Part shown: one piece after another, positions 1-64,000 of the stretch | Layout of the letters: every line of letters starts with the position of its first letter | Position numbering within the stretch: the first letter of the stretch is position 1 | Virus record (IMG/VR): IMGVR_UViG_3300005337_000003 | Coordinates: 32,001-96,000 of that record | Strand: one strand, 5' to 3' | DNA from: a virus | DNA length: 64,000 bases | Made by a program: the position numbers and the translations under genes | The notes under the pieces: model-generated | Databases searched by the model: none | What the model saw: the letters and a program-made list of their open reading frames with translations, nothing else | What the model was told of the DNA's origin: nothing

Positions 1-2938
1 TAACGCCTTTATCTTTAAGGGAGAGTTCCGGGTGGGTCGCATCCCCAAAGTTATCGACAGCATATTGCAGCGTCTGCAGCGTCTTCTGTAAATCAGCACT
101 TGGATTAACTTTAAACTGCTCCTGTACATCTGATAGCCTCTCTTCGAACTTTAGCTGGGCGTACCGATACAAACTGGCAACACCTTTCAGCTTAGACAAT
201 ATCACCGCAGTGTAGGAAGATGTATATTGGGCCTGCAGGTTTTCCAACTCTTCTTTTTCTTCCGGTGTCAGATTTGGCTTCTGCTCAAGATCTCGTTTAC
301 GGTTACCTGCCTGTAGATTGGCCGCATTCATCTCATCCAAGGCTTCGGAGAACAACGCATCCACACTGTCTGATATTAAGTCGGAGGTTTCAAAGCTCAG
401 CTCTATTCCGCCCTTTACCGGCTGCATGGCTTTATTGAGCGTATTGAATTCAGCATTTTCAGCTGAGAAGCTATAGGTGGCCAAATCCCCTACTCGCAAT
501 CTCTGGTAAAGTTCAGCAACTTTTTGGTTAACCCGCTCGTCTATCACGGATTCGCGAACCGTTGCCGATCCGAATAATTCTTTTAAAAAGTTCAGGATGC
601 GGCGGAATAAAGTATTCCGTTTTGGTGCCTTATCCATCACTAACTTTCCACCGGATAACATATAAGCCCTGAAATCCTCTGCCAGATATTCCTCCAACTG
701 CTTATTAGTAGCGTCGGAGAATTTAACGGTATTGCCCTGGAAGTCAATGAATGTTCCGGACTTAGTTCTCACCTCACGATATAAGCCCTCCCTATCTTCC
801 CGAGGTAATAGTCCCTGAGTGAACCCGTGCCATGCCTCATGGTATAAATCTGACGCATCGGCGCCCTTGTATAATTTTACACAGTTAATGGCCCAATTGG
901 CAATTACATTCGAATCTTCCGCGTTGACTTTTTCGAACATTGCCTGGAATGGAAAATGTTTTGAGAGTGGGCTTTGACTGTACCATTTCTCAGCCTCTTC
1001 GATCTGCGCCTCCATGGCCTTGATGCTCCCTTGGCCTGCGATCTTGTTCCATTTGTCCGGATTTTGTCCCTTAAGGGATGCCAGGTAATCCTTGGCAGAC
1101 ATTTTTGGTTTATCATATTCAGGCCTGATAAAACCGTTTTCATCAAACAGTGTGGGTTGTGACACCTCAACCTTAGGTTTATCAATAATATCCACATTAG
1201 CGGCTGGGCTGATGGTGAATTCCAGATTAGAACCAGCGCTCTGCAACCCTCCTTGGGAATCTACAGCATATGGTACAGTAAAATTATCTTGGATAAAACC
1301 AAAATACTTCCTGGTGGTTGTCGTTAAGGTGTTGCCGTTAATCTCGAAATCCTCATAAGAGTTACTATTAAACAGTGTCTTATTAATGCTTAACTTGATA
1401 GTATCTATCCTGTAATATTTTACACTTCCGTCAGGTTGAGGAAACTCATACACATCATCGAACTGAGCAGTTTCCAGGTTTGTCACTTTGTTGCTACGCC
1501 CCCCATACATCGCCTGGGCCTTAGCCGGTGTTAATTCCTCCGCAGGAATACGGCGGGTAAACATGGTACGCAATGCCTGACCCATCTCCTCCTTGCTGGC
1601 GTAACTCTGTGGTTGGCCCATCCGGTAGACCACAAGTTCACCACCAACAACCCGTATGTCAAGCGCTTTTGGATCAGTATATAAAAACTGACGGAGTAAC
1701 TTAAGCTTATTCTCTGGTGTAACTGCAAACGTCTGGCCTCCCCTGGTGAATGTAAGGTCAGTAGTGATAAGAGATACTAGTTTATTCACCATCTCGGGGG
1801 TAAACTCTTTCCGGTTAACAGATACAGACATCTCAGTGCCTGGAAGATCGAAATAGTAGACGTTGGGCCTTTGGTTCCTGGCCGGGATGCCCCGGTAAAA
1901 ATTAATAGGCGCTACGATCTTGAGGGCTGATACTGGTGAGGCTCCCTTCTTTATCGGAGGTACGTAGCGGATTTGGCCTCCTTTTATATCAACCTGCAGG
2001 GATTTCCCTGTCTGGTGGATATACTTGCGGGCGTCGGCCAATAGTTTTAATTTGCGGGTAGTGACGGCCAGTGCCTGCTCATACGTCATGCCTTGAGATT
2101 CCAGCTGTTTGAGCTGTCGCAGATCGGTTTCGAGCAAGGGCCTGCCTTCCACAGGATTGCGGAAGTTGTAGTGTATGAGCGATCCTTCGTCAGATTTTAC
2201 CAAATCAGCTGTAAATCGGATAGGTTTTCCTTCCGGGTCCGTTACCAGCAGCACAATGCCTTTATTGGCATTTTCCAATTTGGTGGGATCAGCTTGTATT
2301 TCAGCCTGGGTATCCGGGTAAAAATCCTCCACTTTAAAGTCTTTGGTTAGCGACATGGTAAGCCTTACCGGTACACCGTTGATAATGCTTGAGCCGTCCG
2401 GCTGCACGTTTTTTATTATCTGTGTCTTAGCGTCAGCATAGATTTTCATGCCGGGCCGGATCTGGCCGGTATTGATATCAGTATCCATCACTAAGTCCGA
2501 GAGGATCAACGCGGGGTTAGCCTTAAACTCCGGGACTTTATCTACCGGGATTTCTTGCTGTGCTGGAGGATTGATTTGCGAATCCTTAATAATATTCTCC
2601 TTAACAACGTTGGCCTCTTGAGTCTGTGTATTGAAGCCGTTAACGTACTCTTGCACCTTATCGAAATTTTCAAAGGCAGCTTCCTTTCCGGAAACGACTG
2701 CGGCGGAAGAGGCAAGCTTGGAGAATACATCCCGGTTGATTCCCATCACGGCGCGGATGTTTGCAGGTAGCAGTCCAACATATGTCATTGCCAATACCGG
2801 ATCACCGGTCTTGGTGCGGATCAAATCATGGAACTTTCTGGCATAATCGTCAAACTGAAAATCTTTGGCCTTGTTAAGGTCGATAGCTACTTTGCCGAAA
2901 AGCAGTCGCTGCTGTTGGGGAGTTAATGTACAATTCAT
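1..2938 (-). CDS. Giant virion protein, N-terminal ~979 aa, open off the left edge; zincin-like metallopeptidase domain; probably the crAss-like virion RNA polymerase-type giant protein or its neighbour
   Basis: Not in the ORF track because it has no stop in the window. Hand translation from ATG 2938 (ATGA overlap with the TGA of 2935..6291) is open to base 1: MNCTLTPQQQRLLFGKVAID...LYHEAWHGFTQGLL...QLEEYLAEDFRAY...LFRRILNFLKELFG. HExxH at 827-841 plus a downstream Glu. RNAP catalytic motifs are not in the window, so the RNAP label is inference from gene position. Confidence 0.85.
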   Translation of the reverse strand, partial: MNCTLTPQQQRLLFGKVAIDLNKAKDFQFDDYARKFHDLIRTKTGDPVLAMTYVGLLPANIRAVMGINRDVFSKLASSAAVVSGKEAAFENFDKVQEYVNGFNTQTQEANVVKENIIKDSQINPPAQQEIPVDKVPEFKANPALILSDLVMDTDINTGQIRPGMKIYADAKTQIIKNVQPDGSSIINGVPVRLTMSLTKDFKVEDFYPDTQAEIQADPTKLENANKGIVLLVTDPEGKPIRFTADLVKSDEGSLIHYNFRNPVEGRPLLETDLRQLKQLESQGMTYEQALAVTTRKLKLLADARKYIHQTGKSLQVDIKGGQIRYVPPIKKGASPVSALKIVAPINFYRGIPARNQRPNVYYFDLPGTEMSVSVNRKEFTPEMVNKLVSLITTDLTFTRGGQTFAVTPENKLKLLRQFLYTDPKALDIRVVGGELVVYRMGQPQSYASKEEMGQALRTMFTRRIPAEELTPAKAQAMYGGRSNKVTNLETAQFDDVYEFPQPDGSVKYYRIDTIKLSINKTLFNSNSYEDFEINGNTLTTTTRKYFGFIQDNFTVPYAVDSQGGLQSAGSNLEFTISPAANVDIIDKPKVEVSQPTLFDENGFIRPEYDKPKMSAKDYLASLKGQNPDKWNKIAGQGSIKAMEAQIEEAEKWYSQSPLSKHFPFQAMFEKVNAEDSNVIANWAINCVKLYKGADASDLYHEAWHGFTQGLLPREDREGLYREVRTKSGTFIDFQGNTVKFSDATNKQLEEYLAEDFRAYMLSGGKLVMDKAPKRNTLFRRILNFLKELFGSATVRESVIDERVNQKVAELYQRLRVGDLATYSFSAENAEFNTLNKAMQPVKGGIELSFETSDLISDSVDALFSEALDEMNAANLQAGNRKRDLEQKPNLTPEEKEELENLQAQYTSSYTAVILSKLKGVASLYRYAQLKFEERLSDVQEQFKVNPSADLQKTLQTLQYAVDNFGDATHPELSLKDKGV

Positions 2939-5900
2939 ACGCAACCTAGTGTTTCTTCGAACTCTTTCTCAAATTTCTCAGGATCAGCCAATGCCTCTTC
3001 CATTGTCTTCTCAAGCACCTGACGGCTACTATTAATGAAATTAGTCACCTGTTCACTACTCTGAGTTGCCAGTTCTTTTTCCTTATCTGTTGGCTGCGTA
3101 TCCTGTGCTGCTTCGGATTGTATACCCAAAACAGTATCCTTTAAGTCTTTTTCTTCCACGGTTATCTTGAGGTTTTTATTAAGGAGATCAATGGTTAATT
3201 TTTTACCTGTATTTTGCGACACCATACCTTTGTCATGCTCTTTGTTAGTCAGCTGCACTACAGTACCTACTGGCAGATTAGACATACTGATAACATTGTG
3301 AAATTCCTGACGACGCGCTTCCAGGCCTTTGAGTATTTTATTAGCGGTTAAATTCATCCGCTTACGGGTCCTGCGGTCAAACAGCCTAAACATGGTCTCA
3401 AATTCAGCTTTAAGCGCGTCCAGTTCGTCCAGGTTCTTAACACCAGGAATGCGCTCCAATACATCCTCAGCCTGGACATCCTCCTTGGTTTTACCTTGTT
3501 CCTGTGCAACTTCTGGCTGCTCGACTTGTTCTTCAGTAACTACCTCTTCCTCCGGCTTGGTAACATTGAGATAATTATCTACAATGTCTTTAAATTTTTG
3601 ATATCTCGGATCCCTGGCATCTATGGCTTGTTTGGCATTAATATCAAAAAAGCGCTCAGGCACAGCCTTGTCATTAATCAGCTTATCTACACTCTGCGGA
3701 GATAGTACAAATCCCCTATCATACAAAGTCTGTAAGATCGAATTGTCTTCAGTGGATTTCTGAGCTAATTCGATACCCTTCTTGATTATATCGCCTTTAG
3801 AATTATAAAGATCCGTAAATGCACTATTAAGTCTTTCATAATAATTTAAAAATCCTTGAGGATCAGCCAGCGTATTTACTGTTTCAGTTGTAATAACGTT
3901 CTCTATTCCCAACTCATGCAGATCCAGCAATTCATCAAATGATTTACGTAATTCCACATTAGACACGCTGGAAGATGGGTTGAGGGATTTAAGGTAGTTT
4001 GAGTATGATTTGAACAGTTTGTTTTGATCTGTCCGTTTCTGTTTGTCCAGAGATAGCGCCTTTTTTGCTTCCGGCGATAGTCCTTCCAGGTCCTGGTGCA
4101 GGTATAGACCTGTTAATGTGGTATTAAAATCCTCCAGGTGTTTTAAGGTATTTTTTTTGGCCTTAAGCTCCTCGCGGTTATTATTGTATTCCAGTACCTC
4201 GATCTCATCTTTTAGTAGACCTATTTCCTTTTGAAGCTGTATAGGGCTTGTCAGGGCATTAAAATAATTGGAAGGAATCTTATTGGTTCCGGCCTGGGCC
4301 AGCAGGCCGGAAGCGATGTTTTTGATCCTTGTTGCATTGTCCTCGACTTTGGCACTATCGAATATCGCCCTCGACTTGGCTTGTTCCCAGGCTGAATACC
4401 CTATGGCTTCCCGGGTATATTCCGGGGTATCCTTGTGGTACATTGTAGGACTGAAAGGGTTCTGTAGCCTGAGATTCCACTCCTCGTATTTTTGTTTGAC
4501 AGTCTCGGCCCGGGAGATCAGCGAATCGACCTTTGAAAGAATCTCCTGCCCGTCCCGACCGAATGTTTCCTTTATGGCCTCTGGCGTCATGCTTCGGATA
4601 TCGCGCAGTTTATCTAAGAACAGATCATAGGATCCGGTATCAAGAGCCAGTTTGGTATTGCTTGCCAAATTCTCAAATTCGTTATCCAACCACTTCTTCT
4701 TATCATTCTCATCAAGAGCTTCGTATTGGCCTTTTACCGCTTCAGCGCTGGTAGTGTAGTTGATATCGCGGGAGGAAAAGAATCTCAAAGGGTCTTTATA
4801 ATACTCATTAAGAGTTGCAAGGGTCTTCTGTGTATAGTCATTCTTGGTCTTACGATAGCCTGCTATTTTTTCAATACCTGCACTTACTGGTGATACCAAG
4901 CCCCCCATGAAAAATCCGGAGGCAAACGTTTCAAATCCCTTGCCGCTGAGCTGATCCACGGTGTTCTTGGCTAAGGCATCCCACATGCTGTCATTTGTAT
5001 ATTCTCCCCTACCGTGGTCTAGTCCGCTCCTGGTCTTGGAGCCGTATAAATTGGCATAGTAATCCACAGCGGTACCTGCCGTGATGTCCTGCAACGACTC
5101 CTGCAACCCTTCCGAAAGGTTGCCCCTGAAGTATTTAACAGCGCCTATTCCCCAGTTTTTAGGCTTGAACGCTGCGCGGGTCCGATTCATAAAAGTGGCC
5201 TCAACAAGCTTGTCCCCCTGCCTCATGAACCGGGCTCCATTACGCAGCGTATATTCTGTTGGTTGGGCAAATGATTTCAGCAACGGATCAAACGTCAGCT
5301 TATTGGTGAGGAATATCACCGGAATGTTAGCAATCATGTTAGATGTGCCGGCATCCTTGGCATTCTCTTTTAACGTAGCATATTCCTGGTCATCCGGATA
5401 ACGACCACCGTGCTCTTCACGGAACTTGGCCAGCATCCGCTCCTCGGCATCCCGCTGGGCTGCTGCTCCTTCCATACGGGCCTCCGATACGGTAAAATTG
5501 GCTGCCTGTATGTCTTGGTAAAGGGCGCCGGCTGTCTTATAGGAAGCCACGGCTGCATTCACACTGCCTGATTTGCTGGCCTGATATATATCCTTAGCGG
5601 CTTCAAACGTATTGGCCAGGGGCGTAATACTTTTAGCTGCATTCCAGAGCTTCTCTGCAGCTGAGTAATTATTGATTTCCTTCAGGGTGCCTAATGCCGC
5701 CTCGTATTTGCCCAGGTCTTTGGTGAACTTGCCTACTTGTAAAGCTCCCTGCGTACCCTTGAAGGCACTCCCTATTCCTGAGGTAAGATAATTTTCCAGC
5801 ACCAGTTCACCTATCATACCTACAGTGTAGCCTGAATTACTCATAAGGTTAGAGGCAAAACCGCTCACACCTCCCCTGGTTGATGAACCTACGGCATTAT

Positions 5901-6291
5901 AGTAATTCATCTCGTCGGCACTATCGTAATCCAGGCCCGTGAAATCTCCTGTAAGGGCTGCGCCGTAGGAACGGATCGGGGCTTTAAAGCCTGTAGCAGC
6001 CAGCTTACCTGCTGTCTTTATTGCCCGCCACATATCTCCCAGGCCTGAACTATTGTTGTTATACAACGATTCGTTATCTACCCATGGGTTGAACCCCAGT
6101 TTAGAAAAAGACGGATGAGAATAATAACGCTCAAAGTTCTTATTTTGGTCTGTGGTGCTACGGGGATCATAGCTGAAAGAGGCTGCACTTACATACGGAC
6201 TGAATACCTGCTTAGATACCCGGTCAGGAATAGAAGAGACAGCAGCTTCCTGCTGCGCTATCAATTCATCGAGTTTTGGGTCCCGTGGCAT
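2935..6291 (-). CDS. Large internal virion/ejection (cargo) protein, 1118 aa
   Basis: Long helical Ala/Gly-rich ORF with EARMEG and SEGLQESLQD motifs typical of podophage ejection proteins; lies next to the giant protein as in crAss-like genomes. Confidence 0.75.
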   Translation of the reverse strand: MPRDPKLDELIAQQEAAVSSIPDRVSKQVFSPYVSAASFSYDPRSTTDQNKNFERYYSHPSFSKLGFNPWVDNESLYNNNSSGLGDMWRAIKTAGKLAATGFKAPIRSYGAALTGDFTGLDYDSADEMNYYNAVGSSTRGGVSGFASNLMSNSGYTVGMIGELVLENYLTSGIGSAFKGTQGALQVGKFTKDLGKYEAALGTLKEINNYSAAEKLWNAAKSITPLANTFEAAKDIYQASKSGSVNAAVASYKTAGALYQDIQAANFTVSEARMEGAAAQRDAEERMLAKFREEHGGRYPDDQEYATLKENAKDAGTSNMIANIPVIFLTNKLTFDPLLKSFAQPTEYTLRNGARFMRQGDKLVEATFMNRTRAAFKPKNWGIGAVKYFRGNLSEGLQESLQDITAGTAVDYYANLYGSKTRSGLDHGRGEYTNDSMWDALAKNTVDQLSGKGFETFASGFFMGGLVSPVSAGIEKIAGYRKTKNDYTQKTLATLNEYYKDPLRFFSSRDINYTTSAEAVKGQYEALDENDKKKWLDNEFENLASNTKLALDTGSYDLFLDKLRDIRSMTPEAIKETFGRDGQEILSKVDSLISRAETVKQKYEEWNLRLQNPFSPTMYHKDTPEYTREAIGYSAWEQAKSRAIFDSAKVEDNATRIKNIASGLLAQAGTNKIPSNYFNALTSPIQLQKEIGLLKDEIEVLEYNNNREELKAKKNTLKHLEDFNTTLTGLYLHQDLEGLSPEAKKALSLDKQKRTDQNKLFKSYSNYLKSLNPSSSVSNVELRKSFDELLDLHELGIENVITTETVNTLADPQGFLNYYERLNSAFTDLYNSKGDIIKKGIELAQKSTEDNSILQTLYDRGFVLSPQSVDKLINDKAVPERFFDINAKQAIDARDPRYQKFKDIVDNYLNVTKPEEEVVTEEQVEQPEVAQEQGKTKEDVQAEDVLERIPGVKNLDELDALKAEFETMFRLFDRRTRKRMNLTANKILKGLEARRQEFHNVISMSNLPVGTVVQLTNKEHDKGMVSQNTGKKLTIDLLNKNLKITVEEKDLKDTVLGIQSEAAQDTQPTDKEKELATQSSEQVTNFINSSRQVLEKTMEEALADPEKFEKEFEETLGCV

Positions 6292-9200
6292 TGTTCTGTT
6301 TTTTATAATTTGATACGTTCAGGTATTGCTGGTAAGCCTGGTTAAGGTTAGCTGTCGTTACCTTTACGTAATCTGAAAAACTGAGCTGATCATCCTGTCC
6401 AAGCTGACTGACATTGATCAACGGCTTGCTTTCTGTCCACCGCCATTGGGTGATCAGGTTACCGTTATCGTCTTGAACATAAGTAGGAGAATAGGTCTTC
6501 ATGACAAATCCATTGCCTGCATTTTCTATTACTGCCTTTCCCTTGTAACCAAGATCAATGGTAGTGGAGGCGTTGGGCTGATTCATATACACAGAGGCCG
6601 GAGGACGTGTAAGCTTCTGCGCCAGGGGCACCACCGCCGGATTATCAGCGGACGTCACTACCCGCACAGTCCTATCTTCCAGTGTTACTTCATCGGATTT
6701 TTTCAAACCTTTGAACTTACGATAAGCATCCTCTGATATGGTAAAGTCAGTTGCAATTCTGGGCTCAACCATCTGGCCAGGCAATTGCACATTCTCACCA
6801 TATACATTACGTTCTCCCGTCTGAATAGCGTAATCAATGCTGGAAGAAGAGGCTAAGGCGTCTGCATCAAACCATTGTGGTATGTTGTGTACCTGCATGT
6901 CTACCTTCACTCCCTTAGTGCCTATGTTGTCCCTGATCAGATCGAATAGTTCAGCCTTTTCTGGAGCCGTCTGGGGTGTAGCTGGTAGTTCCCGGTTGGT
7001 AGAGAATATAAATGCCAGGGTTTTGTTTTCCGGATTTTCCGAGAGGCTGTTCAGGGTTTTTTTGATCATCTGGTAATCCGGATGTAGGGGGGCAGATGCA
7101 TCCCCAGACAGCGATACCGATGTTTTTGCGTTTTGAGCTCCGCCGGCTCCTGAAGCACCTACCGGATTGTTTATAGACGAAAGCTGGGTATTGATCTGCT
7201 TGCTAAAGCGGGCGTAATTCTCATCAAATGCTTTCGTGATTGCGGTTGTGTTAGGCGTATATCCTGTACTTATTTGCCTGGCTACTTCGCGGTCATAATA
7301 ACGTTGGTAGGCTTCTGTGGGAGGCAATAACCTGCCGTTATCCACCATAGAGTACAATACGCCACCAGTCAGATCATTCGGCGATACACCTGCACGGACC
7401 CTGCGGAAAGCCTCATTTACCTGCTTGGTATTTATGTCTTGAAGTCCTTTTGCTGCCTGTATATCTAATTGCAGTTGGGCCATTGATGCATCATCCCATC
7501 CATCCTGGTAGATGCGAGATCCTGCATTGTTGTTACGAATATTCATGGCATTGCCTGCGGCATCTCCCACATTCGAGATATTATTAACCACATCCAGAGG
7601 CAATTCCCCATTCAGTAATTTATTATAATCAACCCCAGTACCCTTTAAGATAGCTACGGTGTCAAGGAGAATCTTAACTTTTTTAGCCTGCGCATCCTTA
7701 CCATTCTCTACATCTGCCTGCCTGTAGGCCTTAACCATAGAGCCCAGCATATCTTTAAGAAAGGCATTGGCCCCCACTACAGACCTGTTAACAGCATCTG
7801 TTTCCAATTTTTTATTCTCAATGTAGGTATTCTCAAATGGATAGGAAGATGTATTGGGTGGTAGGGTTTGGGCAGCCTTGGCTTCTTCAGGAGAAAACAA
7901 TCCTGCCTGTTTTAATTTCAGAATATCTTTCTTTTGTATGTTGTCAGGGTCCACACCTATTTTTACCAATTCCTGTGGGTCTATACCCTTTTGGGCTAAA
8001 AAATTACCGATTGATTGTGCATCATATCCTTTCGCTGTATTAGCCTGCATGTCTAGGTTATGCTTATACAATAGCGTCTCCAGTTCGTATTGGTGGTCCT
8101 GGGCTTTGAGCCTGGAGGCATTGGAGTAGGATAATTTGCTATTAAATGCGGCCAGAGAATAAGGATCAGCTTTTAGTTCCTGTTTTGCGGTCCCCATTGC
8201 GTACGTATAAGCAGCCCGGCCTAGATCCTCCTGCATAAACATACCAGCCATAATTTGTTGAGCTCTGGCCTTTAGTCCCTGAGCGTTGTCAATATTAGGA
8301 GCGGTGCGTATCAGATTCTGTTGCCGCTGGTGTACTGTCTCTGCATTCTTAGAGTGATCAATAAGGGCCATAAGCCGATCGTAATCATTTGTAGTTCCGT
8401 CACCTTCCGCTATCTTACCCTGCTTATCGGCCAGCTCAATAGCAGCTGTTTCAGTACTCAGCCTTTCCATCATCTGATCGTAAGCTGCCTTGGATCTGTT
8501 GGCAGAAATCACAGCCGGGGCAATAAAAGTATTCACATACTGGCTCTCAGCTGTATTCCGATCGACGCCGTGGGTTGCCATATACTGATCTATAAATTCA
8601 TTCTGGTGTACATACGCCCGCGTCTGGTACATAGCCTGCACTGCAGAGTCGTTACCAAACATACCTAAAAGAAATTGAGGCAACACGCCTCCACCTTCTT
8701 TATCATACAGCAACGTACCGTTGGTATTGGTAACGATATAGCCGTCTTTAATGTAATCCATCGATACATTAAAACCAGCTTTTTTCATCGCCTCCATTGA
8801 TTTCCCGAACACATCCTGGTCTGGCACATAGTCAGGTCCTCGCATACCCAGTGATTGCTCTGGGGAAGCTTCTTGGAATTCCCGGGCTCTGTAGCCCAGT
8901 GCCTTTAAACCGGCCTCTGAAAACTTACCCCCACACTTGTCCGGATCTGTGCAGTATCGGTATTGATCTGCATTCTTATAGGAATTTTGTAGCTTCTTGG
9001 TAAAGGCAATGTCATTGATAAGGTATTTATCCTTCAATATAGGTTCGAACAGCTTCTGGGCGGCAGATACATTCTGATCGATAGAAAGATCGGTGGTGGC
9101 TATTCGCTTCCGCTCTGAGTCGATAGTCTTAAAGTAGTCCTCTCGCCTTTGGATATTATCCTCCCGGGTAAGAGGGGAATTAAATGTGCTGGTGTATAGT

Positions 9201-9331
9201 GAGTTGATCCTCTGCAGTCCTTGGTTATATTGCTGTTGCTTTACACCCAAGATATTACTGTAATAATTAAAATCAGGCTGGAACGGTTGAAACTGTGTGA
9301 CCGTATCGCCTATGCCGAGATAATCCGCCAT
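6266..9331 (-). CDS. Large internal virion/cargo protein, 1021 aa
   Basis: Long ORF; N-terminus (FQPFQPDFNYY...KQQQY) resembles crAss-like cargo proteins; own A/C-rich leader. Confidence 0.7.
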   Translation of the reverse strand: MADYLGIGDTVTQFQPFQPDFNYYSNILGVKQQQYNQGLQRINSLYTSTFNSPLTREDNIQRREDYFKTIDSERKRIATTDLSIDQNVSAAQKLFEPILKDKYLINDIAFTKKLQNSYKNADQYRYCTDPDKCGGKFSEAGLKALGYRAREFQEASPEQSLGMRGPDYVPDQDVFGKSMEAMKKAGFNVSMDYIKDGYIVTNTNGTLLYDKEGGGVLPQFLLGMFGNDSAVQAMYQTRAYVHQNEFIDQYMATHGVDRNTAESQYVNTFIAPAVISANRSKAAYDQMMERLSTETAAIELADKQGKIAEGDGTTNDYDRLMALIDHSKNAETVHQRQQNLIRTAPNIDNAQGLKARAQQIMAGMFMQEDLGRAAYTYAMGTAKQELKADPYSLAAFNSKLSYSNASRLKAQDHQYELETLLYKHNLDMQANTAKGYDAQSIGNFLAQKGIDPQELVKIGVDPDNIQKKDILKLKQAGLFSPEEAKAAQTLPPNTSSYPFENTYIENKKLETDAVNRSVVGANAFLKDMLGSMVKAYRQADVENGKDAQAKKVKILLDTVAILKGTGVDYNKLLNGELPLDVVNNISNVGDAAGNAMNIRNNNAGSRIYQDGWDDASMAQLQLDIQAAKGLQDINTKQVNEAFRRVRAGVSPNDLTGGVLYSMVDNGRLLPPTEAYQRYYDREVARQISTGYTPNTTAITKAFDENYARFSKQINTQLSSINNPVGASGAGGAQNAKTSVSLSGDASAPLHPDYQMIKKTLNSLSENPENKTLAFIFSTNRELPATPQTAPEKAELFDLIRDNIGTKGVKVDMQVHNIPQWFDADALASSSSIDYAIQTGERNVYGENVQLPGQMVEPRIATDFTISEDAYRKFKGLKKSDEVTLEDRTVRVVTSADNPAVVPLAQKLTRPPASVYMNQPNASTTIDLGYKGKAVIENAGNGFVMKTYSPTYVQDDNGNLITQWRWTESKPLINVSQLGQDDQLSFSDYVKVTTANLNQAYQQYLNVSNYKKQNNATGPKTR

Positions 9332-9398
9332 TTTTGGAATTGTGTGAGTATTTTACAAAACTAATTAAATAGTATTTCAGTACCAATTCCTATACAAC

Positions 9399-9415
9399 TT
9401 TACTTTTTTAGTAAA
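9399..9415. promoter_or_regulatory. 17-bp palindromic operator-like site TTTAC-TTTTTTA-GTAAA, copy 1
   Basis: Exact copies at 27852-27868 (opposite orientation) and 41273-41289; all are intergenic and upstream of minus-strand genes. Confidence 0.7.
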
Positions 9416-9418
9416 GTA

Positions 9419-11329
9419 CTAAAGTTTTACACCCATATTGGCCAGATAAGCTTTCATAAGCATAGCTGCATGTTCCGGATTCTTCTGCAGGTTAGGGTTC
9501 TTCATCAGTTCGTTATAATAATCCTGGGCATTCTCATTAACATCAGGAACGGTGCCCATCTCTCCCGGCACTCCAGTGAAATGAACATAGCCTGTACGGG
9601 AATCCACGTTATACTGCTTGTTGATGGAGTTGAGCCCCTGGGTTTGACCTCTGTTAGTCCATGCTTGATTAAAAGCATCCCGAATGTTCCTGCGGGCCAT
9701 TGCACGGGAATTGTCAAAAGTCTGGTTAGCCCTCACTGTGTTGTCGTACAGGTTAGTCGCCTGGGCAGCCCGAGTGCGGCTGGCCTCATTAAGAATAGCG
9801 CTGTTCTGCGCCTGGGTCTGGTTGGCTACCCCCACATTGAGATTGTTGTAGCGGCCCATGATATCAGCCGCATTGCTCAATGCCTGTCCAGACACCTGAG
9901 AAGCGCGGGAACTTAACGATTGGGGATCTGCAAAGGCTCCCAGAACCGACATAGTGGCATTAGACTGTTCATTATTACTTGCCAGCTCCCGGGTAGGGTC
10001 ATAATAAGTAGGAGTATTGGTGAAGGTTTCAAATCCTGCCTGCCAGGGAAGATACTTATTAATGTGGGAATAATCACTGGCAGCACCGGCCAGGTTAACT
10101 ATGTCCTGGGTCCAGAATGGGGTATCTGAAGGCGCAGTAGCCGGGGCTCCCCTTTGCGGGATCTGAATCACAGGAGCAGCTGCGGGGGATGTTTGGTTCT
10201 GCGGGGTTACTTCAACCTCATCCAGTTGCACCTCCATAGGATCTCTAAAACCCATAGCGTAGGCAGTATGCGCTCCCCACTGACTATCAATATCATTCAC
10301 AGTCTTATTTTTGCCTTGTGGTACAAAATACGGTGTATATCCGCGCTTAATAGATTCATTACGATGCCAGGTCTGAAAGTCTTTAACATCTGCCGGATTA
10401 TGGGGATCAAAGTCGGGATTCTGCTTAAGGTAGTCTTTGGCAAAGCGCTGCTTGAAGTCTTCAAGGACTTGCGGACTATCTAAATTCTCATAACCGAACA
10501 CATTGGTTTTACCTCTGATTTGGCCTTGCTTGACAGGAACTTGTCCTTTGTCTGCACCATACGCTGTAGGGTAAGTATATTTGGTAGGGTCGAAAAATTC
10601 ATCCCCTGTCTCAAAGCCAGGCCTTAAGTAGAATTTAGCACTGGCCGCATTGCTTGACTTTTTTTCTTTTCCCTTCTGGGCTTTAGGCAGGGCGGCAATC
10701 TTGATCTTCATCTTCACAGCTCCTCCTCTTTTCATTTCCGAAACTGAAGGTACAGCTGGCTGCTCAGGGTTAACACCGTCAACAATGCTCGACACATCAA
10801 TACCCATATCAGTAAGGTAAGGAACAGCCACCATGGGAATACCGTCAGGGAACCCCTTCATGGATTCCTGGACAAGTGATAATTTACCCAGCTTATGGTT
10901 CATATTCTGCATCATGGTCTTAGCAGTCTTTTTCTGCAAAGCATCCGAGTTTTTGTCCTGGAAGATAGCCTTGAATTTGTTCAGGTCGTATTGTTTGGCA
11001 AGTTCGGCCATGGTGTACCCGGAGGCTTTAGCTTTTTTACCAAAACTGGTCTGCAGGTTTTCATCGGCTAACTTAAGTGTCTTGTCCTTTGAAAAAAAGA
11101 ACGAGTTATCAGGGACGTTAAGCGGCGTTCCACCCTGACTATGGGGTTTGCCTCCAATGTTATATAGCTCAGGTATGCCGTCGAATGACATGGGCCCAAG
11201 CAGGATTTCCGAACGCTCGGCTTCAATGTTTGCAGCATGTTTGTCCTTACCCTTCAGCGGCTGAATTGTTTTTTTAGGCTTTGGGTTTTTGTCCTCTTCC
11301 GGTACAGTTATAATCTTGATCTTGCTCAT
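9419..11329 (-). CDS. Virion cargo protein, 636 aa
   Basis: NIEAERSE...GGKPHSQGGTP module seen in crAss-like cargo proteins; MKRGG motif; Asn/Gln-rich coiled C-terminal half. Confidence 0.7.
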   Translation of the reverse strand: MSKIKIITVPEEDKNPKPKKTIQPLKGKDKHAANIEAERSEILLGPMSFDGIPELYNIGGKPHSQGGTPLNVPDNSFFFSKDKTLKLADENLQTSFGKKAKASGYTMAELAKQYDLNKFKAIFQDKNSDALQKKTAKTMMQNMNHKLGKLSLVQESMKGFPDGIPMVAVPYLTDMGIDVSSIVDGVNPEQPAVPSVSEMKRGGAVKMKIKIAALPKAQKGKEKKSSNAASAKFYLRPGFETGDEFFDPTKYTYPTAYGADKGQVPVKQGQIRGKTNVFGYENLDSPQVLEDFKQRFAKDYLKQNPDFDPHNPADVKDFQTWHRNESIKRGYTPYFVPQGKNKTVNDIDSQWGAHTAYAMGFRDPMEVQLDEVEVTPQNQTSPAAAPVIQIPQRGAPATAPSDTPFWTQDIVNLAGAASDYSHINKYLPWQAGFETFTNTPTYYDPTRELASNNEQSNATMSVLGAFADPQSLSSRASQVSGQALSNAADIMGRYNNLNVGVANQTQAQNSAILNEASRTRAAQATNLYDNTVRANQTFDNSRAMARRNIRDAFNQAWTNRGQTQGLNSINKQYNVDSRTGYVHFTGVPGEMGTVPDVNENAQDYYNELMKNPNLQKNPEHAAMLMKAYLANMGVKL

Positions 11330-13596
11330 GTGAACTGTATTTTGTATCCCTGTTTGATAAGTGAAAGTAATTCATCGTGGTCCACGTCGTAACTACCGCC
11401 TGCCTTATAGCAATTCTTAGTTCCTCCCATCCTGTAAACTTTGGAGGTCATTTGATCCGGCCTGAAAAATCCCTGATTAGGATCGTAGTCGCCCCGGCTT
11501 CCATACGATGTAGGGGCGGAATTTTCTATAGTCTGCTGCTGTTTTAGCTTCTGCTCTTGGCGGAACGAATCCGCCTGGCTTCCAGCCATGTTAATCAGGT
11601 TAAGTATAGCGCTGGGGATCTGAGAAGCTACATTTCCATCCATGCCGACAATTCCTTGCTGCATTGGTGGGGAGCTGGTTGAAGCTCCTGGTCTGAGTAC
11701 ATTTCCGAATGACATGCCGGCATTGCCTTGAACAGGCACAAACTGCTTCATAGCCGTTGAGTTTAATCCAGGAGACTGAGGCGGCGGCTGCTTAAGGCCC
11801 TGGTTGCCCCAGGCGCCGAATGGTCCGTTATAATAACCCGGCTGAGACGGAGACCCTAACGGATGCTGAGGCGCAGAGATCTGTTGGCCATCTCCTCCTC
11901 CCGACATGTCGGATGTATCAATACCCATACTCTGTAAAAAGAAAGGGTCATCTATAGCGAACTCCCCCCCATCCTGAAACATATTGATGTCATTTCGATA
12001 CATATTAGTTTTCAAATTGCCGGACAGGTAATTAATGAAGTCTGCATTCAATTGTTTACGATAACCATCGCTGCTAACTCCTTGTAGGTTTTTACCTGTA
12101 GTATATGGTATTTTAAACTTTACATCTCCGCCAAACTGTTTGGCGAAGTTCCTGGCAAAATTTGCCTTCTTAACCATCTTTGGAGTAAACTTCTCCTTAT
12201 TGGCTAGTACGTGGCTGGCAAATTCCTGAACCCCCATTTTATGTTTACTGGCCGCTGCGGTAAAGGTTCCTTTCTTGGCGGGATCCAGATGAATGCCTCC
12301 GTATTTCATAGGCTTTATTTCATTTCCCTGGGAGTCGTAAGTGATCACTCTGCCATCATCATATTGATAGGTAGTGGAATTCTCACTGAAGTTAATAGCC
12401 TTGCGGCCCGAATTTGGAATGACTAAGCCTTTTTTAGGGGCTTTGAATGTCTCTGGTGCCTTGTACTCTATGAAGGGGTTATAATTAGCGTCTCCGTATT
12501 TTAAACCTGGGTTCTTAAGATTTACATACCCGGTATCAGTAGGGGAATACTCGTTAGGATTATAAAAAGAAGGGTACTTACCAACCGAGAGCAATTCCTG
12601 CGTATTAGTACCTTCCCCGTACTGAGAAGCAGGCTTATACCCTGCCGCTACATTTTGATCATACCACTGTTGAGGTGTCAGCTTCTTAGGAGTTCCTCCC
12701 AATTGGAAAGTACGTCCTCCATATCTCGCATAGCCATTAGGGCTGTATTTCGAATTATCCATAGCAATGTTATTCATCATATAAATAAACTGTTGTTTCT
12801 TATCCTCATCACTACCCTTTAATGAATCAAAAATATCCTTAAAGTGCGAGTTGTTTTTGATCTTGTCAGACTTAAACATTTTATCGTAATGGGACTTATC
12901 GAAGGTTTGAGTTTTTGCATCATAGATCTTCTCTTGGTTCAAAAGGTAACGAATTGGCTGCAACCTGTTCACAAACTCTGTCGGGGAATTATAGTAGCCA
13001 AACTCCAGACCTCCCACAGTCCTATCCGGACGATTAGCAACAGTATTTGAATGTATATTTTTAACGGTAGTAGCTGGAATCCTTTTACCTCCCTCATCTA
13101 GCACATGGCCAAACTCATGCACAGGAATAGTCTCAAATCCTGGAAAACCAGAACCGTGCTGGTACTCATTCTCCAGGTAAACATTCCCGTTCACATGCTC
13201 TCCGGATATCACACCTGGCCTTTTGCCTATAGACTTTTTATAGATAACTTTCGCATTATCAAGATTCTTTAATCTAGCAACCTGTTCTTTTTTAGGGTCT
13301 GTGAACCCCTCTGACTGCAATCGCTCTAAATATTTAGGGGAATTAACGTAAGCTCGTAGCCATTCCCGCTGCTTATTAGTCTCTCCTCCATCCTGTTTCA
13401 AAGGATACTCATTCACATAATCACCACTGAATTCATAATCTTCTCCAGGAAACATCAACTTGACATTACCATTATTATCTACTCCCACAACGGGGTGATC
13501 AACCCCCCTCATAGTGATACTGGAAGATGGGATCCTGAGCGCAGGCTCATTTCTGTCTTTTGAATTTCGCTTATATCCCGTCTTACTGACTTTCAT
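11326..13596 (-). CDS. Modular virion cargo protein with zincin-like (HEFGH) domain, 756 aa
   Basis: IPVHEFGH at 13105-13119 with downstream EFVNR. The ITMRGV...PGEDYEF N-terminal module and the GGIHLDPAKKGTFTAAA...KKANFARN module are crAss-like. Eight x-x-x-GG motifs. Confidence 0.75.
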   Translation of the reverse strand: MKVSKTGYKRNSKDRNEPALRIPSSSITMRGVDHPVVGVDNNGNVKLMFPGEDYEFSGDYVNEYPLKQDGGETNKQREWLRAYVNSPKYLERLQSEGFTDPKKEQVARLKNLDNAKVIYKKSIGKRPGVISGEHVNGNVYLENEYQHGSGFPGFETIPVHEFGHVLDEGGKRIPATTVKNIHSNTVANRPDRTVGGLEFGYYNSPTEFVNRLQPIRYLLNQEKIYDAKTQTFDKSHYDKMFKSDKIKNNSHFKDIFDSLKGSDEDKKQQFIYMMNNIAMDNSKYSPNGYARYGGRTFQLGGTPKKLTPQQWYDQNVAAGYKPASQYGEGTNTQELLSVGKYPSFYNPNEYSPTDTGYVNLKNPGLKYGDANYNPFIEYKAPETFKAPKKGLVIPNSGRKAINFSENSTTYQYDDGRVITYDSQGNEIKPMKYGGIHLDPAKKGTFTAAASKHKMGVQEFASHVLANKEKFTPKMVKKANFARNFAKQFGGDVKFKIPYTTGKNLQGVSSDGYRKQLNADFINYLSGNLKTNMYRNDINMFQDGGEFAIDDPFFLQSMGIDTSDMSGGGDGQQISAPQHPLGSPSQPGYYNGPFGAWGNQGLKQPPPQSPGLNSTAMKQFVPVQGNAGMSFGNVLRPGASTSSPPMQQGIVGMDGNVASQIPSAILNLINMAGSQADSFRQEQKLKQQQTIENSAPTSYGSRGDYDPNQGFFRPDQMTSKVYRMGGTKNCYKAGGSYDVDHDELLSLIKQGYKIQFT

Positions 13597-13614
13597 GGTA
13601 TGAAGATACAGATT

Positions 13615-16600
13615 TTATCGGTTAGAATAAAGTGTCTTGTTAACTGCAAAAATCATGACAAAGCGTTTATCTCCACACACTTTACGGCGTAGGAAGACAT
13701 ATCCCAGGTAACCACGAAAAGCTTTTTGCTCTGTCTGATCCTTATTATAATTTATATTAGCATTATTCAGATCCATAATATACCCATTCGGTTCTGTGTT
13801 CCATATAGGCCTGTAGGCTGTAGATACCCTGTTAAGGGTTAAGTCGTAGAACATATTAATCCTGAACTTATTCTCCTTCATCTCATAAAGAACCTTGGTA
13901 TGGTCGGAAGCTACTATCGGATACTGAAGATCGTCCCACGGGGAGTCCGGCGAACTTAAAACCAGTTTTAAAAGTCCTGAACACTGCTCGTTGTTATAAA
14001 CCACTACCTCGTCAAATGTTTCATTTAAAAACATATATCGGTCATAGCAATTATCGGCATATTTATATACCTCCTGGTAGTACTCAAGGCTCTTGGTAAT
14101 ATTAACCACACCTTTATCATCATTCAGATATTCCAGCTCAAATGGATAATCTACACCATAATAATTACAAAATAAATCACACCTATTGTTATGTCGCCAT
14201 ATACCATTACCTTTTATGGTATTAAAGTTTTTAAGCGAAGGCATAACAAGATCCGGATGCCAGTCATTAGCACTTAACCATTTTTTCTCACGTATATCAT
14301 AGCTTATTGTCCACGAAGCTGGTTGGAAGAATTGAGTATCCTCAAGGGTAAAAGTAAATAGCAGCGGGCCTTGCGGTTGGTCATCTCCTGTATCTTCAGC
14401 TGGGTAATAACCAAAAACATTACCGGAAATGTGATTTACGAATTTGAGCTCGACTACGTTTGTAAATTTATAATCTTTTTTGGTAAAATACACAACATGG
14501 TTCTCGCCGTCATATACTGCCTGGTAACCTATGCCTATCACGGGGTTATTCCGGTGTGGAAAATCAGGAAAATCTACCAGTAGATTATAGGGCATATAGA
14601 TGGAAAACCACCACAGTCTTTCAGGCATTATAAGATCTATAAGTCCCCCGGTAATAGTAAATATTCTGAGCTGCTCAGGGCATACCCAATAAATGCCGGA
14701 TGGAGTATTAACGACACTGAGACTCTCCTGAGTAGCTCCCACCTGATAGGATCGATCAGCGTTACTTAGAGACTGGGCCTCTCGACTTAAGAAAGATCCG
14801 CTGCCAATAGTAATAGAAGTGACTGACAACTCTAACTGTTCATTACCCTGGATCATTACCGGGTTATCCGATTTAAATATAACAATGGCACCAGTCGCCC
14901 CTATGGATTTAATAGTAGAAATATTAGATTTAAATTCCCGGTAATCATTGGCCTTAAATATCGTCCAGGCATTTACAACTGATCCATTCTGCTGAGGCAG
15001 TGAGTAAATTACCCTCCTTGGGTGGTAGACATAACAATTCTCAGCGACTATAGGATCATAATAAACAGGCTGACCATAAGACCATGAAACCATATTGACA
15101 AACGACCTGGAAGCACTTAAAGAATAGTCATACTTATAAAAATTATCCGACTTGATCACATCTGGATCAGCCTTAAACATAGCCACTGTATTAGTGTAGG
15201 TCTCCGAATCATAATGTCTTTTCTGTACAGGTTCATCCCAATCTCTATAACCCAGGTTAATCTCAGACTCAACGTAAAAATCACGCACACTGGAAACAAA
15301 CAAATAAAAATAAGCATTCTTCACAATGAAATAAGATTGGGTCTTAGTAGCATCGTTTATGAAAGTGTCGGAAGTGGATGGTTTACGATCCAGGGCCCTA
15401 AAGCCTGTGGGGAGCCAGGGTGAGGCGCTATAGTTATTCAGTTGCGTGTTGCCTGCTTTGCCTCCACCAGTGGTTAATCCTACGATTGAGCCGCCCAGGT
15501 TGTTAGCAATACCCTTAGTCATATCCGATACATCGAATTTTTTAGTATTAGCCCAGTATGAAGGATATTGTAACATACGAGCTTTGAGATAGTCAAACTC
15601 AAATCCGTCAAATTGCTTATACAGCCAGTCATAGAAAAAATACATAGTGTTCTTTTCCGTATACCTGGTTATATATACATCCCCACAAAAGATTACAGGA
15701 GAGGTGAAAGCATCGTTTACGCTAGATATTTCTATGTAGTTTACACAGCCTGTGGGAACCTTCTTAGTGCTGCCGGGTTGTCCATATTGGTTTCGCAGCC
15801 TCTCCTTAAGGGAAGCATACAGGGAGCTGGCAGTAGTGACTACATTATATGTAGTAGGGGAGTAATGGATATCTGAAGCCCCTGAAAACCCAGCCTGAAC
15901 AGTTCCTACAGTCTGCTTTGTATTATCTATGGCCAACGCACTCAGATCGGTAGGTATTGCCATGTCCACAGTCGTCTGAACTGCTACTGTTGAACTGCGA
16001 TAAAAATTGTTTATCCTTTTATTGCCATCAAATTCCTGAAAGGTGGGGCCTAGGTAAACACTACGGTTAATTCGATACCTGAGTGGGTAGGCATTAAAAT
16101 ACTTGTTGTAAAAACAATGCGATATCTGCTGCAGGGCATATTGTTGATATTGCGACATGTGTAATATCGCATCCATCACATTATCTATGCCTTCGCCCCA
16201 GAATTGTACAAACATGGATAAGCCTCCCATGGCGGCGCCCCGCAAGAAACCGCCGATAGATTTGCCTAATCCTCCAACAAGCTGGCTGACTTTTCCCCCG
16301 CCTCCGAATATTCCGTCCAGTACATTGCCCGATGAAATATTGGCTCGTTCCTGTTGCTCTATGGGAGTAACTGTCATATCCCTGGCCTCCACAATGTCAC
16401 CGCTATCTGCCTCCACATTCTCTATAGAGTCGTGGTCGTCTATTTTGCTGGAAAGAGCTCCAAGTATACCTGAAATGCCAATAGCTGTAGCTCCAGCAAC
16501 CGTCAACGCACTAGAGCCCGGTATGATGCTATTAGCTACTGAACTGGATCTGGAGCCTACCAGTTTTGAAACCCCTATGCCTATGCCCACAATAGTGGCT

Positions 16601-18540
16601 ATGAACCAGGCAGCATTAGTGGGTAATCTATGCATAGGATGTTCCTGAGGCTGATAAAATTTCAAAACTGCTTCCCCCTGGACAGCGCCATCAACTGCAA
16701 TTTCCTGCATTGATAAAAATGTCCTCCTAAACATCGTATCCGGAGAATGGAAAGTCACCAGATCCTTATTATAACTGGTGTTAGGATTTAGATTCGCAGT
16801 AACACCAGTAATAGCTGTAGTAGTAGTCGGAGTTGTGGAAATATAGGGATCAGCCCCTAGGTCATTATAAGGAAAGTTAGGGTAAACACCTTGTTTTCCT
16901 GAACTATCCAACAGGTTATAATTGAATGTATTGTTTACAATTCCTTTAGCTATTACGGTTTTATTTCCCTCTCGACTGGCTACCAGTATTTCGTATCCTA
17001 CAATATTTGGTATTAAGTTGCCGTCATTATCTACAGGAGGCTTAATATTTGAAAATTTTACTCCCAAAATGCGAATAACCGGAACGGTCAGTGGCGATAT
17101 AGGTGTTTCAGAATAAATATCTGTATAATTTAAAGCAGTGGACCTTAATGGGAATTTATGGTGCCTTACTTTTTTACCGCATAAATTTCCCCACACTTCG
17201 GGCTTATTTGTTGGGTACCTTTCTTCCGTCTCATAATAACCCATTTCCCCTTCGGCTATCTGATATCCTCCATCCCCCAATGCTGTTATGGTTGTGTTAG
17301 TAATTGTAGCAGTATTCAAATTCTCAAAGAAGAAGGTGTCATCGAATATCCCGGTAGCCGCGTCATCCTCCCCAGAATAAGGAGCCCTACCAGGTATATC
17401 AAAATCAGGACTCCTGTCTGAATCAGCATATACAAGCCGGATAGACAAATTGTAATTTTCATCCCGCATAGCTGACAGGTTAGTACCTCCATTACGGTAA
17501 TAATCGGCCGGGTACTCCACGATAGTAAAATGAGTAATGATCTGGTTAGCTAACGGCTGATAATTAAAATCAAATTTACTTTTAGGCCCAATGCGTAATA
17601 AACGATCTGATAATTCTACCATTGAGTTGGAACTTACCATGAGGGGATTGGTAATGGGAATAAATTCCAGGGGCACAACCACTAAGGTTTCAGGCAAAAT
17701 ATCCACCAGGATAGAAGTTTGAGTGATAGAGAATAATCCGTATCTTCTAGCAACAGGCTGTTGGTTTACAATAGCAATTACAACAAATTCATACTGATCA
17801 TAAGACTGGTCCAAATCGGATAGCAGAAATTCCACTGATCCTGACAAATTCTCATGGGAAAATAATGATATAGGTTTAGTAGGCACTGAATAATTTGTCA
17901 CCTTTTGACCATTCGCAGTGTACGCTGCAAGCCCATAATAAGTACCGTTTGGAAGGTTGCCTCCACTGCTTCCTTTATGTGCTGAGATGCATGGCAGTTT
18001 ACTGGGAGGATGGAGCTTGATCTTATCTGTATCCAGGGTTAACGGATTGTCGGGAACGAATACCCGGCAGCCGTTCGTGTCAGTTGTGTAGGTTCCCTTA
18101 TAGGGAATATTTGAAGGATTTATCTGCCTATCGGGGTTGCGGTGATTATCGGATATGTAAATGCTCCAGGAACAATCAAAATTCATCTTGGCCACTCCCG
18201 TGATCAAGTTTTGACGATTCCAGTTCAGACCCCGATCGTTCACTGCCTTGGTATAGGTCGCAGACATATCCCGAAAAAGTCCTAACTCTGAATCAATATC
18301 ATCTGTTGAACAGATAGCCCATAGATCTTCGTACATATAGACCATCCCGATTATCTGATATGGCGCCTCTATAAGCTTGTAATTTGCAGGCTCGTTTAGT
18401 CGAGCCCCTCCGTCCCCACTGCTCCAACCAGTAGTTGCGTTTCGGGCATGGGTGTATTCCCCCGAGACAGTAAAGCCCGTAGCGCCGTTGTCAGTTAAGC
18501 CCCCGGAAAAGGTATTAATATCCCCAGGATTGCCAGCCAT
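13615..18540 (-). CDS. Tail stabilisation / muzzle-like protein, ~1641 aa
   Basis: Beta-rich, begins MAGNPGDINTFSGGL (N-x-F-x-GG start typical of the family). I prefer ATG 18540 to the track start 18642, which overlaps the upstream gene by 128 nt. Position between ring proteins and cargo genes. Confidence 0.75.
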   Translation of the reverse strand: MAGNPGDINTFSGGLTDNGATGFTVSGEYTHARNATTGWSSGDGGARLNEPANYKLIEAPYQIIGMVYMYEDLWAICSTDDIDSELGLFRDMSATYTKAVNDRGLNWNRQNLITGVAKMNFDCSWSIYISDNHRNPDRQINPSNIPYKGTYTTDTNGCRVFVPDNPLTLDTDKIKLHPPSKLPCISAHKGSSGGNLPNGTYYGLAAYTANGQKVTNYSVPTKPISLFSHENLSGSVEFLLSDLDQSYDQYEFVVIAIVNQQPVARRYGLFSITQTSILVDILPETLVVVPLEFIPITNPLMVSSNSMVELSDRLLRIGPKSKFDFNYQPLANQIITHFTIVEYPADYYRNGGTNLSAMRDENYNLSIRLVYADSDRSPDFDIPGRAPYSGEDDAATGIFDDTFFFENLNTATITNTTITALGDGGYQIAEGEMGYYETEERYPTNKPEVWGNLCGKKVRHHKFPLRSTALNYTDIYSETPISPLTVPVIRILGVKFSNIKPPVDNDGNLIPNIVGYEILVASREGNKTVIAKGIVNNTFNYNLLDSSGKQGVYPNFPYNDLGADPYISTTPTTTTAITGVTANLNPNTSYNKDLVTFHSPDTMFRRTFLSMQEIAVDGAVQGEAVLKFYQPQEHPMHRLPTNAAWFIATIVGIGIGVSKLVGSRSSSVANSIIPGSSALTVAGATAIGISGILGALSSKIDDHDSIENVEADSGDIVEARDMTVTPIEQQERANISSGNVLDGIFGGGGKVSQLVGGLGKSIGGFLRGAAMGGLSMFVQFWGEGIDNVMDAILHMSQYQQYALQQISHCFYNKYFNAYPLRYRINRSVYLGPTFQEFDGNKRINNFYRSSTVAVQTTVDMAIPTDLSALAIDNTKQTVGTVQAGFSGASDIHYSPTTYNVVTTASSLYASLKERLRNQYGQPGSTKKVPTGCVNYIEISSVNDAFTSPVIFCGDVYITRYTEKNTMYFFYDWLYKQFDGFEFDYLKARMLQYPSYWANTKKFDVSDMTKGIANNLGGSIVGLTTGGGKAGNTQLNNYSASPWLPTGFRALDRKPSTSDTFINDATKTQSYFIVKNAYFYLFVSSVRDFYVESEINLGYRDWDEPVQKRHYDSETYTNTVAMFKADPDVIKSDNFYKYDYSLSASRSFVNMVSWSYGQPVYYDPIVAENCYVYHPRRVIYSLPQQNGSVVNAWTIFKANDYREFKSNISTIKSIGATGAIVIFKSDNPVMIQGNEQLELSVTSITIGSGSFLSREAQSLSNADRSYQVGATQESLSVVNTPSGIYWVCPEQLRIFTITGGLIDLIMPERLWWFSIYMPYNLLVDFPDFPHRNNPVIGIGYQAVYDGENHVVYFTKKDYKFTNVVELKFVNHISGNVFGYYPAEDTGDDQPQGPLLFTFTLEDTQFFQPASWTISYDIREKKWLSANDWHPDLVMPSLKNFNTIKGNGIWRHNNRCDLFCNYYGVDYPFELEYLNDDKGVVNITKSLEYYQEVYKYADNCYDRYMFLNETFDEVVVYNNEQCSGLLKLVLSSPDSPWDDLQYPIVASDHTKVLYEMKENKFRINMFYDLTLNRVSTAYRPIWNTEPNGYIMDLNNANINYNKDQTEQKAFRGYLGYVFLRRKVCGDKRFVMIFAVNKTLYSNR

Positions 18541-19516
18541 AGAAATAACGTTTAACAAACATATCCACGTACCGGGCATTAAATGCCTTCCGGTTAAGCG
18601 CCCAGGTATCCTGAATCTCTTTGAAGTTAGGCATACGGACAATACTGATCGCTTCGACCCTGGCCCTGCGGAGTTCCTCTTTTATATATCCCAACTTCTG
18701 ACCTACATCTTCTCCGTTCAAATACAGGTTCTCCAGGATCCGGTGCTTGACCTTATATTCGTAATACTCAGTAATCTTGGGCCTGTCCACAACCAACAGA
18801 TTACCCTCAGAGTCTTCGAGTATTCCTTCATAGTTAATATAAAGCTGGCCGCAGTTGAGATTAGAATATAGGAAGTCATCCTTGATCCATATCTTATCAG
18901 AACAATGTACATGTCTGTTTGGGCATGTTCCCGGTATGTTAAGCGACTCCACCAATCTGACTGGTATTAGTCGGTGCCATTTATGTATCTGTGTCTGCAG
19001 TATCTGAACCAACTCAAAAGCTTCCCCTTTACAGTTCATAAACACCCTGGGCTTAACACACGGATCTCCCATGAGGTGCAAAGGATTAAAACCTGGGACC
19101 GGCGTAAGGGTAGGAGTACACTCACCGCAATTACCACAGCCTCCACAACTCGATACGGACTGCGGACAGCTGGAACTATTGCAATTTTCCGTTACTGGCG
19201 GTGCGTCGCTATACTGCGGATACGGCACGACGTCTGTACGTATACCTTGCGGCGGAATGATGGTCCTGGAACCCTGATCGATTAAAAGTCCAAAGTTAAA
19301 AGCATAGTAGTCTCTGGGAAGCCGGCAATGGCCATTATTAATTTCAAGTATCTCCTCCTTTGTTTGGAATATCCTCAAGCCCAGGTCTTGGGTAACCCAC
19401 CGGACTACCCGTATAAGCTCCTGTGGATCTATCAGGCTGGCCTGGGCGTAACTCCTGAAATCCACCATGACGTCAGCCATCAAGGAATCGAATGTCTTAT
19501 ACTTTAAATTATTCAC
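18515..19516 (-). CDS. Tail ring / tubular protein with Cys-rich insert, 333 aa
   Basis: crAss-like ring protein position and size; insert CNSSSCPQSVSSCGGCGNCGEC. Confidence 0.65.
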   Translation of the reverse strand: MNNLKYKTFDSLMADVMVDFRSYAQASLIDPQELIRVVRWVTQDLGLRIFQTKEEILEINNGHCRLPRDYYAFNFGLLIDQGSRTIIPPQGIRTDVVPYPQYSDAPPVTENCNSSSCPQSVSSCGGCGNCGECTPTLTPVPGFNPLHLMGDPCVKPRVFMNCKGEAFELVQILQTQIHKWHRLIPVRLVESLNIPGTCPNRHVHCSDKIWIKDDFLYSNLNCGQLYINYEGILEDSEGNLLVVDRPKITEYYEYKVKHRILENLYLNGEDVGQKLGYIKEELRRARVEAISIVRMPNFKEIQDTWALNRKAFNARYVDMFVKRYFYGWQSWGY

Positions 19517-20187
19517 GACCTGAGTATGCTTTGGTTATCTACGTTATTATCTTTGGGGATCTGTATCATACCCAAAAGATCGTTCTTTAAAACTCCTTCT
19601 ATTTGAGCAAATAAATCATCCGGCACATTAGTGGGCTCAGTCAAACGATCCACACAACAATCTTCCGCATCACAAAAAAACTCCGAAATATCATCTTCCC
19701 ACATAGCATCTACATCTGCAGAATCCCAAGGGATATCTGGAAGATAGGTATATCCGTTCATGTACCAGTAATATTTTGTTTTATTGTATTTAAAAGTCGA
19801 GCTGCGGGTCATATATGACCAGGTTTTAGGGTCAGTTCTTTTTACCTCGGTAGACCCATCTACAGACGTTACACTTCTAATAATGGGCCCAAAGGCGCCT
19901 TCCAGTATTTTGGGCAGCCTATCCTTGCTTCTTTTCATTGTACAACAGACATTGATATCCACGCAGCCTGCTTCTATCGGGCTCACCTCTATTAAAGGAA
20001 CAGCCGGGAATTTTTGAAACATAGAACTATACCTGGTCATTTTGTTTCCATCATCTTTCTGTTTTATGTACAGTCTGGCGTATTTCATTACCTGGGAATA
20101 CAAAAACCTATCGGTAAGAAATGCATCCAGCTTATCTCCTTTAACTAACCTTCTTACACGGGATATTGTATCTGATTTGGTAGTCAT
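19513..20187 (-). CDS. Tail ring protein, 224 aa
   Basis: ATGA-coupled to neighbours; conserved crAss-like position downstream of the IHF-like gene. Confidence 0.6.
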   Translation of the reverse strand: MTTKSDTISRVRRLVKGDKLDAFLTDRFLYSQVMKYARLYIKQKDDGNKMTRYSSMFQKFPAVPLIEVSPIEAGCVDINVCCTMKRSKDRLPKILEGAFGPIIRSVTSVDGSTEVKRTDPKTWSYMTRSSTFKYNKTKYYWYMNGYTYLPDIPWDSADVDAMWEDDISEFFCDAEDCCVDRLTEPTNVPDDLFAQIEGVLKNDLLGMIQIPKDNNVDNQSILRS

Positions 20188-20735
20188 ATCATTTCAAATT
20201 CATCGTAGTTTTTTAAAAATTCTTCCAGTCTTCCCCGCTCCATATCATCTATCTTACTGAGTATTAAGCGATACTCTGCCTCCTTGCGGTCCTGGTGGAA
20301 TATGTATTTATTAAAGTCCTCCGCATAGGCTTTAGATACAATCTTAGACATATTCTTGGAAGACTTCAATTCCCAAACATACCTGTCCTTTAAGTGGTAT
20401 CTTTTAGAATGGTTACTATACATTATTCTGCATTTAAGTCCATCTGTATGCAGGTTAAGGTGCGGCATCTTTTGACCTAGCTTGAGCTTGTGAAAGTTAT
20501 AATATACTTTTTTAGGCCTGTAGCTGGCCACGTATAAATGCCCCAATCGCAGGGGAAGTTCTGCTCCGTACCTGTTCAGTGCTATTTCCTCAGCCATTAC
20601 ATCATGAAATGCTTTGAAAATATTACTATGGCCGCCCAGAGAGTCGGTAGAGAATTTGCGCCAGTGCGGGTACTTGTTGAAAAACACCGTGGCGTTATTC
20701 TGGTTCTTAAAAAGAGATTTAGTGTTTATCTTCAT
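20184..20735 (-). CDS. IHF/HU-like DNA-binding protein, 183 aa
   Basis: FHDVMAEEIALNRYGAELPLRLGHLYV matches the HU/IHF helix-plus-arm pattern; basic; same position as the crAss-like IHF gene. Confidence 0.6.
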   Translation of the reverse strand: MKINTKSLFKNQNNATVFFNKYPHWRKFSTDSLGGHSNIFKAFHDVMAEEIALNRYGAELPLRLGHLYVASYRPKKVYYNFHKLKLGQKMPHLNLHTDGLKCRIMYSNHSKRYHLKDRYVWELKSSKNMSKIVSKAYAEDFNKYIFHQDRKEAEYRLILSKIDDMERGRLEEFLKNYDEFEMI

Positions 20736-20751
20736 TTTTCTGTTATCTAGT

Positions 20752-20780
20752 AAAAAACCCCCGCCATTAGCGGACGGGGG
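20752..20780 (-). terminator. Intrinsic terminator
   Basis: CCCCCG/CGGGGG stem followed by a U6 run on the minus strand. Confidence 0.7.
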
Positions 20781-20835
20781 CCTGTTGTCGCCACTTAACC
20801 AACAACCAGAAAGTGGACGCTAACTTCACTTATTA

Positions 20836-21993
20836 TCATCCACATGACGGCCCATATTCAGCGTCTATAGTAGTTCCGGGAGTAATGGGCAGGTACGCTA
20901 AACTTCCAGGAACAATACATGCTACCACACTCGATGGGGAGCCTCCTACGGTTAATATACCGGTCTGGGGCTCTCCGCCACAGCTTGTATAATAATACCT
21001 TGCCTGGTCCTCTACATCTCCTGAAACACTGAAACTGGCGGTAGTACAATCACATATACAATTGCCGCTCTGCACGACAGTGTATGCTGTATCAATAGTT
21101 GGCGCTTCCGGGGCACAGATTACCATGGAATCTCCCAAACTCAAAGTGCCTGCTGATATATCCTCATCAGCGCCGATACAACCCGGCGAGTTAAATGTAG
21201 GACAATCCTCAAGAACGGCTACTGCAGTTGCTGGTGTTGTGCCCGGGGCAATTGCAATATCTGGAAGACTTTCGAATTGAGTCGAGCTGATTACAGACAC
21301 GGACGTTACTTTACCATAATTAGTAGTAAAATTAAAAACTGCGTCTACAAGCGGACTTCCCATGCCACTCGGATTGATTCCAAGCCCAGTGCCGCTTGTG
21401 AATCCTGAACCTGCGGCAGTAATGGTTATGCTGGTCACCTGACCTCCGGAAACAACTACTGTGGCATAAGCTCCAACGCCGCTGCCGCCCGTAATGGGCA
21501 CGGTCGTATAAGTGCCACTATTATAGCCTGCGCCAGGATTAGTAATAGTTCCTCCTGACAGGCCGCCAGAGCCTACAATAGCCTGAAGAACGGCGCTGCC
21601 TCCTCCGCCTATAGCATTTACATTAGGAGGAGATCCGGGATTATAACCACTGCCTCCATCAGTAACAGTTACGGAAGCCAACTCCAAGTGTGTACATGTC
21701 ACAGTGTAGGACTTACATGTGGGGTTGGGTGTAAATGTCGCAGTGAACGCCACACGATCCTGTGTCGAATCTTCTGCTATGCAGGCTGCCTGTACATACC
21801 CAGTGTAAGTGACGTCATCGCATGTTTCATCATCTACAAATATCGGACAAGATGCAATGCAGGCTCCGAGAGTATTACAAGTGGTCTCTACACAAGTATA
21901 AGGGCCGCTAGACCCCAACCGATAGCATACTCTATGTATACCTATGTAATTAGCGGTAAATGTTACCTGTATGTTTGCTGGGGATTGGCTCAT
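20836..21993 (-). CDS. Cys/Gly/Ser-rich virion decoration or fibre protein, 385 aa
   Basis: Repeats VTVTDGGSGY / ITNPGAGY / ITITAAGSGF, as in phage fibre and baseplate-type proteins; many Cys. Confidence 0.6.
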   Translation of the reverse strand: MSQSPANIQVTFTANYIGIHRVCYRLGSSGPYTCVETTCNTLGACIASCPIFVDDETCDDVTYTGYVQAACIAEDSTQDRVAFTATFTPNPTCKSYTVTCTHLELASVTVTDGGSGYNPGSPPNVNAIGGGGSAVLQAIVGSGGLSGGTITNPGAGYNSGTYTTVPITGGSGVGAYATVVVSGGQVTSITITAAGSGFTSGTGLGINPSGMGSPLVDAVFNFTTNYGKVTSVSVISSTQFESLPDIAIAPGTTPATAVAVLEDCPTFNSPGCIGADEDISAGTLSLGDSMVICAPEAPTIDTAYTVVQSGNCICDCTTASFSVSGDVEDQARYYYTSCGGEPQTGILTVGGSPSSVVACIVPGSLAYLPITPGTTIDAEYGPSCG

Positions 21994-22523
21994 TGTATTT
22001 TAGTCTTTATTTTTAACGTTACTGAAAAACATGGATCTAAATCGGGACATATACTCGCGATTTTTATCTCATAATATGTGTCAGGTTCTAACCCGGCAGC
22101 AGTATCCGTGTTAACTGTGGAAGATACGGCTGTGTTTAAACTGAAATTAACTGTTCCTGTCTTACGATAGTAAATCTGAAAATTTCCCGAAAATCCGGAA
22201 GGTATTCCCCACTTAACCCTGATGGTAGTTGGAGTAATATAGTCTGAATTGAAGATAACGGCTGAGCATGGTGAATTCGGGCTGTTGCATCCCGGATTGG
22301 TAATCATGCCTACCAGTTTCTGAATTATTTCATTGAATCTGGCGCCTTGCGGTACGGCAATATTAACTATCTCATCGCCGGTATAGATCAGGCATTTTCC
22401 GTCCTGGGTCTCAAAGCACTGTTCCACCTCAGAGCATGAAGGATATCCAGAACAAGCGCTTCCCTGTGAGATAACGTTATCTCCGCATTGACAAGGTTTA
22501 TTACAGCCGCATTTCTTTTTCAT
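21990..22523 (-). CDS. Cys-rich protein with C-terminal fibronectin type III-like domain, 177 aa
   Basis: TIRVKW...FQIYYRK...GLEPDTYYEIKIASIC is an FN3 signature. Confidence 0.65.
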   Translation of the reverse strand: MKKKCGCNKPCQCGDNVISQGSACSGYPSCSEVEQCFETQDGKCLIYTGDEIVNIAVPQGARFNEIIQKLVGMITNPGCNSPNSPCSAVIFNSDYITPTTIRVKWGIPSGFSGNFQIYYRKTGTVNFSLNTAVSSTVNTDTAAGLEPDTYYEIKIASICPDLDPCFSVTLKIKTKIQ

Positions 22524-22524
22524 A

Positions 22525-23709
22525 TCATTCTATAATTATTTCGGCACTTACGCCATTAGGGGCTGGACAAACCGCTGGTAATGTGTCCACCATAGCAAAG
22601 GGACAACTCCGGGTGATCTCAGGAGTAATCATTTGTACCCTTATCTTGTAGGTGGTGCCTGGAGTTAAACCGGTAAACTGACCAGTTACAGTAATAGGCC
22701 CACTAACACCAGTATTAAATGCCTGCAATTGAACATTATTGACAGAGTATAGCTGTGTTGAGTATGTAAGAGTACCTACAGTATGATTGAAAGAGTAGGA
22801 AAGACTGGTATACCCTGCACTAATAGTGACTGTCGGACAGGCTGAGTTGTTAACTATATCTAATTCCAGGAATTTCTGACAAGTGGTTCCACTTAATGGA
22901 TTAGTGAGACTGTTAACTCCTGATATAGAAAGATCGTCAGCAAAATTAAGGTTAGCTCCCGTCAGATCCAGTGATATTCCTGCGGTATTATTTAAGTTGC
23001 CTTTTATATCAACTCTGGAATTCAAAAAGCCGCCAGATTGATCTTCTATACGAAATAACACCCCTCCGGATTCGGTATTTACAAGTTCTGATGGAATAGT
23101 ACCGGTAAAGAATAAAGTGAGTATACGATTGCTGAATGTACCGGACATAGCAATCTCTACGCTGTTACATAGATTGGAGCCAAAATTCAACTGCAGGTTA
23201 GTGACAGCACTCCGGAGATCTTTTACCATTACCAGTAAATTAGTTATACCCTGTGGCATTTTAGCTACCTGTGAAATCCAGGAAGGAAGAGCACTCAGGT
23301 TACCTCCACTGGTACCAACACTGGGCAGTGAATTCAAGGCAGTAAAAGCAGCCAGCGAATCAGAAATGTCATTAACATTACCTGTAGCTAACCTTAGCTC
23401 ACCAAATTGTTTTTCCAGAAGAGCTGTAAAATCATTCAATACCAGAGCAGTGGTGGGACTTGCAATATATTTAGGGTAAAGGGACGGTAACGTGTAAGGC
23501 TGCAGGTTATTAAACTGGGCCTCTAAGCTAGTCACCCTTCCTGCTAATTGAGTAGTAGCTTGTTGGTATGTACTAACAGTAGTAACCAAACTACAAACTC
23601 TCTTACCTATCAACGATACGTAATTATTAATAGGCAGTGTAGTGACTTGATCTCCCGTAGAAGGATCTGAGTATTGAAAACATTGGGCTAATAAAATCAA
23701 GTCAGCCAT
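22525..23709 (-). CDS. Coiled-coil plus FN3-like virion protein, 394 aa
   Basis: Heptad segment TTVSTYQQATTQLAGRVTSLEAQF; FTGLTPGTTYKIRV FN3 strand. Confidence 0.6.
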   Translation of the reverse strand: MADLILLAQCFQYSDPSTGDQVTTLPINNYVSLIGKRVCSLVTTVSTYQQATTQLAGRVTSLEAQFNNLQPYTLPSLYPKYIASPTTALVLNDFTALLEKQFGELRLATGNVNDISDSLAAFTALNSLPSVGTSGGNLSALPSWISQVAKMPQGITNLLVMVKDLRSAVTNLQLNFGSNLCNSVEIAMSGTFSNRILTLFFTGTIPSELVNTESGGVLFRIEDQSGGFLNSRVDIKGNLNNTAGISLDLTGANLNFADDLSISGVNSLTNPLSGTTCQKFLELDIVNNSACPTVTISAGYTSLSYSFNHTVGTLTYSTQLYSVNNVQLQAFNTGVSGPITVTGQFTGLTPGTTYKIRVQMITPEITRSCPFAMVDTLPAVCPAPNGVSAEIIIE

Positions 23710-23975
23710 TATTCACAGGTTTTAGTTATAAGGGCATTAATAAGATCCTTAAAGTCACTGATTTCTCCGACAGAAGTGAGACACCCCAAGTCATAATTAT
23801 CCAACTTCACAATATCTTCCAGGGCTAATACCTTAGTGGCTAATTTGTACATTGCCGGTGAGATCTCCTGTCCCCTGCATAAACCAACATCCTCTATGTC
23901 AGGACCATCCCAAATGACACAATTTACACTGATAGCAGTGCAGTTGCCGGTCTTATAATTCGTAGGTTTGCCCAT
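23709..23975 (-). CDS. Small virion protein, 88 aa
   Basis: CTAISVNCVIWDGPDI motif, paralogous to QDGKCLIYTGDEI in 21990..22523; strong leader. Confidence 0.65.
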   Translation of the reverse strand: MGKPTNYKTGNCTAISVNCVIWDGPDIEDVGLCRGQEISPAMYKLATKVLALEDIVKLDNYDLGCLTSVGEISDFKDLINALITKTCE

Positions 23976-23995
23976 TGTGTGTTATACAAAAATAG

Positions 23996-24400
23996 TTAAT
24001 TTGTTTGATAAGTTAAAACCGCAGTTACCTCTGTTGGCTTGTCGCAGGGGGTAATGACCTGCACAATAACAGCACTGACATTCCTGGCCTTTTCACAGCT
24101 GATCGACCCGAAAACCTGCAACACCGCAGTCACGCCACATGGCGCACAACAGGATACCGGCACGGTAAGACATACTGAAGGATCATAAATCAGTTCCAGA
24201 TCCATCAAATTCTTTTTTATCAACCACTTATTAAAATTCGGCTCAATACAACTCCTTACTCCCCATTTAGCTTCCAGGAACTTGCTATATACCTGATCGG
24301 CAAAATTGGTAAATACCTGGTAAAGACGCTCCTTAGAGATCCGGCCAGTGTCGTAAAGCGGCTGTATGTGCTTTTTTCTTATGTACGGCATTGTTCGCAA
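23996..24400 (-). CDS. Hypothetical virion protein, 134 aa
   Basis: In-operon ORF overlapping the upstream stop; C-terminal P-x-x-V-x-A repeats as in 22525..23709. Confidence 0.6.
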   Translation of the reverse strand: MRTMPYIRKKHIQPLYDTGRISKERLYQVFTNFADQVYSKFLEAKWGVRSCIEPNFNKWLIKKNLMDLELIYDPSVCLTVPVSCCAPCGVTAVLQVFGSISCEKARNVSAVIVQVITPCDKPTEVTAVLTYQTN

Positions 24401-25695
24401 GTTTCATAATCACTAGTAACCACCACGTCCCGTACCACTTCTACCCTGCTCCACCTGGTAACCTGCCAGCATACATTATAACCGGTAATTCTCACCGACC
24501 TATTTTCATAACTAGAAAGGTCTGTGGTAGTATAAATAGGAGTTGCGGTGCCGATACAATCTGTAAGCTTCCAATATACAGTGGCGCATTCAGCACAGCT
24601 GTCAAATTGCTCGTCTACTACAACACTTATGGGGGAAGGACACGGCGAAGTGCTGTTAAGCTGGACCACATAACATCCTGTATGCCCCACAAGGGTAAGG
24701 ATTTTATTTTCCACCCCGGTCAGATTTGTATTCGTCACAATATTGGGACCTCCTGAACAATTCACAAGCGTGAAACAACATGTGCCAGGAGATACCCTTA
24801 AAACAGTCTTGCAAAATAATTCGCCATCCATACAAAATTCATGATAATCTGAACAATCGTAATAACCGTTCACCCCGGTATCCGTAGGGTTAGCCCTGGA
24901 AATGAGAGTGGTTGTGTATTGGCCTTGGGCATTGCAGCAAGCTGTGGCGTATAGATTGTTGAGGTTTGCCTGATCCTGGGTATCGCTGAGTATCTGAGGC
25001 GTCACGTTCTTGTAAATTTCAGCCACGAAAACGCCCAGGTTAGGACAGGTTGGAGATGGAAAAAGGGCATAACTGCTATTGCAATTCACTGTCCCTCCCC
25101 ATTCATCTATGCAACCTTCACTTCCACAAAGGGTGCCTGATCTGGCCTCTATCAGTATGTTGTATTTACCCTCTTCAAGGTCCAGGGGAAACACTTGTAA
25201 GTACTGGCTCGGCAGATTCGGCGGAATTGGTGAAGACTCAATAGCCAATACGCCATTAATCTTAATCCGGAATGCAAATGTAGCCGTTACTGCCACACTA
25301 TATATGTCGCCGTTAGTTACAGTAACGCAGTAATTATAACCCTGCCAGTCGTTTAAGGGAGGCGAAAGACCTATTCCTCCCTGATTGAGACGTCCCCTTG
25401 ATGTTGAGTTATGACTGATCCATAAATCTCCGCTCACCAGTATAGCGATCGGCTGCAATATAGCACCCAAAACATCCCTATAAGCTAACGTATAACCATC
25501 CAGGTATGATAACGGGTATTGTACAGGTGAGATAGAATCAAAGCATGCTGTGCCGCCAGACATATAACTTCCATCCGGCACAATGGCAGGGGGCCGGGCT
25601 GACAATCTCTTGGGCACAAGAGGTGTAAACTCGGTATGCTCACACAGACCAGTGTCGGGGTTTAGTAAATAATCTGGAGGGCATCCGCAGCTCAT
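24379..25695 (-). CDS. Cys-rich virion protein, 438 aa
   Basis: Two internal repeats (FTLVNCSGGPNIVTNTNL / WKLTDCIGTATPIYTTTDL, each followed by a C...CxxC pattern). Confidence 0.7.
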   Translation of the reverse strand: MSCGCPPDYLLNPDTGLCEHTEFTPLVPKRLSARPPAIVPDGSYMSGGTACFDSISPVQYPLSYLDGYTLAYRDVLGAILQPIAILVSGDLWISHNSTSRGRLNQGGIGLSPPLNDWQGYNYCVTVTNGDIYSVAVTATFAFRIKINGVLAIESSPIPPNLPSQYLQVFPLDLEEGKYNILIEARSGTLCGSEGCIDEWGGTVNCNSSYALFPSPTCPNLGVFVAEIYKNVTPQILSDTQDQANLNNLYATACCNAQGQYTTTLISRANPTDTGVNGYYDCSDYHEFCMDGELFCKTVLRVSPGTCCFTLVNCSGGPNIVTNTNLTGVENKILTLVGHTGCYVVQLNSTSPCPSPISVVVDEQFDSCAECATVYWKLTDCIGTATPIYTTTDLSSYENRSVRITGYNVCWQVTRWSRVEVVRDVVVTSDYETCEQCRT

Positions 25696-25874
25696 GTTTT
25701 TCCTGTATAGACCGCGTTAACGTTAGTGGGGGCCTGGGGAGATGACGGGATACTGGAAGCCGGCTTTATTGTCTTATGTACACATTGTGTGCAGCCGGTT
25801 ACTCCGTTTTTTATTCTGGCTGCACAGCTACAACCATGTACGGCTTGACATTGTGGGCATGTCCATTTACTCAT
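25692..25874 (-). CDS. Small Cys-rich (zinc-ribbon-like) protein, 60 aa
   Basis: CPQCQAVHGCSC...CTQC; leader AAAAACCAACAACAATG. Confidence 0.6.
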   Translation of the reverse strand: MSKWTCPQCQAVHGCSCAARIKNGVTGCTQCVHKTIKPASSIPSSPQAPTNVNAVYTGKT

Positions 25875-25895
25875 TGTTGTTGGTTTTTAATTGGT

Positions 25896-26441
25896 TTAAC
25901 AAAGTCTGCAGGTTATTTTGCTGAGCAATTCCCAGGCATAATTATACAGGGCTAATCCCGCCTTCACATCCCTTCCGGGATCTACTTTAGCCTGGGCAGC
26001 CTTTAATAGATTCTGTATCCACACCAGCTGGTCCAACCTTGACTGCTGGGAGGAGGAAGGCTCGCAGGTACCCAGATCCAGCTCACAGTACAGGTTGCGG
26101 ATCTTGTTAAGGGCCTTGGTAATCCGCAGGTAGTTGTATTCCACGTAGACCTGATCATTCGGTGATACACTATAGGTTATGACGTATACTTTATCCGGCA
26201 GTTCATTGAATTCCGTTCCGCAATTCACAGTCTGTACCTTCAGGTTGCAGGCGCTCAGGTTAAGTGCAAACCCGGGCTCTATGTCATCCACAAAAAAAGA
26301 ATTGGTAAATCCCGGAACTGTGATCTGAAGCCTGGCGCATTTTGTTGGTATCAAATCGTCATATATGGACATATCCACCACACGCAATACACATGTGTTC
26401 AGGGTATCCGGTATCTCTAAGCCTAATTTGTGTGATCCCAT
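25896..26441 (-). CDS. Conserved structural-module protein, 181 aa
   Basis: Clean in-operon ORF; function not recognised. Confidence 0.65.
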   Translation of the reverse strand: MGSHKLGLEIPDTLNTCVLRVVDMSIYDDLIPTKCARLQITVPGFTNSFFVDDIEPGFALNLSACNLKVQTVNCGTEFNELPDKVYVITYSVSPNDQVYVEYNYLRITKALNKIRNLYCELDLGTCEPSSSQQSRLDQLVWIQNLLKAAQAKVDPGRDVKAGLALYNYAWELLSKITCRLC

Positions 26442-26454
26442 TTCTCAGAAAACA

Positions 26455-26495
26455 AAAAAGGGAGAGAAGGCGTAAGCCTACCTCCCCTTCTCGCG
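26455..26495 (-). terminator. Intrinsic terminator after the 429-aa gene
   Basis: GGGGAGG-TAGGC-TTAC-GCCT-TCTCTCC hairpin followed by a U6 run. Confidence 0.7.
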
Positions 26496-26518
26496 TGTTT
26501 AGTTGTGTGTTGTGTCTA

Positions 26519-27808
26519 TTAAGGTGTCATGGGGGTGCAGGCGCCGCAGGAGAATGTCTCCAGCGAGACCCCACTACCCGCGTTGCTCAGCCAGGTGGAA
26601 ATAAAAGTCTCCAAGGTTGAGTTAGCTGCTGTCGATATGATGTTCAGCGAGAACTGGTCATTCGAATAGGAATTCGTATTGTTATCCAGCCTGGGAACAT
26701 TGTGTGTCAATGAATACCGATAGTACTGAGTGGTACGACTGATTGCAGCCAGCACATCATCGCCTCCGATGATCTCACGAACACGCGGATCATTTACATA
26801 AGGCTGCTGACGGTAAAGCTCTGTTAAGATCTCCTCACGAAGAATAGTTTCGCCAAAACCGGTGCCTTCGCGGCCTTCACACTCTGTTTTCACACAGATG
26901 CCTGTAAAGGCACACTGATCACCAGTAAAGTCTATCATACCCACCAGAATATCTACAGGTACAATGTTGTAGTAATCGGTAGGCTCAAAAGAACAGTTGC
27001 CAAAAACAGTCTCAACGTAAGCACCCTGAATGCGCATACCGGCTGAAGCACCGATCGTGTGGCCGGGAGATACGTAATTATCCCAGGTATTTACGCTGGC
27101 CGTACCAGGAGGATATAAAGGCAGGCCTGCCTCACTGTATACGATAATACTAACAAATGGATTAAGTTCCACATCGTCAGTAATCTGCTGAGCCCAGTCA
27201 ATAAACGCCAGTGTACTGTCGATAGGCTGGCCCGGTGCATTATCCGCACAGCAGGGGGCTTTGAACGTATATAAGGCATAGGCGTCGCGGTTTAGATACC
27301 TACGAACAGGATCGTTACGCACTTCAAGGCGCATTGTGTAGGCCTCACCACAAGCGAACTCGAAGTTACATGCAGTATCGTAAGGGCTGGCTGCATGAGT
27401 ATAATTAGTCTTACCGAAGTGTACGGTTTTATTACGTGCAGTACAAGGGACATACTTCTGCCAGGAACTGACCAGTCTAGCATTGATCTCCTTGGATTTG
27501 TTAGTCTCCTTCAGACCACCGTAAAAGGGATTCAGTTGGTCTTTAAGCCTGAGAGAAGCAGCTGCAAGCACCAGATTTGGTGCACTAGAGCTGATGCTGG
27601 CGGTTGTTACTGATTTAAAGGTTTTGGCATCAAAGAAGCCATAGCTTCCAACTCCGTAAGTGGTTGATGCGGTGCCAGTGTTAATGTTAAGCACATCAGT
27701 GCCTAAACCTGCGGTTACCAAAAAACCCTGGACCTGGTTAGTGTTGGCCGTGGTCGCTTTGGTTCCGATGAAGGTGCGTGGATACGCGTCCCTGAAAAAT
27801 GTTCCCAT
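26519..27808 (-). CDS. Abundant virion protein (auxiliary capsid-like), 429 aa
   Basis: Shares an identical 23-nt leader with the MCP gene and has its own terminator; conserved crAss-like position. Exact role is inference. Confidence 0.6.
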   Translation of the reverse strand: MGTFFRDAYPRTFIGTKATTANTNQVQGFLVTAGLGTDVLNINTGTASTTYGVGSYGFFDAKTFKSVTTASISSSAPNLVLAAASLRLKDQLNPFYGGLKETNKSKEINARLVSSWQKYVPCTARNKTVHFGKTNYTHAASPYDTACNFEFACGEAYTMRLEVRNDPVRRYLNRDAYALYTFKAPCCADNAPGQPIDSTLAFIDWAQQITDDVELNPFVSIIVYSEAGLPLYPPGTASVNTWDNYVSPGHTIGASAGMRIQGAYVETVFGNCSFEPTDYYNIVPVDILVGMIDFTGDQCAFTGICVKTECEGREGTGFGETILREEILTELYRQQPYVNDPRVREIIGGDDVLAAISRTTQYYRYSLTHNVPRLDNNTNSYSNDQFSLNIISTAANSTLETFISTWLSNAGSGVSLETFSCGACTPMTP

Positions 27809-27851
27809 GTTGTGTGTGTTGTGTGTTTATAAAATAAATAATTATAACAAA

Positions 27852-27868
27852 TTTACTAAAAAAGTAAA
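27852..27868. promoter_or_regulatory. 17-bp palindromic operator-like site, copy 2
   Basis: TTTACTAAAAAAGTAAA, the reverse complement of the 9399 and 41273 copies. Confidence 0.7.
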
Positions 27869-27883
27869 GCTTTTTGACTGCCG

Positions 27884-28597
27884 TTAGTTATTTTTTTCAA
27901 CATCAGTGCCCAATCTATTAACTTGTTGCCAATTCTCATCATCCCCTGCCAATACTTTGGCAGCTCCTGCGCAAAATAATTCAGCCAGGTCTTCCTTGAA
28001 TTCACACTCCACTTCCTCTCCGATAACCGGCGTGGTACCATCATACACATCCTGGATGCCCACACTACGAACACGGCGAGGTTGACGATAATAGATCAAG
28101 CTACATGAATCCACCAGGAACTCATCATGATAAATCTTCACGGTATTGCCAAAAATAACACCAAAGGTTTCCCCCCAGGCATAGTCTGGTCTGATATGAT
28201 CATCCCGCCTGTAGATATCAACATTAGATGCCTCGCCCAGGTAAACGATCATGGGCTTAGGGGTTTTGCAACACTCCTTTGTAACGTAAAGCTCAACACG
28301 CTTGTGTCGCAAATAATTGACAGGCCAATCAGTAACCAAACTCTCAAAATAAGGCCCTTTATCCACCATATTCAAGGATTGAGGGGTCAACAATATCTGC
28401 AAATCGTCAATACGGGAAGTGGAGGCTTCATCTCCTTCCCGGTATGCATTTCCGCCGTGGGAATTCTCCCGGCACCAGTCATACTGGTACTTGTTGAATG
28501 CCTCCAGGATCTGCCAGGGCTTGATGTTCTGGAAATCCTGGGAGTCTATCTTGTTGAGCCTCTCCTTGACCTTGATAAGTATAGTGTTGTTTTTCAT
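27884..28597 (-). CDS. Tail ring / head-tail connector protein (crAss gene 74-like), 237 aa
   Basis: VKERLNKIDSQD N-terminus and YYRQPR motif typical of this conserved crAss-like family. Confidence 0.65.
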   Translation of the reverse strand: MKNNTILIKVKERLNKIDSQDFQNIKPWQILEAFNKYQYDWCRENSHGGNAYREGDEASTSRIDDLQILLTPQSLNMVDKGPYFESLVTDWPVNYLRHKRVELYVTKECCKTPKPMIVYLGEASNVDIYRRDDHIRPDYAWGETFGVIFGNTVKIYHDEFLVDSCSLIYYRQPRRVRSVGIQDVYDGTTPVIGEEVECEFKEDLAELFCAGAAKVLAGDDENWQQVNRLGTDVEKNN

Positions 28598-28604
28598 GGC
28601 TATT

Positions 28605-28635
28605 AAAAAACCGCAGGGCTTTGATTGCGCTGCGG
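28605..28635 (-). terminator. Intrinsic terminator
   Basis: CCGCAG/CTGCGG stem followed by a U6 run on the minus strand. Confidence 0.7.
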
Positions 28636-28666
28636 TCTATGGTTTGTTGTGAGCATTGTTATGGTG

Positions 28667-29668
28667 TCAGTTTTTCCAGGTTGACTCTACCTCCTTGCTT
28701 ATCGCATCGCAAACATCGGCATTTGTGGGATTGCCTAGGTATGCCCAGACATCCTCTATGGTTCGACCCAGCTTAGCATTGGTCTTGGAGTGATAGATGC
28801 AGCCATCGGCCTTTGTCACGATAAACTGCTGCAGGGCGGCGTCTGCCGTGATAGCCCGGATACGTAGGTCTGCATGTTTCTGCGCGGCCAGGGAATTGAA
28901 ATTAATAGAAGCCCGCTTGGCAGTTTCCGCCCCCAGGCCTTCGATATAATCGTCCAGGTACGCATAGATTACTTCCTGCGAGGTATTCTTGGTGTATTTT
29001 ACAGAGCTCTTATCCACACACTTAACGATGCAGAACAATTTGCCAGGATCTTTTTCTGAGAGCTCCTGCAATGATGCCTTGGCTTTGTTTTTAATGCGCT
29101 TAAGTTCATTGTGGCTCACGGTTGTGTCCTCGCCCAGATCCAGGTAGAATTTAGGTGGTTTTGCGGAAGCCATAGCTGTGTCATAAGAGGGAGATACACT
29201 GCTAAACCCCCCGGCACGGATCGCGCACAGGAGCAGTAACTTCTCAGGATCCGTTGGGTCCAGGAAAACAGGCTCATTAGATACCACCAGTTCCTTAGTA
29301 GACCAGAATTCATCATTTTCCGGACGGCATATCTTCACCTTAGCCCAAAAATCCTTATCGTCAGGATCGATCACGTTCGCCACAAGTGACTGCTCCAGGA
29401 ATGCGACATTCCTGCGAATCTCCGCAATAGCGGCATTCTTCTCCTTTTCAGGCAGGTTCTGCACGTCCGATGAGAATTCGTTAAGTCCTGTCACCCACCG
29501 CCTGATGCCATTTTTCTCCAGGCAGGCCAGGCGCTCGGTGTGCTCAGCCCCCTCGTGTATGGCGAAGCCATATTTGGCCAGGCCGTTGTTAACCTTGGGA
29601 TCCCTGTTAGGCACAAAGGGCAGTATCCTGGGGATGACTTTCCTGTTTGTTTTTGTTGCTGTTGTCAT
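28667..29668 (-). CDS. Conserved capsid-module protein (crAss gene 75-like), 333 aa
   Basis: Position directly after MCP apart from the endonuclease insertion. Confidence 0.6.
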   Translation of the reverse strand: MTTATKTNRKVIPRILPFVPNRDPKVNNGLAKYGFAIHEGAEHTERLACLEKNGIRRWVTGLNEFSSDVQNLPEKEKNAAIAEIRRNVAFLEQSLVANVIDPDDKDFWAKVKICRPENDEFWSTKELVVSNEPVFLDPTDPEKLLLLCAIRAGGFSSVSPSYDTAMASAKPPKFYLDLGEDTTVSHNELKRIKNKAKASLQELSEKDPGKLFCIVKCVDKSSVKYTKNTSQEVIYAYLDDYIEGLGAETAKRASINFNSLAAQKHADLRIRAITADAALQQFIVTKADGCIYHSKTNAKLGRTIEDVWAYLGNPTNADVCDAISKEVESTWKN

Positions 29669-30503
29669 TGTTTTTAGTTGTTGGTTTTTTTAATATTTCC
29701 TGGTACTTATCGTATTTTCTGTCAAGGTATGTGGCAGCTCCCTCGTAAAGTATTCTCAAGCTTGAGACTGCCTTATGTGAGTGTATTTCACAATACCACA
29801 GGTGTTTAGATTTTTTACTTCTCAGTGCTGTGGTTTTCGTATCTACGCCGCATTTTCGGATAAATTCCAAAAATGATTTTACTGTGTTCTCGTGGCCACA
29901 TATTCCCACACCGTTTACTTTTTCTTGACAAATTACCCATCCGTCTCCATCAATTACTCCTCGCCAAAAGTCTCTTGAATTGATTAGAAGTTCGTGTGGT
30001 GTAATGTCGTAAGTTTTCCGGCTAGTAAACCCAAGTGACTTTAATACACTCCAAATTTTTGAAGAACTAAAAGTCACCCTGTAAGACGGATTGCCCATAT
30101 AACCATCCTGCGTTTTTTGAGGCTTGATATAAGTAGCATCAACAGTATTAAAGAACTTAGAGTACTTGGATAAATGAGCCTTATCTATTTCACTTAATGT
30201 TAAGGACATTCTGGGTCGATCTTTAGACACACTACCATCTGCATATAAAAAACCAATCCAGTATAAAGCGTCAGGTGTTAAAACATCTAGCGCATCATCG
30301 TTTAAAAACACTCCGCCAGATTTACCTTTCCTGATAGATTCAGATAGCGGTCTGAATATACCATGAACCTTAAATAGATTAGCAATTGTTTCCGGATCCA
30401 TCCGCAGAAGCTTGCAGAATTTTGGGATCGACATACCAGACTTGTAAAGAACGATAGCTCTTTTCACTCGGAAGTCTGTGATTAGCAGTTTTTTCTTTTT
30501 CAT
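29607..30503 (-). CDS. LAGLIDADG homing endonuclease, free-standing, 298 aa
   Basis: Two motifs, YWIGFLYADG and FWRGVIDGDG; N-terminal HTH-like segment; visibly AT-richer than the flanking genes. Confidence 0.85.
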   Translation of the reverse strand: MKKKKLLITDFRVKRAIVLYKSGMSIPKFCKLLRMDPETIANLFKVHGIFRPLSESIRKGKSGGVFLNDDALDVLTPDALYWIGFLYADGSVSKDRPRMSLTLSEIDKAHLSKYSKFFNTVDATYIKPQKTQDGYMGNPSYRVTFSSSKIWSVLKSLGFTSRKTYDITPHELLINSRDFWRGVIDGDGWVICQEKVNGVGICGHENTVKSFLEFIRKCGVDTKTTALRSKKSKHLWYCEIHSHKAVSSLRILYEGAATYLDRKYDKYQEILKKPTTKNNDNSNKNKQESHPQDTALCA

Positions 30504-30537
30504 ACTGCTAAACTACAAACTTTGAATTTTAAGAACC

Positions 30538-30569
30538 AAAAAATGGGCAAAAATAAATCGCCCATTTTT
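30538..30569 (-). terminator. Intrinsic terminator after MCP
   Basis: AAAAATGGGC/GCCCATTTTT inverted repeat. Confidence 0.75.
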
Positions 30570-30579
30570 CGTAAGTGCT

Positions 30580-32202
30580 TCAGAGTGAATTACCTGTGAC
30601 AGGATTACGCATAACCACCTTGAGTAATTTTGTAGCGTCGCGAACCCACAACATTGGGTACATCTGCTCCATAAAGCATGTCCAGCCGTTGGTACGGTCG
30701 CCCTGGAACCCGGAACGTTTACCGGTATAATCCATGCTGCCGTTCTTATACCACCACCTGAAGCCTGGATCCCACTTGAATTTCTTCAGGCGGATATTCT
30801 CCTTAGAGGTATCGATATCCTGGATGATGTAGCTGTATGAACTCAACGGATAACCATCCACGATCGGGTTCTCAATGGTGTTCATTTCCACCGGATCGAA
30901 TGCGGGGTTAATACGGAACCGTAGCACAGCGTAGTGTGGTATAATGATCTCCCGGAAGTAGTAACCAAAGCCCAGGTCCATGCCGGTACCTGACACAGTG
31001 TTAGTGCCGGACTTGTCAGCGTTGACGATCCAGCCCAGACCAGCCAATTCTTTAGAGATCAGGCTGTTCACCTGTTGTGAACCTGCAACACCTGTCCATA
31101 CCTCCAGGATCCTGGTAGGCATAGCGGGCTGTGTTGCTTCCTTGTTGGTGAAATATTTGTAGATCGCGGTGCGCAGCAGATCCAGGCTAAAATAACCACG
31201 GTTATAGATAAACTTGTAAGAGCTATCCAGCTGCTTCCACATACCTGTAGCCATGCGGGCATCGTCAGGGCCACTGCCTCTTACGGTACCGCCCTTACCC
31301 CATATACAATAGTTCTCAATGTCGAGAGCGATCTTGTTCATGTGAGCTGCCTCCATCTTGGTGAGAAATGTCATATTCAGAGTGCCATTCTCGCGGGCTT
31401 TCTTTACATAATCAGCACCCATGATAGTGGCCATGTCCTCAATACTTTTCACTGAAGGATCCACATTCTCCATATCGTTATGGCGCCAGATCTGTGTAAT
31501 ATTGATGCGGCCATCGCTGGTGATGCCATTGCGGGCAATCAAATCAGCCCGTGAACTTACACTGAACTCCACGTTAGCTGTTGCGGTAGGCAGTAAGTTG
31601 AAGAACTCGCGATATCCTGCCTGGATGGTAAGCTTTGAGAAATTCTGCTCGTATTCACCCTTGGCTGAACCGACACGGAAGTACTTGGTACCACCTGCCA
31701 GGTAGCGGTTGTCCAGGTATTGAACATCGTCGTTGTTGACCAACTGCACCCAATAAATGGCATTGTCGCCATTATTGATGATGTCGCGATCCGGCAGAAT
31801 ATAGAGCTCAAGGCCGGAATACTTGTCGTACGTAATGATATCGGTCTTGCCAAACTCAAGACGTGACAATTTGATCTGGAAGGGTTGACCATCAATGCCC
31901 TTAGTGGTGTTTGACGGATCAATGTCCTCCACAATAAATGGAAGATCGTACTGGGCTGGGATTTGCCAGGTGAATCTGCCGTCCAGGTTTTCTACATAAT
32001 CTGCATCGGTCATGTTGGCGCTGGCCATGGAGTACAGAGGGATATTTGCCTTCTGTTTCATCGCCCAGAGCTCTATCATGCCTATGTTGTCTGGCTGCTG
32101 GTCACCCAGCATGTGCCGGATGTGGTAAGAATCAATGTCGGACGTGGCCTTTACGCTTACGTCGCGCATGAATATGCCATTATTTAAAACGGGTGTGCTC
32201 AT
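30580..32202 (-). CDS. Major capsid protein, 540 aa
   Basis: Position terminase-portal-scaffold-MCP; crAss-like MCP motifs (LEIYILP-like segment, LKVVMRNPVTG end); strong leader and terminator. Confidence 0.85.
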   Translation of the reverse strand: MSTPVLNNGIFMRDVSVKATSDIDSYHIRHMLGDQQPDNIGMIELWAMKQKANIPLYSMASANMTDADYVENLDGRFTWQIPAQYDLPFIVEDIDPSNTTKGIDGQPFQIKLSRLEFGKTDIITYDKYSGLELYILPDRDIINNGDNAIYWVQLVNNDDVQYLDNRYLAGGTKYFRVGSAKGEYEQNFSKLTIQAGYREFFNLLPTATANVEFSVSSRADLIARNGITSDGRINITQIWRHNDMENVDPSVKSIEDMATIMGADYVKKARENGTLNMTFLTKMEAAHMNKIALDIENYCIWGKGGTVRGSGPDDARMATGMWKQLDSSYKFIYNRGYFSLDLLRTAIYKYFTNKEATQPAMPTRILEVWTGVAGSQQVNSLISKELAGLGWIVNADKSGTNTVSGTGMDLGFGYYFREIIIPHYAVLRFRINPAFDPVEMNTIENPIVDGYPLSSYSYIIQDIDTSKENIRLKKFKWDPGFRWWYKNGSMDYTGKRSGFQGDRTNGWTCFMEQMYPMLWVRDATKLLKVVMRNPVTGNSL

Positions 32203-32242
32203 GTTGTGTGTGTTGTGTGTTTTAGGTTAATTGTGTGTGATT

Positions 32243-33448
32243 TTATGTCTTTGAAAATATATTAAATGGCTTTTTTGGTATCTTGGGCGCCTTAGTCCGA
32301 CTGGCGACGTGTGTAGTCTCAGTCGTTACACTCTGCGTATTGCGGGCCTGTCCCTCACCTGTTTTCAAGGTACGGTGCACTACTTCTGTCTGAGCATTTT
32401 TGCCCAGCTCAATTTGCTTTTCTAGGAAAGTTTTGGGATCCCTTAAGTGCCACATTACCTGGGCCAGATGTTCCAGATTGGTTTTGATGCCTAGCTGGCT
32501 GACGATTTGACCTAGCTGCTCTATTGAGAGCATCAGGCCGTTGAATATAAGCCCCTGGGCGTTAGCGTCGATCTTGACGCCTCCCAGTTCTTTCTTGGCT
32601 ACAGTGTTATATACCTGCTCCTGGACTTTAGCCATCTGTGCCTCTTTTAGTTTGGCTTTCCGGGTCTGCTCCTCCAAAGCAGCATTCTTGGCAGCCTCCC
32701 GGCTCGCTTGTATTTTGGGAAGATAAAATGTGGCCTTATCTGCCAATTTGTTCATATCCTTGATGTCCTGGATCTCACTATCTATTTCCTCAGACGTCAT
32801 CTTTTGCACTTCAGACATGTACGCACGAACAACATTTTCCCGATCTTTATCAGTTTCAGTGCTGAATTTAGCCACCGCTTCTACTTTTGCCAGAAGCCCA
32901 AAAAAATTATCTGTTTCCTGTCCGCCGGTGGATACATACTGAACGGCATCCTGTAAAACCTGTGGGAGTGTCTCAACAAAAGAAGCTACAGCAACACCGT
33001 CCCGCTTCTCCATGTTAGCCACGATTAATTCAGCTAATTCCTTCTCGCTGTATTCGGGAAGCTTCTTATCCCCTTCAAACTCAAATAAAGTTCCATCATT
33101 TACCAGCAATTGAATCGCCTTAACAGAATTACGCTCAGATTTTGTCGCAGTGGCGCTTCCGGCAGGAGGAGCATGATCTTCGTCCTCATCTTCTACACCA
33201 AATTCGGGAATGTCTAAAATATCCGATACCTCTTCTTTTGTCGAGGCAGGTATGGCGGATGCCGGTGTGGCCGCCTGTCCTTCTTTTTTTGTTACATTTT
33301 CTGTAGAACTTTTAGCTGGTGTGGTGGTAGCTGGTGTAGTCTGACCAGTCGCAGCTGTTTCTTGAACTTCCTCAGCGCCTCCTAGACTTAGTAAGGCATC
33401 CAGGGCCTCCTGTGTCATCTGTTTTACCTCTGCTTGCTCTGTGCTCAT
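32243..33448 (-). CDS. Scaffold-like protein (crAss gene 77-like), 401 aa
   Basis: Acidic, low-complexity N-terminus, coiled coil, basic C-terminal tip; between portal and MCP. Confidence 0.65.
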   Translation of the reverse strand: MSTEQAEVKQMTQEALDALLSLGGAEEVQETAATGQTTPATTTPAKSSTENVTKKEGQAATPASAIPASTKEEVSDILDIPEFGVEDEDEDHAPPAGSATATKSERNSVKAIQLLVNDGTLFEFEGDKKLPEYSEKELAELIVANMEKRDGVAVASFVETLPQVLQDAVQYVSTGGQETDNFFGLLAKVEAVAKFSTETDKDRENVVRAYMSEVQKMTSEEIDSEIQDIKDMNKLADKATFYLPKIQASREAAKNAALEEQTRKAKLKEAQMAKVQEQVYNTVAKKELGGVKIDANAQGLIFNGLMLSIEQLGQIVSQLGIKTNLEHLAQVMWHLRDPKTFLEKQIELGKNAQTEVVHRTLKTGEGQARNTQSVTTETTHVASRTKAPKIPKKPFNIFSKT

Positions 33449-33474
33449 GTGTGGTTTTTGGTTGTTGGTTAATG

Positions 33475-33496
33475 CAAAATTAAACTAAAAAAGTTT
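33475..33496 (-). promoter_or_regulatory. Bacteroidota -7 element TAATTTTG directly after a variant palindrome AAAC-TTTTTTA-GTTT
   Basis: Shares the core ACTAAAAAAGT with the three exact operator copies. Confidence 0.5.
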
Positions 33497-33521
33497 TTTT
33501 GTATAAAAAATTATTAACAAT

Positions 33522-36323
33522 TTACTCCTTTTTCTTCTTTTTCTCCTTCTCGATCGCTTTTTTCTTAGCTTCCAGTTCAGAAGCGGTGGTGTTCTCCCTG
33601 GCTATATTTACATCCATTTCTTTCATTTGCAGTTTGGCAGCTATTTCCTCCCGACGCAGATTGGCCTGATCACGTGCCTGCTGTAATCGATTAGTCTCTT
33701 TCTGCCTATCTAAGCCCATAGCTTGGTTAAATTCGGTCTGGTCCTGGATGACCTTAAGGTTGTCTAGGTAATCGTTCTGGGCATTATCATTAAGGTCTAC
33801 TGCGCCGCTATAACCAGCAGCCCGGATCTCTGCTACTATAATATCTTTACGATTCTGACTCTCGATCCACCGGGTCTTCGCATCAAACTCTAACTGCTTC
33901 TCTTTTATCGCTGCCTCATTATTAGCCTTTTCAATCTCTAATTGTCTCTGATGTTGGGCTTCTACCTGTTCCTGCATGCGCTGTTTTATGCCATTCATCA
34001 CATTAGATAATTCCCCTATTGAAGTTGCAGACTCTACATCCACCAAATCAAATATCTCAAAATTAGAAGTGTTATCTGAGCGTATTCTCTGCAATACAGC
34101 GTCAACTACACCTCTGGAATATGAACTTGATTTAGGATAAACGTTGATTTGCCTGAGTTTTAATTCTGATCCATTTATCTGGAAATTTACTTTTTGTCCG
34201 TGGGTGGTTGTGTATTGCAGGCGAACTGAGGGCTTGCTGGAATTATAATGCATTGCCAGGTCCGTCCGCATACCATGTACTCTAGGCATGAGCCAGTCCG
34301 AATGCTGTACAAATATCATTTCAGTCTGGTTATATGAAGCGTTAAGGTTTTCCTCTACGCCTGTAGCTGTCTGGCGGCCTGTTTGCTGCCCCAATCGCTG
34401 AGGATTTAATCCTACCGTAGAAAAAGCCGAAGATAAAAAAAACGCAGCCAATTCCATGCGAGACTTTAGCCTTCCGGTTTGGGAAAGATCTACTGACTGA
34501 AGCTGCGAGTTTGAGGATGCTGCATCTTGTGTATGTTGAAGACGTTTATCAAGAGGCAACATCTGGTAATTACGCATGGTCGCGTAGGCTTTCGAATAAT
34601 TATGCTTTCCCCAGTCATCACCCAAAGATTCAGTAGGCAACAGGTTTGGGTCAAACGCTACTACAGTCCCCAACTCATCCATAAGAATATCGGAAATCTG
34701 GTTGTTGACAACATTGAAATTTATCTGGTAGGGCTCCATCAACTGTACCGGAGGTACAATCCGACCGTTGTAGTCGGAAAAAGTAGCTCCTTCAATAGGA
34801 AGACGAGCGCCGTATAAGGTACTGTCCTGATTAAATTGGTACCTGACAGGGCCAATCTTATTTTGATTAACCCCCAGATATATCGGATTGAAGCCAGTAA
34901 CACCTGCTGGATTAACTGAAGACATGTTATTCCATGTAGGGATATTAGGTCCTATCTTGATAAATCCATATACCTGCGGAATCCAAGTCCAGTCAATATG
35001 TTCACCGAATATCAATGTATCGGGATTCTCAACTGATATAAAAGTTTTGTTATACACTGGCTTATTGGTTATCACGTAACTCTCATCAACAATATCTATT
35101 ACCTGCTCCCCATTTTCCAAGATAGCTGTAAGCTTCCCTACCTTGCGCTGACTTTTCCAATACCCGGTAGTTACTCGGGCCATATAATTGGCTGGATCCT
35201 GAGTAGTATTGACCTGGTTTAATACTTTGTTGACAATACCGCCATCCATAATGTCCACCCCGGCAATACTTCGCTTCATATCCATGGAATAACGATCATT
35301 TTCCTGTATGGTTTTAGATGTGTCGTACAGGGCGTCTTTGTCATAACCAGTTAAAGCATATCGGGTATTAGTGGTAGGATATATGGTCTCCATGCTCTTC
35401 TGCTGGTCTTCGTTCATCAACCACCCGAAATTATCTATAACATCAGGTACAGTTAAGAGAGAAACATTGATAGCTGCATACCCCTCGGAGTAATAATGCT
35501 TATCAGGAGACTTAAATATAGCAGTAAGTACAGGATTCCAGGATTCTACCACATAGTCATCTTCCAACATCCGAAAATGCCAGCACTCTTTATCGAGCTC
35601 AACAGAATATCTAAAATTACGGATCTCCTGCTCCTCCATATTAAAACGATCGATATCTACCTGTGTCTGGTGATCAGCCCACTGTTCAATATTGGAACGG
35701 TAACTTGATTTGAACCAGGTTTGGATCTCGGGCAAAGATTTAGCCTGCTGCATTTGCTCCTGGTAGGCTTGCTGCCCTTCCGGGGAATCTATTGATATAC
35801 CCATATCGGCCAGCTGGGCGTTAACCTTGGCTTCTGCCTCTGAGAGCAACACCTGGAGAACCTCATCACTCTTCATTTGCAGCAATTCATCATTGCTCCG
35901 CTCATCAGTTCCCTGGAACATGAATTCACTACGGCGCTGGGCAAACTCTGCCACAATAGAATTAACAAAAATGGGTGTGATCGGAAAAAACCTTAAAGAA
36001 TCGTATCTTAAATCTTCGTCCGGCTGCATTAATATTTCCAATACATCCTGGTTTTGTGGATTGGTCGTAGGCATATAATCTGCCTTATCGATAACTCCTT
36101 TGGAAAGATTTATATTCTTTAATGCTCTCGGGGCAGTGATAAATATCTGCCTAAGTCCTTGCCATTCCCAATAATCAGCATTATTCTTAGCCCAATCGTC
36201 ATCTTTTTCCTCACGGGGCAGAAATTGGAGGGGGGCTATAAAACTGCCTGTCTGGGTCCTGCCCCCTTTTAATTTTTTGCCCTGGGCTATCTCCGTGGAG
36301 GAGATTACAAGATTACCATCCAT
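33522..36323 (-). CDS. Portal protein, 933 aa
   Basis: Directly downstream of TerL; crAss-like portal features (EKDDDWAK, YWKSQRKVG, long C-terminal coiled coil). Confidence 0.85.
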   Translation of the reverse strand: MDGNLVISSTEIAQGKKLKGGRTQTGSFIAPLQFLPREEKDDDWAKNNADYWEWQGLRQIFITAPRALKNINLSKGVIDKADYMPTTNPQNQDVLEILMQPDEDLRYDSLRFFPITPIFVNSIVAEFAQRRSEFMFQGTDERSNDELLQMKSDEVLQVLLSEAEAKVNAQLADMGISIDSPEGQQAYQEQMQQAKSLPEIQTWFKSSYRSNIEQWADHQTQVDIDRFNMEEQEIRNFRYSVELDKECWHFRMLEDDYVVESWNPVLTAIFKSPDKHYYSEGYAAINVSLLTVPDVIDNFGWLMNEDQQKSMETIYPTTNTRYALTGYDKDALYDTSKTIQENDRYSMDMKRSIAGVDIMDGGIVNKVLNQVNTTQDPANYMARVTTGYWKSQRKVGKLTAILENGEQVIDIVDESYVITNKPVYNKTFISVENPDTLIFGEHIDWTWIPQVYGFIKIGPNIPTWNNMSSVNPAGVTGFNPIYLGVNQNKIGPVRYQFNQDSTLYGARLPIEGATFSDYNGRIVPPVQLMEPYQINFNVVNNQISDILMDELGTVVAFDPNLLPTESLGDDWGKHNYSKAYATMRNYQMLPLDKRLQHTQDAASSNSQLQSVDLSQTGRLKSRMELAAFFLSSAFSTVGLNPQRLGQQTGRQTATGVEENLNASYNQTEMIFVQHSDWLMPRVHGMRTDLAMHYNSSKPSVRLQYTTTHGQKVNFQINGSELKLRQINVYPKSSSYSRGVVDAVLQRIRSDNTSNFEIFDLVDVESATSIGELSNVMNGIKQRMQEQVEAQHQRQLEIEKANNEAAIKEKQLEFDAKTRWIESQNRKDIIVAEIRAAGYSGAVDLNDNAQNDYLDNLKVIQDQTEFNQAMGLDRQKETNRLQQARDQANLRREEIAAKLQMKEMDVNIARENTTASELEAKKKAIEKEKKKKKE

Positions 36324-36347
36324 TGTGTTGTGTGTTATACAAAAATA
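36324..36347 (-). promoter_or_regulatory. Late promoter/leader module TATTTTTG-TATAACACACAACACA-ATG
   Basis: 20 nt (36328-36347) identical to 23975-23994; a similar module at 47981-48014; TATTTTTG fits the TAnnTTTG -7 consensus. Confidence 0.65.
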
Positions 36348-36352
36348 AGTAA

Positions 36353-38566
36353 TTATTTCAGATTCCGGAAGGGTTGTCTCTGTATAGCTCCATCCTCATG
36401 GCTTCTCTGCTTAAAAAACTGCTTGGTAACTACAGGTGGGGGGGCCTTCGTTTTAGGGTTAGTATATATTTTCCTTTTGTTGTAACCATAATTAGCCAGG
36501 TAAATCTTCACATAAGCTACCAAAGCACAATAAGCTATAAGTCGGTCACAGTTGATACCTGGCACATAAGCTTCCGCCTCCTTCATGATCATTATGGATG
36601 GTATCCGGTTTATTCCCCTAAGTACCACCACGTCCACACCTCCCTTATTAACAGTGTGTAGTTCTTCCTTCATGAAGCTGGTGCCATAGTTAATAAGGTG
36701 ATTATCAAACATGCGGTTGGAATTATACCAACCGTAGTCCTGATAAGCATTAGAATTCGCCCCGATCTCAGCCAGAAATAGGATCTGCTTCTTAGGTATA
36801 AGGTATTGCTGGCGGCGTTTACCAATCATATAAGTAATAAACTCTCCAACGTTATTTTCTACAACTGCTTTGGCCCCATACATCTCAAGTATCAACGACG
36901 CCTGCTCAAAAGTCTCGTTAGGATCATCAAATCGGCCCGTCCACTCCAATGCTAGTTTACCAGGATGCACACTGCACTCGGCTGCCTCATCCCCCAGTTT
37001 CCAGACCTCCTCATCCATCCTGTAAACAAGAATACAGAATAATGATTCAGAATGTACGGTCTTGCCTGTCTTTACCGGGTCAATAGAAGCCACATAGGTT
37101 TTTCCGAACTCAAATCCCTCAACTGGCCTTTCATATACTTCCAGGCATCCTTCCTTATCCGGTGCTGTTTTTGATATCGGGTAATCCCTTATAGGCTTTT
37201 TAGCTGCTGTTTCAAACCTGGGCTTACCATCCTCCCCTCTTACAATTTTTAAATACTCAACAGGGAACTCACCATCCTCTATGCGTTGCTTCTGTTTTGC
37301 AATTAACTTCAACGGCCATAAGGATTCCTGGCGATAAGCGAAAGCTTCCCGGATAGAGAGTGGTCGCTGGGAGATATACATCTGGTAATTCTCCGGATCC
37401 CGAAGCTCGGCCAGTTTTCGCCATTTATAAATCTCAGCAAGGGCTTTCTCTTTATTTGAATTACCCCACTCATCATAACACTTAAGTGCTTCTCCCAGTG
37501 TATTGCCTTGTTCATCCTCCTCTACGGAGGTATAATTCCACCATTCCGGAACGAAAAATCCAACCTCAGCGCCAAACTCTGCGTCATCCGGTATATTATT
37601 CTCACAGGGTAGAAACCCGTAAACCGTTGGCTTGGTTACGAACTTCTTGAGTGGGGCAGCTGCAGTCAATTCCCCTACTGCCCCAGATACCATAACCAAA
37701 CCTGTAATCAATCCTCCCATGGCAACGTTGGAAGATATGAACTCCATCGATTTATCTAAGGTGTCATTGGCGCCGGCCTCTTCCGCGTAGATAATAGATG
37801 CATTTCCTCCAATGCCGTTTGTTGGGTCCCTGTGAGTGGTGAATCCTGCGATTATAGAATCATTGCCTTTATATGTGCCGTCGAGCTGTTTTAACCTTTG
37901 TTGCCAGTATATACCTTCTCCGGGATCAAAAGGTCTCCTAAACGCGCAGTGGTTATTAATGTGATTCCTATAACCTTCCATGAATACCCACGCATCTGTG
38001 ACTTTAGATAAATCCTTAGCGAATATTTTACAAACTGCATTGTCTGAAAACCACGCGCGGCACAGAATTATGGCAATGTTTTTAAGCGTATACCCAGATT
38101 GCCGCTTTTTAATCACTGCACTGTACTTACGCTCTATGATGCAGCGGTATATGTATAAAAAATAATGCAGATCTCCGTCCCATATATCTGCAAAATCTGG
38201 TCTGTTTTTTACCTTGTCGGGTATTGGGCAGTAATTGAGGTAAAAATAATAAACACCGGGAACGGCATATTCCAAACCCTCAGACGGCTTTTTATAAATT
38301 ATAAATCCAGAAAAATTACATTTTTCCTTTTCGAAATCCCAGTGTTTTCTGTAGTCCTTAGAGACCGTGCTATATACCGGGTAGGCTTTGGTATTTCTAT
38401 AAATATTAGCTTGCTCATTCCATACTCCTTCTGTATGTTTGAGGTTGTATTCCCCTGGGTATTTATATTTAGTCTTAATGAAGACAAACACATCTTTTCG
38501 AGTCTCGAAATCCGTGTATGACCACTCATTAGTATCTAGATCCAGTGTGGGGGCTCTTAGAAACAT
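36353..38566 (-). CDS. terL: Terminase large subunit, 737 aa
   Basis: Walker A-like VIKKRQSGYT, Walker B IIYAEEAG, nuclease VASIDP and terminal NCDRL. Confidence 0.9.
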   Translation of the reverse strand: MFLRAPTLDLDTNEWSYTDFETRKDVFVFIKTKYKYPGEYNLKHTEGVWNEQANIYRNTKAYPVYSTVSKDYRKHWDFEKEKCNFSGFIIYKKPSEGLEYAVPGVYYFYLNYCPIPDKVKNRPDFADIWDGDLHYFLYIYRCIIERKYSAVIKKRQSGYTLKNIAIILCRAWFSDNAVCKIFAKDLSKVTDAWVFMEGYRNHINNHCAFRRPFDPGEGIYWQQRLKQLDGTYKGNDSIIAGFTTHRDPTNGIGGNASIIYAEEAGANDTLDKSMEFISSNVAMGGLITGLVMVSGAVGELTAAAPLKKFVTKPTVYGFLPCENNIPDDAEFGAEVGFFVPEWWNYTSVEEDEQGNTLGEALKCYDEWGNSNKEKALAEIYKWRKLAELRDPENYQMYISQRPLSIREAFAYRQESLWPLKLIAKQKQRIEDGEFPVEYLKIVRGEDGKPRFETAAKKPIRDYPISKTAPDKEGCLEVYERPVEGFEFGKTYVASIDPVKTGKTVHSESLFCILVYRMDEEVWKLGDEAAECSVHPGKLALEWTGRFDDPNETFEQASLILEMYGAKAVVENNVGEFITYMIGKRRQQYLIPKKQILFLAEIGANSNAYQDYGWYNSNRMFDNHLINYGTSFMKEELHTVNKGGVDVVVLRGINRIPSIMIMKEAEAYVPGINCDRLIAYCALVAYVKIYLANYGYNKRKIYTNPKTKAPPPVVTKQFFKQRSHEDGAIQRQPFRNLK

Positions 38567-38589
38567 TTAGTGTGTTGTGTGTCTAAATT

Positions 38590-39108
38590 TTATTGGTCGT
38601 AGCCTGGCTGAAAACTTCCCCTATTTTTATTAGCCTTCATTTCTTCCAGTTCCTTCTCCACTTCCTTCTCTAATTTTCTAAACTCGGCTATCGTGGTGCC
38701 TGCTGATTTTATCTGAGCCTGGAGAGCTGACAAGTTCCCATCCCTTCCGTCAGTGATAGCCGCAGTGCCCGCATAATTTCCCACTTTCTCCAATAGCTTC
38801 TTGGTGGCCTTATAGTATCTCTGAACCGGCGTGATCTTCTCCTCGAACCACTCGCAGGCGTTTACCATAGCGGTATCCTCTAAAGTGTATTCCCCGGGAA
38901 AATCTTTAAGCACCCTATTCTGGATCTCATCCTCCGGATAATCGGCATACGGCCCCTGTATATCGTAGTAATATCTCAGGTACTGCAGGGCAGGTATCGG
39001 GTCCGTGTAAGCTTCCTTGACAGCCCGGAGTACCGGTATGCTTAATACGTGCACATTGATGGCAACTTTGCCATCAACTACTTCAAATAGCTCTCGAAAG
39101 TCGAACAT
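38590..39108 (-). CDS. Conserved protein upstream of TerL (small-terminase candidate), 172 aa
   Basis: Helical protein with C-terminal coiled coil; role inferred from position only. Confidence 0.55.
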   Translation of the reverse strand: MFDFRELFEVVDGKVAINVHVLSIPVLRAVKEAYTDPIPALQYLRYYYDIQGPYADYPEDEIQNRVLKDFPGEYTLEDTAMVNACEWFEEKITPVQRYYKATKKLLEKVGNYAGTAAITDGRDGNLSALQAQIKSAGTTIAEFRKLEKEVEKELEEMKANKNRGSFQPGYDQ

Positions 39109-39919
39109 GGTTATTTTCTTTAATGTAGCTAATTCCTATTTCTACTTCTCTTTTCATGTAAGGCACATGGACATCTTCTATGTCCTTGATAATTGGCTCT
39201 CCGTTTTCGTCATATCTTACCAATGGGTAACCGTATTTATCCAAGCCCTCTAATTCAAAGGTAACATATTCTATTGTTAATTCCTCTACTGTGATCTGGG
39301 GATTGTGCCTGGAGATCATGTAGGCGCCTAAACTCAGCTGTAAGGCATAATCGGTAAGGTGAGTATCGTCCAAGTGCCTTAGCGGAGGATTCAGTTTTTT
39401 GGTCTCACCCTTCCAGTTCACATAAGCTGGCTCTTTTAAATTCTTGTTGGTTTTATAGTCCCGCATGTACAGCTTGGAATCTTTTATAATGGGCTTATCG
39501 AATTGTCCGCAAGTACCGGCGGAGGCAATATATGTCAAATGCTCTGGGTAGACACCATCCTGTAATTTCTGATTAGGGGCGATCTTTACACCATTATCCC
39601 AAATAGGAGAAATCACAGGCAATTCTACACCCTTAAATGTGTACGTTGGGGAAGATAGCAGTAGCCTTTCCTGTTTGTCGTGATACCAGTTGCCTAGTTT
39701 TATGGATCTTGCATTCTCTTCCTTCCATATACGTTGTATTTCTTCAGGTGGAATTCCGTACCATTTGGATTTTTTAGATTTAGTAGAACTTAGCGATGTT
39801 TCTACCGGGTCAAATTTATCTTTGAATAGGCTACAGAATTTAGAAGCTGATAACCATTGAATGGTGGAGGCTGTATCGATATTCTCGTAATAATGCTTGT
39901 CTGGATAAAACCTTATCAT
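39083..39919 (-). CDS. PD-(D/E)xK exonuclease (Cas4/RecB-like), 278 aa
   Basis: GTCGQFD...MRDYKTNK...YALQLSLGAY motifs. Confidence 0.85.
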   Translation of the reverse strand: MIRFYPDKHYYENIDTASTIQWLSASKFCSLFKDKFDPVETSLSSTKSKKSKWYGIPPEEIQRIWKEENARSIKLGNWYHDKQERLLLSSPTYTFKGVELPVISPIWDNGVKIAPNQKLQDGVYPEHLTYIASAGTCGQFDKPIIKDSKLYMRDYKTNKNLKEPAYVNWKGETKKLNPPLRHLDDTHLTDYALQLSLGAYMISRHNPQITVEELTIEYVTFELEGLDKYGYPLVRYDENGEPIIKDIEDVHVPYMKREVEIGISYIKENNHVRLSRAI

Positions 39920-40290
39920 GTGTCGCGGTAATTGGCTTTTTGTTTTAGTTTTTGTTCCTGCTCATAATCCATAATTTCATCCCATAAGAAGTGACGTCCT
40001 TCTTCTTTCTTAAGAGAGCAGCTGCATGATAAGCAATGCGTCATGTATTTTATATTACAACCGCAGAAGCCACACGCAGGCTTTCCTTTTAACTCTACAA
40101 TATCCGCTGATCCGAATTTGTCGTAAAACCCGCAAACGTTACCCTCGCATATCTTGCGGCGCTCTGCTGCTATTCTTTTTATGTGCTGTTTGGGGAAAGT
40201 GCTATTCCACCACCCCTCCAGTATTTTCCACTTGCTTCTCCAGATTAGTCTGTAATTTATCGCCATACATTTTAATATTTCTATCTTCAA
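39916..40290 (-). CDS. Zinc-binding protein, up to 124 aa (start uncertain)
   Basis: CEGNVC...CGFCGC...CLSCSC. Confidence 0.65.
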   Translation of the reverse strand: MKIEILKCMAINYRLIWRSKWKILEGWWNSTFPKQHIKRIAAERRKICEGNVCGFYDKFGSADIVELKGKPACGFCGCNIKYMTHCLSCSCSLKKEEGRHFLWDEIMDYEQEQKLKQKANYRDT

Positions 40291-40615
40291 AATATTTCTT
40301 TACTTCGGGTTCAAACCCCTTCATAATCTCCGCCCGTCTTTCCAATTCTAATCGTATCATCAGACTTCGTTCGTCAGTAAATTGACTGAATTTAGCTATC
40401 AGCTTATTGATTACTTTTTGCCTGGTGAAAAATTTAATAGGCCTAAGTCTGATTATGCCAAGCCCGTGCACTCTAAACTGTATTGCCTGATAATTCACCA
40501 TGTCAGCCTTCAATTTACCATAATAATACTCAATTACATCCTGGATGTATTCCTCAGGCAAGTTCAGCTTGTCGGCTGTTTTTCTGAACAGCTCTTTCGG
40601 GTCCGTTGGATTCAA
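40202..40615 (-). CDS. Second IHF/HU-like protein, 137 aa
   Basis: TADKLNLPEEYIQDVIEYYY...FRVHGLGIIRLRP fits the HU fold pattern. Confidence 0.65.
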   Translation of the reverse strand: MNPTDPKELFRKTADKLNLPEEYIQDVIEYYYGKLKADMVNYQAIQFRVHGLGIIRLRPIKFFTRQKVINKLIAKFSQFTDERSLMIRLELERRAEIMKGFEPEVKKYFEDRNIKMYGDKLQTNLEKQVENTGGVVE

Positions 40616-41036
40616 TGTGCATCAATGTTATGTTAACTACTATATTCCCCTTGGTCAAAATGTTGGCTCCTGGATCCAGGTATATAATCTTCTTACCTAT
40701 TCCCTCCTTCTTAAGTATGGGAACTCTTTGGAGTTTATTGAGGGCAGTCTGTACCGATTGGGGAGAACTCAGTATACCCCGCTTAGCTGCCTCCTCACAG
40801 AAAAATGTAACACGGCACTCCCCAAGCTCTCCTAGTAGGGATAAAAGCATCAACTCCGTATAATTCAGTATGATATTTTTTATAAAGCAATATTGCATAA
40901 TCTGATAACGTATGATTTCAGATCTGCTGCATTTGACACGCTTATTGACGGAGGTGGCGCCTCCCACCACCTGGCTATGCTGTTCCACTCTTAGTTTCCT
41001 CCTTTCCTTCCTTCGTGCTTTGTTCCTTCTGGGCAT
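40554..41036 (-). CDS. Winged-helix DNA-binding protein (start uncertain, probably a downstream GTG)
   Basis: LNYTELMLLSLL...SPQSVQTALNKLQRVPILKKEG resembles a wHTH. Confidence 0.5.
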   Translation of the reverse strand: MPRRNKARRKERRKLRVEQHSQVVGGATSVNKRVKCSRSEIIRYQIMQYCFIKNIILNYTELMLLSLLGELGECRVTFFCEEAAKRGILSSPQSVQTALNKLQRVPILKKEGIGKKIIYLDPGANILTKGNIVVNITLMHIESNGPERAVQKNSRQAELA

Positions 41037-41229
41037 TCTCTAAAGCATCCTTCTGCATCTGCAGTAACTGCAAATACCTGATATTGTAATGCTCCCGGTT
41101 GTATCGGTGCTCCATTATTTTAGCCTTAGCCTCCCAGTATTTCTCCTCCAGTTGTAGACTGGGCAGTTCTTTTTCCAAGCCTGATAGGTATTTCTCCCGG
41201 GCCTTAGGATCTGGTTGTTGATTTTCCAT
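40975..41229 (-). CDS. Small coiled-coil protein, 84 aa
   Basis: First gene after a canonical promoter. Confidence 0.65.
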   Translation of the reverse strand: MENQQPDPKAREKYLSGLEKELPSLQLEEKYWEAKAKIMEHRYNREHYNIRYLQLLQMQKDALENAQKEQSTKEGKEETKSGTA

Positions 41230-41233
41230 AAGG

Positions 41234-41265
41234 CAAATATAATACCACTTTATTACTTATGCAAA
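41234..41265 (-). promoter_or_regulatory. Bacteroidota housekeeping-sigma promoter
   Basis: TTTG (41265-41262), 20-nt spacer, TATATTTG (41241-41234). Confidence 0.75.
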
Positions 41266-41272
41266 TAAAAGT

Positions 41273-41289
41273 TTTACTTTTTTAGTAAA
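41273..41289. promoter_or_regulatory. 17-bp palindromic operator-like site, copy 3
   Basis: Exact copy 7 nt upstream of the -33 box. Confidence 0.7.
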
Positions 41290-41317
41290 ATAGTATAAAT
41301 GTAATATTGCTAATCAA

Positions 41318-41350
41318 TAAAAACCCCAGGCACTTAATGACTGGGGCTTT
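41318..41350. terminator. Terminator of the lysis operon, possibly bidirectional
   Basis: CCCCAG/CTGGGG stem flanked by A and T runs. Confidence 0.6.
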
Positions 41351-41367
41351 TCGCGGGGTCTCAACTG

Positions 41368-41862
41368 TTAGTGTCTCCATAATTTCCAGGCTCCCAGGCC
41401 CAGGAGCACCAAGATAGCCAGTCTACCTGCATATAGCTGGAAAATCTCAAAATCAGTAATATGCCGCCTATCACACCTGGCTGGAACCTCCACCTCCCTG
41501 TAATGCTCGGGCACGGTTGTCGTAACTACCGCTTTGGTTTTAAGACTGTCCACTGGGGTTGCTATGGACAGGGATCCACCCTGTACAGAAATAGTAGCTG
41601 TCGAGCCTACAGATGTCTTAACTTCTTTCCTAAACTCCTGCCTAAGATGCCCAAACTCATCACAGAGTTCAGCGCAGGGATTAGGAATAAACTCCCGGAT
41701 TTTAATCGTGTCCTTGATCATTACCGGAATTTCCTGCTCCACAGTCCTAATAACAATACTATCTTTTGTCCTGACGGGGCACTTCAAGCATGGATCAATG
41801 GTCCTGCATGCACTAATTAATAGGATCAGAAGGCTTATCAAGCCTATTTGAATTTGTCTCAT
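41368..41862 (-). CDS. Putative unimolecular spanin, ~164 aa
   Basis: From ATG 41862: lipoprotein signal MRQIQIGLISLLILLISA|C, beta-rich middle, C-terminal TM helix (LAILVLLGLGAW) and basic tail; last gene of the lysis cassette. Confidence 0.6.
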   Translation of the reverse strand: MRQIQIGLISLLILLISACRTIDPCLKCPVRTKDSIVIRTVEQEIPVMIKDTIKIREFIPNPCAELCDEFGHLRQEFRKEVKTSVGSTATISVQGGSLSIATPVDSLKTKAVVTTTVPEHYREVEVPARCDRRHITDFEIFQLYAGRLAILVLLGLGAWKLWRH

Positions 41863-42100
41863 TTTGTTTGACTTTATCATTGTGTACCTGGCTGCTTCCA
41901 AAGTAAAATCCAACAATCAACATGGTAATGTTAGTCACACTATTAACTATGGTGATAGTGGTACTTTCGGTAGAGGCTGCCTGTTTAAAAAGCACCCAAT
42001 AGAATATACGAAAGGTAAAAAGGATAAACATCAGAGCTATTAAAGCTGTAATGTTCTCATTTAGCCATCCTTTTTTGGATTTTAATTTGTCTAAATTCAT
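41813..42100 (-). CDS. Holin, 95 aa
   Basis: Two TM segments, the second ending FYFGSS; adjacent to the endolysin. Confidence 0.7.
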   Translation of the reverse strand: MNLDKLKSKKGWLNENITALIALMFILFTFRIFYWVLFKQAASTESTTITIVNSVTNITMLIVGFYFGSSQVHNDKVKQNETNSNRLDKPSDPIN

Positions 42101-42645
42101 AAAGTTAAGACACCTTCAAGTTTTTCAATAATATGGGGCCGTATAAATATAGCACGCCTATATCTCCTATCAGCCCGCAACATAAACTCCCCTCCGTTAC
42201 TGTTATTCTTAAAAGAGGTATTACCCTCATAACAACAAAATAACTCAGTATTTATAGCTCCAGCAAATATTCCAGTGTGGTCAAATTTACCATCTCCCTC
42301 CCAATCAAAAATTGCAATGTCTCCCGGGAGGGGGTCGGTCACCTGACGTCCCCACGTTGGTAAATGAGAAACAGCATAAGGACAGTTCGCATAACCTCTG
42401 GTGTATCCTATATTACCCAAAGGAGCTCCTGCTTGTGCCATTATCCAAGATACAGCTGTAGCACACCACGGATATGTAGACCCCTGCTTATCGCCGTCAA
42501 ATACCTCACGACCATAAAACCAAGTATTGAACTTTACATTATTACTACCTGGCGGGTTCTCAAAAATACCCACCTGCTGTTTAGCCACTTCCAAGATCTT
42601 CCTGCGTATGGGACTTAAAGTGCTTACATCCAACCTGGCCTCCAT
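42097..42645 (-). CDS. CHAP-domain endolysin, 182 aa
   Basis: PWCATAVSW (catalytic Cys), PGDIAIFDW...HTGI (catalytic His), EGNT. Confidence 0.9.
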   Translation of the reverse strand: MEARLDVSTLSPIRRKILEVAKQQVGIFENPPGSNNVKFNTWFYGREVFDGDKQGSTYPWCATAVSWIMAQAGAPLGNIGYTRGYANCPYAVSHLPTWGRQVTDPLPGDIAIFDWEGDGKFDHTGIFAGAINTELFCCYEGNTSFKNNSNGGEFMLRADRRYRRAIFIRPHIIEKLEGVLTL

Positions 42646-42648
42646 AAT

Positions 42649-42987
42649 CTATTTATTTTTATTCTTCAGATAATTCAAAATGTACTCAAGTAAATCATCC
42701 ACCCTTAAAGTATATACCAGCCAATTTCCTACCTTTTCTCCCACTATGGTAATAGCTCCTATCACAATTGGGGAAACAGCATCGTCGAAAGATCGGAGCA
42801 CCCACTTTCCTGACAAGAAAGCTGATCCCACTCCAATAACGAAAGAAAGTATAATGTTAAGCATAGATACTTTTTCTTTCTTCATTTGGATTGCTATCTT
42901 AACGCTCATAGCCACGCAGGCCACCAGTACCACCTTTACTAGGAAGTTCAGCCATTCGTTGGGAATATTCTTAAGTTTTTCTAACAT
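42649..42987 (-). CDS. Holin-like membrane protein, 112 aa
   Basis: Three hydrophobic segments and a basic C-terminus; upstream of the endolysin. Confidence 0.55.
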   Translation of the reverse strand: MLEKLKNIPNEWLNFLVKVVLVACVAMSVKIAIQMKKEKVSMLNIILSFVIGVGSAFLSGKWVLRSFDDAVSPIVIGAITIVGEKVGNWLVYTLRVDDLLEYILNYLKNKNK

Positions 42988-43462
42988 CTAGTACTCTGAG
43001 ATTATATAAAAAAGTAATAAAAACAATTCCAATAACGACCCAATCATTCCATGTGAATACAGTAATGTCAAACCATACCCTATCCACAAAATCTCCTACA
43101 GCAAACTCAATAGCTACATTCAGAAAAAGCGAAGAATAAACACTCACTTCCACTGGAATCTCTCGTAAAAAATTAATCTTTCTTATACCTAACATTAATG
43201 TAAGTAAAAATAGAATAGAATTTATCCGAGTTCTGGTCTTCCACCAAACTTCAAGGGCCTGAGCCCTGTCATTGTTTTCAGATTCTACCCACTTGAATAA
43301 TCCCTTTACTCCGATATTTTTATGACTATCGGAGTATTCGATAAATTCAGACCCAAGGACATTAGTTCCGTTTGGCAAATAAATAAGCGTACAAACATGC
43401 GAATGAGTAGTAAAAATCAAAGGCACGAGTACGCTTATAAATAGGTGGATCCTCTTAACCAC
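42971..43462 (-). CDS. Multi-pass membrane protein, 163 aa
   Basis: About four hydrophobic segments. Confidence 0.55.
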   Translation of the reverse strand: MVKRIHLFISVLVPLIFTTHSHVCTLIYLPNGTNVLGSEFIEYSDSHKNIGVKGLFKWVESENNDRAQALEVWWKTRTRINSILFLLTLMLGIRKINFLREIPVEVSVYSSLFLNVAIEFAVGDFVDRVWFDITVFTWNDWVVIGIVFITFLYNLRVLDVRKT

Positions 43463-43721
43463 GGGTTTTAGGATAGGGCTGGTCTGGGTTTACTGTATAG
43501 CTGACTGCGTATACGTCCTCTCCGAAAGATTCCTGGTCGGATATTTGGCTACAGTCCCAATAAAGATCATTAAGGTGATCTAGGGCTTCCTCTTTTTCTC
43601 CCTGTGTAGACTGGTCATCTGAAAGTACAGCTATTGCAGATTCTCCTGTACCTTTTTCGGGTCCAGAAGTCCAGCCTGATATTTCAGAGCTTAAATTTGA
43701 TAATGCTTCTTCGTAAGTCAT
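43455..43721 (-). CDS. Small acidic protein, 88 aa
   Basis: In-operon ORF. Confidence 0.55.
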   Translation of the reverse strand: MTYEEALSNLSSEISGWTSGPEKGTGESAIAVLSDDQSTQGEKEEALDHLNDLYWDCSQISDQESFGEDVYAVSYTVNPDQPYPKTRG

Positions 43722-43735
43722 GTTTTATTTTTGTT

Positions 43736-44164
43736 TTAGGTTAATTGTAAATCTATTTTATCCCATTCTAGTTGTCCCTCGTTCCAGACATAATAACTTC
43801 CATCCGAAGGGTAATCTAATGGAGGTTTCCATATCGCCAAATGCTCGTCAAACAACCACGAATTATATGGCTGAACTGGCGCGAATGCCTGTAGGCTCTC
43901 AATCCACCATCCCCCACTAGCTGCATAGTTCTTTCTAAACCCTTTGCTTCTTGCGTTTTTAGAAGTCTGGCGATATATGAAACGGTTGTTAGGAAAGTTT
44001 TTAGCTCCCCATGATTGCAAAAAAGCAATTCCCCTTGCCTCCAGCTCTTCTCCTCCCTCGCAAAGCCTGGAATCTGACACTCTAATCACATGAACCACAT
44101 ACATTCCTGTATGCTGTCCGCAAGGCATGGTCTGCTGTGTATCTATAATTGCAAAATGTGCCAT
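43736..44164 (-). CDS. Tail-fibre-associated protein (MAHFA family), 142 aa
   Basis: MAHFA...QTS...RKNYA...PVQPYNSW...WKPP..YP.DG..Y.W.E pattern common next to Gly-rich fibre genes in aquatic phages. Confidence 0.65.
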   Translation of the reverse strand: MAHFAIIDTQQTMPCGQHTGMYVVHVIRVSDSRLCEGGEELEARGIAFLQSWGAKNFPNNRFIYRQTSKNARSKGFRKNYAASGGWWIESLQAFAPVQPYNSWLFDEHLAIWKPPLDYPSDGSYYVWNEGQLEWDKIDLQLT

Positions 44165-44185
44165 AGGCTATAATACATAGTCAAT

Positions 44186-45472
44186 TTAGGATGGATTAAA
44201 ATATCTAATGACGTTCTTACCAGAGCCGCCGTCGCCTCCTTTCACACCAACTCCGCCATCTCCTCCACAGCCACCACCTCCGCCGCCAGTATTAGGCAAA
44301 CCATCATTTCCTGAAAAAAGAACATTCGAACCATCTCCTCCTCCGCCTAATCCACCCGAACCTGGGGTGCCTATACGTACCGCCCCGCCTCCTCCGCCTC
44401 CATAATTACGGATAGTTCCTGTAATTCCGCTACTTATACCATCCCCTCCATTAGAATTGGAAAAGCCACTTGACCCCGGCGTATCCGAACCACCTCCACC
44501 TCCGGCATGCCATGTCCCATTATCAGTACCGTCTCCTCCCTTATTCCCCTGCCCGGCAACGCCGTTACCTGCAATCGCTGGAAGGCCTCCGGAAATAGAA
44601 CCGCCTCCACCTCCACTACCGCCATCTGATCCGTTCGCATTAGTATTTGACTGACTAAAGGGTGCTCCTCCGGCACCCCCACCTTTAGCTACGATTGCTC
44701 CAAAAAAGCTATCTCCTCCATTGCTTGCAGGCGCAGCTCCTAAGCTTCCCTCAGCTGCTCCGATTCCTCCAGAACCGCCTGCTCCTACCATAACCGGGTA
44801 AGTTTGGGCTGTAACAACCAAGGTACCGGGCAAACTACCTCCACCGCCGCCCCCGCCTCCGGCAACTGATAGCCAACCAGGGCCGCCTCCACCGCCGCCT
44901 GCCTGTACTAAGTACTCAACCTCGTTATATGGTGCTATTCCTGGATAAATAACTTCAAAATCATCCGAATCGTTATATTCATGAACTGTATAATCTCCAT
45001 CCTGTGTGCGGGTTCCTCCTGTAGCTACAATGTATAATCCGAAATCTACCTCTCCAAATACTTGAATAACAAAAGGACTTGCTACACCTCCAGATAAAGT
45101 AAGAGTCTCACTAAAGTAATCTCCTCTAGGCAAACCAGCCTTAAGCCGTACCGCATATATTAATCCAGTAGTTAAGGATCCACCAGTATAGACAATACTA
45201 AAAGAAGTCGAGCGCCAGATAGTTCCATCAAATACCTCAATATTGGAGGATGGGGTTACTGTTATGTTGCCTGCGGCCGGAGTAAGACCGTCGCCTAATA
45301 TTTGGAAATTTTGAGAAGCTGCTGATGGTCCTAATCCCTGCTGATAGTCGAGACCTATTATAAGCCGGAGTACACTATTGTCGAAAGCAATTAAATAAGG
45401 GGGGGCCGGGAGGGAAGAATCCGCCCCTCCCTGAGCAAAAAAGGGAGATATAGCTATTACCCGAGATCTCAT
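44186..45472 (-). CDS. Glycine-rich tail-fibre-like protein, 428 aa
   Basis: ATGG...YTVHEY...VEYLVQAGGGGGG...AKGGGAGG...ANTGGGGGG-type...GGSGxxVIRY domain. Confidence 0.75.
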   Translation of the reverse strand: MRSRVIAISPFFAQGGADSSLPAPPYLIAFDNSVLRLIIGLDYQQGLGPSAASQNFQILGDGLTPAAGNITVTPSSNIEVFDGTIWRSTSFSIVYTGGSLTTGLIYAVRLKAGLPRGDYFSETLTLSGGVASPFVIQVFGEVDFGLYIVATGGTRTQDGDYTVHEYNDSDDFEVIYPGIAPYNEVEYLVQAGGGGGGPGWLSVAGGGGGGGGSLPGTLVVTAQTYPVMVGAGGSGGIGAAEGSLGAAPASNGGDSFFGAIVAKGGGAGGAPFSQSNTNANGSDGGSGGGGGSISGGLPAIAGNGVAGQGNKGGDGTDNGTWHAGGGGGSDTPGSSGFSNSNGGDGISSGITGTIRNYGGGGGGAVRIGTPGSGGLGGGGDGSNVLFSGNDGLPNTGGGGGGCGGDGGVGVKGGDGGSGKNVIRYFNPS

Positions 45473-45831
45473 TTTATTTTATAAAAATTGATGCTGCCAC
45501 TCATTAGTTGAATATTGGTAGCTAACATATCCATGGGGATTACATAGAGTATCCGGGCCTTCAGTACGTGCCCAGTTAATCCCATTATGCCTAATAGGTC
45601 AGTAGTTGTGTCTTGTGGAATTCCTCCGGATAAAACAGATATCACCGAGTCTGCCTCAGGCACAAAGGCATAATAATTCTTCCCTATGTGTAGTGTTGTG
45701 TCGGATATTACCTCCGATCCTCCCCTTGCTGTAAGTCTCTCCAGCTGAATACGCATGAGGTCTACCATGGCTTTCTGGTAGGGGGTGTTGGTCGTGCCTT
45801 GGCCGCTGTATGGGGTATTACCGATTGACAT
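45469..45831 (-). CDS. Hypothetical virion protein, 120 aa
   Basis: In-operon ORF with ATGA coupling. Confidence 0.6.
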   Translation of the reverse strand: MSIGNTPYSGQGTTNTPYQKAMVDLMRIQLERLTARGGSEVISDTTLHIGKNYYAFVPEADSVISVLSGGIPQDTTTDLLGIMGLTGHVLKARILYVIPMDMLATNIQLMSGSINFYKIK

Positions 45832-45857
45832 GAGAATATATTTTTAAGAGTGTTTGA

Positions 45858-47606
45858 TTACCTGGTTACTTCCTGCCCTCCTACATAAGAAACCGTAGCT
45901 GTCCCGGTTGTTGCATATCTTATTCGCACATTAGCTCCGGCAGGTATCCAAGATACTATCTGTCCCGTTTGTCCCACCGTAAGTTGCAGTGTCACTGTTA
46001 CGCCGACACCACTTGATGATCCAAAAGGCTGCAGACTGGCCCAACTGGAACCCCCATTAGTGGAATATTCCAAAAATACAGTGGCAGCAGAAGTTCCGAC
46101 TAACAACGGGTTAGTAGTACTGCAGGTCACAAAGTAGGATACAAATGCAGGCTTCGTAGATATTGTAAATCCTGTAGAGGATGTGCTGGTGGTTACAGAC
46201 CTGGCTGGATTATTAGTAATACTCGGCGCAGCTAATGATATTGTATAATTCGGATAACTTCCTGTTATCACAATGCCGTCTCCTGCTGTTAAGCTTATGG
46301 CCGGGGCCGGAATAATTACAGAATTCCCACCACTAATCGCCAAAGTATTACCGTTAGTGGCTGAATTTGTAGTTAAGGATAAAGTCTGCAACTCGTTAGT
46401 TATACTACCATCTACTTCCGCCTGGAGGGGTATATAGCCTATGGCTGTTGTAACCTGAGCGGTTGTAGGCGTATAAGTGATCGGCTTGTAATTAGCATCA
46501 CTCTGTGCTTTAGTATAATAATTACTCAAATCTGTAGTAGGCAGCGTCACTGTGCCGCCTCCCAGGCTTAGCTGCAATGATCCTGAATTCAAGGATAAAG
46601 ACTGCAATTCATTCGAAATATTACCATCTACCTCGACCTGTAAAGGTACATAATTCAAAGCCGTAGTCACTTGCTGAGAAGTGAGTGCGGCTGTCTGTGT
46701 TGGTATAACGAAAGAACCTCCGCCAACACTCAAGGATACAGTCTGCCCGGTTATAGAAATAGCTTGTATCTCATTTGTTGGATTCCCATCAACCTCCGCA
46801 GTTAAAAATCCGCTCGGGTTACCACTCAGCGGGTAGCCATCAGTTATACCATATCCTGCCAGTGTAGTTGGCTTTCCCGTCAAAGAACTGAATGCTTGGG
46901 CTGGAATAGCTACCGAATTGCCTCCGGCTGCATATATAGAATTACCTGCTACTCCTAGTGTCGGGGAGTATGCAGAAATGAAATTAAGGGGATTTGAATA
47001 AGGATAGGGCGTATAGGTTAAGGCGCCATTAATATCAGCAGCAGTGACACCCGTAATGTATCCTGCATTGTTAGTCCACTGTGTAATGTTGCCTGATTTA
47101 TTAGTGAACGTCATGACATTGTTGCTTGTGGCATACCCTGCAAGCGCGTGGTTTCCCCAACCAAAAGCTGAGTCCCAGTTACCTATACGTACTGCTGTAA
47201 CGCTGCTGGCTGCAGATGCAGTAAATACAGGGTCAACTTCAGAGGATATGTAACCTGCGGGATTGGCCGCCGAGTAAGGAGTATAACTCAGTGCGGAGAT
47301 TATGGCGGCTGCTGTAAGAGAGACGCCTGGGGATCCTACTAGAAGCTTGCCTCGGCTATCAACACCTAGTACTCTACTAATAGTACCGTCACTTCGAGTA
47401 GAATCATAAGACAAAAAATGGACTCGATTAGCTTTCCACTTAGCAAAAGTAGAATCCAAAGCGCTCATGGTCCAGTTATCGCTATCCAGCATATACCACT
47501 GGTAGGTTGCGTCTGGAAGGTTGATACGGGCATACATATATTGGGCCCTGGCCGCCAGGGGAATACCCAATACAAGCAAAATAATGACTATTTTTAAAAT
47601 CAGCAT
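45858..47606 (-). CDS. Fibre-like repeat protein with an apparent Sec signal peptide, 582 aa
   Basis: MLILKIVIILLVLGIPLAARA|Q; AL(S/T/N)Y(T/V)P repeats, EVDGxxxNE(I/L)Q repeats three times, TTLAGYGITD fibre motif. Confidence 0.7.
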   Translation of the reverse strand: MLILKIVIILLVLGIPLAARAQYMYARINLPDATYQWYMLDSDNWTMSALDSTFAKWKANRVHFLSYDSTRSDGTISRVLGVDSRGKLLVGSPGVSLTAAAIISALSYTPYSAANPAGYISSEVDPVFTASAASSVTAVRIGNWDSAFGWGNHALAGYATSNNVMTFTNKSGNITQWTNNAGYITGVTAADINGALTYTPYPYSNPLNFISAYSPTLGVAGNSIYAAGGNSVAIPAQAFSSLTGKPTTLAGYGITDGYPLSGNPSGFLTAEVDGNPTNEIQAISITGQTVSLSVGGGSFVIPTQTAALTSQQVTTALNYVPLQVEVDGNISNELQSLSLNSGSLQLSLGGGTVTLPTTDLSNYYTKAQSDANYKPITYTPTTAQVTTAIGYIPLQAEVDGSITNELQTLSLTTNSATNGNTLAISGGNSVIIPAPAISLTAGDGIVITGSYPNYTISLAAPSITNNPARSVTTSTSSTGFTISTKPAFVSYFVTCSTTNPLLVGTSAATVFLEYSTNGGSSWASLQPFGSSSGVGVTVTLQLTVGQTGQIVSWIPAGANVRIRYATTGTATVSYVGGQEVTR

Positions 47607-47626
47607 ACCATTTAAATCTAAAGAAA

Positions 47627-47980
47627 TTAAAGGATCTGAGGCATCAGCTTGATAGTATAGCTGGCAGAAGGCAGATTAACAGAGGAAGCTGAATAATTAT
47701 TCAATCTCACTGTTATCACTCCGTCAACTGCCACATAGCCATCAAAGAAAATATTAGCTGTTTTAACAGCTGGAATAATCTCTACTAAATCTTTAGTTGT
47801 AGCCGAGGGTTCCGATACGGTCAACACAGAACTGGTCTGTGGCAGTGTATTGGCAAAATTCAAAGCGGCAGAAACGGTCTTCACTGCAACAAACGGGGAT
47901 AACGTGTCTCCGCCCTTGGCGTGAATTAGTCCCTTCCAGTTTGATGATAGAGGTGTGGTGACTTGGGGAGCATAAATCAT
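47627..47980 (-). CDS. Small beta-rich virion protein, ~117 aa
   Basis: ATG 47980 follows an ACACACAAC leader; the track start 48031 is probably too long. Confidence 0.6.
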   Translation of the reverse strand: MIYAPQVTTPLSSNWKGLIHAKGGDTLSPFVAVKTVSAALNFANTLPQTSSVLTVSEPSATTKDLVEIIPAVKTANIFFDGYVAVDGVITVRLNNYSASSVNLPSASYTIKLMPQIL

Positions 47981-48067
47981 GTTGTGTGTTTTTTTTGTGT
48001 GTAGTACAAAAATAACACAATTTGCTCCCATAAAGTAAAAAAGGCTAATAAATTTGTTAAAAAGGTA

Positions 48068-49726
48068 TCACAAACGAGACAATCCACTCCGTATGATCAG
48101 CTCATATAGTTCAGAGGCCCAATTCGAAGCCGAAAACTTGTCCCAGGCCAACTTAAATCCATTCTCAGCTATACTATTGCGTACGTCTGGATTTCTATAC
48201 AAAAAGTCAAGGGCTTGGGTCAATTCGTATTTGTTCCTGTAGTAAACACAATGATACATGTCCATGAAATACTTTTCGATACCTGGAAATACCCGCATAA
48301 GGGCACAACTGCCGGCAGCCATGGCTCCCAGGTTACGAGGAGTAAAATAATCCTCTACATCCCAATAATTATTCTCACAAATTACCGCATACGATTCATT
48401 ATATAATTTGGGGGTTTCACGAACGGGTAATACACCATTAACAAATCCTGATCCATAAAAAACAACCTGAGTCGGGTAATTAGCCTTCACCAACTCATAA
48501 ATTTCCTTACGACTCTCACCTCCAGGAAGATGGCTGTAGAGGTTGCCTGCGTATGCTATTTTACCCTCTTGCAGCTGTTGATTGGGTAAAAACCTCCAAC
48601 TCTGGATAGGCTCCCATATAAATTCGCATGGCTTGTTCAGGATTCTTCGATATACCTGGCGTTGTTCCCCGCTGAAGGGCACCAGGTAGAGATCCACTAT
48701 CGGTTGGAATTCAATAAAGCTTTGGGATGGGAAAGGGGAATAATCGCCGGTCCACATAACAAAAGAGGCGCCGGTTTGTTCCTTTAGGATACGACAGTGC
48801 TCCATGTACATAGATGCCTGGTATAGTATCGTATGGGGCTTAAAATCAATTGCCTTCTGTAGGTCACCATCAAACAGGAACACATTATACTTTTCCGATA
48901 AGGCCCGGCTCAAATCCCCAAAATATCCATCATCCGAAATATGCAACTGGTAGTCCATGGGGATCCATAAAAGATTCTGCCGTACTTCCTGTTCCGGAAT
49001 CGCCGTGTAATTAAAGCGCGGGTGATCCTTAAGGTAATCAGGCATCTGTAATTTATCATAAACCATAGGCTCTCCCCATAAGTCAGGATATACCGGATGC
49101 AGATCCGTATCTTCATTTCCGGGAGTCCAGGCCAGATATTTAGACATATAATTCTTACGTATCTCGGAACTATGAGAGAAAGTGCTCAACTTGTATCGGA
49201 TAGTCTTCAGGCTTTGTGCCCAGCCAAAATGAAGCACTGTACCACTCAACAACTCTGTGTCGTCTGCCATAGCTACTACACGTTCCAATCTTACCGGGTG
49301 CTGATCATCCGCGTAGTAATGCTCCCAATCTCTAAAAAAATGCATGAACCCGGCCACTTTATAATACCGAGCCTGCTTAGATTCCAATTGCTCCAGCAGT
49401 TTTTTGGGTTCCAAATATATCTCATCGGCATCGATACGGAATATCACATCGAAGTCGGCAGAATGTTTATACCTCTCACTTATATGCTCTGCTTCCGAAC
49501 CAAACCGATCGTGGGCCTCCCAAATCAGCTTATGGCCTAGAACTTCTGAAGCGATCTTAAATATTTGAGCTTCCGTATCAGGACAAGTGAGGTTAGCCGA
49601 AAACCCAAAGGATGGCTGACGACTATAAGCAATGTGGAATTTATCAACCACACCGTAAACGCTGATTAATGCCTCTCTTAAAAGTTCAGCTCCGTAATGA
49701 ATGGCACAAAACCCAAGTACTTTCAT
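48068..49726 (-). CDS. Two-domain glycosyltransferase (GT-A-like plus CgeB/GT-B-like), 552 aa
   Basis: FRIDADE (DxD); C-terminal IAYAG...LYNESYAVI...PRNLGAMAAG...YFMDMYHCVYY...ELTQALDFL pattern. Confidence 0.8.
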   Translation of the reverse strand: MKVLGFCAIHYGAELLREALISVYGVVDKFHIAYSRQPSFGFSANLTCPDTEAQIFKIASEVLGHKLIWEAHDRFGSEAEHISERYKHSADFDVIFRIDADEIYLEPKKLLEQLESKQARYYKVAGFMHFFRDWEHYYADDQHPVRLERVVAMADDTELLSGTVLHFGWAQSLKTIRYKLSTFSHSSEIRKNYMSKYLAWTPGNEDTDLHPVYPDLWGEPMVYDKLQMPDYLKDHPRFNYTAIPEQEVRQNLLWIPMDYQLHISDDGYFGDLSRALSEKYNVFLFDGDLQKAIDFKPHTILYQASMYMEHCRILKEQTGASFVMWTGDYSPFPSQSFIEFQPIVDLYLVPFSGEQRQVYRRILNKPCEFIWEPIQSWRFLPNQQLQEGKIAYAGNLYSHLPGGESRKEIYELVKANYPTQVVFYGSGFVNGVLPVRETPKLYNESYAVICENNYWDVEDYFTPRNLGAMAAGSCALMRVFPGIEKYFMDMYHCVYYRNKYELTQALDFLYRNPDVRNSIAENGFKLAWDKFSASNWASELYELIIRSGLSRL

Positions 49727-49926
49727 TCTTTTTTGCCTTGTGATTTATAAAATGTATCTGCGGTGTATAAGGCGCGAGTGATCAACTCGTCAGCTATGGA
49801 AATATTTTTAGAGGTGGCTGTCTCAGAAATAGAAGCGTAAGCCATTCCGTTTCCATATACTCCGTTCAACATAGCTATCAATACCTTAATAGCCAGTTCT
49901 TCCTTTTTTTCTGATAATTCACTCAT
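49723..49926 (-). CDS. Hypothetical protein, 67 aa
   Basis: ATGA-coupled on both sides. Confidence 0.6.
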   Translation of the reverse strand: MSELSEKKEELAIKVLIAMLNGVYGNGMAYASISETATSKNISIADELITRALYTADTFYKSQGKKE

Positions 49927-50627
49927 TGTTTTAGTTTTTCTATTTTAGCTTGCATCATATCACGGACTGTCGGCCATTCTTCTTTATCTTGCTCAATAAC
50001 CCAATCTATTCCCTTTATAGAATAAATAGTACTCGATCCCTCATGGAAAGATTTAAGTTTGTCATACATCACTGTGGGGAAGCCAAGTTCTCGACATATC
50101 GAATATATCCAGTTATCTCCGAACCAGACCTTGATGTTTTTAGGTATGGGGTATACGCAGTGGGCATGCTGCCTGTTTAAAAATATAGCTATTCCTGGAA
50201 ATCCTTCTGGGATCCACCTGTGCATATCAGATAAAAGATAATCTATATCGTGGAAAATTTCTTCCTTATTAACCTCTGTGGGAATAGGTACATAATTGGG
50301 GTATACCATCCAGAATTTTTGTAAAGCTCCTACAAAATCACGATGCAATATAATGTCAGAATTCAATATTCCCAAGTGCGTGTACTGCTCATTATTAATA
50401 AATTCCTCCAAGAAGAAATTCCAGGCAGGATTCACATAAATATTCTCAGGCCTATCTACAATCTTGACATTGGGTAGATCCCTGTAATTATCAAATAATA
50501 TCTGTATTTCTTGGTTGTAACCATTAGCAAATAACATCACATCCACCGGGTGGTGAACAACCGACTCTATGCATTGTCGTGTAACATGCGGATTATTAAC
50601 TATAGGGATGCACAATAGAAGTTTCAT
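49923..50627 (-). CDS. GT2-family glycosyltransferase, 234 aa
   Basis: LCIPIVN...ENIYVNPAWN...ILNSDI...WFGDNW...HEGSST. Confidence 0.8.
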   Translation of the reverse strand: MKLLLCIPIVNNPHVTRQCIESVVHHPVDVMLFANGYNQEIQILFDNYRDLPNVKIVDRPENIYVNPAWNFFLEEFINNEQYTHLGILNSDIILHRDFVGALQKFWMVYPNYVPIPTEVNKEEIFHDIDYLLSDMHRWIPEGFPGIAIFLNRQHAHCVYPIPKNIKVWFGDNWIYSICRELGFPTVMYDKLKSFHEGSSTIYSIKGIDWVIEQDKEEWPTVRDMMQAKIEKLKQ

Positions 50628-51196
50628 ATCTTATTTACGCACTCCTTAAACTCATCTACCGTAATTACAGTCATCACTGGTGTATTTTTTCGATTAGCCT
50701 CATACCAGGCCCAATCAAATTTTGACATGTCCAGATTCGAACCCACAGGCTCGTGTCTGGGGAAAATCAATCCACATCCTTGATCGGTATCGATAATGAA
50801 CATGACATCTTTACTTATCTCCTTTAATGCTGCCCATGCCTTCCAGCCATCTCCGTTGAGATAGGGATTCTGATGCTCTTCTGTTGGCGGTAAAAGATCA
50901 TGAACCATAACTATGCCTCCAGGACACACCTTGTAAGCGTTTAATATATCTTTAGCTACCTGATCCGATCCGTGCCAGCCATCTATAAAACAAATGTGAA
51001 ATTGCTCCTGGTTATGAGCAAAGAATTGATCGGACGTCATCTTATGCGTAGCTGCGCTACCAATATCGGGGTCTACGCCTACTTTGTAATCGCAGCTTAT
51101 CTGGCTGAAGCACTCTCCCCACTGTACTCCTATTTCAAGGTACTTTTTAGCTCCCAGCTTGTCAATAAATAACTGTAGTATTTCCCAACGTTTCAT
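50624..51196 (-). CDS. Class I SAM-dependent methyltransferase (Methyltransf_24-like), 190 aa
   Basis: YLEIGV, VGVDP, FIDGWH, GGIVMVHD. Confidence 0.85.
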   Translation of the reverse strand: MKRWEILQLFIDKLGAKKYLEIGVQWGECFSQISCDYKVGVDPDIGSAATHKMTSDQFFAHNQEQFHICFIDGWHGSDQVAKDILNAYKVCPGGIVMVHDLLPPTEEHQNPYLNGDGWKAWAALKEISKDVMFIIDTDQGCGLIFPRHEPVGSNLDMSKFDWAWYEANRKNTPVMTVITVDEFKECVNKI

Positions 51197-51924
51197 CGTA
51201 TTATCTCCTTATTATAGTTAGGGTGCAGTTTCAAAAAATCTGGAAGAGTGGTCTTATCGAAGGGTGTTGTGGTTTGCCAGATTTGACGTGACACAGGGTG
51301 TAGCCATTCTGCTTTCTCGTTGAGCCAATTGTCGTAAATGACTTTCCATTCGGGACGTAATTCCGAACGATGGCCTGATAGGCGCCATTTATACTCGGCT
51401 ATCTGGTCACTTTGTGCGTATGAAAAATGATAGACTGTTAGGTTGACTTCTCCCTGTCCGGAATTTCTTCGCAGATTAAAGAAGCGAATGGGCCTGAAGC
51501 CATCTGTGCAAACCTCATTAAATGAGCGCCAAAAATTGAGATAACCTGCCACGCCATAGGCTCTATAAGGACCTTCATATACTTCATCTAGTACTCTGGA
51601 TAAGGCCCCAGGATGGAAGACCTCATCTGAATCTACAGCAACTAACACGTCAAATCCGGCAGCGTGAGCAAATGCAGCATCCCGGTGTTGACCTTCAGAC
51701 CTGTAAACCGCATGATCCCACACCAACTTAGAACCCAAAACCCTGTAGGCAATATCATAGAGCTCACCCTCTGTGTCTGGACAAGGAATATCTGTACTGT
51801 ATCCCTGCGAACCTACAGGTGTGTAGAGTACTACAAACTTGTCTACTACAGCTTCTACACTTTTGAGGGAGGCCTCTAAATACTCTTTGCCGTAGAGGAT
51901 CGGCATATATCCGATTACTTTCAT
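51193..51924 (-). CDS. GT-A-like glycosyltransferase, paralogue of the 552-aa N-terminal domain, 243 aa
   Basis: MKVIGYMPILYGKEYL vs MKVLGFCAIHYGAELL; CPDTEGEL vs CPDTEAQI; VDSDE. Confidence 0.75.
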   Translation of the reverse strand: MKVIGYMPILYGKEYLEASLKSVEAVVDKFVVLYTPVGSQGYSTDIPCPDTEGELYDIAYRVLGSKLVWDHAVYRSEGQHRDAAFAHAAGFDVLVAVDSDEVFHPGALSRVLDEVYEGPYRAYGVAGYLNFWRSFNEVCTDGFRPIRFFNLRRNSGQGEVNLTVYHFSYAQSDQIAEYKWRLSGHRSELRPEWKVIYDNWLNEKAEWLHPVSRQIWQTTTPFDKTTLPDFLKLHPNYNKEIIR

Positions 51925-52526
51925 TTATATTGATTCATTACTTGTTTAACTTGTTCTGGTGTTAACCATTTATCTATCGCGTGGTAGGTCAAAGTCCCCA
52001 GGCTAAATACAGACTCTATTCCCCATCTAAGGCAAACATCTCTGGGCGCTAAATTGCCCAGGTTATGGTAGTACATTGTATTGCAAAAATACACATCCTC
52101 ATTTATATTCTTCCAGGGGTGGTTATTAATTACCTGCAGCATGACATTAGGATCTCTTAAGCTGAGGCCTCCGTTACCTCCCCGAGCCTGGAACCCCCAA
52201 GGGGCACCAACATAGGAGTATTCAAAAAAATCCTGTATACCAAATCTCAGGAACCCGCTATCGCTTTGAAAAATCAATACCCGATCATAATTTATATACT
52301 TTTCCCAAAAGGCAACAGAGGTTAACAATCGGTTGTATCCGCCTAACTCAGAAATCTCGCACTCAAAAAAAGTAGCTTCAGGAAACAAGTTAGACCATTC
52401 CCGTATCTTCGAACCTGTAGTCCATATCACCAGATCGTGATTGTAATCAATATAGTCCCTGTGACGATTAATCACAGGAACTATATCTACATTGCGTGTT
52501 TCTACGATTGTTAAACAGAGCTTCAT
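51921..52526 (-). CDS. DUF5672-like putative glycosyltransferase, 201 aa
   Basis: IFQSDS, YVGAPW, GGNGGLSLR, NEDVYF. Confidence 0.75.
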   Translation of the reverse strand: MKLCLTIVETRNVDIVPVINRHRDYIDYNHDLVIWTTGSKIREWSNLFPEATFFECEISELGGYNRLLTSVAFWEKYINYDRVLIFQSDSGFLRFGIQDFFEYSYVGAPWGFQARGGNGGLSLRDPNVMLQVINNHPWKNINEDVYFCNTMYYHNLGNLAPRDVCLRWGIESVFSLGTLTYHAIDKWLTPEQVKQVMNQYK

Positions 52527-52528
52527 TG

Positions 52529-52783
52529 TTACATCAAATTAGCTGCAGAGGTATATATTGCGGTACCGACAGTGGGTTCTACATAATCTGAAAACCCTTT
52601 AGTTCCGATGCCTCCTCCGTATTCAAATTTCATTCCGCCTCCACAGGCACCTGTAATTCCGCTACTTGCGACCCTTCCGTGGGAAGTGAATTCATCAGAA
52701 ATCACTTGGAATTTATTTAAAAGTGGAGAACTCTTGTATTTATCATCGTTATCCCTTAAACCTGCAGATAACGATGTTGCTAA
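52529..52783 (-). CDS. -1 frameshift extension (84 aa) of the 70-aa gene
   Basis: Startless ORF LATSLSAGLRDNDDKY...AIYTSAANLM, reachable by a -1 slip at C CCT TTT (52789-52783); stop lies 2 nt before the next ATG. Confidence 0.7.
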   Translation of the reverse strand, partial: LATSLSAGLRDNDDKYKSSPLLNKFQVISDEFTSHGRVASSGITGACGGGMKFEYGGGIGTKGFSDYVEPTVGTAIYTSAANLM

Positions 52784-52789
52784 AAAGGG
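52744..52789 (-). other. Programmed -1 ribosomal frameshift signal
   Basis: Slippery C-CCU-UUU, spacer UAGCAA, stem CAUCGUUAUC/GAUAACGAUG (52776-52767 with 52753-52744). Confidence 0.75.
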
Positions 52790-52992
52790 CGAACGGCCAC
52801 CTCCACCTGATCCAGCTGCTCTTTATAATTGACAGGGATATTCATGGCAGCGGCCATTGATGCGCTGTGTTGACTAACAGAAAGTATTGTACTTAATTCT
52901 ACAATTACCTTCGATTTAAGTCCTTCTTCTTTTTCCTGCTTGTCAGTAGGATGCCACAGGATCACATACTGAAATAGTTGTTGTTTTGTCAT
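52780..52992 (-). CDS. Hypothetical protein, 70 aa (154 aa with the frameshift)
   Basis: ORF ending in RPF-stop on the slippery site. Confidence 0.75.
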   Translation of the reverse strand: MTKQQLFQYVILWHPTDKQEKEEGLKSKVIVELSTILSVSQHSASMAAAMNIPVNYKEQLDQVEVAVRPF

Positions 52993-53033
52993 GTTATTGC
53001 CGGTTAAACCTGTACGCCGGAAGGTTCTATGAT

Positions 53034-53417
53034 TTAACTTCTTATTACCTGGTAAAACTTAGGACGTCTAAACCGGTAATTAGCCCCGTCCTGATAAACA
53101 ATTGTAAAGCTGAAATAGTCATTATTCTCAGTAATACAAACAACACAATTTCTTCCAGCAAGATCTATACAGGAAGCAATTGAGCCTGAATCCACATTGA
53201 TATACTTCCGAATAGTAAACGTCTGATCTAAATCATTGGCCGTGTCCTGTAGTCTAATAACAGAATACATCAATTCTACAACAACATGGGAAGATGGGTT
53301 TGGAAGTTTGACCTGGGTGTATGCGGCGCCGTTCCAATGCTCCACCTGATTATATCTGGATATTTCTACCTGGCCGCGAAGGGTCCAACTTATAAGTATT
53401 AATAGGATTATTCGCAT
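53034..53417 (-). CDS. Putative exported protein, 127 aa
   Basis: MRIILLILISWTLRG|Q signal-peptide-like start. Confidence 0.55.
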   Translation of the reverse strand: MRIILLILISWTLRGQVEISRYNQVEHWNGAAYTQVKLPNPSSHVVVELMYSVIRLQDTANDLDQTFTIRKYINVDSGSIASCIDLAGRNCVVCITENNDYFSFTIVYQDGANYRFRRPKFYQVIRS

Positions 53418-53614
53418 TCTTCTATTTGATTTATTTTCATTTCTAATTTTAAAAGCTTAAGCATCCTGGCAACCTCATGTATATAGAATTTGCCGCTTTC
53501 TAATTTCCGGTAATACGTTACCTGGTGGAAGCCTGCATATCTGGATATTCGCGGAATAGACACATTAAGTTCTTTACGCCTTGACTCTATTGTTTTTAAT
53601 ATGTCCGTGTCCAT
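53408..53614 (-). CDS. XRE-family HTH protein, 68 aa
   Basis: IESRRKELNVSIPRISRYAG...YYRKLESG. Confidence 0.7.
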   Translation of the reverse strand: MDTDILKTIESRRKELNVSIPRISRYAGFHQVTYYRKLESGKFYIHEVARMLKLLKLEMKINQIEECE

Positions 53615-54030
53615 AATTTACTCTGTAGATACTTTTCAAGGAAAATATTGTATACTCTATAGGCGTGTACCCTTTTATGGAAGTAAAAATTATAATCTGA
53701 TGCGTCGCTAATATATACCAGCACTTTCCAGATGCCTTCCATATCTGCCTTCCATAAATCCACGGATCTTATATGTGTATAACTAGACGAACATATAAAA
53801 AAGTTAATACCTTCTTTAGCGGGCAAAATTGAATCTTCCTCCAGGTCTAAAGAATCAAAATCCCCATGAAATTCGAAGTGATCATAGTGGAGATGGATCT
53901 CTAACTTTCGGCAGTTCGTAACCTCCTGCCTTTTTAATTTGACTGGTTGCAAGGTTATGATGGTAGCTACTTTAGGATCACTAGACTCCTTTATTGAGAA
54001 TTCATGTATGATTTTTTGGTTGTCTTCCAC
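53596..54030 (-). CDS. Hypothetical protein, 144 aa (GTG start)
   Basis: Preceded by an AAACCAACACACT leader. Confidence 0.55.
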   Translation of the reverse strand: MEDNQKIIHEFSIKESSDPKVATIITLQPVKLKRQEVTNCRKLEIHLHYDHFEFHGDFDSLDLEEDSILPAKEGINFFICSSSYTHIRSVDLWKADMEGIWKVLVYISDASDYNFYFHKRVHAYRVYNIFLEKYLQSKLWTRTY

Positions 54031-54136
54031 AGTGTGTTGGTTTAAAAAACATTAACACCAATGCCGAATCGGGCAAGAATATCCTTGCAGTAGTTCAGTT
54101 CATGAGTTCTTTCTTTTTGTGTGGTGGGGGATTTCA

Positions 54137-54619
54137 TTAGGGCTTAAGTATCAATTCGTAAAAGTCTTCATCGAATATATTCCTCTTGATATTCGGGTAT
54201 TTTTCTCCAACGTATTTGAGAATTAATTCCATACATTTAAATGTATTCCTTGCGTTGGTCTTGAACCCGTCAGTAATTTTGACATGAAATGTGCTTTCAA
54301 ACTCATTACATATTTCCACTTTTCCGTAAGCAGATAGCAAGTGTTTTAGTGTAGATATATTTATATCAGCTTTTTCCATATTTGACTTGTCTTCACATTG
54401 GTTCTTGTAAAACTGTTCCTCCTTGTCCCCAGTTACTTCCCCATAGAGTCTTATCCTCCAGTAAGCGATAAGCCTAATAACCTCTTTGTGTTCTTCTACA
54501 TAAACAACCTCGCACCCACACTGCATTTCCCCTTCAATTAAATAAAGGATAGCTAGTAAGCACTCAATATGCGCGAGTACTTTTGTGTTGGTGTATTTGC
54601 TTTCGGGCGTTGAACTCAT
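54137..54619 (-). CDS. Hypothetical protein, 160 aa
   Basis: Clean ORF with A-rich leader. Confidence 0.6.
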   Translation of the reverse strand: MSSTPESKYTNTKVLAHIECLLAILYLIEGEMQCGCEVVYVEEHKEVIRLIAYWRIRLYGEVTGDKEEQFYKNQCEDKSNMEKADINISTLKHLLSAYGKVEICNEFESTFHVKITDGFKTNARNTFKCMELILKYVGEKYPNIKRNIFDEDFYELILKP

Positions 54620-54628
54620 TTTTTCTTT

Positions 54629-54958
54629 TCAAGATTTTACTAACGCGTATTCCATGGCCTCATTAAAAGAACAGCCACCATTGTAATATGTAAGCACGTA
54701 ATCAATTGAGCCATCATCTTGTCTAAAAGCCTGGAAAACATCTCCGCCTTCGCCATACCGCTTATTTTCCGTTCGGTATAATACATCATTGTAAAGAATG
54801 TATTCCCGGTAGCCATCCTGTAACAGGCATTCCAGGAAATTGTTGTTGTATTCGTTCTTTACACCTTTGAGTATCCTCTTGGCATAGTCCTCATTTGTTT
54901 CACCTTCAAGAAGCTGAACTGGAATTAATTTCCCAATATTGGTTTCTGTTTCTGACAT
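54629..54958 (-). CDS. Hypothetical protein, 109 aa
   Basis: Clean ORF; YYNGGCSFNEA motif seen in other phage hypotheticals. Confidence 0.65.
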   Translation of the reverse strand: MSETETNIGKLIPVQLLEGETNEDYAKRILKGVKNEYNNNFLECLLQDGYREYILYNDVLYRTENKRYGEGGDVFQAFRQDDGSIDYVLTYYNGGCSFNEAMEYALVKS

Positions 54959-55094
54959 AGTTTTTAAGTTATTGAATAAAAAACACTAGCAGCTTCCCTA
55001 CTTAGATATTTCAGTTCAGAAATTAGCCAAATTCCTGCTGTAAACTCACCTAGGTTATTACAGCTATTTGGTTACCGCCCAGTGTAAAGGTCAA

Positions 55095-55289
55095 GGTCTT
55101 TGGCAGAGTTTGATACCTGCATGACAACCCGATATTTATTTCGCCATAGGCCTCCTCCGAAAAGGTGTGTTCAGGTCGGGAATTTCATAACTAAGCAGTC
55201 ATTCGGTGTTCCATATTAAGGCCACATTACCTAATGCTTAATCAATTATTGTCTTATTAAATTAGCGTCTATTCTTCCGCCACAAAGAC
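55095..55289 (-). ncRNA. tRNA-like RNA with a large insertion (195 nt)
   Basis: Acceptor GUCUUUG/CAAAGAC (7/7), Leu-like D arm UG-GCG-GAAGAAUAGA-CGC, T arm GCAGG-UAUCAAAC-UCUGC; about 140 nt between the D and T arms instead of about 30; no CCA. Confidence 0.6.
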
Positions 55290-55405
55290 ATTTGACCAAT
55301 ATTTCAAAAGAACGTAAGCAGCGGTGACCATTCACCGGGGGCGCCAAACGAGATCGGCTTATCCCCTACGTCCTGTATTCGCCCAGGACTGCTGCCATTT
55401 CAATT

Positions 55406-56209
55406 TTAATTCATCCGCTGATTAACAACAGTCTCGTCGGATGCCTCCGGTCCCCAGGCGGTTTCCACCAGATAATACTTCTCGCCATTATAACACACCG
55501 GATGCAGAACAATAGGATCGTCGTCAATAATCTGGTGGCCTTTCACTGCCTTACGTTCCATATTAAAATACTTAACAGGGGCAACAATTTCTCTGGAGAC
55601 TTTAATTACTTTTTCTACCCAACGCACACCATACCCCCCATGCCCTCGGTATTGTTTTTCGCAGGAGATAAAGTCCTTATATGTAATTAGTTTAGAATCA
55701 ATAATAGTCCTTCCCATACTTGTTTTCATTTCTAATGCATAACATTCATCCTCCGGATTGATCTTAAACGCTTCCATTTCCTTGAGGTTCTTTTCCGGGA
55801 TCTCACCGATAAAATCACTTACCGTTCCCAGTACCAATCCATATTTATCACATATATCCTTAACGGCATCCGCTGTAATAAATTTATATTGCGGATAAGT
55901 TCTGGAAAAGAATTCCAATGCGGTTCTTTGTTTTTCATAGAATGATAACTTTCGGTTCAACTGGAAAGCCCGTGTAACCTCCTTTGAACTTGTAAACCCT
56001 AAGGCTTCTAATCGTTTAGATTTTTCCGTGATTTCGGCGTGGCTACATTTCAAATCTGATATAGTGGATGTAGCGGCCTGGAGGACCAGACTACCTGCGC
56101 TGTTGAATTCACGATGTACCTCCTCCACCAGCTCCTGCTGGCTTTTGCCTTGGGACGCTGAGTACCTCGACTCTGTATCCGCTTTTTTGTTCCAGTTAAA
56201 TAACCTCAT
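55406..56209 (-). CDS. Hypothetical protein, ~267 aa
   Basis: ATG 56209 preferred to TTG 56236; C-terminal DDPIVL...YYLVETAWGPEASD motif. Confidence 0.65.
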   Translation of the reverse strand: MRLFNWNKKADTESRYSASQGKSQQELVEEVHREFNSAGSLVLQAATSTISDLKCSHAEITEKSKRLEALGFTSSKEVTRAFQLNRKLSFYEKQRTALEFFSRTYPQYKFITADAVKDICDKYGLVLGTVSDFIGEIPEKNLKEMEAFKINPEDECYALEMKTSMGRTIIDSKLITYKDFISCEKQYRGHGGYGVRWVEKVIKVSREIVAPVKYFNMERKAVKGHQIIDDDPIVLHPVCYNGEKYYLVETAWGPEASDETVVNQRMN

Positions 56210-56241
56210 GACACAAATATAAGCACAGAATTGCAAATATG

Positions 56242-56277
56242 CAAATTTATTTTGTGGTAATTTTTTTATTATATTTG
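56242..56277. promoter_or_regulatory. Back-to-back Bacteroidota -7 elements
   Basis: TAAATTTG on minus (56249-56242) and TATATTTG on plus (56270-56277). Confidence 0.55.
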
Positions 56278-56300
56278 ATCAAACCAAAACACAAAAATAA

Positions 56301-56456
56301 ATGGCAAAACATCCTGGCTTCAAAGCCGTACAAAACAAGATCGCCAGCAAGGAAGGTATCAGCAAGAAAGCAGCTGGTGCGATCCTGGCAACATCCACCC
56401 GCAAGGCTAGTCCGGCGGCAAAGAAAAAGAATCCTAACCTGAAAAAGGTTAAGTGA
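56301..56456 (+). CDS. Small highly basic protein, 51 aa (not in track)
   Basis: MAKHPGFKAVQNKIASKEGISKKAAGAILATSTRKASPAAKKKNPNLKKVK; own -7 box, A/C-rich leader and terminator. Confidence 0.75.
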   Translation: MAKHPGFKAVQNKIASKEGISKKAAGAILATSTRKASPAAKKKNPNLKKVK

Positions 56457-56474
56457 TCAATCACTAAAAAAAGA

Positions 56475-56499
56475 AAGGCCCAGCGATAAACTGGGCCTT
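56475..56499. terminator. Bidirectional terminator between convergent genes
   Basis: AAGGCCCAG/CTGGGCCTT 9-bp stem. Confidence 0.75.
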
Positions 56500-56520
56500 A
56501 ATTATTTAAGAATACCTATG

Positions 56521-56736
56521 CTACTCTAGGTGGCAATCACTAATGCTGTAGTCTGCATTTCCCGGATCATTCCGGGACTCACACTTGGTCTTCGCATCGG
56601 ACTTGGTGGACTCCGAAATAATGGAGCCTGATGAGTTTGCCCTGCCATAGGTAGTTACGGTACAGCGGCAAGTGTAATCCTTCTTGCAGCCAAATGCGAT
56701 CACTATGAGCGCAAACATTAAAACTGATTTCTTCAT
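56521..56736 (-). CDS. Small lipoprotein, 71 aa
   Basis: MKKSVLMFALIVIAFG|CKKDYTCRC: lipobox plus the KKD/E start typical of Bacteroidota surface lipoproteins; four further Cys. Confidence 0.75.
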   Translation of the reverse strand: MKKSVLMFALIVIAFGCKKDYTCRCTVTTYGRANSSGSIISESTKSDAKTKCESRNDPGNADYSISDCHLE

Positions 56737-56795
56737 GGTTATTGTTTTTTTATAGTTCCATGTTGCAAATATGCAAAAAGAGATCCAGATAAACA

Positions 56796-56876
56796 AATAA
56801 AAAACCCGGCACTGGTTTGTGCCGGGCGCCCGCCTAACAGAAGGAGATGCTGACGGGAGGTTATCTTAACAAGAGA
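56796..56876 (-). ncRNA. Candidate ~80-nt sRNA
   Basis: Promoter TTTG (56913-10), 20-nt spacer, TATATTTG (56889-82); no ATG; hairpin 56829-56857 with loop UCUCCUUC; terminator CCCGGCAC/GUGCCGGG plus U run. Confidence 0.55.
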
Positions 56877-56953
56877 TGCCTCAAATATATAAACAATAAT
56901 CCAGGTATACAAACACCGGCAATTAATTCTCCGAAGTTATGTCGGAAGATGGT

Positions 56954-57190
56954 TTAGTATTTACGCATGGGCGCACTGTCCTCCTGGAGGACCTTGAATA
57001 GCCGGCTCATGATATCGTCCATGTCTGATACTGATGGCATGGGATACCGGGACTGCAGCTTCAGGAGCCTCTCTGGCTCCTCACCTGACAGGTGATTATT
57101 GACTTTGATTGCTATGAAGAACCGGTTCAGCTCGTCCATGAGAGCCTGGTTCTTATAAATCCGTAATTCTTTTCGTGATCTTCTTTCCAT
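56954..57190 (-). CDS. Hypothetical protein, 78 aa
   Basis: Last minus-strand gene before the strand switch. Confidence 0.5.
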   Translation of the reverse strand: MERRSRKELRIYKNQALMDELNRFFIAIKVNNHLSGEEPERLLKLQSRYPMPSVSDMDDIMSRLFKVLQEDSAPMRKY

Positions 57191-57305
57191 ACCTGTTATT
57201 ATGCAAACAGGTTACACTGATCCGGGATAACCTCCAGATGGTTTAAAGGGAGATTTCCTATCCTCAAAAGGGAAGGAGGACTGTAAAATCCCTCCTTTAA
57301 AAACC

Positions 57306-57461
57306 ATGACAAAGTATGTCGTAAAGAACGGACAGTGCTATAAGCTACTGTTCAGGAAAACCGTTCGCCACTACCTGACCAAGAGGTTAATAACCTCAAG
57401 GAAAGGGAAGGTGATGGTCGTACCTGTCCAGGTAGACTGTTCCTTCTGTGGTTGCTGTTAA
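57306..57461 (+). CDS. Small basic protein with Cys-rich tail, 51 aa (not in track)
   Basis: MTKYVVKNGQCYKLLFRKTVRHYLTKRLITSRKGKVMVVPVQVDCSFCGCC; TTAAAAACC leader. Confidence 0.45.
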   Translation: MTKYVVKNGQCYKLLFRKTVRHYLTKRLITSRKGKVMVVPVQVDCSFCGCC

Positions 57462-58347
57462 TAACAGCTTCCATCTGGATTAGGATGAGGTGGAGCTTAC
57501 ACCCCACCTACTTTTCTTTCCGGTGGTCGCGCACGTATATAGTTACCCTCAAGGACGGTCTCATTAGCTGACAAATCTCCAGTTAGCGCTGGGTGTCTGA
57601 GATGTGAGGTAGAAGCTCACAACCGCTCTTCTTGTTAAAGTGATTGTTACCAAGGTGGGGTTTAAGTAGTCATTCCCTTAATGTGTCCACTGAGGTTCAA
57701 TCCGCCCCAATCAGGTCATATGTTAACTGGTCGGGAATTAAAGCCGCACATGGCGGCTTCAAAAATATTGTTCTTTCGTTGCGCTCTGACGGCATCATTA
57801 TAGTCCGGGAGCGGCCGACCAGCGTTAGAACATAAAGGGCTCGTTAGGAAACTCGACCGGTATTTCCAACCGGATGGTGGGAACCTAGCTGGGCTCTTTT
57901 TCATTTACGAATGTACGGACAAATTCTCATCCAACCAAAAATATATGGTGCCGTGGTGTTTAGATGCCGTGTCACGCGCGGTGCCGCTCATGGGTCCCCC
58001 AATCTACCCCGCCACCCAATCTCTCCGCTGGGCCCCACCCGGGGGGGTTCCAATCTCTCAAATTCCATCTATTAGGGCGATTTTCTAAAACCGGATTTTT
58101 TATGACAAAGATCAGCCCACCAGCTCGTCTCCAGGAACAACAACGGCCAACCAGAGCTGACCTGGCGGCTGGCAGACGATGCCAGGCCGTCTCGAATACC
58201 TGGGGAGACAAGGAATGCTAAAACAGCTAAAAGCCACGATAGCACCCCTTAGCCCCCTTATCGCACACCCGGCGCCGCTCAATCTCTCGCATCCATTGTC
58301 TTAGCAATCAATCATATACAATATTTAACTTCTTAAAACCACAACAA

Positions 58348-58614
58348 ATGAATCACTTTAAAAGAGAAACAGTCACCGGTCTTACCGGCTGCCGCATCCG
58401 CCAGCAGTACAAGCTACTCTGGATTAAGATGCTGCATAACAAAAGGCGCACATGTAGCGTCTATCCGCTCACCCGGGATAACAGGGTGCCCGAGGAAATA
58501 CTGGAAGAGAGCCGGTTCGTCCCAGGGTTATTCAAGAACAAGGCAACAAAGGAGAGGTTTAAGCTGGTGCAGGGCAAAGACAAATACACCAACCTGATAC
58601 CATGTACAGCGTGA
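58348..58614 (+). CDS. Hypothetical early protein, 88 aa
   Basis: AAAACCACAACAA leader. Confidence 0.6.
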   Translation: MNHFKRETVTGLTGCRIRQQYKLLWIKMLHNKRRTCSVYPLTRDNRVPEEILEESRFVPGLFKNKATKERFKLVQGKDKYTNLIPCTA

Positions 58615-58815
58615 TCGCCTTCATCCTGGGGCTGGGAAGAGTTATAATAAGGCCGGCGTCGAAAGACCACGGCTTTTATTATAGCCCCTCCCACAGCTCC
58701 CGCATCAAGGCCAAGCGACTGGCATTGCGTTAACCGCGCCCCCTTATCCCTCCCTATTCTGCCTATTCTCTCTCATTCATTATCCTAATCAATTAACAAT
58801 TAAAAACAAAAGAAC

Positions 58816-59160
58816 ATGAGCACATTAAAACTCACATCAGATGGCTCCTACTACAAGCGTAGCTCAGGAGTAGACGGCCTGACCACTGCCAAGCAGGTAT
58901 TCCGTTACAACGTTACCGGGGACGAAAAAGACATCGTTGAATACATTGCCGAGCGCGTGAAGGGCGGCGCCAAGGAAACATCGATAAAGACAGAGACCGG
59001 CGTTAAGTACTATACCGATCGCTTTGTTCCAAACGGCACCAGCCTGGACAAAACCCAGGATGGCCGGTTCTTTCCCAACACTGCCAAATGGGATCAGATC
59101 CTGAGCCTGCAGAAACAGGGCCACTCCTACGAGGCTGCCGTGGCAATGGTGTCGGCATAA
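58816..59160 (+). CDS. Hypothetical early protein, 114 aa
   Basis: Strong A-rich leader; high-expression-like codon usage. Confidence 0.7.
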   Translation: MSTLKLTSDGSYYKRSSGVDGLTTAKQVFRYNVTGDEKDIVEYIAERVKGGAKETSIKTETGVKYYTDRFVPNGTSLDKTQDGRFFPNTAKWDQILSLQKQGHSYEAAVAMVSA

Positions 59161-59184
59161 GAATTGCACTGTATTTAAAAAAGC

Positions 59185-59312
59185 TAGGCCGGGAGACTTG
59201 TGCTCCCGGCATTTCACATCAAAAAAGCTCAGTTGTGTGGAGCAAAGTGGCCTGTCCTTTGTGTGGAGGCTGGCCGGCCCCTGGGAGTTGTGTCCCGGGG
59301 GCTTTTCTATTT
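59185..59312 (+). ncRNA. Candidate sRNA with four UUGUG-loop hairpins, the last being a terminator
   Basis: Loops ACUUGUG (59196-202), AGUUGUGUG (59231-39), UUUGUGU (59258-64), GUUGUG (59287-92); G-U pairs and the U tail favour the plus strand. Confidence 0.65.
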
Positions 59313-59316
59313 CACT

Positions 59317-59374
59317 GGGGAGTAGGGGTCAACCGGATCGTATACCGGGCGCTGTTCGAGTCAGCGACTCTCCA
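59317..59374 (+). ncRNA. Anticodon-less tRNA-like element (58 nt)
   Basis: Acceptor GGGGAGU/ACUCUCC-A, perfect T arm CGCUG-UUCGAGU-CAGCG, and only 26 nt between them (a single arm). Confidence 0.65.
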
Positions 59375-59463
59375 CTAAACGAGGCGACAAGCCCACAACA
59401 TAACCACGGGACGGATCAGCTCCAGATAAGCAGCTGGTGGACACGTCTCCTTAACAATAAAAT

Positions 59464-59550
59464 GGAGAGCTGGATGCATGTTGGGCTGTCCGCATGGTGG
59501 CTTTGGGTTGCCACTCTTTTCTCCGGGTTCGATTCCCGGGCTCTCCACCA
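59464..59550 (+). tRNA. Atypical tRNA (87 nt) with an 8-nt anticodon loop (UUUGGGUU; Pro-like UGG plus one nt) and encoded CCA
   Basis: Acceptor GGAGAGC/GCUCUCC-A-CCA; T arm CCGGG-UUCGAUU-CCCGG; anticodon stem GUGGC/GCCAC; D stem AUGC/GCAU with a 14-nt loop. Isotype uncertain. Confidence 0.7.
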
Positions 59551-59793
59551 GCAACACATTGCGCCTCGACAAGCACCGACGGGTGTTTCGTTGGTCAGAC
59601 GTGGTAGCCTTCAATAAGCTACTGATGTCCGTAAAATGGGAAAAAGCACCACATGGATACAGGGGTCCCAACGATAGAGGATGTAATTTACCAGCACCGA
59701 ACGCTAATACCAAAACGGGCGTCGAGTACTATCGGAAGATAGTCGCTGGCTTATTTTGCCAATAACTTTTATTAATTTTAAAAATTGACAGAC

Positions 59794-60012
59794 ATGGAAC
59801 CCAGAGAAATAACACTTACCGGCACGATCCATATCGCACACTTCAGGTTCTATGATGGCCTGCATTATGTAAAGGACAAGCCTTTGAAACAAACCACCCA
59901 GTGGGAGGAACTGGACGGCGGCACAGGATATATGGTGGCCTGTGGCGATGTGATGGTGCGGGTGCCTGAAGACTATTGCCCGCACATCAAAAGAAGAATA
60001 ATAACCATTTAA
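59794..60012 (+). CDS. Hypothetical early protein, ~72 aa
   Basis: ATG 59794 in frame with the track's TTG start. Confidence 0.55.
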   Translation: MEPREITLTGTIHIAHFRFYDGLHYVKDKPLKQTTQWEELDGGTGYMVACGDVMVRVPEDYCPHIKRRIITI

Positions 60013-60025
60013 AAACCAAAAAAAC

Positions 60026-60448
60026 ATGACAACACACGAGATTATTGATGACACGGTTGCCTTTTACGGCGCCGATCCGGTGGGCCGGAGATCCCTGAAA
60101 CTGACAGAGACAGAAGAGCACGATTTAGTTCAAAATGCTTGTTTATACATAGGACCTGGTGGGAAAAAATGTGCATTCGCAAGGTTTGTAAAGGAAGAAG
60201 ATTTATACGAATTACGACAACGAGAGGGAACGTGTGCAGGATTTGTACTAGAATCAGTTACGCTGGAAGACAAGGTATCAAAAATCAAAAACAAAATGTT
60301 CTGGAATAGTGTACAGGCCATTCACGACCAGAGTTCTCATTGGGATGAAAATGGCATAACAGACCAGGGCATCGAGTTTGTCCAAGAGCTAAAGGATAAA
60401 TATCCCAACGTGGAAGAACTTGCTGATAGGCGAGAAGAAGCCGGCTAA
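60026..60448 (+). CDS. Hypothetical early protein, 140 aa
   Basis: CLY...KKCAF...Q.IHD...W pattern; followed by a terminator. Confidence 0.7.
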   Translation: MTTHEIIDDTVAFYGADPVGRRSLKLTETEEHDLVQNACLYIGPGGKKCAFARFVKEEDLYELRQREGTCAGFVLESVTLEDKVSKIKNKMFWNSVQAIHDQSSHWDENGITDQGIEFVQELKDKYPNVEELADRREEAG

Positions 60449-60462
60449 AAACCGGCTTTTTT
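60438..60462 (+). terminator. Intrinsic terminator
   Basis: AAGCCGG/CCGGCUU stem plus U run. Confidence 0.75.
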
Positions 60463-61161
60463 TAACAAATAGGACGAAACACCGTATCCATTGAGTGAAG
60501 CTATAAGATTACCCGCATTTTACCATACTTTTTAGGCGTTTGGCTGAGTAAAGCGTCGTATGAATTGCCACAATTCAGATCTTTTCCGCCTTTATACCTG
60601 GTACCAGGCAACCTTTTAGCCTCCAGATCGGCACGTTTTCCGCCTTAAAGCCTGTCTGTTCAGGCATCAAGCCTCCAGATAAAACTTTTTTCGGCTCTGT
60701 TCCGCGTCCCTCTAAGGCTACAGGCTCATTTTTGGCCTTTTTTAGGGGCAAATAGAGCGCATATTTGGCTTCCAGCTGTGCTGTGGGCCGGTTTATTTAA
60801 TTCTGGCGCCATTAGCTGGCTTTTCGGTGTAAGTTATTGAGAATTAAGGAGATGAGTTGGGGTTTGGTCTTGAATTTTGCGGCCCGCCCCCACTTCATTT
60901 CAACTGCGGCCTACCGGGCGGCTCTTATAGCGGCCCATCCGTAAATACTTTCTACTGTTCTTGGAGGTGGGATCAGGTATAATATCAAATAATAGTATTC
61001 TTCCATAGTTGAGAGTGTAACCTGACAATATCAATATACGTATAAGCAGCATTAGGAAGATGATCCTGGGGCTTTGTGGGATGCTATGGCCTGTAAACCG
61101 GCCAATTCCCGCTGTTTCACCAGCATTCGCCATACCTAACCACCAGCCACCTGTTAAATTT

Positions 61162-61192
61162 TTTGCGAGTATATCAAGCCGTACTATATTTG
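61162..61192 (+). promoter_or_regulatory. Bacteroidota housekeeping-sigma promoter
   Basis: TTTG (61162-65), 19-nt spacer, TATATTTG (61185-92). Confidence 0.75.
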
Positions 61193-61499
61193 CACGGGGA
61201 TTGCCTTTATCTTAAAAGACTAAATATGAAAAAAATATCCACACTTACCGCCATAGCGGCCATGATGGAGGCTGCTGTCTTTTAACAAAGGAAGATAATG
61301 AAGACATTAGCTTTATCAAAAATGCCAAGCTGCTAGCAGAAGGCTGAGTAGATCTAAGGGCGCGGCCTTTTTGCGAATCCAGCGGCATAACCTCCAATCT
61401 GCAGCTCATAACTCATGAAGTAAAAGATTGCACTAAATTTCAACCTAAAGAATAAAAAGCATATTCAGATTTTACTACCCTCCAATAAAAAAATTAAAT

Positions 61500-61985
61500 A
61501 TGACACCAAGAATCCAAAAAGCAATTGACATTTTCCTCGACGCTATAAATGAGAGAACATTAACCAAAGGCAACTGCGCAGCATGTGCAGTTGGTAATTT
61601 AGTGGCGACTGGAATGAACATAAAATTAAGACCCTATACGCTCTGCGAAAATTCAAACAGCGATTGGGGCAATCTATTTTATACTGACGAGACAGGCTGC
61701 CAGGTATACCGCAAAGATCTATTAAGCCCCACAGCATTAAAAAAGGCCATGGATAATATAGAGGCAACCGATTTCACAGAAACAGAGTTAATGCGCATTG
61801 AACATGCATTTGAGACCAATACCAAAATTAGACATGAAAGCTACTATCGTTATCAAAAAGAACAAATACGCCAAGATCAAATAAAGGGCCTTGCAGCGGT
61901 AGTAGAAGTAATGCTCGAAATGGACAATTGCACAGAAAACACAAAAGAAGTATTTACCAAAAAAGCAGAGCTTATACCTATTTAA
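61500..61985 (+). CDS. Hypothetical early protein, 161 aa
   Basis: GNCAACAVGNL...W...F...IEHAFE...GLAAVVEVM; related in pattern to 63021..63449. Confidence 0.7.
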   Translation: MTPRIQKAIDIFLDAINERTLTKGNCAACAVGNLVATGMNIKLRPYTLCENSNSDWGNLFYTDETGCQVYRKDLLSPTALKKAMDNIEATDFTETELMRIEHAFETNTKIRHESYYRYQKEQIRQDQIKGLAAVVEVMLEMDNCTENTKEVFTKKAELIPI

Positions 61986-61987
61986 TC

Positions 61988-62398
61988 ATGGAAAATAACT
62001 TAAAAAAACTAATCGAGACCTATCAATGCCCTGGATGCATGATGGGAAATAGGATAGAATGCTTTAAGCCTGCGGAATATGGAAAGCAATGCGCTGCACA
62101 TCGTCCGGGCACATTTATATCTTCGATAGGTAAAATACTTCTTGGAATGCCAAAAGGCTTTGACCGGACAAATGATAGCCTGGGCGAATCCAAATACGAT
62201 CTGAAGATCCTGGAAGCGCCAGAGTACGATAAGTTCAATGTTGCTGTTTGGAAGCATCTCGACGGGCATGGCAATACACTAGTAAGGGGCCTAATGCCTC
62301 GGCTAAATCAACCTTTTGTACATATCTACGAAGGAGACCAACGGGATAAAATAAGCTGCCTGGAGATCACACAGGAAGACATTAACGAGATGGACTAA
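61988..62398 (+). CDS. Hypothetical early protein, ~136 aa
   Basis: ATG 61988 directly after the upstream stop; CPGC...C...C..H motif. Confidence 0.65.
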   Translation: MENNLKKLIETYQCPGCMMGNRIECFKPAEYGKQCAAHRPGTFISSIGKILLGMPKGFDRTNDSLGESKYDLKILEAPEYDKFNVAVWKHLDGHGNTLVRGLMPRLNQPFVHIYEGDQRDKISCLEITQEDINEMD

Positions 62399-62408
62399 AG
62401 ATACCGCA

Positions 62409-62536
62409 TGGCCCCTATAAGCCGCGCGATTAAATGGACTGGTGGCGTTTTGATCTGTCTGCCGCCAGTAGCTTGCAGGACAGATTCGGACGGGGCCAAT
62501 AGGTGAGAGAAGGGGAAGGTTAATAGCCTTCCCTTT
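62409..62536 (+). ncRNA. Candidate pseudoknotted RNA plus terminator
   Basis: P1 UGGCCCC/GGGGCCA; hairpin ACUGGUGGC/GCCGCCAGU whose loop AUCUGUC pairs with GACAGAU (62479-85); terminator GGGAAGG/CCUUCCC-UUU. Confidence 0.45.
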
Positions 62537-63020
62537 ATAAAGTTCTTTGAAGATAAACGGCTAAACATTGATCCATTGTAAATCGCTGCAAATAGGCGTT
62601 TAGATTGTACTTATTGGAGGTAAACCAATTAAAAATACCCCATATAGGACAGTAGTTTACATAAAGATACTAATCCTGAATTGACAGGATGATGAACCGG
62701 AGGATTTACCATACACTATATATCTTAACAGACTAGAGTGTTCTTAAGTGGAGTAGATCGCCGTAGTAGTTGCTGTAAAGCTAGATGTGTTGTTCCCTTG
62801 AGAAAGGAATCGATGACCAAAGCTATTAGAGCAGTGAATAAGAGAGTAAGGGACAAAGGTAGCTCTACAACACAAATGAGACTCAGCAAGTAGTTAGTTA
62901 CATTCCTAGTCTTAATTGATAGAGTGTGTAATACGATGGCTTAACATTAGCTTCTAACTATGTGACCCTACTCTTTCAGCAGACAAGAGGGTGCTAAACA
63001 AACTAATAACAAAACTTAAC

Positions 63021-63449
63021 ATGAGAATGAGAAAAGAAAAAATCCTTGAAGACCTTGCTATCGAAGAGGCAAAGAACTTAAAAAACCTTGCAAAACCTGA
63101 AGAGATTAACAATTTAAATCCAGCATCATTTGATCCTACTGACCCTGCGAGGTGCATATACGGACAGATGACCGGGAGTTGTTGGTCGGATCGTGCAAAT
63201 GAACTGATCATCAAATGCTGCACCAAAGTAACACATTGGATAGATGTAGATGTTTTTAGCTATGAAATAAACGGCAAAGCGACAAACAAAAGGCACGGCC
63301 CCAAAGAAGCAGATGAAACTTCCGAGTATTATTCTCCCATCGAAACTTTGATATTCGAGGAAGACGTATATGATTTCGAGGATACATTCTACTCCAAGCG
63401 GATCATGGCTTTTCTAAAAGACGAAACAAAGGAATTATCATTCGACTGA
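63021..63449 (+). CDS. Hypothetical early protein, ~142 aa
   Basis: CIYGQMTGSC...YYSPIE motif; ATG 63021 preferred. Confidence 0.7.
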   Translation: MRMRKEKILEDLAIEEAKNLKNLAKPEEINNLNPASFDPTDPARCIYGQMTGSCWSDRANELIIKCCTKVTHWIDVDVFSYEINGKATNKRHGPKEADETSEYYSPIETLIFEEDVYDFEDTFYSKRIMAFLKDETKELSFD

Positions 63450-63502
63450 TACTGATATAGTATGCCGCTGGCCGGGATGCGCCCGGTTAAAAAAAATAAA
63501 AC

Positions 63503-63667
63503 ATGAAAAACATTAAGATCCTGGGATTCTTTTTAATAGGAATAGCACTTAACCTATTAGCTGTATCAATTATATATGTGGACATAATACAACCTATGAT
63601 AGCCGGTTTCTGTATTTTTGAAGCTTATATCTGTATTATTCATCCAGAAAAAATAACCAAAGAATGA
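63503..63667 (+). CDS. Small membrane protein, 54 aa (not in track)
   Basis: MKNIKILGFFLIGIALNLLAVSIIYVDIIQPMIAGFCIFEAYICIIHPEKITKE; A-rich leader. Confidence 0.5.
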   Translation: MKNIKILGFFLIGIALNLLAVSIIYVDIIQPMIAGFCIFEAYICIIHPEKITKE

Positions 63668-63762
63668 ACACTTTATCTTTTAGCATAAATCTAATAACAG
63701 TATGCATGTATACAACATCGCTTGTATTGTGCATTTTTACATTAATTAAAAACTGGAAATAA

Positions 63763-64000
63763 ATGGGAGCAAGAGCACAAGTACACATGGAAGAAAGTGG
63801 TGTATATCTTTATACGCATTGGGGATCTGGAACATTGAAAAAGGATGTAGCAAGGGCCTTAAAAAAGAAATGGCGCTGGGACGACGTGGAATACCTCACA
63901 CGAATAATATTCGACGAAATGGTGGGAAAGGAGCAGGGCGAAGAAACTGGCTACGGTATCGGGACAAATGTAGCAGGAGATGCTGAATACATTATACACA
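63763..64000 (+). CDS. Conserved phage hypothetical protein, partial (runs off the right edge)
   Basis: MGARAQV...VYLYTHWG...RWDDVEYLTRIIFDEM...TGYGIG. Confidence 0.7.
   Translation, partial: MGARAQVHMEESGVYLYTHWGSGTLKKDVARALKKKWRWDDVEYLTRIIFDEMVGKEQGEETGYGIGTNVAGDAEYIIH

Follow-up and report, generated by a model that had tools for sequence, protein, structure and literature searches.

A probable -1 programmed ribosomal frameshift at the end of a 70-codon phage gene, with a signal conserved across an unannotated protein family

[quoted passage not shown] The T7 slippery site is G GUU UUC and is accompanied by a long-range 3' element. In lambda-like phages, the G and GT proteins, encoded between the tail tube and the tape measure, are a short and a long product with a common N-terminal part, and the -1 shift that separates them occurs across very divergent phages, the frame relationship having outlasted sequence similarity (Levin, 1993; Xu, Hendrix and Duda, 2004). 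Tail assembly chaperones account for 2397 of the 2476 frameshifts annotated by SEA-PHAGES (PMC10885494). Frameshifting also adds Ig-like domains, which are C-terminal modules that are either shifted or in frame depending on the lineage (Fraser et al., 2006, cited in PMC5009743). In E. coli dnaX, a heptamer and a hairpin yield isoforms (tau and gamma) that differ by a C-terminal interaction region; it is the shorter one that arises from the shift, to which an upstream Shine-Dalgarno-like element contributes. Lastly, efficient -1 slippage on C CCU UUU has been proven for West Nile virus (PMC11797035), and further flaviviruses from the Japanese encephalitis serogroup use a variant of the heptamer beginning with U CC (PMC5009743). 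In the NS1' system of West Nile and Japanese encephalitis viruses, the heptamer is followed, past a short spacer, by a 3' structure in the form of a pseudoknot (PMC11797035; PMC5009743).

The locus described here comes from a virus record of 129,798 bp with direct terminal repeats, of which bases 32001-96000 were analyzed (64,000 nucleotides; hereafter, the window). A 70-codon gene on the minus strand of the window very probably undergoes -1 programmed ribosomal frameshifting at its last two sense codons. As in gene 10 of T7 and T3, the shift would take place near the 3' end of a phage ORF, at an X XXY YYZ heptamer, and would produce a minor isoform with a C-terminal extension. However, the protein is an unrelated 70-aa domain rather than a major capsid protein, the site is a C CCU UUU that abuts the stop codon and is followed by a local hairpin, and the extension is predicted to be disordered and is hypervariable outside a short motif. 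The heptamer is identical to that of NS1', and the natural U CCU UUU variant is matched in two relatives (L009 and L033), but NS1' is made by eukaryotic ribosomes from an RNA virus polyprotein and is evolutionarily unrelated to the phage family. The persistence of short and long forms across very divergent phages recalls G/GT, whereas the gene neighbors are variable and no homology to the chaperone families of Pfam or PHROGs was found. As with the Ig-like domains, a C-terminal module is joined by a shift in some lineages and in frame in others, although the added part is here a disordered tail with a short motif, collagen-like in one huge phage. The gene 10, G/GT, and Ig-like cases are not homologous to the present family. 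The mechanism is a textbook one, and the family is an unannotated, widespread case of it: it has no entry in Pfam, PHROGs, or NCBIfam, and no paper describing it was found. It would constitute a large frameshift family distinct from the tail assembly chaperones.

An earlier reading of this DNA, made without database searches (the sequence-only reading), had set the gene apart from tail assembly chaperones, and both its position and its homology agree. Neither in the window nor in the relatives is it situated between the genes of the major tail and tape measure proteins, and comparison with Pfam, PHROGs, and NCBIfam gave no profile similarity to tail chaperones. Nor is the gene an HK97-fold capsid gene of the T7 gp10 type: its 0-frame product is modeled as a b-a-b-a-a-b domain of 70 aa, and the candidate for the major head protein is another gene of the window (30580-32202). 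Matches to terminase and portal, as well as to the major head protein, are present in the window.

Table 1. Features of the frameshift locus (window coordinates).
Feature	Position	Strand	Remark
0-frame ORF, 70 codons (short product)	52783..52992	-	Small alpha/beta domain ending in RPF
Slippery heptamer C CCT TTT	52783..52789	-	Third base of the Arg codon, then the Pro and Phe codons
0-frame stop TAG	52780..52782	-	Immediately 3' of the heptamer
Stem-loop, 11 bp with an 11-nt loop	52744..52776	-	Candidate frameshift stimulator
-1 frame extension, 84 codons	52532..52783	-	Would be read after the slip; predicted long product 154 aa
Conserved C-terminal motif of the extension, YTSAANL	52535..52555	-	One residue short of the end
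-1 frame stop TAA	52529..52531	-	2 nt ahead of the ATG of the next gene (52526)

The 70-codon ORF ends with the codons GTT CGC CCT TTT followed by TAG, so that C CCT TTT stands in the X XXY YYZ register of the 0 frame, as the sequence-only reading had proposed for this strand. The heptamer is separated from the hairpin by the 6-nt spacer UAGCAA, which lies within the 5-9 nt expected of a stimulatory structure. The perfect 10-bp stem noted earlier is present at this distance, and its 13-nt loop is correct when only those 10 bp are counted; folding adds one base pair (Table 1), which gives arms spanning 52776-52766 and 52754-52744, and the centroid energy is -13.6 kcal/mol. Upstream, the -1 frame reaches no further than 13 codons from the site; downstream, as also noted earlier, it stays open for 84 codons and stops just ahead of the next ATG. 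The predicted junction peptide is ...VAVRPF-LATSLS.... The earlier claim that this frame offers no start until about codon 51 holds for ATG, the first of which is codon 51 of the extension, but not for GTG, which occurs at codon 27 (window 52705). GGAGG sits 10 nt ahead of the heptamer in the window, in a dnaX-like arrangement; as a stimulator for the family, such an upstream Shine-Dalgarno-like element was rejected, as it is not enriched (14/77 loci vs. 12/77 in the control).

Within the window itself, CCCTTTT occurs 9 times against 14.8 expected, and the hairpin has a z-score of -1.63 (73 nt, dinucleotide shuffles) that was equaled by 14 of 200 shuffles; a z-score of -3.95 is obtained when a 50-nt stretch is folded. 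Taken alone, the heptamer and hairpin of the window are within chance and only suggestive. The heptamer count and the z-score of -1.63 are unremarkable, and they are what speaks for coincidence, i.e., for a -1 ORF that is never translated and a 70-aa protein that is the sole product. The significance of the site derives from comparison with its relatives.

A k-mer search with the 70-aa protein recovered 49 homologues, nearly all of which are 70 aa long and all of which have the RPF terminus. A profile search of 1.84 billion cluster representatives (clusters at 50% identity) gave 795 matches at E<=1e-3, and nearly all of the matches listed terminate at the same RPF. Viral, metagenome, and genome collections were scanned for the locus, which yielded about 100 loci, and 77 were kept after identical and truncated copies were dropped. 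The domain encoded by these 77 loci is 37-70% identical to the window protein, and their GC content ranges from 28 to 66%. As the loci share a phylogeny, the p-values given below overstate their independence. The phages that carry family members range in size from about 130 kb to 735 kb. The gene is single-copy in the genome of the window's phage, and a DNA search of GenBank phages with the region gave no match. The sequence-only reading, which had proposed a -1 programmed frameshift and looked to homologues for its disproof, survived that comparison over the 77 homologous loci.

The nine bases ahead of the stop are CGCCCTTTT in 57 of the 77 loci and CGCCCTTTC in 8, and CCCTTTY is thus retained in 65/77. 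The other 12 loci have AAA/CGT/CGA/ACA/AGA-CCTTTT, CGTTCTTTT, or AGGGCTTTT, which amount to the near-variant heptamers NCCTTTT, TTCTTTT, and GGCTTTT. In all 77 loci, the heptamer or its variant directly abuts the 0-frame stop, as the sequence-only reading requires of homologues. Codon choice at the site is nearly invariant. The terminal proline codon is CCT in 74/74 cases, compared with 22% of the internal proline codons of the same genes, and the terminal arginine codon is CGC in 65/73 cases, compared with 25% internally. A frozen wobble C in the arginine codon is a prediction of tandem slippage, since the tRNA-Pro must re-pair on CCC.

The same 154-aa protein could be made if RNA polymerase inserted an extra U in the run of five U residues, as an added U yields the exact RPF-L... 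junction and a T5 run is present in 69/77 loci. The remaining eight loci, however, have CCCTTTC followed by the stop, where the run is only T3 and the X XXY YYZ pattern is nevertheless maintained, and the frozen C CC bases lie outside of the T run. Bacterial polymerase slippage usually needs runs of roughly 8-9 or more (reviewed in PMC5009743), and a five-base run is well below this. The enrichment of hairpins downstream of the site (see below) fits ribosomal pausing, and transcriptional slippage is considered quite improbable.

A closer rival to tandem slippage is slippage that is coupled to termination. Here, the tRNA-Phe alone, in the P site with the stop codon in the A site, would move -1 onto U UU(U/C), the ratio of the products would be set by competition with the release factor, and the protein made would be the same as with tandem slippage. 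The invariant adjacency of the stop is consistent with this, as most phage frameshift sites, unlike this one, have no abutting stop; in the SEA-PHAGES tail chaperones, the mean distance between slippery site and stop is 26 nt (PMC10885494). The core CT TTY plus stop is always kept, even in the 12 loci without CCC. The identity of the stop is also skewed: TAG is used in 45/77 loci (58%) vs. 18% in long background ORFs from these loci, and TGA shows a depletion, with 7/77 (9%) vs. 41% in the same background, which suggests selection on the stop. On the other hand, slippage of the tRNA-Phe alone requires neither the frozen wobble C of CGC nor the frozen CCT, and the TAG bias could stem from the 3' context of the heptamer or from coding in the -1 frame. 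Termination-coupled slippage is accordingly rated as fairly unlikely, and tandem slippage on C CCU UUU is retained as the preferred reading. The stops counted are those at 52780-52782 of the window and at the homologous sites in L002-L097; the extension's own stop is TAA in 55/77 loci.

UAG is read by RF1 only. Given the stop that abuts the heptamer throughout and the preference for UAG, it is possible, though distinctly doubtful, that the site does more than set a fixed ratio of the 70-aa and 154-aa products, as the sequence-only reading had it, and is a termination-coupled switch. The share of ribosomes that slip could then track how active the release factor is, or the state of translation in the infected cell. 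Such a switch would tune how many of the small domains bear a disordered tail with a putative docking motif.

Downstream structure was compared between the 50 nt 3' of the site and two control segments, one 60 nt further on and one upstream. The mean z-score is -1.27 at the site vs. -0.18 and -0.27 in the controls (paired p about 1e-4), and z<-2 is reached by 26% of the loci vs. 10 and 6% in the controls. A stable hairpin is therefore missing from many members of the family. Where present, hairpins begin a few nucleotides past the stop, and their sequences are completely different between clades; in some close pairs, the pairing is maintained despite changes on both sides. The stem that the sequence-only reading sought in homologues is thus borne out as significantly enriched stability 3' of the site, but not as a conserved sequence, and some loci are without it. 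Loci with a non-canonical heptamer have stronger hairpins (median z -2.59 vs. -0.74; Mann-Whitney p=0.009, from a small sample of related loci), and the combination of a weak heptamer with a strong hairpin fits a trade-off between slippery site and stimulator.

The -1 frame downstream of the site is open in 77/77 loci, for 30-153 codons (median 64), as the sequence-only reading would have it in homologues. The two other ways of continuing past the stop were examined and rejected. Readthrough or recoding of TAG would end after 7 codons in the window, the same count as given by the sequence-only reading, and after a median of 9 codons in relatives, and ARAGORN found no suppressor tRNA, only a tRNA-Gln(ttg). 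A +1 shift or quadruplet decoding at CCC-U would lead into a frame that stays open for only 10 codons in the window and for a median of 6 among the relatives. The 87-nt tRNA-Gln(ttg) (window 59464-59550, plus strand) is the only tRNA of the window according to ARAGORN; with the +1 frame closed, it has no bearing on the frameshift.

Several properties of the -1 frame indicate that it encodes protein as a continuation of the upstream domain. Hypervariable as they are, with many Ser, Thr, Asn, Ala, and Gly residues, the extensions have in common a motif at the C terminus, roughly (A)(T)Y-x-[SNT]-A-[AS]-x-[LIV], which reads IYTSAANL in the window. Of the 77 extensions, 59 fit the strict pattern Y/F-x-[STN..]-A-[STAN..]-x-[LIVMF], and most of the remainder bear variants such as Y-x-A-N-x-[LI]. 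Pairwise dN/dS of the extension is 0.2-0.87, i.e., below 1. Furthermore, natural in-frame fusions of domain and tail occur in two relatives, P0185 and P0069 (the latter being L098). The fused P0185 is 149 aa long, with a ...VAVRCF-SSP... junction and ATYTCAAAVL... near its end, and in L098 (L098:2001-2330) CGT CCT TTC TTG GAG is read in one frame; in both, the need for a frameshift has been lost. Comparison of the nucleotide and protein sequences thus establishes the conservation of the signal, of the frame relationship, and of the motif. Coincidence, for which the values in the window alone had spoken, is scarcely credible in the face of a conserved motif in the -1 frame, a dN/dS below 1, frozen synonymous sites, and a frame that is open in every locus.

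The gene caller of the source record assigns the extension a protein of its own, 58 aa long and begun at the GTG at 52705, and an ATG or GTG also occurs within the -1 ORF of several relatives. These starts would be expected if there were two separate genes, the second begun at such a codon or by re-initiation and never fused to the first. However, 22/77 extensions have no ATG and six have neither ATG, GTG, nor TTG, while ATG is absent from the first 20 codons in 61/77. The -1 ORF overlaps the site in 77/77 loci, where it would extend the upstream product, and the positions of potential starts are not conserved. In view of the motif, the dN/dS values, the open frame, and the in-frame fusions, a downstream gene with its own initiation is very unlikely.

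Other searches with the tail were negative. A k-mer search of longer proteins found no fused form of at least 162 aa. With the extension of the window, the k-mer search returned only the extension itself and pattern scans were empty, the short motif aside. The tail motif was found in no other real ORF of the genome of the window's phage.

From these data, we infer that ribosomes slip at the heptamer, and the making of the two isoforms can be proposed as follows. Most ribosomes would end at the UAG and release the 70-aa folded alpha/beta domain. Some would move back by one base on C CCU UUU, the tRNA-Pro re-pairing from CCU to CCC and the tRNA-Phe from UUU to UUU, probably assisted by the hairpin 6 nt downstream. 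The slipped ribosomes would then read UUA GCA ACA... for 84 further codons to produce the 154-aa protein. This long form would consist of the same domain followed by a disordered tail rich in Ser, Thr, Asn, and Gly that ends in the short motif, which may be a docking site for a partner.

According to AlphaFold2, the 70-aa product is a b-a-b-a-a-b domain (pLDDT 92.7). In a fused relative, the domain is predicted with a pLDDT of about 97, and the tail, with a pLDDT of about 50 and no secondary structure, is predicted to be disordered. A joint MAFFT alignment of domain and extension placed the tails on the domain and was left out of folding. Going by these models, the long isoform would join a folded domain to a short linear motif through a disordered linker, an arrangement that could, purely by analogy, be called an adaptor-type architecture.

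No relative of known function was found for either part. Pfam, PHROGs, and NCBIfam gave no match for the domain or the extension, sequence profiles of the PDB gave only E>1, and Foldseek against the PDB and BFVD gave nothing at E<=0.001. With VIA-align, the highest Z, 6.7, was obtained for PurS, a generic alpha/beta sandwich and not a convincing relative. Gp2, an anti-CRISPR, and crAss001 vertex chains were considered and rejected, with VIA-align Z of only 3.5-4.3. From the ESM Atlas, only unnamed viral clusters were recovered.

In the window, the gene is preceded by genes for a 127-aa protein and an HTH protein and followed by genes for a DUF5672 protein (ATG at 52526), a GT2 protein, a methyltransferase, and a GT2 protein. 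The downstream genes belong to a tightly packed run on the minus strand (48068-52526) that comprises DUF5672, weak GT2 matches, a methyltransferase-like protein, GT2, and a 552-aa protein; past this run is a gene with a tail-fibre match (45858-47606). It is conceivable, though pure speculation, that the Ser/Thr-rich tail is a glycosylation substrate. The neighbors differ among relatives and include GroEL, ThyA (thymidylate synthase), RecT, an exonuclease, GTP cyclohydrolase I, and MazG, with no neighbor common to more than 5 of the about 38 long loci. A phage-encoded GroEL-type chaperonin lies directly upstream in two loci (L012:1205-2818 and L015:1363-2979; 538 aa, Cpn60_TCP1, E=3e-67). In L009, L014, and L015, a GC-rich hairpin and a T run, resembling an intrinsic terminator, are located just 3' of the stop of the extension, which suggests that the gene ends the transcription unit there.

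Gene callers split the long product into the 70-aa protein and a second ORF that is spurious or missing, and recognition of the frameshift would correct the annotation in hundreds of phage genomes. The heptamer, adjoining stop, and hairpin form a compact natural cassette of bacterial type with many natural variants. The function of a two-isoform protein, in which a domain is made with or without a disordered tail and its motif, is open to testing.

The largest huge-phage record in the collection, LR756501.1 (a 735-kb uncultured phage), has the site CGC CCT TTT TAA (L099:1493-2270). Its -1 extension is 188 codons long and contains about 25 collagen-like Gly-X-Y repeats, by which a fibrous or structural role is possible for the tail. 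The fast-evolving tail, collagen-like in this phage, may be a module for interaction with the host or within the virion.

Bacterial data also contain copies of the gene: Spirosoma sordidisoli has one on a 2-Mb scaffold, a metagenome-assembled genome (MAG) of Bacteroidia has another, and a further one is on a contig that was binned with a MAG of Gammaproteobacteria. The Spirosoma and Bacteroidia copies suggest Bacteroidota as hosts for at least part of the family. The copy in S. sordidisoli TY50 (L102:3001-3730), which may be prophage-borne, is the only one found in the genome of a cultured bacterium, and the strain is a possible experimental handle. The site in this copy, CGA CCT TTT TAA, has a GC-rich hairpin of 10 bp downstream, and the -1 frame is open for 176 codons, which may include a separate downstream gene.

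Follow-up and report, generated by a model that had tools for sequence, protein, structure and literature searches.

In phage T4, a tRNA gene cluster is co-transcribed with small stable RNAs, species 1 and 2, and Kienbeck et al. reportedly described, in 2024, HDV-like 'theta' ribozymes beside phage tRNAs. The crAss-like Cellulophaga phage phi14:2 possesses two long early intergenic regions that are transcribed rightward, and the resulting RNAs are early, persistent, and more abundant than most mRNAs; the published work stops at the transcripts, and assigns them to no family and gives neither structure nor function (Drobysheva et al., bioRxiv 10.1101/2020.03.07.982082).

The DNA analysed here is a stretch of 64,000 nucleotides (hereafter referred to as the window) from a 129.8-kb record of an uncultured phage. 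This record possesses terminal repeats, and as its capsid protein matches Pfam Crass_capsid, the phage is taken as crAss-like. Positions 54960-63020 of the window are the emptiest 8 kb of the genome (the lowest-density 8-kb interval begins at 53501): credible coding sequences cover 3720 of the 8061 bases (46%), whereas the figure elsewhere is about 93%; if every ATG ORF of at least 50 amino acids is included, the region rises to 63%, with 93% for the remaining genome. The initial annotation had listed seven gaps without a credible ORF, and this gene poverty is real; it is not made up for by recoding, small ORFs or pseudogenes. The region also includes a divergent strand switch and the minimum of the cumulative GC skew, at 59130; GC skew also tracks gene orientation. 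My preferred reading, held with some reserve, is that this stretch is the early or control zone of a divergent crAss-like phage, a mosaic of RNA genes and regulatory DNA rather than one RNA module.

Eleven small genes were identified between 55406 and 62398, one of them doubtful. Those at 55406-56209, 56521-56736 and 56954-57190 (minus strand) and at 56301-56456, 58348-58614, 58816-59160, 59794-60012, 60026-60448, 61500-61985 and 61988-62398 (plus strand) are credible by codon score, while the plus-strand ORF 57306-57461, of 51 codons, scores 0.02 per codon, a value intermediate between the distributions for decoys and for true genes. Apart from phrog_31716, which has no assigned function, the eleven matched no family of PHROG or Pfam. 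Gene 61500-61985 has 598 representative relatives, 55406-56209 is the sole gene of the region matching the loci of relatives, and genes 60026-60448 and 58816-59160 have no relative in 5.8 billion proteins.

At the right-hand end of the region lies a structured RNA gene of ~440 nt (62557-63000, plus strand), which represents the long form ('type A') of a phage RNA family that has not been catalogued. Homology and covariation establish it as a genuine conserved RNA gene. Rfam contains no match for it, yet the family is widespread in phages: its core 17-mer is present in at least 120 IMG/VR contigs, a lower bound, and a 24-nt exact match is shared with one of the phage loci collected (L044). Starting from the 5' end, it comprises a 5' block, AAACAUUG..UGUAAAU; then ACAUAAAGAUAC followed by the hairpin CCUGAAUUGACAGG; the GNRA-capped hairpin Ha; the helix P1, in which UGUGUUG pairs with CAACACA; the invariant hairpin H2 (UUCC-C-UU-GAGA-AA-GGAA, 62793-62809); a variable hairpin, H3, then AAAUGAG.CUCAGC; the variable hairpin GUAGUUAG/CUAACUAU; and a 3' block, GACCCUACUCUU..AAGAGGGUGCUAAA. 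The gene is colinear with phi14:2 2912-3345, with 60% identity over 395 aligned columns (about 440 nt), and with the family model R1 the two elements reach 70.3 bits (here) and 73.6 bits (phi14:2). Covariation across related phage sequences, proposed as a check by the initial annotation, was observed for this RNA in two helices, Ha and P1. In the family alignment, 96.4% of cells are paired and the covariation score is 0.250, whereas shuffles give 87.5% and 0.079 (none of 500 reaches either value) and slid controls 0.03-0.06. In phi14:2, the pairing of H2 is kept through two double changes. A loop-to-downstream pseudoknot is also proposed for this RNA; its loop is invariant in all copies collected, including the search-independent copy of phi14:2.

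Members of this family span about 250-450 nt, with a short form of about 110 nt, and many short-form copies start a few bases past the 3' end of a tRNA in phage tRNA arrays. A same-strand tRNA is found within 1 kb of 61 of the 117 family copies, and a tmRNA-like 5' end no more than 200 nt downstream of 4 of the 42 long-form copies; in phi14:2, a tmRNA (4031-4500) lies 686 nt past the family RNA. The RNA was not found in four relatives identified by anchor genes (G001, G003, G004 and G006). Based on gene order only, I infer that phi14:2 2912-3345 is the published 'g004-g005 junction' RNA. By homology with phi14:2, the large RNA is most likely made early and would accumulate as a stable RNA; its gene is preceded by a terminator and opens the long rightward gene array. 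Transcription in the present phage, like every function proposed here for its elements, is inferred.

The segment preceding this gene (62401-62540, plus strand) begins directly past the stop of gene 61988-62398, and folds into a branched structure, after which comes a strong hairpin of terminator type (62510-62534); the segment has a z-score of -4.4, with none of 200 shuffles as stable. It is conserved in none of the phage loci compared, and is read as a 3' UTR and putative terminator dividing gene 61988-62398 from the large RNA.

Across the region, GC-corrected 150-nt windows with z < -2 on the plus strand make up 9.5% of the sequence, against 1.5% elsewhere, and several structured patches are stable on that strand only. 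The initial annotation had described most gaps as structured or containing tRNA mimics, and this holds in part. Five stretches exceed shuffled controls, namely 62401-62540, 57296-57560 (z -3.9), 58625-58700 (z -5.2), 59185-59312 (z -3.5) and the gap 59161-59793 taken whole (z -3.3). In contrast, no excess structure was detected for 57531-58100 (plus strand, z -0.25), 62541-63020 (z +0.36), 60449-61499 (z about -1 in each half) or 58090-58347 (minus strand, z -1.1). Gaps other than 62549-63000 match neither the complete relative G001 nor any of 1.8 Mb of phage loci that are related or rich in RNA genes. In total, about 2.5-3 kb of gap sequence, over half, neither folds beyond shuffled controls nor is conserved. 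As for the tRNA mimics, a custom scan identified only two elements with a T arm and acceptor stem in the whole genome, and both are confined to the gap 59161-59793, so that their proposed role as processing marks could concern one gap at most.

This gap would encode a small cluster of structured RNAs, all on the plus strand. At 59185-59312 is an array of four hairpins, each with UUGUG in its loop, which is stable on the plus strand only (0 of 200 shuffles as stable) and includes three occurrences of TTGTGT[GC][GC]. Its last hairpin, with an 11-bp G+C stem and a U tract behind it, was identified as an intrinsic terminator in a terminator scan, at which the mRNA of gene 58816-59160 would end; the array is therefore a candidate 3'-UTR-derived small RNA of that gene. 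The motif CACACAA, complementary to UUGUG-type loops, is found in 6 of 47 late-gene leaders and in none of the 104 plus-strand leaders (background 0.7%).

Five nucleotides past the terminator U tract starts a minihelix-like RNA of 58 nt (59317-59374), whose minimum free energy structure is the expected fold, with 71% of the ensemble. It possesses a 7-bp acceptor stem (GGGGAGU/ACUCUCC) with G3.U70, a discriminator A (A73) then CUA, and a canonical T arm (CGCUG-UUCGAGU-CAGCG); there is no D stem, and a 4-bp capped helix replaces the anticodon arm or P2. At the 3' end (..CUCCACUAAA), it agrees with the tmRNAs of relatives G001 and G006. Neither the Rfam tmRNA nor the tRNA model gives a score, and this is the sole mini element of its type in 2.3 Mb of phage loci, the others being full tRNA-Ala genes. 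It resembles the tRNA-like domain of a tmRNA, but could equally be a tRNA-Ala minus two arms. Downstream is an 87-nt tRNA-like gene with an encoded CCA (59464-59550), folding as a cloverleaf at minimum free energy. Its acceptor, T and 5-bp anticodon stems are perfect; the D loop measures 14 nt, and the anticodon loop (UUUGGGUU) and the variable region 8 nt each. ARAGORN labels it tRNA-Gln(ttg), with the register forced, and in Rfam any tRNA match falls below the 10.9-bit clan match retained instead. It shares 77% identity with the minihelix over the 3' half (repeat D9), and comparison with the tRNAs of 185,579 species genomes showed it to be a copy of none. Taken singly, neither tRNA-like element is more stable than its shuffles (z -1.4 and -1.3). 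No homologue of these small RNAs was found in related or RNA-rich phage loci or in G001, and the anatomy of all three, directly observed, is supported by their own sequence only. A link to translation is plausible, given that relative G001 carries a tmRNA and two oversized tRNAs in early gaps of 850-900 bp, and that in phi14:2 the family RNA is accompanied by a tmRNA. With the alanine identity set in the minihelix, and with UUGUG loops that match the CA-rich leaders of late structural mRNAs, these RNAs most likely have the host apparatus for translation and ribosome rescue as their target or their source.

The remaining gaps would consist of regulatory DNA and untranslated regions, with host-type promoters, an operator palindrome and terminators. 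The structured stretch 57296-57560 (plus strand, 0 of 200 shuffles as stable) overlaps the doubtful ORF 57306-57461. Just past the stop of gene 58348-58614 is a long, near-perfect hairpin with a GAAA loop (58625-58700, annotated on the plus strand), stable on both strands and likely a terminator or processing site. The palindrome TTGCAAATATGCAAA, with half-sites TTGCA/TGCAA, occurs in two exact copies (56231-56245 and 56763-56777), 22-27 nt upstream of the minus-strand starts 56209 and 56736, each overlapping a Bacteroidetes-type promoter, and is a candidate operator. TAnnTTTG boxes with an upstream TTTG are at 56221(-), 56270(+), 56889(-) and 61185(+). Between 58000 and 58290 (plus strand), the repeat CAATCT(C/A)(T/C)C is found at 58000, 58017, 58051 and 58280, where the DNA is C-rich and lacks structure as RNA, and all three copies of CAATCTCTC in the 129.8-kb genome are located there. 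These are candidate iterons, or a repeated promoter element; judged solely from the iteron-like repeats and the GC-skew minimum, a replication origin may be located here. The gap 54959-55405, between two minus-strand genes, has a fold z of -1.9 on the minus strand, with a four-way junction (about 55316-55397) past the stop of gene 55406-56209 and a featureless remainder; windows across 55251-55450 reach z -2.4, on the minus strand only. The largest gap (60449-61499, plus strand) includes a ~54-nt unit that recurs loosely two or three times (60575-60740) and ends in CCTCCAGAT (repeat D11), and a Bacteroidetes-type promoter with its -7 box at 61185, as well as the leader of gene 61500; no homologue was found in related or RNA-rich phage loci or in G001. 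CTCCAGAT has 8 matches in the window, of which 4 are in the region, all on the plus strand.

It is very improbable that the gaps conceal protein genes missed by calling, whether through an alternative code, very small size or frameshifts. Stop-codon recoding is known in crAss-like phages, but reading TAG as Q or TGA as W opens no long frames in the gaps, and the remaining genome reads well in code 11. In a log-odds model of codon usage, called genes separate from gap ORFs, which score like out-of-frame decoys, and tblastx against relatives gave no match and revealed no decayed genes in the gaps. A start-context matrix run over the gaps returned a single plausible tiny ORF, of 19 codons (61226-61285), which has a promoter of its own, lies in a good start context and scores positive for codon usage; no other small ORF passes both tests. 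That the gaps besides the large RNA are mostly non-functional or act at the DNA level (origin, genome ends, promoters, operators, decaying genes), the tRNA-likes being pseudogenes of a lost tmRNA/tRNA cluster, I regard as unlikely. It is consistent with small elements unique to this genome, with the non-canonical loops and missing Rfam tRNA score of the tRNA-like gene, and with a minihelix that looks like a tmRNA or tRNA-Ala with the middle deleted, where related phages retain intact tmRNA and tRNAs; the skew minimum, the iteron-like repeats and the hypervariability of the region, with its two orphan genes and single gene matching relatives, also fit. However, all stems of both tRNA-likes are perfect (7, 5, 5 and 4 bp), which is unexpected for drifting pseudogenes, the tRNA-like gene encodes CCA, and the array is significantly stable, strand-specific, and has one motif in all four loops, matching late-gene leaders.

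Decidedly unlikely is the opposite extreme, in which nearly every gap is an RNA gene of one host-takeover or translation-control module, with the tRNA-likes marking a long precursor for processing by RNase P/Z. The sixfold excess of low-energy plus-strand windows, the patches structured on that strand only and the minihelix starting 5 nt past the terminator all favour it, as do the transcribed early gaps of phi14:2 and the tmRNA and tRNAs in the equivalent gaps of relatives. Nevertheless, 57531-58100, 60449-61499 and 58090-58347 fold like shuffled sequence, no gap outside 62549-63000 matches G001 or the 1.8 Mb of phage loci compared, several gaps contain clear DNA-level signals, and the tRNA-like elements are in one gap only. 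Of the RNA-based module initially proposed, the conserved large RNA and the putative cluster at 59161-59793 stand, while over half of the gap sequence is without excess structure and without conservation.

A mosaic of RNA genes and regulatory DNA can be set beside the described systems. ROOL (RF03087) and GOLLD (RF01998) are, like the large RNA, large multi-helix phage RNAs beside tRNA genes, but differ in conserved blocks and size, and neither Rfam model matches the window, phi14:2, or 15 loci (~20 copies). The short-form copies starting near phage tRNA 3' ends recall theta ribozymes, but by inspection the helix order of the family (P1 5' strand, conserved hairpin, variable hairpin, P1 3' strand) misfits the HDV nested double pseudoknot. 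As in the T4 cluster, tRNA-type and other small structured RNAs occur together, and host RNase P presumably releases them from shared precursors; the T4 tRNAs are canonical and functional, whereas both tRNA-likes here are non-canonical. The minihelix shares with the tRNA-like domain of tmRNA (RF00023) the GGGG start, G3.U70, A73, the canonical T arm and the lack of a D stem, and ends in ..CUCCACUA as do the tmRNAs of G001 and G006, but at 58 nt, against 350-410 nt, it has no mRNA-like domain, tag frame or pseudoknots. In phi14:2 the tmRNA is intact, whereas the present phage has only this 58-nt piece, and the other gaps here are without phi14:2 counterpart; nevertheless, both genomes contain ORF-free stretches among small early genes, on the rightward strand and at the same type of genome position, and phi14:2 2912-3345, with its tmRNA nearby, is a homologue of the large RNA in both sequence and structure.

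Few known viruses are as abundant as the crAss-like phages, yet their early regions are largely unreadable. The virus studied here (a record of 129,798 bp with direct terminal repeats) is a divergent member of this group. A 540-amino acid protein encoded at 30580–32202(−) matches the Pfam family Crass_capsid, giant ORFs are found in the left arm (e.g. 3099 and 2347 amino acids), and the nearest capsid relative among GenBank phages shows just 26% identity. The window up to position 54958 consists of minus-strand genes, and plus-strand genes are tightly packed from 63021 to the genome end and then through the genome start. The gene poverty of the divergent strand switch at 54960–63020 is real. 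All seven stretches reported to lack a credible ORF in the initial annotation were confirmed, and credible coding sequence accounts for 3720 of the 8061 bases (46%). Counting any ATG-initiated ORF of at least 50 amino acids, coverage is 63% in the region against 93% elsewhere, and the lowest-density 8-kb window genome-wide begins at position 53501.

Small ORFs that would explain these gaps had been named as one possible refutation of the RNA reading, but hidden coding fails to account for the emptiness in codon, start-context, recoding and tblastx analyses. Using a codon log-odds model trained on 70 long genes, called genes score 0.08–0.26 per codon (0.02 for the doubtful 57306–57461), and ORFs in the gaps score like out-of-frame decoys, with one exception, a 58-codon TTG-start ORF at 60575–60751(−) which overlaps 54-nt repeats. 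The start-context matrix leaves a sole plausible tiny ORF, of 19 codons, at 61226–61285(+) behind a promoter; since this candidate alone passes both the codon and start-context tests, hidden small ORFs were rejected. An alternative genetic code was rejected as well, as reading TAG as Q and TGA as W (table 4) opens no long frames, and so were decayed genes, since tblastx detected no counterpart of the gaps in 26 related loci, in the complete genome of the relative G001 or elsewhere in the phage's own genome.

Most gaps had also been described as full of helices and tRNA mimics, which holds in places only, as judged by shuffle-controlled folding and a T-arm scan. Predicted structure significantly exceeds that of shuffled sequences at 57296–57560 (z −3.9), 58625–58700 (z −5.2), 59185–59312 (z −3.5) and 62401–62540 (z −4.4), and over the entire gap 59161–59793 (z −3.3). 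Elsewhere no excess over shuffles was found: at 57531–58100 (z −0.25), on the minus strand of 58090–58347 (z −1.1), in either half of 60449–61499 (z about −1 each), and in predicted stability at 62541–63020, the gap holding the large RNA discussed below (z +0.36). For GC-corrected 150-nt windows of the plus strand, z is below −2 in 9.5% of those in the region vs 1.5% elsewhere, a sixfold difference. Only two convincing elements emerged from a 130-kb scan for a T arm with a 7-bp acceptor stem, and they share a single gap. Rfam searches of the whole window gave no match at gathering scores, relaxing E to 1 or 10 added only junk, and there are no tandem repeats of note. The proposed ncRNA-dense module stands insofar as RNA genes are present, one of them a solid family member, but it is not uniform; RNA genes, UTR structures and control DNA are mixed in the region as a mosaic, and I infer all of their functions.

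Close relatives were found neither by single-protein scans of IMG/VR nor by megablast against GenBank phages, and for two proteins of the region a search of 5.8 billion proteins yielded no relative. Synteny, suggested as a check in the initial annotation, was not observed in 26 loci fetched via a neighbouring 70-amino acid gene: this gene alone is common to the window, no DNA is shared with the region, and the strand switch is absent within 10 kb of the gene. The product of 55406–56209(−) is the sole protein of the region with a homologue near this anchor gene in a relative (L002, 7923–8675, 32% identity); it is located there on the opposite side of the anchor, the region being rearranged between relatives. 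The gaps other than that of the large RNA have no homologue in any locus or genome searched.

The large RNA, at 62557–63000(+), was connected to a family through gene 61500–61985, which has 598 representative relatives and whose alignment was used to fetch loci. An exact match of 24 nt and a second block link locus L044 to the gap downstream of this gene. The gene product (161 amino acids, with a conserved CxxC motif) belongs to no Pfam or PHROG family, and 32 of the 598 representative relatives match at E 1e-30 or better; in L046 and L047, the core of the RNA family is found ∼430 nt downstream of the homologue.

The core 17-mer of this family, TTCCCTTGAGAAAGGAA, is present in at least 120 IMG/VR contigs. 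In the core, a helix labeled P1 (UGUGUUG/CAACACA) encloses an invariant hairpin, H2 (UUCC-C-UU-GAGA-AA-GGAA), and a variable hairpin, H3, followed by AAAUGAGUUCUCAGC, all of which are present here. With R1, a covariance model built for this core, positions 62769–62896 score 70.3 bits (E 4e-12); the score is 73.6 bits at 3114–3214 of the Cellulophaga crAss-like phage phi14:2 (KC821624), which was outside the training set and where the H2 pairing is preserved through two double substitutions. From blastn blocks and pairwise alignment, the large RNA is colinear with phi14:2 2912–3345 over ∼440 nt. The order of the flanking modules, established from phi14:2 and an alignment of 33 long-form members (A3), is also kept: a 5′ AAACAUUG block, ACAUAAAGAUAC with the CCUGAAUUGACAGG hairpin, the GNRA hairpin Ha, and 3′ GACCCUACUCUU..AAGAGGGUGCUAA.

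Covariation across relatives, also proposed as a check, is found in Ha and P1 of this RNA. RNAalifold predicts Ha, P1 and a 3′ helix from the 33 long-form members. Paired cells amount to 96.4% (87.5% in shuffles), doubly changed cells to 65 (18 in shuffles), and the covariation score is 0.250 (0.079 in shuffles and 0.03–0.06 in slid controls); none of 500 shuffles reaches the observed value for any of the three. All six pairs of Ha are changed on both sides, in 3–19 sequences, and two pairs of P1 show double changes, while H2 and the 3′ helix are invariant in the alignment and hence uninformative either way. No Rfam family was matched by the copies tested (the window, phi14:2 and 15 member loci), and a hammerhead or HDV-like topology of the core was rejected on helix order by inspection. 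On this comparative evidence, 62557–63000 is certainly an RNA gene, and a solid member of a widespread phage RNA family absent from Rfam.

The genome studied possesses one copy, and none was found in the anchor-gene relatives G001, G003, G004 and G006. Among the copies listed, 44 of the 118 unique ones, that of the window included, are of a long form, consisting of Ha, P1 enclosing H2 and the variable hairpin, AAAUGAGUUCUCAGC, a further variable hairpin that some copies lack, and a conserved 3′ block with GGGUGCUAA at its end. Another 60 of these 118 listed copies are of a short form, in which the P1-H2-H3 core is followed by a GAGGA..UCCUC hairpin, mostly wedged between tRNAs of phage tRNA arrays. 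Short forms (∼110 nt) are found in 2–4 copies per contig, interleaved with tRNAs (L192 at 1968, 2232, 2420 and 3646; L104, L130, L138, L140, L174), and often fill the space between two tRNAs, many of them oversized, to within a few bases at either end. This interleaving suggests a role in tRNA-array expression or processing. Among the copies listed, 61 of 117 have a same-strand tRNA within 1 kb, and for 4 of 42 long-form copies a tmRNA-like 5′ end lies no more than 200 nt downstream.

Rightward transcription of two long early intergenic regions of phi14:2 has been reported; it is stronger than that of most genes, is already seen at the earliest time point, and does not fall off later as it does for other early RNAs (Drobysheva et al., bioRxiv 10.1101/2020.03.07.982082). 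In this phage the family RNA is encoded by the plus strand in the interval from gp006 to gp010, for which GenBank lists just three tiny ORFs, all on the minus strand. The next long gap contains a tmRNA at 4031–4500(+), with the tag GSSVQKLAMVA according to ARAGORN and an Rfam score of 46 bits (E 1e-16), one bit below the gathering score. This tmRNA is missing from the 31 annotated features of GenBank bases 1–12000, and overlaps the tiny ORFs gp012–gp014. I infer that the two “lncRNAs”, published without coordinates, are most probably the family RNA and the tmRNA; in the host, Cellulophaga baltica, the former seems to rank with the most abundant early transcripts of phi14:2. With the second lncRNA probably a tmRNA, ribosome rescue, and translation, may be the theme of such regions. 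The complete relative G001 (126 kb; L028) has a tmRNA (59.7 bits, 5950–6338) in a 908-bp early-region gap, and two oversized tRNAs (14029–14123 and 14479–14569) in one of 851 bp; these are 90–95 nt long, with a ∼30-nt insert in the anticodon region.

Several smaller candidates are found in the gap 59161–59793. Downstream of gene 58816–59160, an array of four hairpins (59185–59312, plus strand) carries UUGUG in every loop, and its last hairpin is an intrinsic terminator. Of 47 late genes, 6 (the capsid gene among them) have the loop complement CACACAA in their 35-nt leader, compared with 0 of 104 plus-strand genes (background 0.7%). These late leaders precede the minus-strand genes starting at 32202, 27808, 36323, 38566, 9331 and 23975; CA-repeat leaders, e.g. 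AACACACAACACACACAAC directly before ATG, mark major late structural genes. This distribution fits an antisense timer of late translation, but CA-rich translation enhancers alone would give the same pattern.

Five bases past the U tract of the array terminator begins a 58-nt minihelix (59317–59374), with the acceptor stem GGGGAGU/ACUCUCC, G3.U70, A73 followed by CUA, and a canonical T arm. The D stem is absent, a 4-bp helix with a cap occupies the place at which a tmRNA runs on into P2, and the 3′ end reads like those of the G001 and G006 tmRNAs. No second mini element of this type occurs in 2.3 Mb of phage loci, where all other G3.U70/A73 matches are full tRNA-Ala; the minihelix may thus be a tmRNA that has lost its head or a tRNA-Ala stripped of arms, functional or relic. 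In the genome studied, ARAGORN detects no tmRNA and RF00023 has no match at E up to 10 (59.7 bits in G001, 79.4 bits in G006). A “permuted tmRNA” match of 14.8 bits was rejected, as its acceptor strands are mispaired. By inspection, a tmRNA that is permuted, split in two pieces or extends for 234 nt across both tRNA-like elements of the gap was rejected too: the outer strands could pair, but there is no fitting P2 helix or tag frame. Low-scoring tmRNA matches in G003 and G004, considered as similar mini elements, are ordinary tRNA-Met genes.

The other element, ninety bases beyond the minihelix, is an 87-nt tRNA-like gene (59464–59550), a cloverleaf that ends in CCA and whose D and anticodon loops measure 14 and 8 nt. 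It has neither the 7-nt anticodon loop and standard D arm of RF00005 nor a score at its 29-bit gathering level; any Rfam tRNA score is below the 10.9-bit clan match retained instead, and ARAGORN calls a tRNA in a forced register only. A host-tRNA copy or attachment site was rejected, as a search of 185,579 species genomes matched its 3′ half exactly only once, by chance and at a site with no tRNA.

Regulatory DNA makes up a further part of the mosaic. Bacteroidetes-type promoters (TTTG + TAnnTTTG) precede 56209(−), 56301(+) and 61500(+), an exact 15-nt near-palindrome precedes both minus-strand starts, 56209 and 56736, and terminators follow 56456, 56954 and 62398. The three genome-wide copies of CAATCTCTC are all within 58017–58288, and a repeat cluster unique to this site spans 58000–58290. 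The cumulative GC-skew minimum is at 59130, although skew also tracks gene orientation. A replication origin at the repeat cluster or skew minimum is plausible; no initiator or AT-rich unwinding element was identified among origin components. Positions 56300–60012 form a compositional island (47–53% G+C in both genes and gaps, vs 43% for the genome), which may have arrived in one piece. An inverted repeat of 22 nt (91% complementary) links 55771–55792, within gene 55406–56209, to 57389–57410, within the structured stretch 57296–57560; by my own estimate chance would produce ∼0.004 such pairs per 8 kb. The 8-mer CATTAGCT is found at 57562, 60810, 61305 and 62945 (+), four of its five plus-strand occurrences in the genome being in gaps of the region, at borderline significance.

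Jointly, these elements could constitute an RNA arsenal against host translation, although I regard this combined reading as improbable. The large RNA would be a stable transcript travelling with phage tRNA and tmRNA genes, with an activity of its own. The minihelix would be a “headless tmRNA” reduced to the TLD, an alanine-charged decoy that blocks or hijacks SmpB-dependent ribosome rescue, and the UUGUG loops of the array would act as a four-loop antisense RNA, keeping the CA-rich leaders of major late structural mRNAs silent until late infection. If functional, the minihelix, as a tmRNA decoy, and the hairpin array, as a multi-loop timer of late translation, would represent new mechanisms, and both are candidates from a single genome. 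To judge from this window, part of the dark sequence of crAss-like early regions consists of RNA genes. The ∼440-nt RNA belongs to a family that is spread over well more than 100 phage contigs, accompanies tRNA arrays and tmRNA genes, and lacks a catalogue entry; a cultured representative, phi14:2 on Cellulophaga baltica, makes its function directly testable.

Among known large RNAs, ROOL and GOLLD differ from this family, in that the Rfam covariance models of both fail to match its loci, at E up to 1 in positions 54500–64000 of the window or phi14:2 2800–4700, and at gathering score in 15 member loci. The minihelix differs from a tmRNA (RF00023) in having no mRNA-like domain, tag frame, pseudoknots or match at the Rfam gathering score, but resembles it in its GGGG start, G3.U70, A73, T arm and lack of a D stem.

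Follow-up and report, generated by a model that had tools for sequence, protein, structure and literature searches.

The question raised by this locus is what four small hairpins, lying in a non-coding gap of a phage genome and presenting the same word in their loops, have to do with the leaders of the late structural genes, in which the complement of that word is found. A first-pass annotation had proposed that the hairpins form a phage-encoded multivalent RNA that regulates late translation, and had named an adapter and a sponge as variants.

The window analysed here is a stretch of 64,000 nucleotides (bases 32001-96000) of a 129,798-bp IMG/VR virus record, which carries direct terminal repeats. 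Judged by its sequence, the phage is crAss-like in the broad sense. A 540-aa protein encoded at 30580-32202 on the minus strand matches the Pfam family Crass_capsid (E 5e-19) and was taken as the major capsid protein (MCP), and PHROGs names the portal (33522-36323) and the large terminase (TerL, 36353-38566). Every gene from position 2 to about 56,800 is on the minus strand, and a plus-strand block begins at about 57,300. The cultured phage that is nearest by MCP is a Leptolyngbya phage with merely 26% identity, so that the host is not proven. Several sequence features point to a host from the Bacteroidota. The leaders of the phage genes lack a Shine-Dalgarno (SD) sequence and are A-rich and G-poor; TAHHTTTG boxes are enriched between genes, with 28 of 82 falling in the non-coding 14% of the genome; and the box-plus-spacer TTTGTATAA is also found 5' of late genes in Cellulophaga phage phi14:2, whose middle and late genes are transcribed by the host polymerase (bioRxiv 10.1101/2020.03.07.982082). 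The cumulative GC-skew minimum of the whole genome falls at 59130. We did not accept it as proving an origin: across 6 kb, between 56.4 and 62 kb, the curve is level and follows the orientation of the genes, which makes the position of the minimum imprecise.

Hairpins in the gap past the strand switch

The gap at 59161-59313 follows a 114-aa orphan gene (58816-59160, plus strand) and precedes a tRNA-like element that starts at 59317. The features of this region are as follows.

59161-59187, plus strand: 3' untranslated stretch after the 114-aa gene, with an A7 tract and AAAAAAGCU just 5' of H1
59188-59210, plus strand: hairpin H1, 8-bp stem (7 GC), loop ACUUGUG, -17.7 kcal/mol, z -3.9
59211-59221, plus strand: UUUCACAUCAA, an internal CACA word
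59227-59243, plus strand: hairpin H2, 4 bp (GCUC/GAGC), 9-nt loop AGUUGUGUG, -4.4 kcal/mol
59249-59275, plus strand: hairpin H3, a moderate hairpin with an interrupted stem, loop region UUUGUGU, -11.1 kcal/mol, z -1.8
59276-59303 (with tail to 59313), plus strand: hairpin H4, 11 bp (8 GC), loop GUUGUG, tail UUUUCUAUUU, -23.7 kcal/mol, z -3.3
59317-59374, plus strand: tRNA-like element of 58 nt, starting 4 nt past the U-tail of H4
59464-59550, plus strand: atypical tRNA of 87 nt, an ARAGORN default call

The four consecutive UUGUG-loop hairpins of the first-pass annotation were recovered, one of them (H2) with a stem of only 4 bp. TTGTG starts at 59198, 59233, 59259 and 59288, that is, four copies in 95 nt, each in a hairpin loop. 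The plus strand of the 129.8-kb genome holds 118 copies of TTGTG, and the hairpins described here are the sole cluster of four copies within 120 nt. By a permissive 3-bp definition, 23 of the 118 copies (19%) lie in loops genome-wide, compared with four of four in the cluster. The loops of the genome's other 30-odd strong hairpins are unrelated to UUGUG. Folded as a whole, the 128-nt element reaches a z of -3.5 (plus strand) or -3.7 (minus strand). These sequence facts, the hairpins and the motif statistics alike, are confirmed and are not due to chance.

The individual hairpins differ considerably, H1 and H4 being the strong ones. H4 had been described as a 10-bp GC stem with a U tail; the U tail stood, while the stem proved to be 11 bp with 8 GC pairs. 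H4 has seven U in the next 10 nt, lies 3' of a plus-strand gene and was called by the terminator scan, and it is probably a plus-strand intrinsic terminator that sets the 3' end of an RNA. H1 was flagged as terminator-like on the minus strand; on the plus strand it has the stem of a terminator only and is followed by AUUUCACAUC. Neither H2 nor H3 qualifies as an intrinsic terminator. The fold of H2 is no better than that of shuffled sequences, of which 36 out of 200 fold as well, and in the minimum-energy fold of 59185-59312 its stem is not formed and its loop is paired with UUUCACAUCAA. Among the four loops, H2 provides the sole 8/8 complement of CACACAAC, the late-leader word described below, and is the best candidate for a seed. 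In H3, the UUGUG is partly held in weak U.G pairs, and opening it costs only 0.7 kcal/mol.

The four loops do not look like four independent events. An exact 10-mer, TTGTGTGGAG, is common to H2 and H3 (repeat family D3, 26-nt spacing), and H1 and H4 both carry GGGAG..TTGTG..TCCCGG, so H1/H4 and H2/H3 appear to be internal duplicates. The word AAAAAAGCU is likewise repeated, standing 5' of H1 and 5' of H2 (59219-59227), as are AUUUCAC flanks. The loop words have been retained while the stems differ between H1/H4 and H2/H3, and judged from the sequence, selection on the loop fits this pattern better than neutral drift after duplication.

The gap was confirmed as non-coding. None of the ORFs overlapping it belongs to a PHROG family, and an antisense ORF at 58864-59217 (minus strand) was discarded because its translation is not protein-like; had it been a gene, H2 would have been a genuine late leader. 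The 114-aa neighbour gave no match as a query in IMG/VR or in a set of 5.8 billion proteins, hence its orphan status, and its predicted model (pLDDT 42) was uninformative and unusable. The 140-aa downstream gene gave no match as a query, and the neighbour genes have no Pfam or PHROG family. No host-type promoter box (TAHHTTTG) was found upstream of the hairpins at 58700-59190. The layout is thus that of a 3'UTR-derived sRNA, with a stop codon at 59158-59160, a terminator at 59276-59313 and no TAHHTTTG box of its own.

The hairpins open a 621-nt stretch (about 59.2-59.8 kb) that folds with a z of -3.6 and has the highest intergenic GC content of the genome (0.53). By analogy with phi14:2, this stretch is probably an early and highly expressed RNA cassette, of which the hairpins would be the first module. 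The strand-switch region is packed with structured, tRNA-like RNAs. ARAGORN at its default settings called no tRNA or tmRNA over the hairpins and reported only 59464-59550; solely with a lowered threshold was H4 forced into a 91-nt "tRNA" and a permuted "tmRNA". In Rfam, no tRNA or tmRNA match above 15 bits was found over the hairpins, and no family matches the whole element. The sole CrcZ match in the region (59989-60064; 18 bits versus 95) was discarded as a spurious A-rich match. In the spacer between the two tRNA-like elements, the plus strand carries CACAAC at 59394-59399 (within CCACAACA, 59393-59400), a possible in-cis partner for the hairpin loops.

The strand from which the hairpins are read decides what they could do. 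Nine of the ten copies of GTTGTGTG are on the plus strand, and at the DNA level the motif has the same orientation in the late leaders and in the hairpin loops. Since the late genes are on the minus strand, the loops are complementary to the leaders only if the hairpins are read from the plus strand. Plus-strand transcription appears likely from the sequence context, as that strand carries the upstream gene, the downstream tRNA-like genes and the H4 terminator, and no host-type promoter box for the minus strand lies within 3.5 kb to the right of the hairpins. T-tracts follow H1 and H2 on the minus strand, which leaves transcription of that strand possible. Read from the minus strand, the RNA would expose CACAAC in its loops and would serve as a decoy instead of pairing as an antisense RNA. 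To a factor that binds DNA, the leaders and the hairpin cluster would present an identical site.

The late-gene leader word and its predicted pairing with the loops

The leaders that carry the complement of the loop word are listed below.

32203-32219, minus strand: MCP leader, CACACAAC-A-CACACAAC abutting the ATG at 32202
27809-27825, minus strand: leader of the 429-aa gene, the identical double CACACAAC, ATG at 27808
36327-36347, minus strand: portal promoter and leader, TATTTTTG-TATAA-CACACAAC-ACA-ATG
38574-38581, minus strand: TerL leader, CACACAAC 7 nt 5' of the ATG at 38566
47981-48014, minus strand: leader of the gene starting at 47980, promoter box TATTTTTG and then CACACAAAAAAAACACACAAC, ATG at 47980
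23974-23994, minus strand: leader of the 88-aa gene starting at 23975, TATTTTTG-TATAA-CACACA-ATG, leader of about 7 nt
9340-9347, minus strand: leader of the 1021-aa gene starting at 9331, CACACAAU, downstream of TAGTTTTG

The earlier claim that the complement lies near the starts of late genes therefore holds for MCP, the 429-aa gene, portal, TerL and the genes starting at 23975, 47980 and 9331. The word CACACAAC came out independently as the top late-leader word. The genome contains ten copies of it, nine in the minus-strand sense. Eight of these are at 27809-27816, 27818-27825, 32203-32210, 32212-32219, 36327-36334, 38574-38581, 47981-47988 and 26502-26509, and the ninth is the complement of the H2 loop. 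In 30-nt leaders the word was observed six times against 0.14 expected from leader shuffles, and none of 2000 shuffles reached six. The 5-mer CACAA alone is weakly enriched in the same 30-nt leaders (18 versus 9.9) and precedes early genes too. The chance of the shared loop 5-mer falling inside the complement of the 9-mer was estimated at about 4 in 1024.

The motif occupies positions -17 to -1 of MCP, the 429-aa gene, portal and TerL, and in the gene starting at 23975, CACACAAU overlaps the ATG. A double CACAAC also stands just 3' of the stop codon of the 429-aa gene. The leader word is often found 3' of a Bacteroidota-type TAnnTTTG-TATAA promoter box; at portal, 23975 and 47980, TATTTTTG is followed by five bases (TATAA or TACTA) and then by the leader word. 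In Flavobacterium, transcription starts 4-5 nt past the -7 box (PMC6847099). With this spacing, (A)CACACAAC is expected to be the 5' end of the portal, 23975 and 47980 messages, whose leaders would measure only about 7-30 nt. The MCP copies occupy a 40-nt intercistronic gap that has no promoter box, which suggests that the word also works at the RNA level. The initiation signal of Flavobacterium consists of A-rich, unstructured start regions (PMC6847099). About 80 relatives (51-53% MCP identity) have G-free MCP leaders of the AACAAAUAAA type in the same place and lack CACACAAC. This suggests that CACACAAC is this lineage's version of an unstructured, A/C-only leader for ribosome loading.

The pairing between loops and leaders was predicted with a scan for contiguous helices that charges opening energies to both partners and covers 136 start regions (-30 to +15). 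Eight of the nine best-scoring start regions (n = 136) belong to late minus-strand genes, with energies of -6.1 to -8.1 kcal/mol, compared with a mean of -2.5 kcal/mol (sd 1.9) over all genes. These eight are the 429-aa gene, MCP, portal, the 401-aa gene, the 1021-aa gene, TerL and the genes starting at 26441 and 23975. The loops cost 0-2 kcal/mol to open and the leaders are unstructured. A plain duplexfold run that ignores accessibility was meaningless here, as 55 of the 136 start regions reached -8 kcal/mol or better through the GC stems.

The 8/8 pairing that had been noted between a loop and the MCP leader was reproduced, between GUUGUGUG of H2 and CACACAAC. The net energy of this 8-bp helix is -8.2 kcal/mol, with an opening cost of 1.5 kcal/mol. 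H4 forms 6 bp (net about -5.4 kcal/mol), H3 forms 6 bp (net about -4 kcal/mol), and H1 forms 5 bp only (net about -2 kcal/mol), so that "multivalent" was an overstatement. The energies of the late targets (-6 to -8 kcal/mol) are modest and depend on H2 and H3. When the letters were permuted within each loop, the observed eight late genes were reached in three of 100 controls (p about 0.03), and permuted loops still placed a mean of 2.6 and a maximum of eight late genes at -6 kcal/mol or better. That three controls match indicates that much of the signal stems from composition, with U/G loops facing C/A leaders. The late-gene specificity of the loop complementarity is real but modest. The part of the first-pass proposal that concerned late genes thus stands as a late-gene-specific complementarity, tempered by the permuted controls, while the adapter and sponge variants gained no support of their own.

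Searches among relatives did not turn up a second example. The MCP alone as a query gave no match; an MCP-alignment search gave 80 IMG/VR and 80 JGI loci, all with at most 53% identity, and a protein search found closer MCP relatives (P0002-P0004) with 62-71% identity, one of which is on a 115.7-kb contig. The nearest IMG/VR and JGI relatives (at most 53% MCP identity) have neither a CACACAAC leader nor a comparable hairpin cluster. Five complete relatives showed no DNA match to 59160-59800, and in three whole relatives (G001, G002 and G004) no cluster of at least four hairpins with the same loop word was found. A DNA scan with the late promoter-leader word returned 18 unrelated single matches only, a scan with the anticodon arm of the atypical tRNA two chance matches only, and a search of metagenomes for the tRNA-like-domain pattern none. 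A three-loop pattern scan returned 106 matches, essentially all of them TG-rich tandem repeats, and no GC-stem hairpin cluster.

Known systems and rival explanations

Several known RNAs resemble the element in part. The c4 antisense RNA of P1/P7 (Rfam RF01695), reportedly described by Citron and Schuster in 1990, is also a small structured RNA that is encoded by a phage and sets exposed loop words against the ribosome-loading region of phage messages. The match of GUUGUGUG to CACACAAC is of this c4 type, a likeness in mechanism only. In addition, c4 is released from a longer transcript beside an RNase P-type site, and here a tRNA-like element begins 4 nt past the U-tail. However, c4 governs immunity, and its target is the single operon that directly follows it on the same transcript, whereas the candidate targets here are at least six late structural genes, located 11-50 kb away on the opposite strand and carrying an SD-less CA leader. 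A search for RF01695 found nothing at the gathering score, nothing with E up to 10 on 59000-59900 and nothing with E up to 1 on 54900-63800. The staphylococcal Rsa-type sRNAs (RsaE and others), which are said to carry UCCC loop motifs according to Geissmann et al. in 2009, share with the element several loops that present the same short word, complementary to the generic ribosome-binding signal of the targets. They are host-encoded, with C-rich loops against the Shine-Dalgarno GGGA, whereas the element is phage-encoded, with U/G loops against an A/C leader that lacks SD pairing. The element would be akin in mechanism to this "anti-ribosome-site loop" kind of c4 and Rsa, by analogy, and falls in no Rfam family.

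A precedent from the putative host phylum is GibS of Bacteroides thetaiotaomicron, which represses SD-less messages by base pairing at the start region and does so without Hfq (PMC7366714). The seed of GibS is a long single-stranded 5' region of 30-50 nt and not a short loop word; GibS itself is a chromosomal metabolic regulator whose sequence is unrelated to the phage element. In the related cultured crAss-like phage phi14:2, an ORF-free stretch gives rise to an abundant non-coding RNA from the earliest time point, the function of which is unknown (bioRxiv 10.1101/2020.03.07.982082). The late minus block of phi14:2 ends at about 98.0 kb, plus genes begin at 98.1 kb and the ORF-free stretch is at 2905-4601. 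The two phages are thus alike in having an ORF-free plus-strand stretch with tRNA- or tmRNA-like elements a few kb past the strand switch, at the start of the early block. However, the stretch in phi14:2 holds a tmRNA and no UUGUG-loop cluster, it has no sequence similarity to the hairpin element, and the late genes of phi14:2 begin directly after the TTTGTATAA box without a CACACAAC leader.

Four other explanations have to be weighed against an antisense RNA. The hairpins may be ordinary structural RNA, namely terminators, stabilisers or processing signals that end the 114-aa message and lie in the 5' leader of the tRNA-like cassette, multiplied by local duplication. The leader match would then be a by-product of U/G-rich loops meeting a C/A-rich leader that is kept deliberately unstructured as a surrogate for ribosome binding. 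This explanation is possible and leans towards the doubtful. H4 is a textbook terminator, and H1 with its A/T tract looks bidirectional; the shared GGGAG..TTGTG..TCCCGG of H1/H4, the exact 10-mer of H2/H3 and the repeated AAAAAAGCU and AUUUCAC flanks are what local duplication would leave. Permuted U/G loops often "target" late leaders anyway, G-free A/C leaders of the AACAAAUAAA type are general in the family, and A-rich, unstructured start regions are the very initiation signal in Flavobacterium (PMC6847099). However, the exact match of GUUGUGUG to CACACAAC exceeds what composition gives (three of 100 controls), the cluster is unique in the genome with loops retained on diverging stems, and four hairpins exceed the needs of termination. 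A further candidate, which we regard as very improbable, is a single RNA cassette of about 600 nt (59161-59790) that includes both tRNA-like elements and in which the loops pair in cis with UUUCACAUCAA and CCACAACA for folding or processing. The stability and GC content of the 621-nt stretch, the plus-strand CACAAC at 59394 and the cis pairing of the H2 loop in the minimum-energy fold all suit such a cassette, but four loops would have to share one or two cis partners, the hairpins are divided from the remainder by the H4 terminator, and no Rfam family matches.

Binding of a protein to the cluster was also considered. In CsrB/RsmZ- and CrcZ-type sponges, one short loop word is repeated on successive stem-loops. 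A phage or host protein could similarly bind the (G)UUGUG loops, or a minus-strand RNA with CACAAC loops could serve as a decoy for a factor that acts on the late leaders. The element shares with CrcZ and CsrB a repeated short word exposed on the successive stem-loops of one small RNA, kept on varied stems every 26-35 nt or so; the minus-strand fold is equally stable (z -3.7) and has U-tracts after H2' and H1', and the orientation of the motif in the DNA is the same in loops and leaders. Even so, this array is improbable. Unlike the sponges, a plus-strand RNA bears the complement of the leader word and not the word itself; CrcZ-type CA motifs are absent from it, as its words are U/G, and would be present on a minus-strand RNA, for which no promoter box exists within 3.5 kb to the right and on which none of the flanking genes, all plus, is found. 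GGA loops as in CsrB/RsmZ are lacking (ACUUGUG, AGUUGUGUG, UUUGUGU, GUUGUG), and Rfam gave no match. No candidate RNA-binding protein was found, as the neighbours have no Pfam or PHROG family and the 114-aa model is unusable. To our knowledge, CsrA is absent from Bacteroidota, and neither CsrA nor Hfq/Crc is known there. Hfq and ProQ are reported absent from Bacteroidota (PMC7366714). A site in the DNA is quite improbable as well. Here GTTGTG/CACAAC would be bound by a phage regulator at the late promoters, with a four-site operator or sink at the hairpins, or the cluster would be an origin-associated repeat or priming signal. In its favour, the plus strand has nine of the ten GTTGTGTG copies, the predicted transcription start of portal, 23975 and 47980, where repressors usually bind, coincides with the beginning of the word, the GC-skew minimum (59130) is 55 nt from H1, and TGTGGAGCA in H2 agrees by eye at seven of nine positions with what we take to be the consensus of the DnaA box, read in reverse. 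However, the minimum is imprecise on a skew curve that is level between 56.4 and 62 kb and follows the orientation of the genes, the MCP copy in its promoter-box-free 40-nt gap speaks for the RNA level, a double-stranded site leaves unexplained why all copies are in loops, and the copies, spaced 35, 26 and 29 bp apart, show no helical phasing.

A putative early brake on late translation

The match between loops and leaders suggests, from the sequence, an RNA that acts as a brake on the synthesis of late proteins. A functional link between loop word and leader word appears to us slightly more probable than not. Given such a link, pairing between two RNAs is the most natural interpretation, as it accounts for the presence of every copy in a loop. 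Its specific form, an early antisense RNA of the 3'UTR type that occludes the leaders and dampens late translation, is a reasonable possibility that falls short of likely. The first early transcription unit on the plus strand past the strand switch would finish in a structured segment of about 130-150 nt, which is the element. This segment would start after the stop codon of the orphan gene 58816-59160, and its 3' end would be set by the H4 terminator or else by RNase P cleavage before the tRNA-like element at 59317. Its U/G-only loop words would be antisense to the A/C-only (A)CACACAAC, with the best fit in H2 (GUUGUGUG) and H3 (UUGUGUGG) and a lesser one in H4 (GUUGUG). The word (A)CACACAAC would be the first bases, or all, of the very short SD-less leaders on the most heavily expressed late genes. 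Pairing at -17 to -1 would block the 30S subunit, and the RNA would act by stoichiometric antisense occlusion of the ribosome landing site. Made early, it would silence leaky late messages until late transcription outruns it, which amounts to a threshold switch. Plus-strand transcription, the accumulation of a discrete RNA, pairing in vivo and the direction of the effect are what we infer.

Several points weigh against the antisense reading, among them the loop-permuted control with a p of only about 0.03, the apparent internal duplication of the hairpins and the lack of a promoter box upstream of them. Only H2 has a seed of the usual length, yet it is a marginal hairpin whose loop can be sequestered in cis by UUUCACAUCAA. 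A net energy of -5 to -8 kcal/mol is weak for a host group that lacks Hfq. Late in infection, MCP mRNA would likely far outnumber any sRNA. A more daring version can be drawn as well. GGAG flanks every loop (GGAGG in H3), and it is possible that the RNA bridges the leaders to the normally sequestered anti-SD of Bacteroidota and so acts as an SD supplied in trans.

The locus touches on two open questions, namely the timing of late gene expression in crAss-like phages and the choice of messages for translation in Bacteroidota, which do so without Shine-Dalgarno pairing. Whether or not the pairing is real, an exact A/C word of 8-9 nt stands between a host-type promoter box and the ATG of the most expressed genes, and the strand-switch region is full of structured, tRNA-like RNAs. 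The broadest claim, an early multi-loop "anti-leader" RNA that gates a whole class of virion genes in a non-SD phylum through CACACAAC as the replacement of the SD, is tentative and rather on the unlikely side. If true, it would be a class-wide translational switch of a kind not described for any lytic phage, and a 2025 review (PMC12197685) contains no class-wide translational RNA switch of a lytic phage. Should the pairing be real, CACACAAC would be a portable and strong SD-independent leader, and one small early RNA would control the start regions of the capsid, portal, terminase and other virion genes together.

Late promoter box and leader word

A late promoter box, TA(T/A)(T/A)TTTG-TATAA, is common to this phage and the cultured crAss-like Cellulophaga phage phi14:2 (NC_021806). 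Here it stands at the portal gene (36335-36347), at the 88-aa gene whose ATG lies at 23975 (23982-23994) and at the gene starting at 47980 (48002-48014); in phi14:2 (sequence L315) it is present at g070, g092 and g093. The late genes of phi14:2 have their ATG immediately after the box or no more than 2 nt away, and the messages are thus nearly leaderless. Unlike phi14:2, this phage has CACACAA(C) inserted between the late promoter box and the ATG. On the minus strand, the 429-aa gene is closely followed by a further double CACAAC (26502-26515), which sits between its stop codon and a terminator hairpin, so 5' leaders are not the only place where the word occurs.

The start codon of the MCP is in question between 32170 and 32202, where the recorded gene call (P0001) gives a protein of 529 aa. 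Since relatives of 540-543 aa align across the entire 540-aa open reading frame, the longer predicted product is preferable to the recorded call. Its start, at 32202, comes immediately after the leader word.

Hairpins and the tRNA-like elements 3' of them

In all four UUGUG hairpins (H1-H4), GGAG adjoins the loop word (59191-59195, 59239-59242, 59265-59269 and 59283-59287). GGGAG precedes UUGUG in H1 and H4, while H2 and H3 carry UUGUGUGGAG, with GGAGG in H3. These words are Shine-Dalgarno-like and occur in a phage with G-free leaders of its own. When the genome was scanned for hairpins that have a loop word in common, an array of up to nine short repeat units dominated the output. This array lies outside the window, at 105528-105681 of the whole phage record (G000:C1), and its words include TTACC and GCAAC.

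Two tRNA-like elements lie 3' of the hairpins:

59317-59374, tRNA-like mini-helix of 58 nt; stem GGGGAGU/ACUCUCC with G3.U70, without CCA
59464-59550, atypical tRNA of 87 nt; acceptor stem and T arm perfect, CCA present

The mini-helix also carries an 8-nt loop on a CCGG stem, and its T-loop reads UUCGAGU. The tRNA is unusual in its anticodon loop of 8 nt (UUUGGGUU) and its D loop of 14 nt; the Gln(UUG) assignment by ARAGORN is forced, and the Rfam tRNA model gave no match to 59464-59550, even at E values up to 10. Its 3' end, UCCACCAGC, is complementary to GCUGGUGGA (59433-59441). Because the 5' strand of the mini-helix, GGGGAGU, has an alternative partner in GCUCUCC (59540-59546), a word found just 5' of ACCA, all 234 nt of 59317-59550 could be read as a single tmRNA-like unit. 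Rfam detected no tmRNA in this interval.

Strand-switch region

The genome-wide cumulative GC skew reaches its minimum at 59130 (genome position 91130), 55 nt upstream of H1. This is at most a hint of a replication origin in the strand-switch region, as the curve is flat between 56.4 and 62 kb. The following features were found on the minus strand:

56804-56889 (a span that also takes in the terminator listed next), 57760-57767 and 57936-57943, minus strand, sites of host-type TAHHTTTG boxes; the boxes fall within 56830-57960, which is poor in ORFs
56804-56827, minus strand, strong terminator
56521-56737, minus strand, small gene, the first of the minus-strand block; product begins MKKSVLMFALIVIAFGC

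The boxes and the terminator suggest that non-coding minus-strand RNAs may be made upstream of the late block. The MKKSVLMFALIVIAFGC start of the small product looks like a lipoprotein signal.

Early non-coding regions in relatives

The ORF-free early region of phi14:2 is reported to yield abundant non-coding RNA (bioRxiv 10.1101/2020.03.07.982082). This region contains a tmRNA (L314:4031-4502; called by ARAGORN at 4031-4500), which scores 46 bits against Rfam RF00023 (gathering score 47; E 3.6e-16). An IMG/VR relative (G002; MCP identity 51%) has a plus-strand ORF-free stretch at about 13970-15260, which holds an overlong tRNA-Lys (92 nt) and another T-arm-like fragment. Early-region tRNA-like cassettes, without the UUGUG hairpins, therefore seem to be a trait of the family.

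Follow-up and report, generated by a model that had tools for sequence, protein, structure and literature searches.

SufB2 is a tRNA-Pro that carries a G37a insertion in its anticodon loop, 3' of the anticodon; it is charged with proline, in cells shifts the reading frame about 8% of the times that CCC-C is passed, and mostly stays in frame at CCC-A in vitro (PMC7803779). In the present study, we analyzed a tRNA-like gene of a phage that resembles SufB2 and sufA6 (Salmonella, E. coli) in having an 8-nt anticodon loop, an extra base after G37, an apparent Pro-type NGG anticodon, and the G36-G37 motif of TrmD (PMC7803779). However, SufB2 is an otherwise normal tRNA-Pro, with C1-G72 and normal D and variable loops, and came from a laboratory selection for suppression of a frameshift mutation, whereas the phage gene combines an aberrant body with a non-Pro acceptor, has an extra U instead of G, and has no frameshift target that we could find in its genome.

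Phage tRNAs are also known as countermeasures. Three reports describe phage tRNAs that counter tRNA-targeting defenses (T5/mycobacteriophage tRNAs, tRNAs acting against PARIS, and tRNA-Tyr acting against retron effectors); their anticodon loops depart from the host type, as does that of the gene described here, and they supply or replace the host tRNA under attack (PMC10264068, PMC11464382, PMC11555353). In contrast to these tRNAs, the present gene fails the tRNA covariance model and appears to fit no identity set.

The tRNA-like domain of tmRNA, mascRNA, YrlA, and viral 3' tRNA-like structures form a further group of counterparts, in which a canonical acceptor/T-arm module is joined to a non-canonical remainder. 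The same division is found in the phage gene, and processing by tRNA enzymes, as in these RNAs, is probable. It has A3-U70 instead of G3.U70, and it has neither an mRNA-like domain nor a Ro-binding stem.

The phage and the architecture of its tRNA-like gene

The source record is a complete 129,798-bp IMG/VR virus with direct terminal repeats, and the window (the whole 64,000-nt stretch of DNA that was analyzed) covers its bases 32001-96000. The large terminase, portal, and major capsid genes were recognized by PHROG family matches, and TerL, portal, and capsid are all intact. The terminase is approximately 26% identical to terminases of crAss-like, Azobacteroides, and Flavobacterium phages, a level of identity that would place the virus as a distant relative of crAss-like phages. 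We therefore refer to it as a lytic, distantly crAss-like phage of about 130 kb; its host is probably a member of Bacteroidota. No Phage_integrase domain was detected in the phage, while the control was positive in 14 of 14 genomes. RtcB and a CCA-adding enzyme were absent from the phage genome; T4 Rnl1 was also without a match, in a search whose control matched nowhere.

Genes run on the minus strand at 1-56 kb and on the plus strand from approximately 58.8 kb on. The tRNA-like gene is located in this strand-switch zone, where the GC content is 0.51, compared with 0.39-0.48 elsewhere; the gene itself reaches 0.60, and the genome averages approximately 0.44. ARAGORN with default settings made a single tRNA call in the whole 129.8-kb genome, which is this gene, and none in 7.8 Mb of sequence simulated from the genome with a first-order Markov model. 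A canonical tRNA was found nowhere in the phage (Rfam on the window, ARAGORN on the genome). The locus is a real, single-copy, orphan tRNA-shaped gene in an RNA-rich strand-switch region. Its parts and the surrounding elements are listed in Table 1.

Table 1. Features of the tRNA-like gene and of its surroundings (positions in the window)
Feature	Position	Strand	Basis or description
tRNA-like gene, whole, 87 nt	59464..59550	+	ARAGORN default call, cloverleaf fold
Acceptor stem, 5' strand GGAGAGC	59464..59470	+	Pairs with 59540-59546; 7 Watson-Crick pairs; G1-C72, A3-U70
D region	59471..59496	+	Folding; two alternative forms
Anticodon arm	59497..59514	+	Stem 59497-59501/59510-59514, 5 Watson-Crick pairs; loop 59502-59509 = TTTGGGTT
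Variable region, 8 unpaired nt, TCTTTTCT	59515..59522	+	Sequence, fold
T arm	59523..59539	+	5-bp stem, G53-C61, 7-nt loop TTCGATT
Discriminator A73 and encoded CCA	59547..59550	+	Sequence
Mini tRNA-like element, 61 nt	59317..59377	+	GGGGAG acceptor, G3.U70, A73, no encoded CCA
Terminator-like GC hairpin and U tract	59276..59312	+	Ends about 5 nt before the mini element
Weak third tRNA-like fold	59551..59630	+	Abuts the CCA end; two acceptor mismatches; ARAGORN relaxed threshold (-ps70) only
Motif TTAACAATAAAA	59451..59462	+	Directly upstream of the 5' end of the tRNA-like gene; second copy at 58793-58804 (+)
Leader segment GCTGGTGGA	59433..59441	+	Perfectly complementary to 59544-59552 (3' end, CCA, two trailer bases)

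All 21 of the 21 stem pairs are Watson-Crick, a state reached by just 13% of the 379 distinct ARAGORN-called tRNAs from the fetched phage loci that served as our comparison set. The canonical features of an elongator tRNA, namely a 7-bp acceptor stem, a 5-bp T stem, the T-loop consensus, a discriminator, and CCA, are present, and the hallmarks U8, D-loop GG, U33, G37, G53-C61, a canonical T loop, A73, and CCA are kept. Within the window, GGTTCRANTCC is matched exactly in the T loop of this gene only. A sequence-only reading of the locus had proposed a perfect acceptor stem, T arm, and CCA, all of which we could confirm from the sequence, together with a 14-nt D loop. The latter holds for one of two forms of the D region, with a 4-bp stem (59474-59477/59492-59495) and a 14-nt loop containing GGG, but not for the minimum free energy (MFE) form (-35.7). 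There, a longer hairpin of 6 bp with a bulge closes a 7-nt loop, and 4-5 nt of linker come after it. As modeled, the D region is off-spec in either form.

The length anomalies of the gene all fall in loops (D, anticodon, and variable). Canonical sizes are 7 nt for the anticodon loop, about 7-11 nt for the D loop, and 4-5 nt or a stem for the variable region, against 8, 14, and 8 unpaired nt here. In the comparison set, D loops measured 4-11 nt, so the 14-nt loop lies outside their range, and an 8-nt anticodon loop and 8 unpaired variable positions were found in only 3 and 1 of the 379 tRNAs, respectively.

The anticodon stem (GTGGC/GCCAC) had been proposed to close around 8 nt, and this was borne out by folding: each pair of the 8-nt register has a probability of 0.98-0.99 in the thermodynamic ensemble, so that this register takes up about 99% of it. 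Each pair of the 7-nt register has a probability of 0.007-0.009, and the 7-nt cloverleaf (-25.6) is 7-8 kcal/mol worse than the 8-nt cloverleaf (-32.6 to -33.7). The accompanying claim that 7-nt registers break the stem needs to be narrowed: such registers are strongly disfavored (<0.01), but one does exist and is used by ARAGORN, whose label tRNA-Gln(UUG) rests on a shifted register with the loop CTTTGGG, the anticodon TTG, and three consecutive G.U pairs. In the 8-nt register, the loop is that of a tRNA-Pro(UGG), U32-U33-U34-G35-G36-G37, with one extra U between G37 and U38, and its first six bases are identical to those of tRNA-Pro(UGG) loops of related phages (TTTGGGA or TTTGGAA). The structural analogy to frameshift-suppressor tRNA-Pro drawn by the sequence-only reading is sound, as the extra base sits at the position of G37a in SufB2.

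The gene lies among other structured elements. The mini tRNA-like element, 87 bases upstream, consists of its acceptor, a short central hairpin, and a T arm, ends in ACTCTCCACTA, and agrees with the tRNA-like gene at 17 of 22 positions across the T loop and the 3' strand of the acceptor. A look-alike with the same 11-nt 3' end occurs 5 nt downstream of an interrupted tRNA in a distant phage of 152 kb (L029:11309-11369). The third fold downstream received no support from Rfam. The motif TTAACAAT(T/A)AAA has exactly two copies in the window, both on the plus strand and within 660 nt of each other, while looser matches occur at chance level. One copy lies 12 nt before the ATG of the ORF 58816-59160 and the other 2 nt before the 5' end of the tRNA-like gene; judged by sequence, the repeat may be a shared promoter or leader element. 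In the MFE fold of 59376-59580, nine pairs between the leader segment and the 3' end replace the acceptor stem in the precursor. This predicted pairing is suggestive of a competitor of the acceptor stem, with a rough chance estimate of approximately 0.06. Folds of the wider cassette and of an outer helix were not significantly more stable than those of shuffled sequences (z = -1.2 to -1.9).

Identity of the gene and search for relatives

At gathering thresholds, Rfam gave no match in the window, and the tRNA family RF00005 returned no row for the gene either at gathering (29 bits) or at E <= 10. In a permissive Rfam search of 106 bases, the best row from the tRNA clan was a truncated tmRNA alignment at 12.6 bits (10.9 in another run), and the score under the tRNA model must therefore lie below 12.6 bits. 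Among the Rfam tRNA-like families, tmRNA thus scored 12.6 bits (threshold, 47) and mascRNA 13.7 bits (threshold, 42.5), and YrlA gave no match. Odd long or interrupted tRNAs of related phages, including one with a 23-nt insertion in the anticodon arm, scored 39-70 bits in Rfam, indicating that the gene is not merely a tRNA in phage style. Judged by these models, it would not count as a tRNA by the usual standard.

The acceptor appears to suit neither reading of the anticodon (Pro-UGG or Gln-UUG). Bacterial ProRS recognizes C1-G72 together with A73 in the acceptor; A73 of the gene fits these determinants, and G1-C72 in place of C1-G72 does not. In related phages, the tRNA-Pro(UGG) genes whose anticodon stem is sound (three in L029 and two in L039) have C or T at position 1 and never G1-C72, so the observation that G1-C72 is unlike tRNA-Pro, made in the sequence-only reading, holds against these genes; 92-nt Pro(UGG) calls in L018 and L019 begin with GG and have poor anticodon stems. 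Glutamine identity is not fitting either, because tRNA-Gln of the related phage L014 has U1-A72 where this gene has G1-C72, and alanine identity is excluded by A3-U70, which leaves no G3.U70. By established identity rules, the gene presumably matches the identity set of no synthetase.

The acceptor GGAGAGC...GCTCTCC-A-CCA also occurs in phage class II tRNA-Ser(GCU) and tRNA-Tyr genes. Compared with class II tRNA-Ser(GCU) and tRNA-Tyr(GUA) of phages, the gene matches exactly in acceptor, discriminator, and CCA, is almost the same in the T arm, and has a comparable length (85-90 nt), but it lacks their long variable arm as well as an anticodon for Ser or Tyr. Since the likeness is limited to parts that the search pattern required, it does not demonstrate descent. 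A Ser/Tyr covariance model (R3) likewise scored 39 bits solely through the acceptor and T arm that the search pattern had preset, which makes this score circular, and a Pro-tRNA covariance model (R2) scored 24 bits with the anticodon arm skipped; in both models, the alignment is confined to the acceptor, the T arm, and a portion of the D region. An interior likeness to a 67-nt element in L137 was matched by 131 of 2000 shuffles and is not significant.

No near relative of the phage was found: the best homologues of the 276-aa protein encoded next to the gene do not exceed 44-45% identity. Single-protein locus searches with three neighboring proteins returned no loci, and a 140-aa neighboring protein had no homologue. 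Through an alignment of homologues of the 276-aa marker, we retrieved 36 related IMG/VR loci. Neither nhmmer nor blastn detected a homologue of the RNA in these loci, and a covariance model built from the single sequence (R1) gave generic tRNA matches only in the 36 loci and the 36 whole records. An exact 28-mer of the 3' half and a pattern combining the anticodon loop with the T loop were both absent from IMG/VR; in metagenome contigs, the latter matched one unrelated GC-rich pseudo-tRNA (L038, 15 bits). We also considered that the gene might be an attP copy of the 3' half of a host tRNA and rejected this, as the 22-nt segment from the T loop to the acceptor matched none of 185,579 bacterial species genomes and the phage has no Phage_integrase domain.

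Decoding at CCC-N sites in the phage genome

The sequence-only reading had proposed a quadruplet or frameshift-promoting tRNA, a proposal for which we found no support in the genome. Codons were counted in a simple ORF-based set of 173 genes, with 94% of the sequence coding. CCC-A occurs in frame at 130 sites, is the commonest CCC-N context, and is not avoided. An efficient shifter at CCC-A would be costly to a genome with 130 such sites. We defined +1 junctions as those at which the +1 frame runs for at least 60 codons beyond the stop. CCC-N was present in the overlap of 5 of 28 +1 junctions compared with 6 of 54 -1 controls, which is no enrichment, and the virion genes are intact.

Two junctions were inspected as candidates. 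The pair 40554-41036/40202-40615 might have been one gene split by a +1 shift at CCC-G, and this was refuted by the homologues of the downstream ORF: in a library of 1.8 billion proteins, 35 other proteins match the ORF 40202-40615; these are stand-alone for the most part, with 77-186 residues, and their alignments usually begin within the first few residues. This pair is part of a series of three ORFs in a row on the minus strand (39916-41036), where the overlap from one to the next is 60-90 nt long and in the +1 frame. Because homologues show the middle ORF to be independent, these are long gene overlaps and not frameshifts. At the junction 9331-6266/6291-2935, which has CCC-A at 6280, we found an ordinary overlapping ATG start.

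The downstream ORF 59795-60012 begins with ATG GAA CCC A, where a +1 shift would run into a stop two codons on. CCC-A falls in codons 2-8 of 6 genes compared with 3.9 expected, and the start of this ORF is thus unremarkable. We found no gene or site in this genome that depends on a +1 shift at CCC-N, and a programmed system of four-base or +1 decoding finds no support in these data. An 8-nt loop in a genome without target sites is no evidence for recoding, and the result is a useful negative on natural four-base decoding.

Interpretation and look-alikes in other phage contigs

We favor, tentatively and at a probability of roughly 0.4, the reading that the gene encodes a tRNA mimic, matured as tRNAs are but acting off the ribosome rather than as a regular decoder. 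Perfect stems, anomalies confined to loops, the hallmarks that are kept, and the high GC content argue for selection on the fold and against neutral decay, and it is the combination of flawless stems with three enlarged loops that favors a mimic. The half read by tRNA enzymes (the coaxial helix of acceptor and T arm, the T loop, A73, and CCA) is flawless, whereas the decoding half is off-spec in three loops. Most likely, the RNA would be transcribed together with the neighboring structured RNAs, and a cut by RNase P and 3' trimming would yield an 87-nt CCA-ended RNA. As an off-ribosome look-alike of tRNA-Pro(UGG), this RNA could serve as a decoy or competitor that engages a host factor recognizing the anticodon loop. 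Such a factor could be a nuclease that acts on this loop, or else TrmD (which reads G36-G37) or ProRS (which reads G35-G36). It might also, or instead, serve as a processing punctuation mark for the RNA cassette, and it would have no part in a programmed four-base or +1 decoding system. A decoy for anticodon nucleases or tRNA-sensing defenses and a processing signal for the neighboring RNAs were the other two proposals of the sequence-only reading, and the mimic favored here belongs among them.

In favor of the mimic, the gene has its own upstream motif, an exact repeat, and sits among other structured elements that are free of ORFs. The low score under the tRNA model, the acceptor that fits neither Pro, Gln, nor Ala, the lack of frameshift targets in the genome, the many RNAs of similar build in phage contigs, and the known use of phage tRNAs against tRNA-targeting defenses point the same way. 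Against it, the gene has no homologue and hence no conservation or covariation to back a function, the phage has no RtcB or CCA-adding gene that would point to a tRNA-centered conflict, and the surrounding cassette folds no more stably than shuffled sequences.

Alternatively, the gene could be a relic, the last survivor of a tRNA cluster that is being lost, deformed by recombination or indels and functionless now. We regard this as somewhat unlikely, but a decayed cluster is a serious rival because distant relatives keep genuine tRNA clusters beside the homologue of the 276-aa marker (12 tRNAs in L014, and 5 each in L029 and L037). A relic would also be in keeping with a phage without any canonical tRNA, with neighboring tRNA-like pieces that are still more reduced, with three independent anomalies in a chimera of Ser/Tyr-type acceptor and Pro-type loop, and with the absence of a conserved homologue anywhere searched. 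However, none of the 21 stem pairs is disrupted or a wobble, which is better than in 87% of working phage tRNAs, and if neutral decay had caused three indels in loops, the 42 stem bases should have been struck as well. The high GC content is maintained in an AT-richer genome, and phage genomes rapidly delete useless DNA. At the other extreme, it is highly improbable that the locus is an artefact, such as a homopolymer indel in the T3-G3-T2 run, or a misread protein-coding stretch. The loop does consist of three homopolymer runs, but a single indel leaves the D and variable loops unexplained. An ATG at 59462 opens a 51-codon hydrophobic ORF within an open frame of 139 codons (59198-59617), and the leader before 59462 resembles that of the ORF at 58816; however, the ORF has no homologue and is not called as a gene in the protein collection, and a perfect cloverleaf with T loop and CCA would be unexpected within a coding frame.

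The remaining explanations place the RNA on the ribosome. As an ordinary triplet decoder, it would be a tRNA-Gln(UUG) in the 7-nt register or a tRNA-Pro(UGG) that supplements CAA or CCA decoding. The default ARAGORN label, the use of CAA for 40% of Gln codons and of CCA for 27% of Pro codons in the phage, and U33 with a purine at position 37 in both registers are compatible with such a role, which we nevertheless consider decidedly unlikely: the 7-nt register accounts for <1% of the ensemble and needs three successive G.U pairs, G1-C72 with A73 is unfit for Gln (U1-A72 in L014) or Pro (C1-G72), the tRNA-model score of <12.6 bits compares with a threshold of 29 bits, and the D loop is outside the range of the 379 tRNAs. 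It is improbable, too, that the RNA is charged by ProRS through G35-G36 and A73, reads CCN as a triplet, and slips by +1 on CCC-A as SufB2 does at its own sites, thereby switching or truncating phage or host proteins. Its loop does equal that of tRNA-Pro(UGG) plus one base after G37, at the site of the SufB2 insertion; CCC-A in the 0 frame presents CCA, cognate to UGG, in the +1 frame; and the ORF just downstream offers such a site at its start, where slippage would end translation two codons later. Yet the 130 in-frame CCC-A sites are not avoided, CCC-N is not enriched at +1 junctions, 6 genes have CCC-A among their first 8 codons where 3.9 would be expected, the virion genes are intact, and the sole candidate split gene was refuted. 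The acceptor has C72 instead of the G72 of related tRNA-Pro genes, the oversized D and variable loops make use on the ribosome doubtful, and SufB2 itself stays largely in frame at CCC-A in vitro (PMC7803779). Most specific, and very improbable in our estimate, is a natural SufB2-like RNA on a non-Pro scaffold that is charged, slips by +1 at CCC-A, and throttles the ORF starting with ATG GAA CCC A or degrades the translation fidelity of the host as a takeover weapon.

If the RNA is made and matured, the tRNA mimic favored here would be a clean example of a poorly charted class, in which the enzyme-facing half of a tRNA is kept and the decoding half rebuilt. RNAs of this type could work as decoys against immunity that targets tRNAs, or provide handles for RNA processing. 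Pattern scans returned many RNAs in phage contigs with a canonical acceptor and T arm and an aberrant anticodon domain; judged by sequence, they suggest that a class of this kind is common in uncultured phages. tRNA finders based on covariance models may miss such RNAs, as the Rfam tRNA model missed the present gene.

Several of the scanned contigs contained unusual RNAs of their own. Distinct IMG/VR elements in L042, L043, L045/L046, L047, and L048 end in GTTCGARTC-NNNN-ACTCTCCACTA, and 6 of 6 distinct hits are non-canonical tRNA-like RNAs. Their acceptor is GGGGAGT or GGAGAGT, their anticodon domain is aberrant, and ARAGORN recognized none of the six as a normal tRNA. In L047, on the minus strand, a 5' acceptor strand and a D arm (GGAGAGT TA GCTCAATCGGTAGAGC) follow approximately 95 nt downstream of the ACTCTCCACTA end; this order of a 3' half and then a 5' half may reflect a permutation, or the second part may just belong to the next gene.

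A tRNA in L029 (11219-11303; 53 bits in Rfam) has a 23-nt insertion in the anticodon arm that includes a small hairpin, and ARAGORN assigned it an 8-nt loop with the anticodon AAAA. In a related phage, a segment matching the Y RNA-like YrlA family at 40.9 bits, below the threshold of 69 bits (L018:13035-13130), lies 150 nt upstream of a 92-nt tRNA-Pro(UGG)-like gene. Four contigs (L129, L131, L135, and L139) carry 95-nt tRNA-shaped genes that end in GCTCTCCACCA and are not called by ARAGORN; with a 6-bp D stem, a 4-nt D loop, the loop CTTGAAA (anticodon TGA), and a long variable arm, their sequences appear to resemble tRNA-Sec or allo-tRNA. CCA-ended tRNA-like RNAs of 67-76 nt with G3.U70 and no usable anticodon loop occur in L110, L119, and L137, the one in L110 having a 9-bp stem with a 4-nt loop, and a 92-nt element in L123 holds two T-arm-like hairpins within one acceptor frame.
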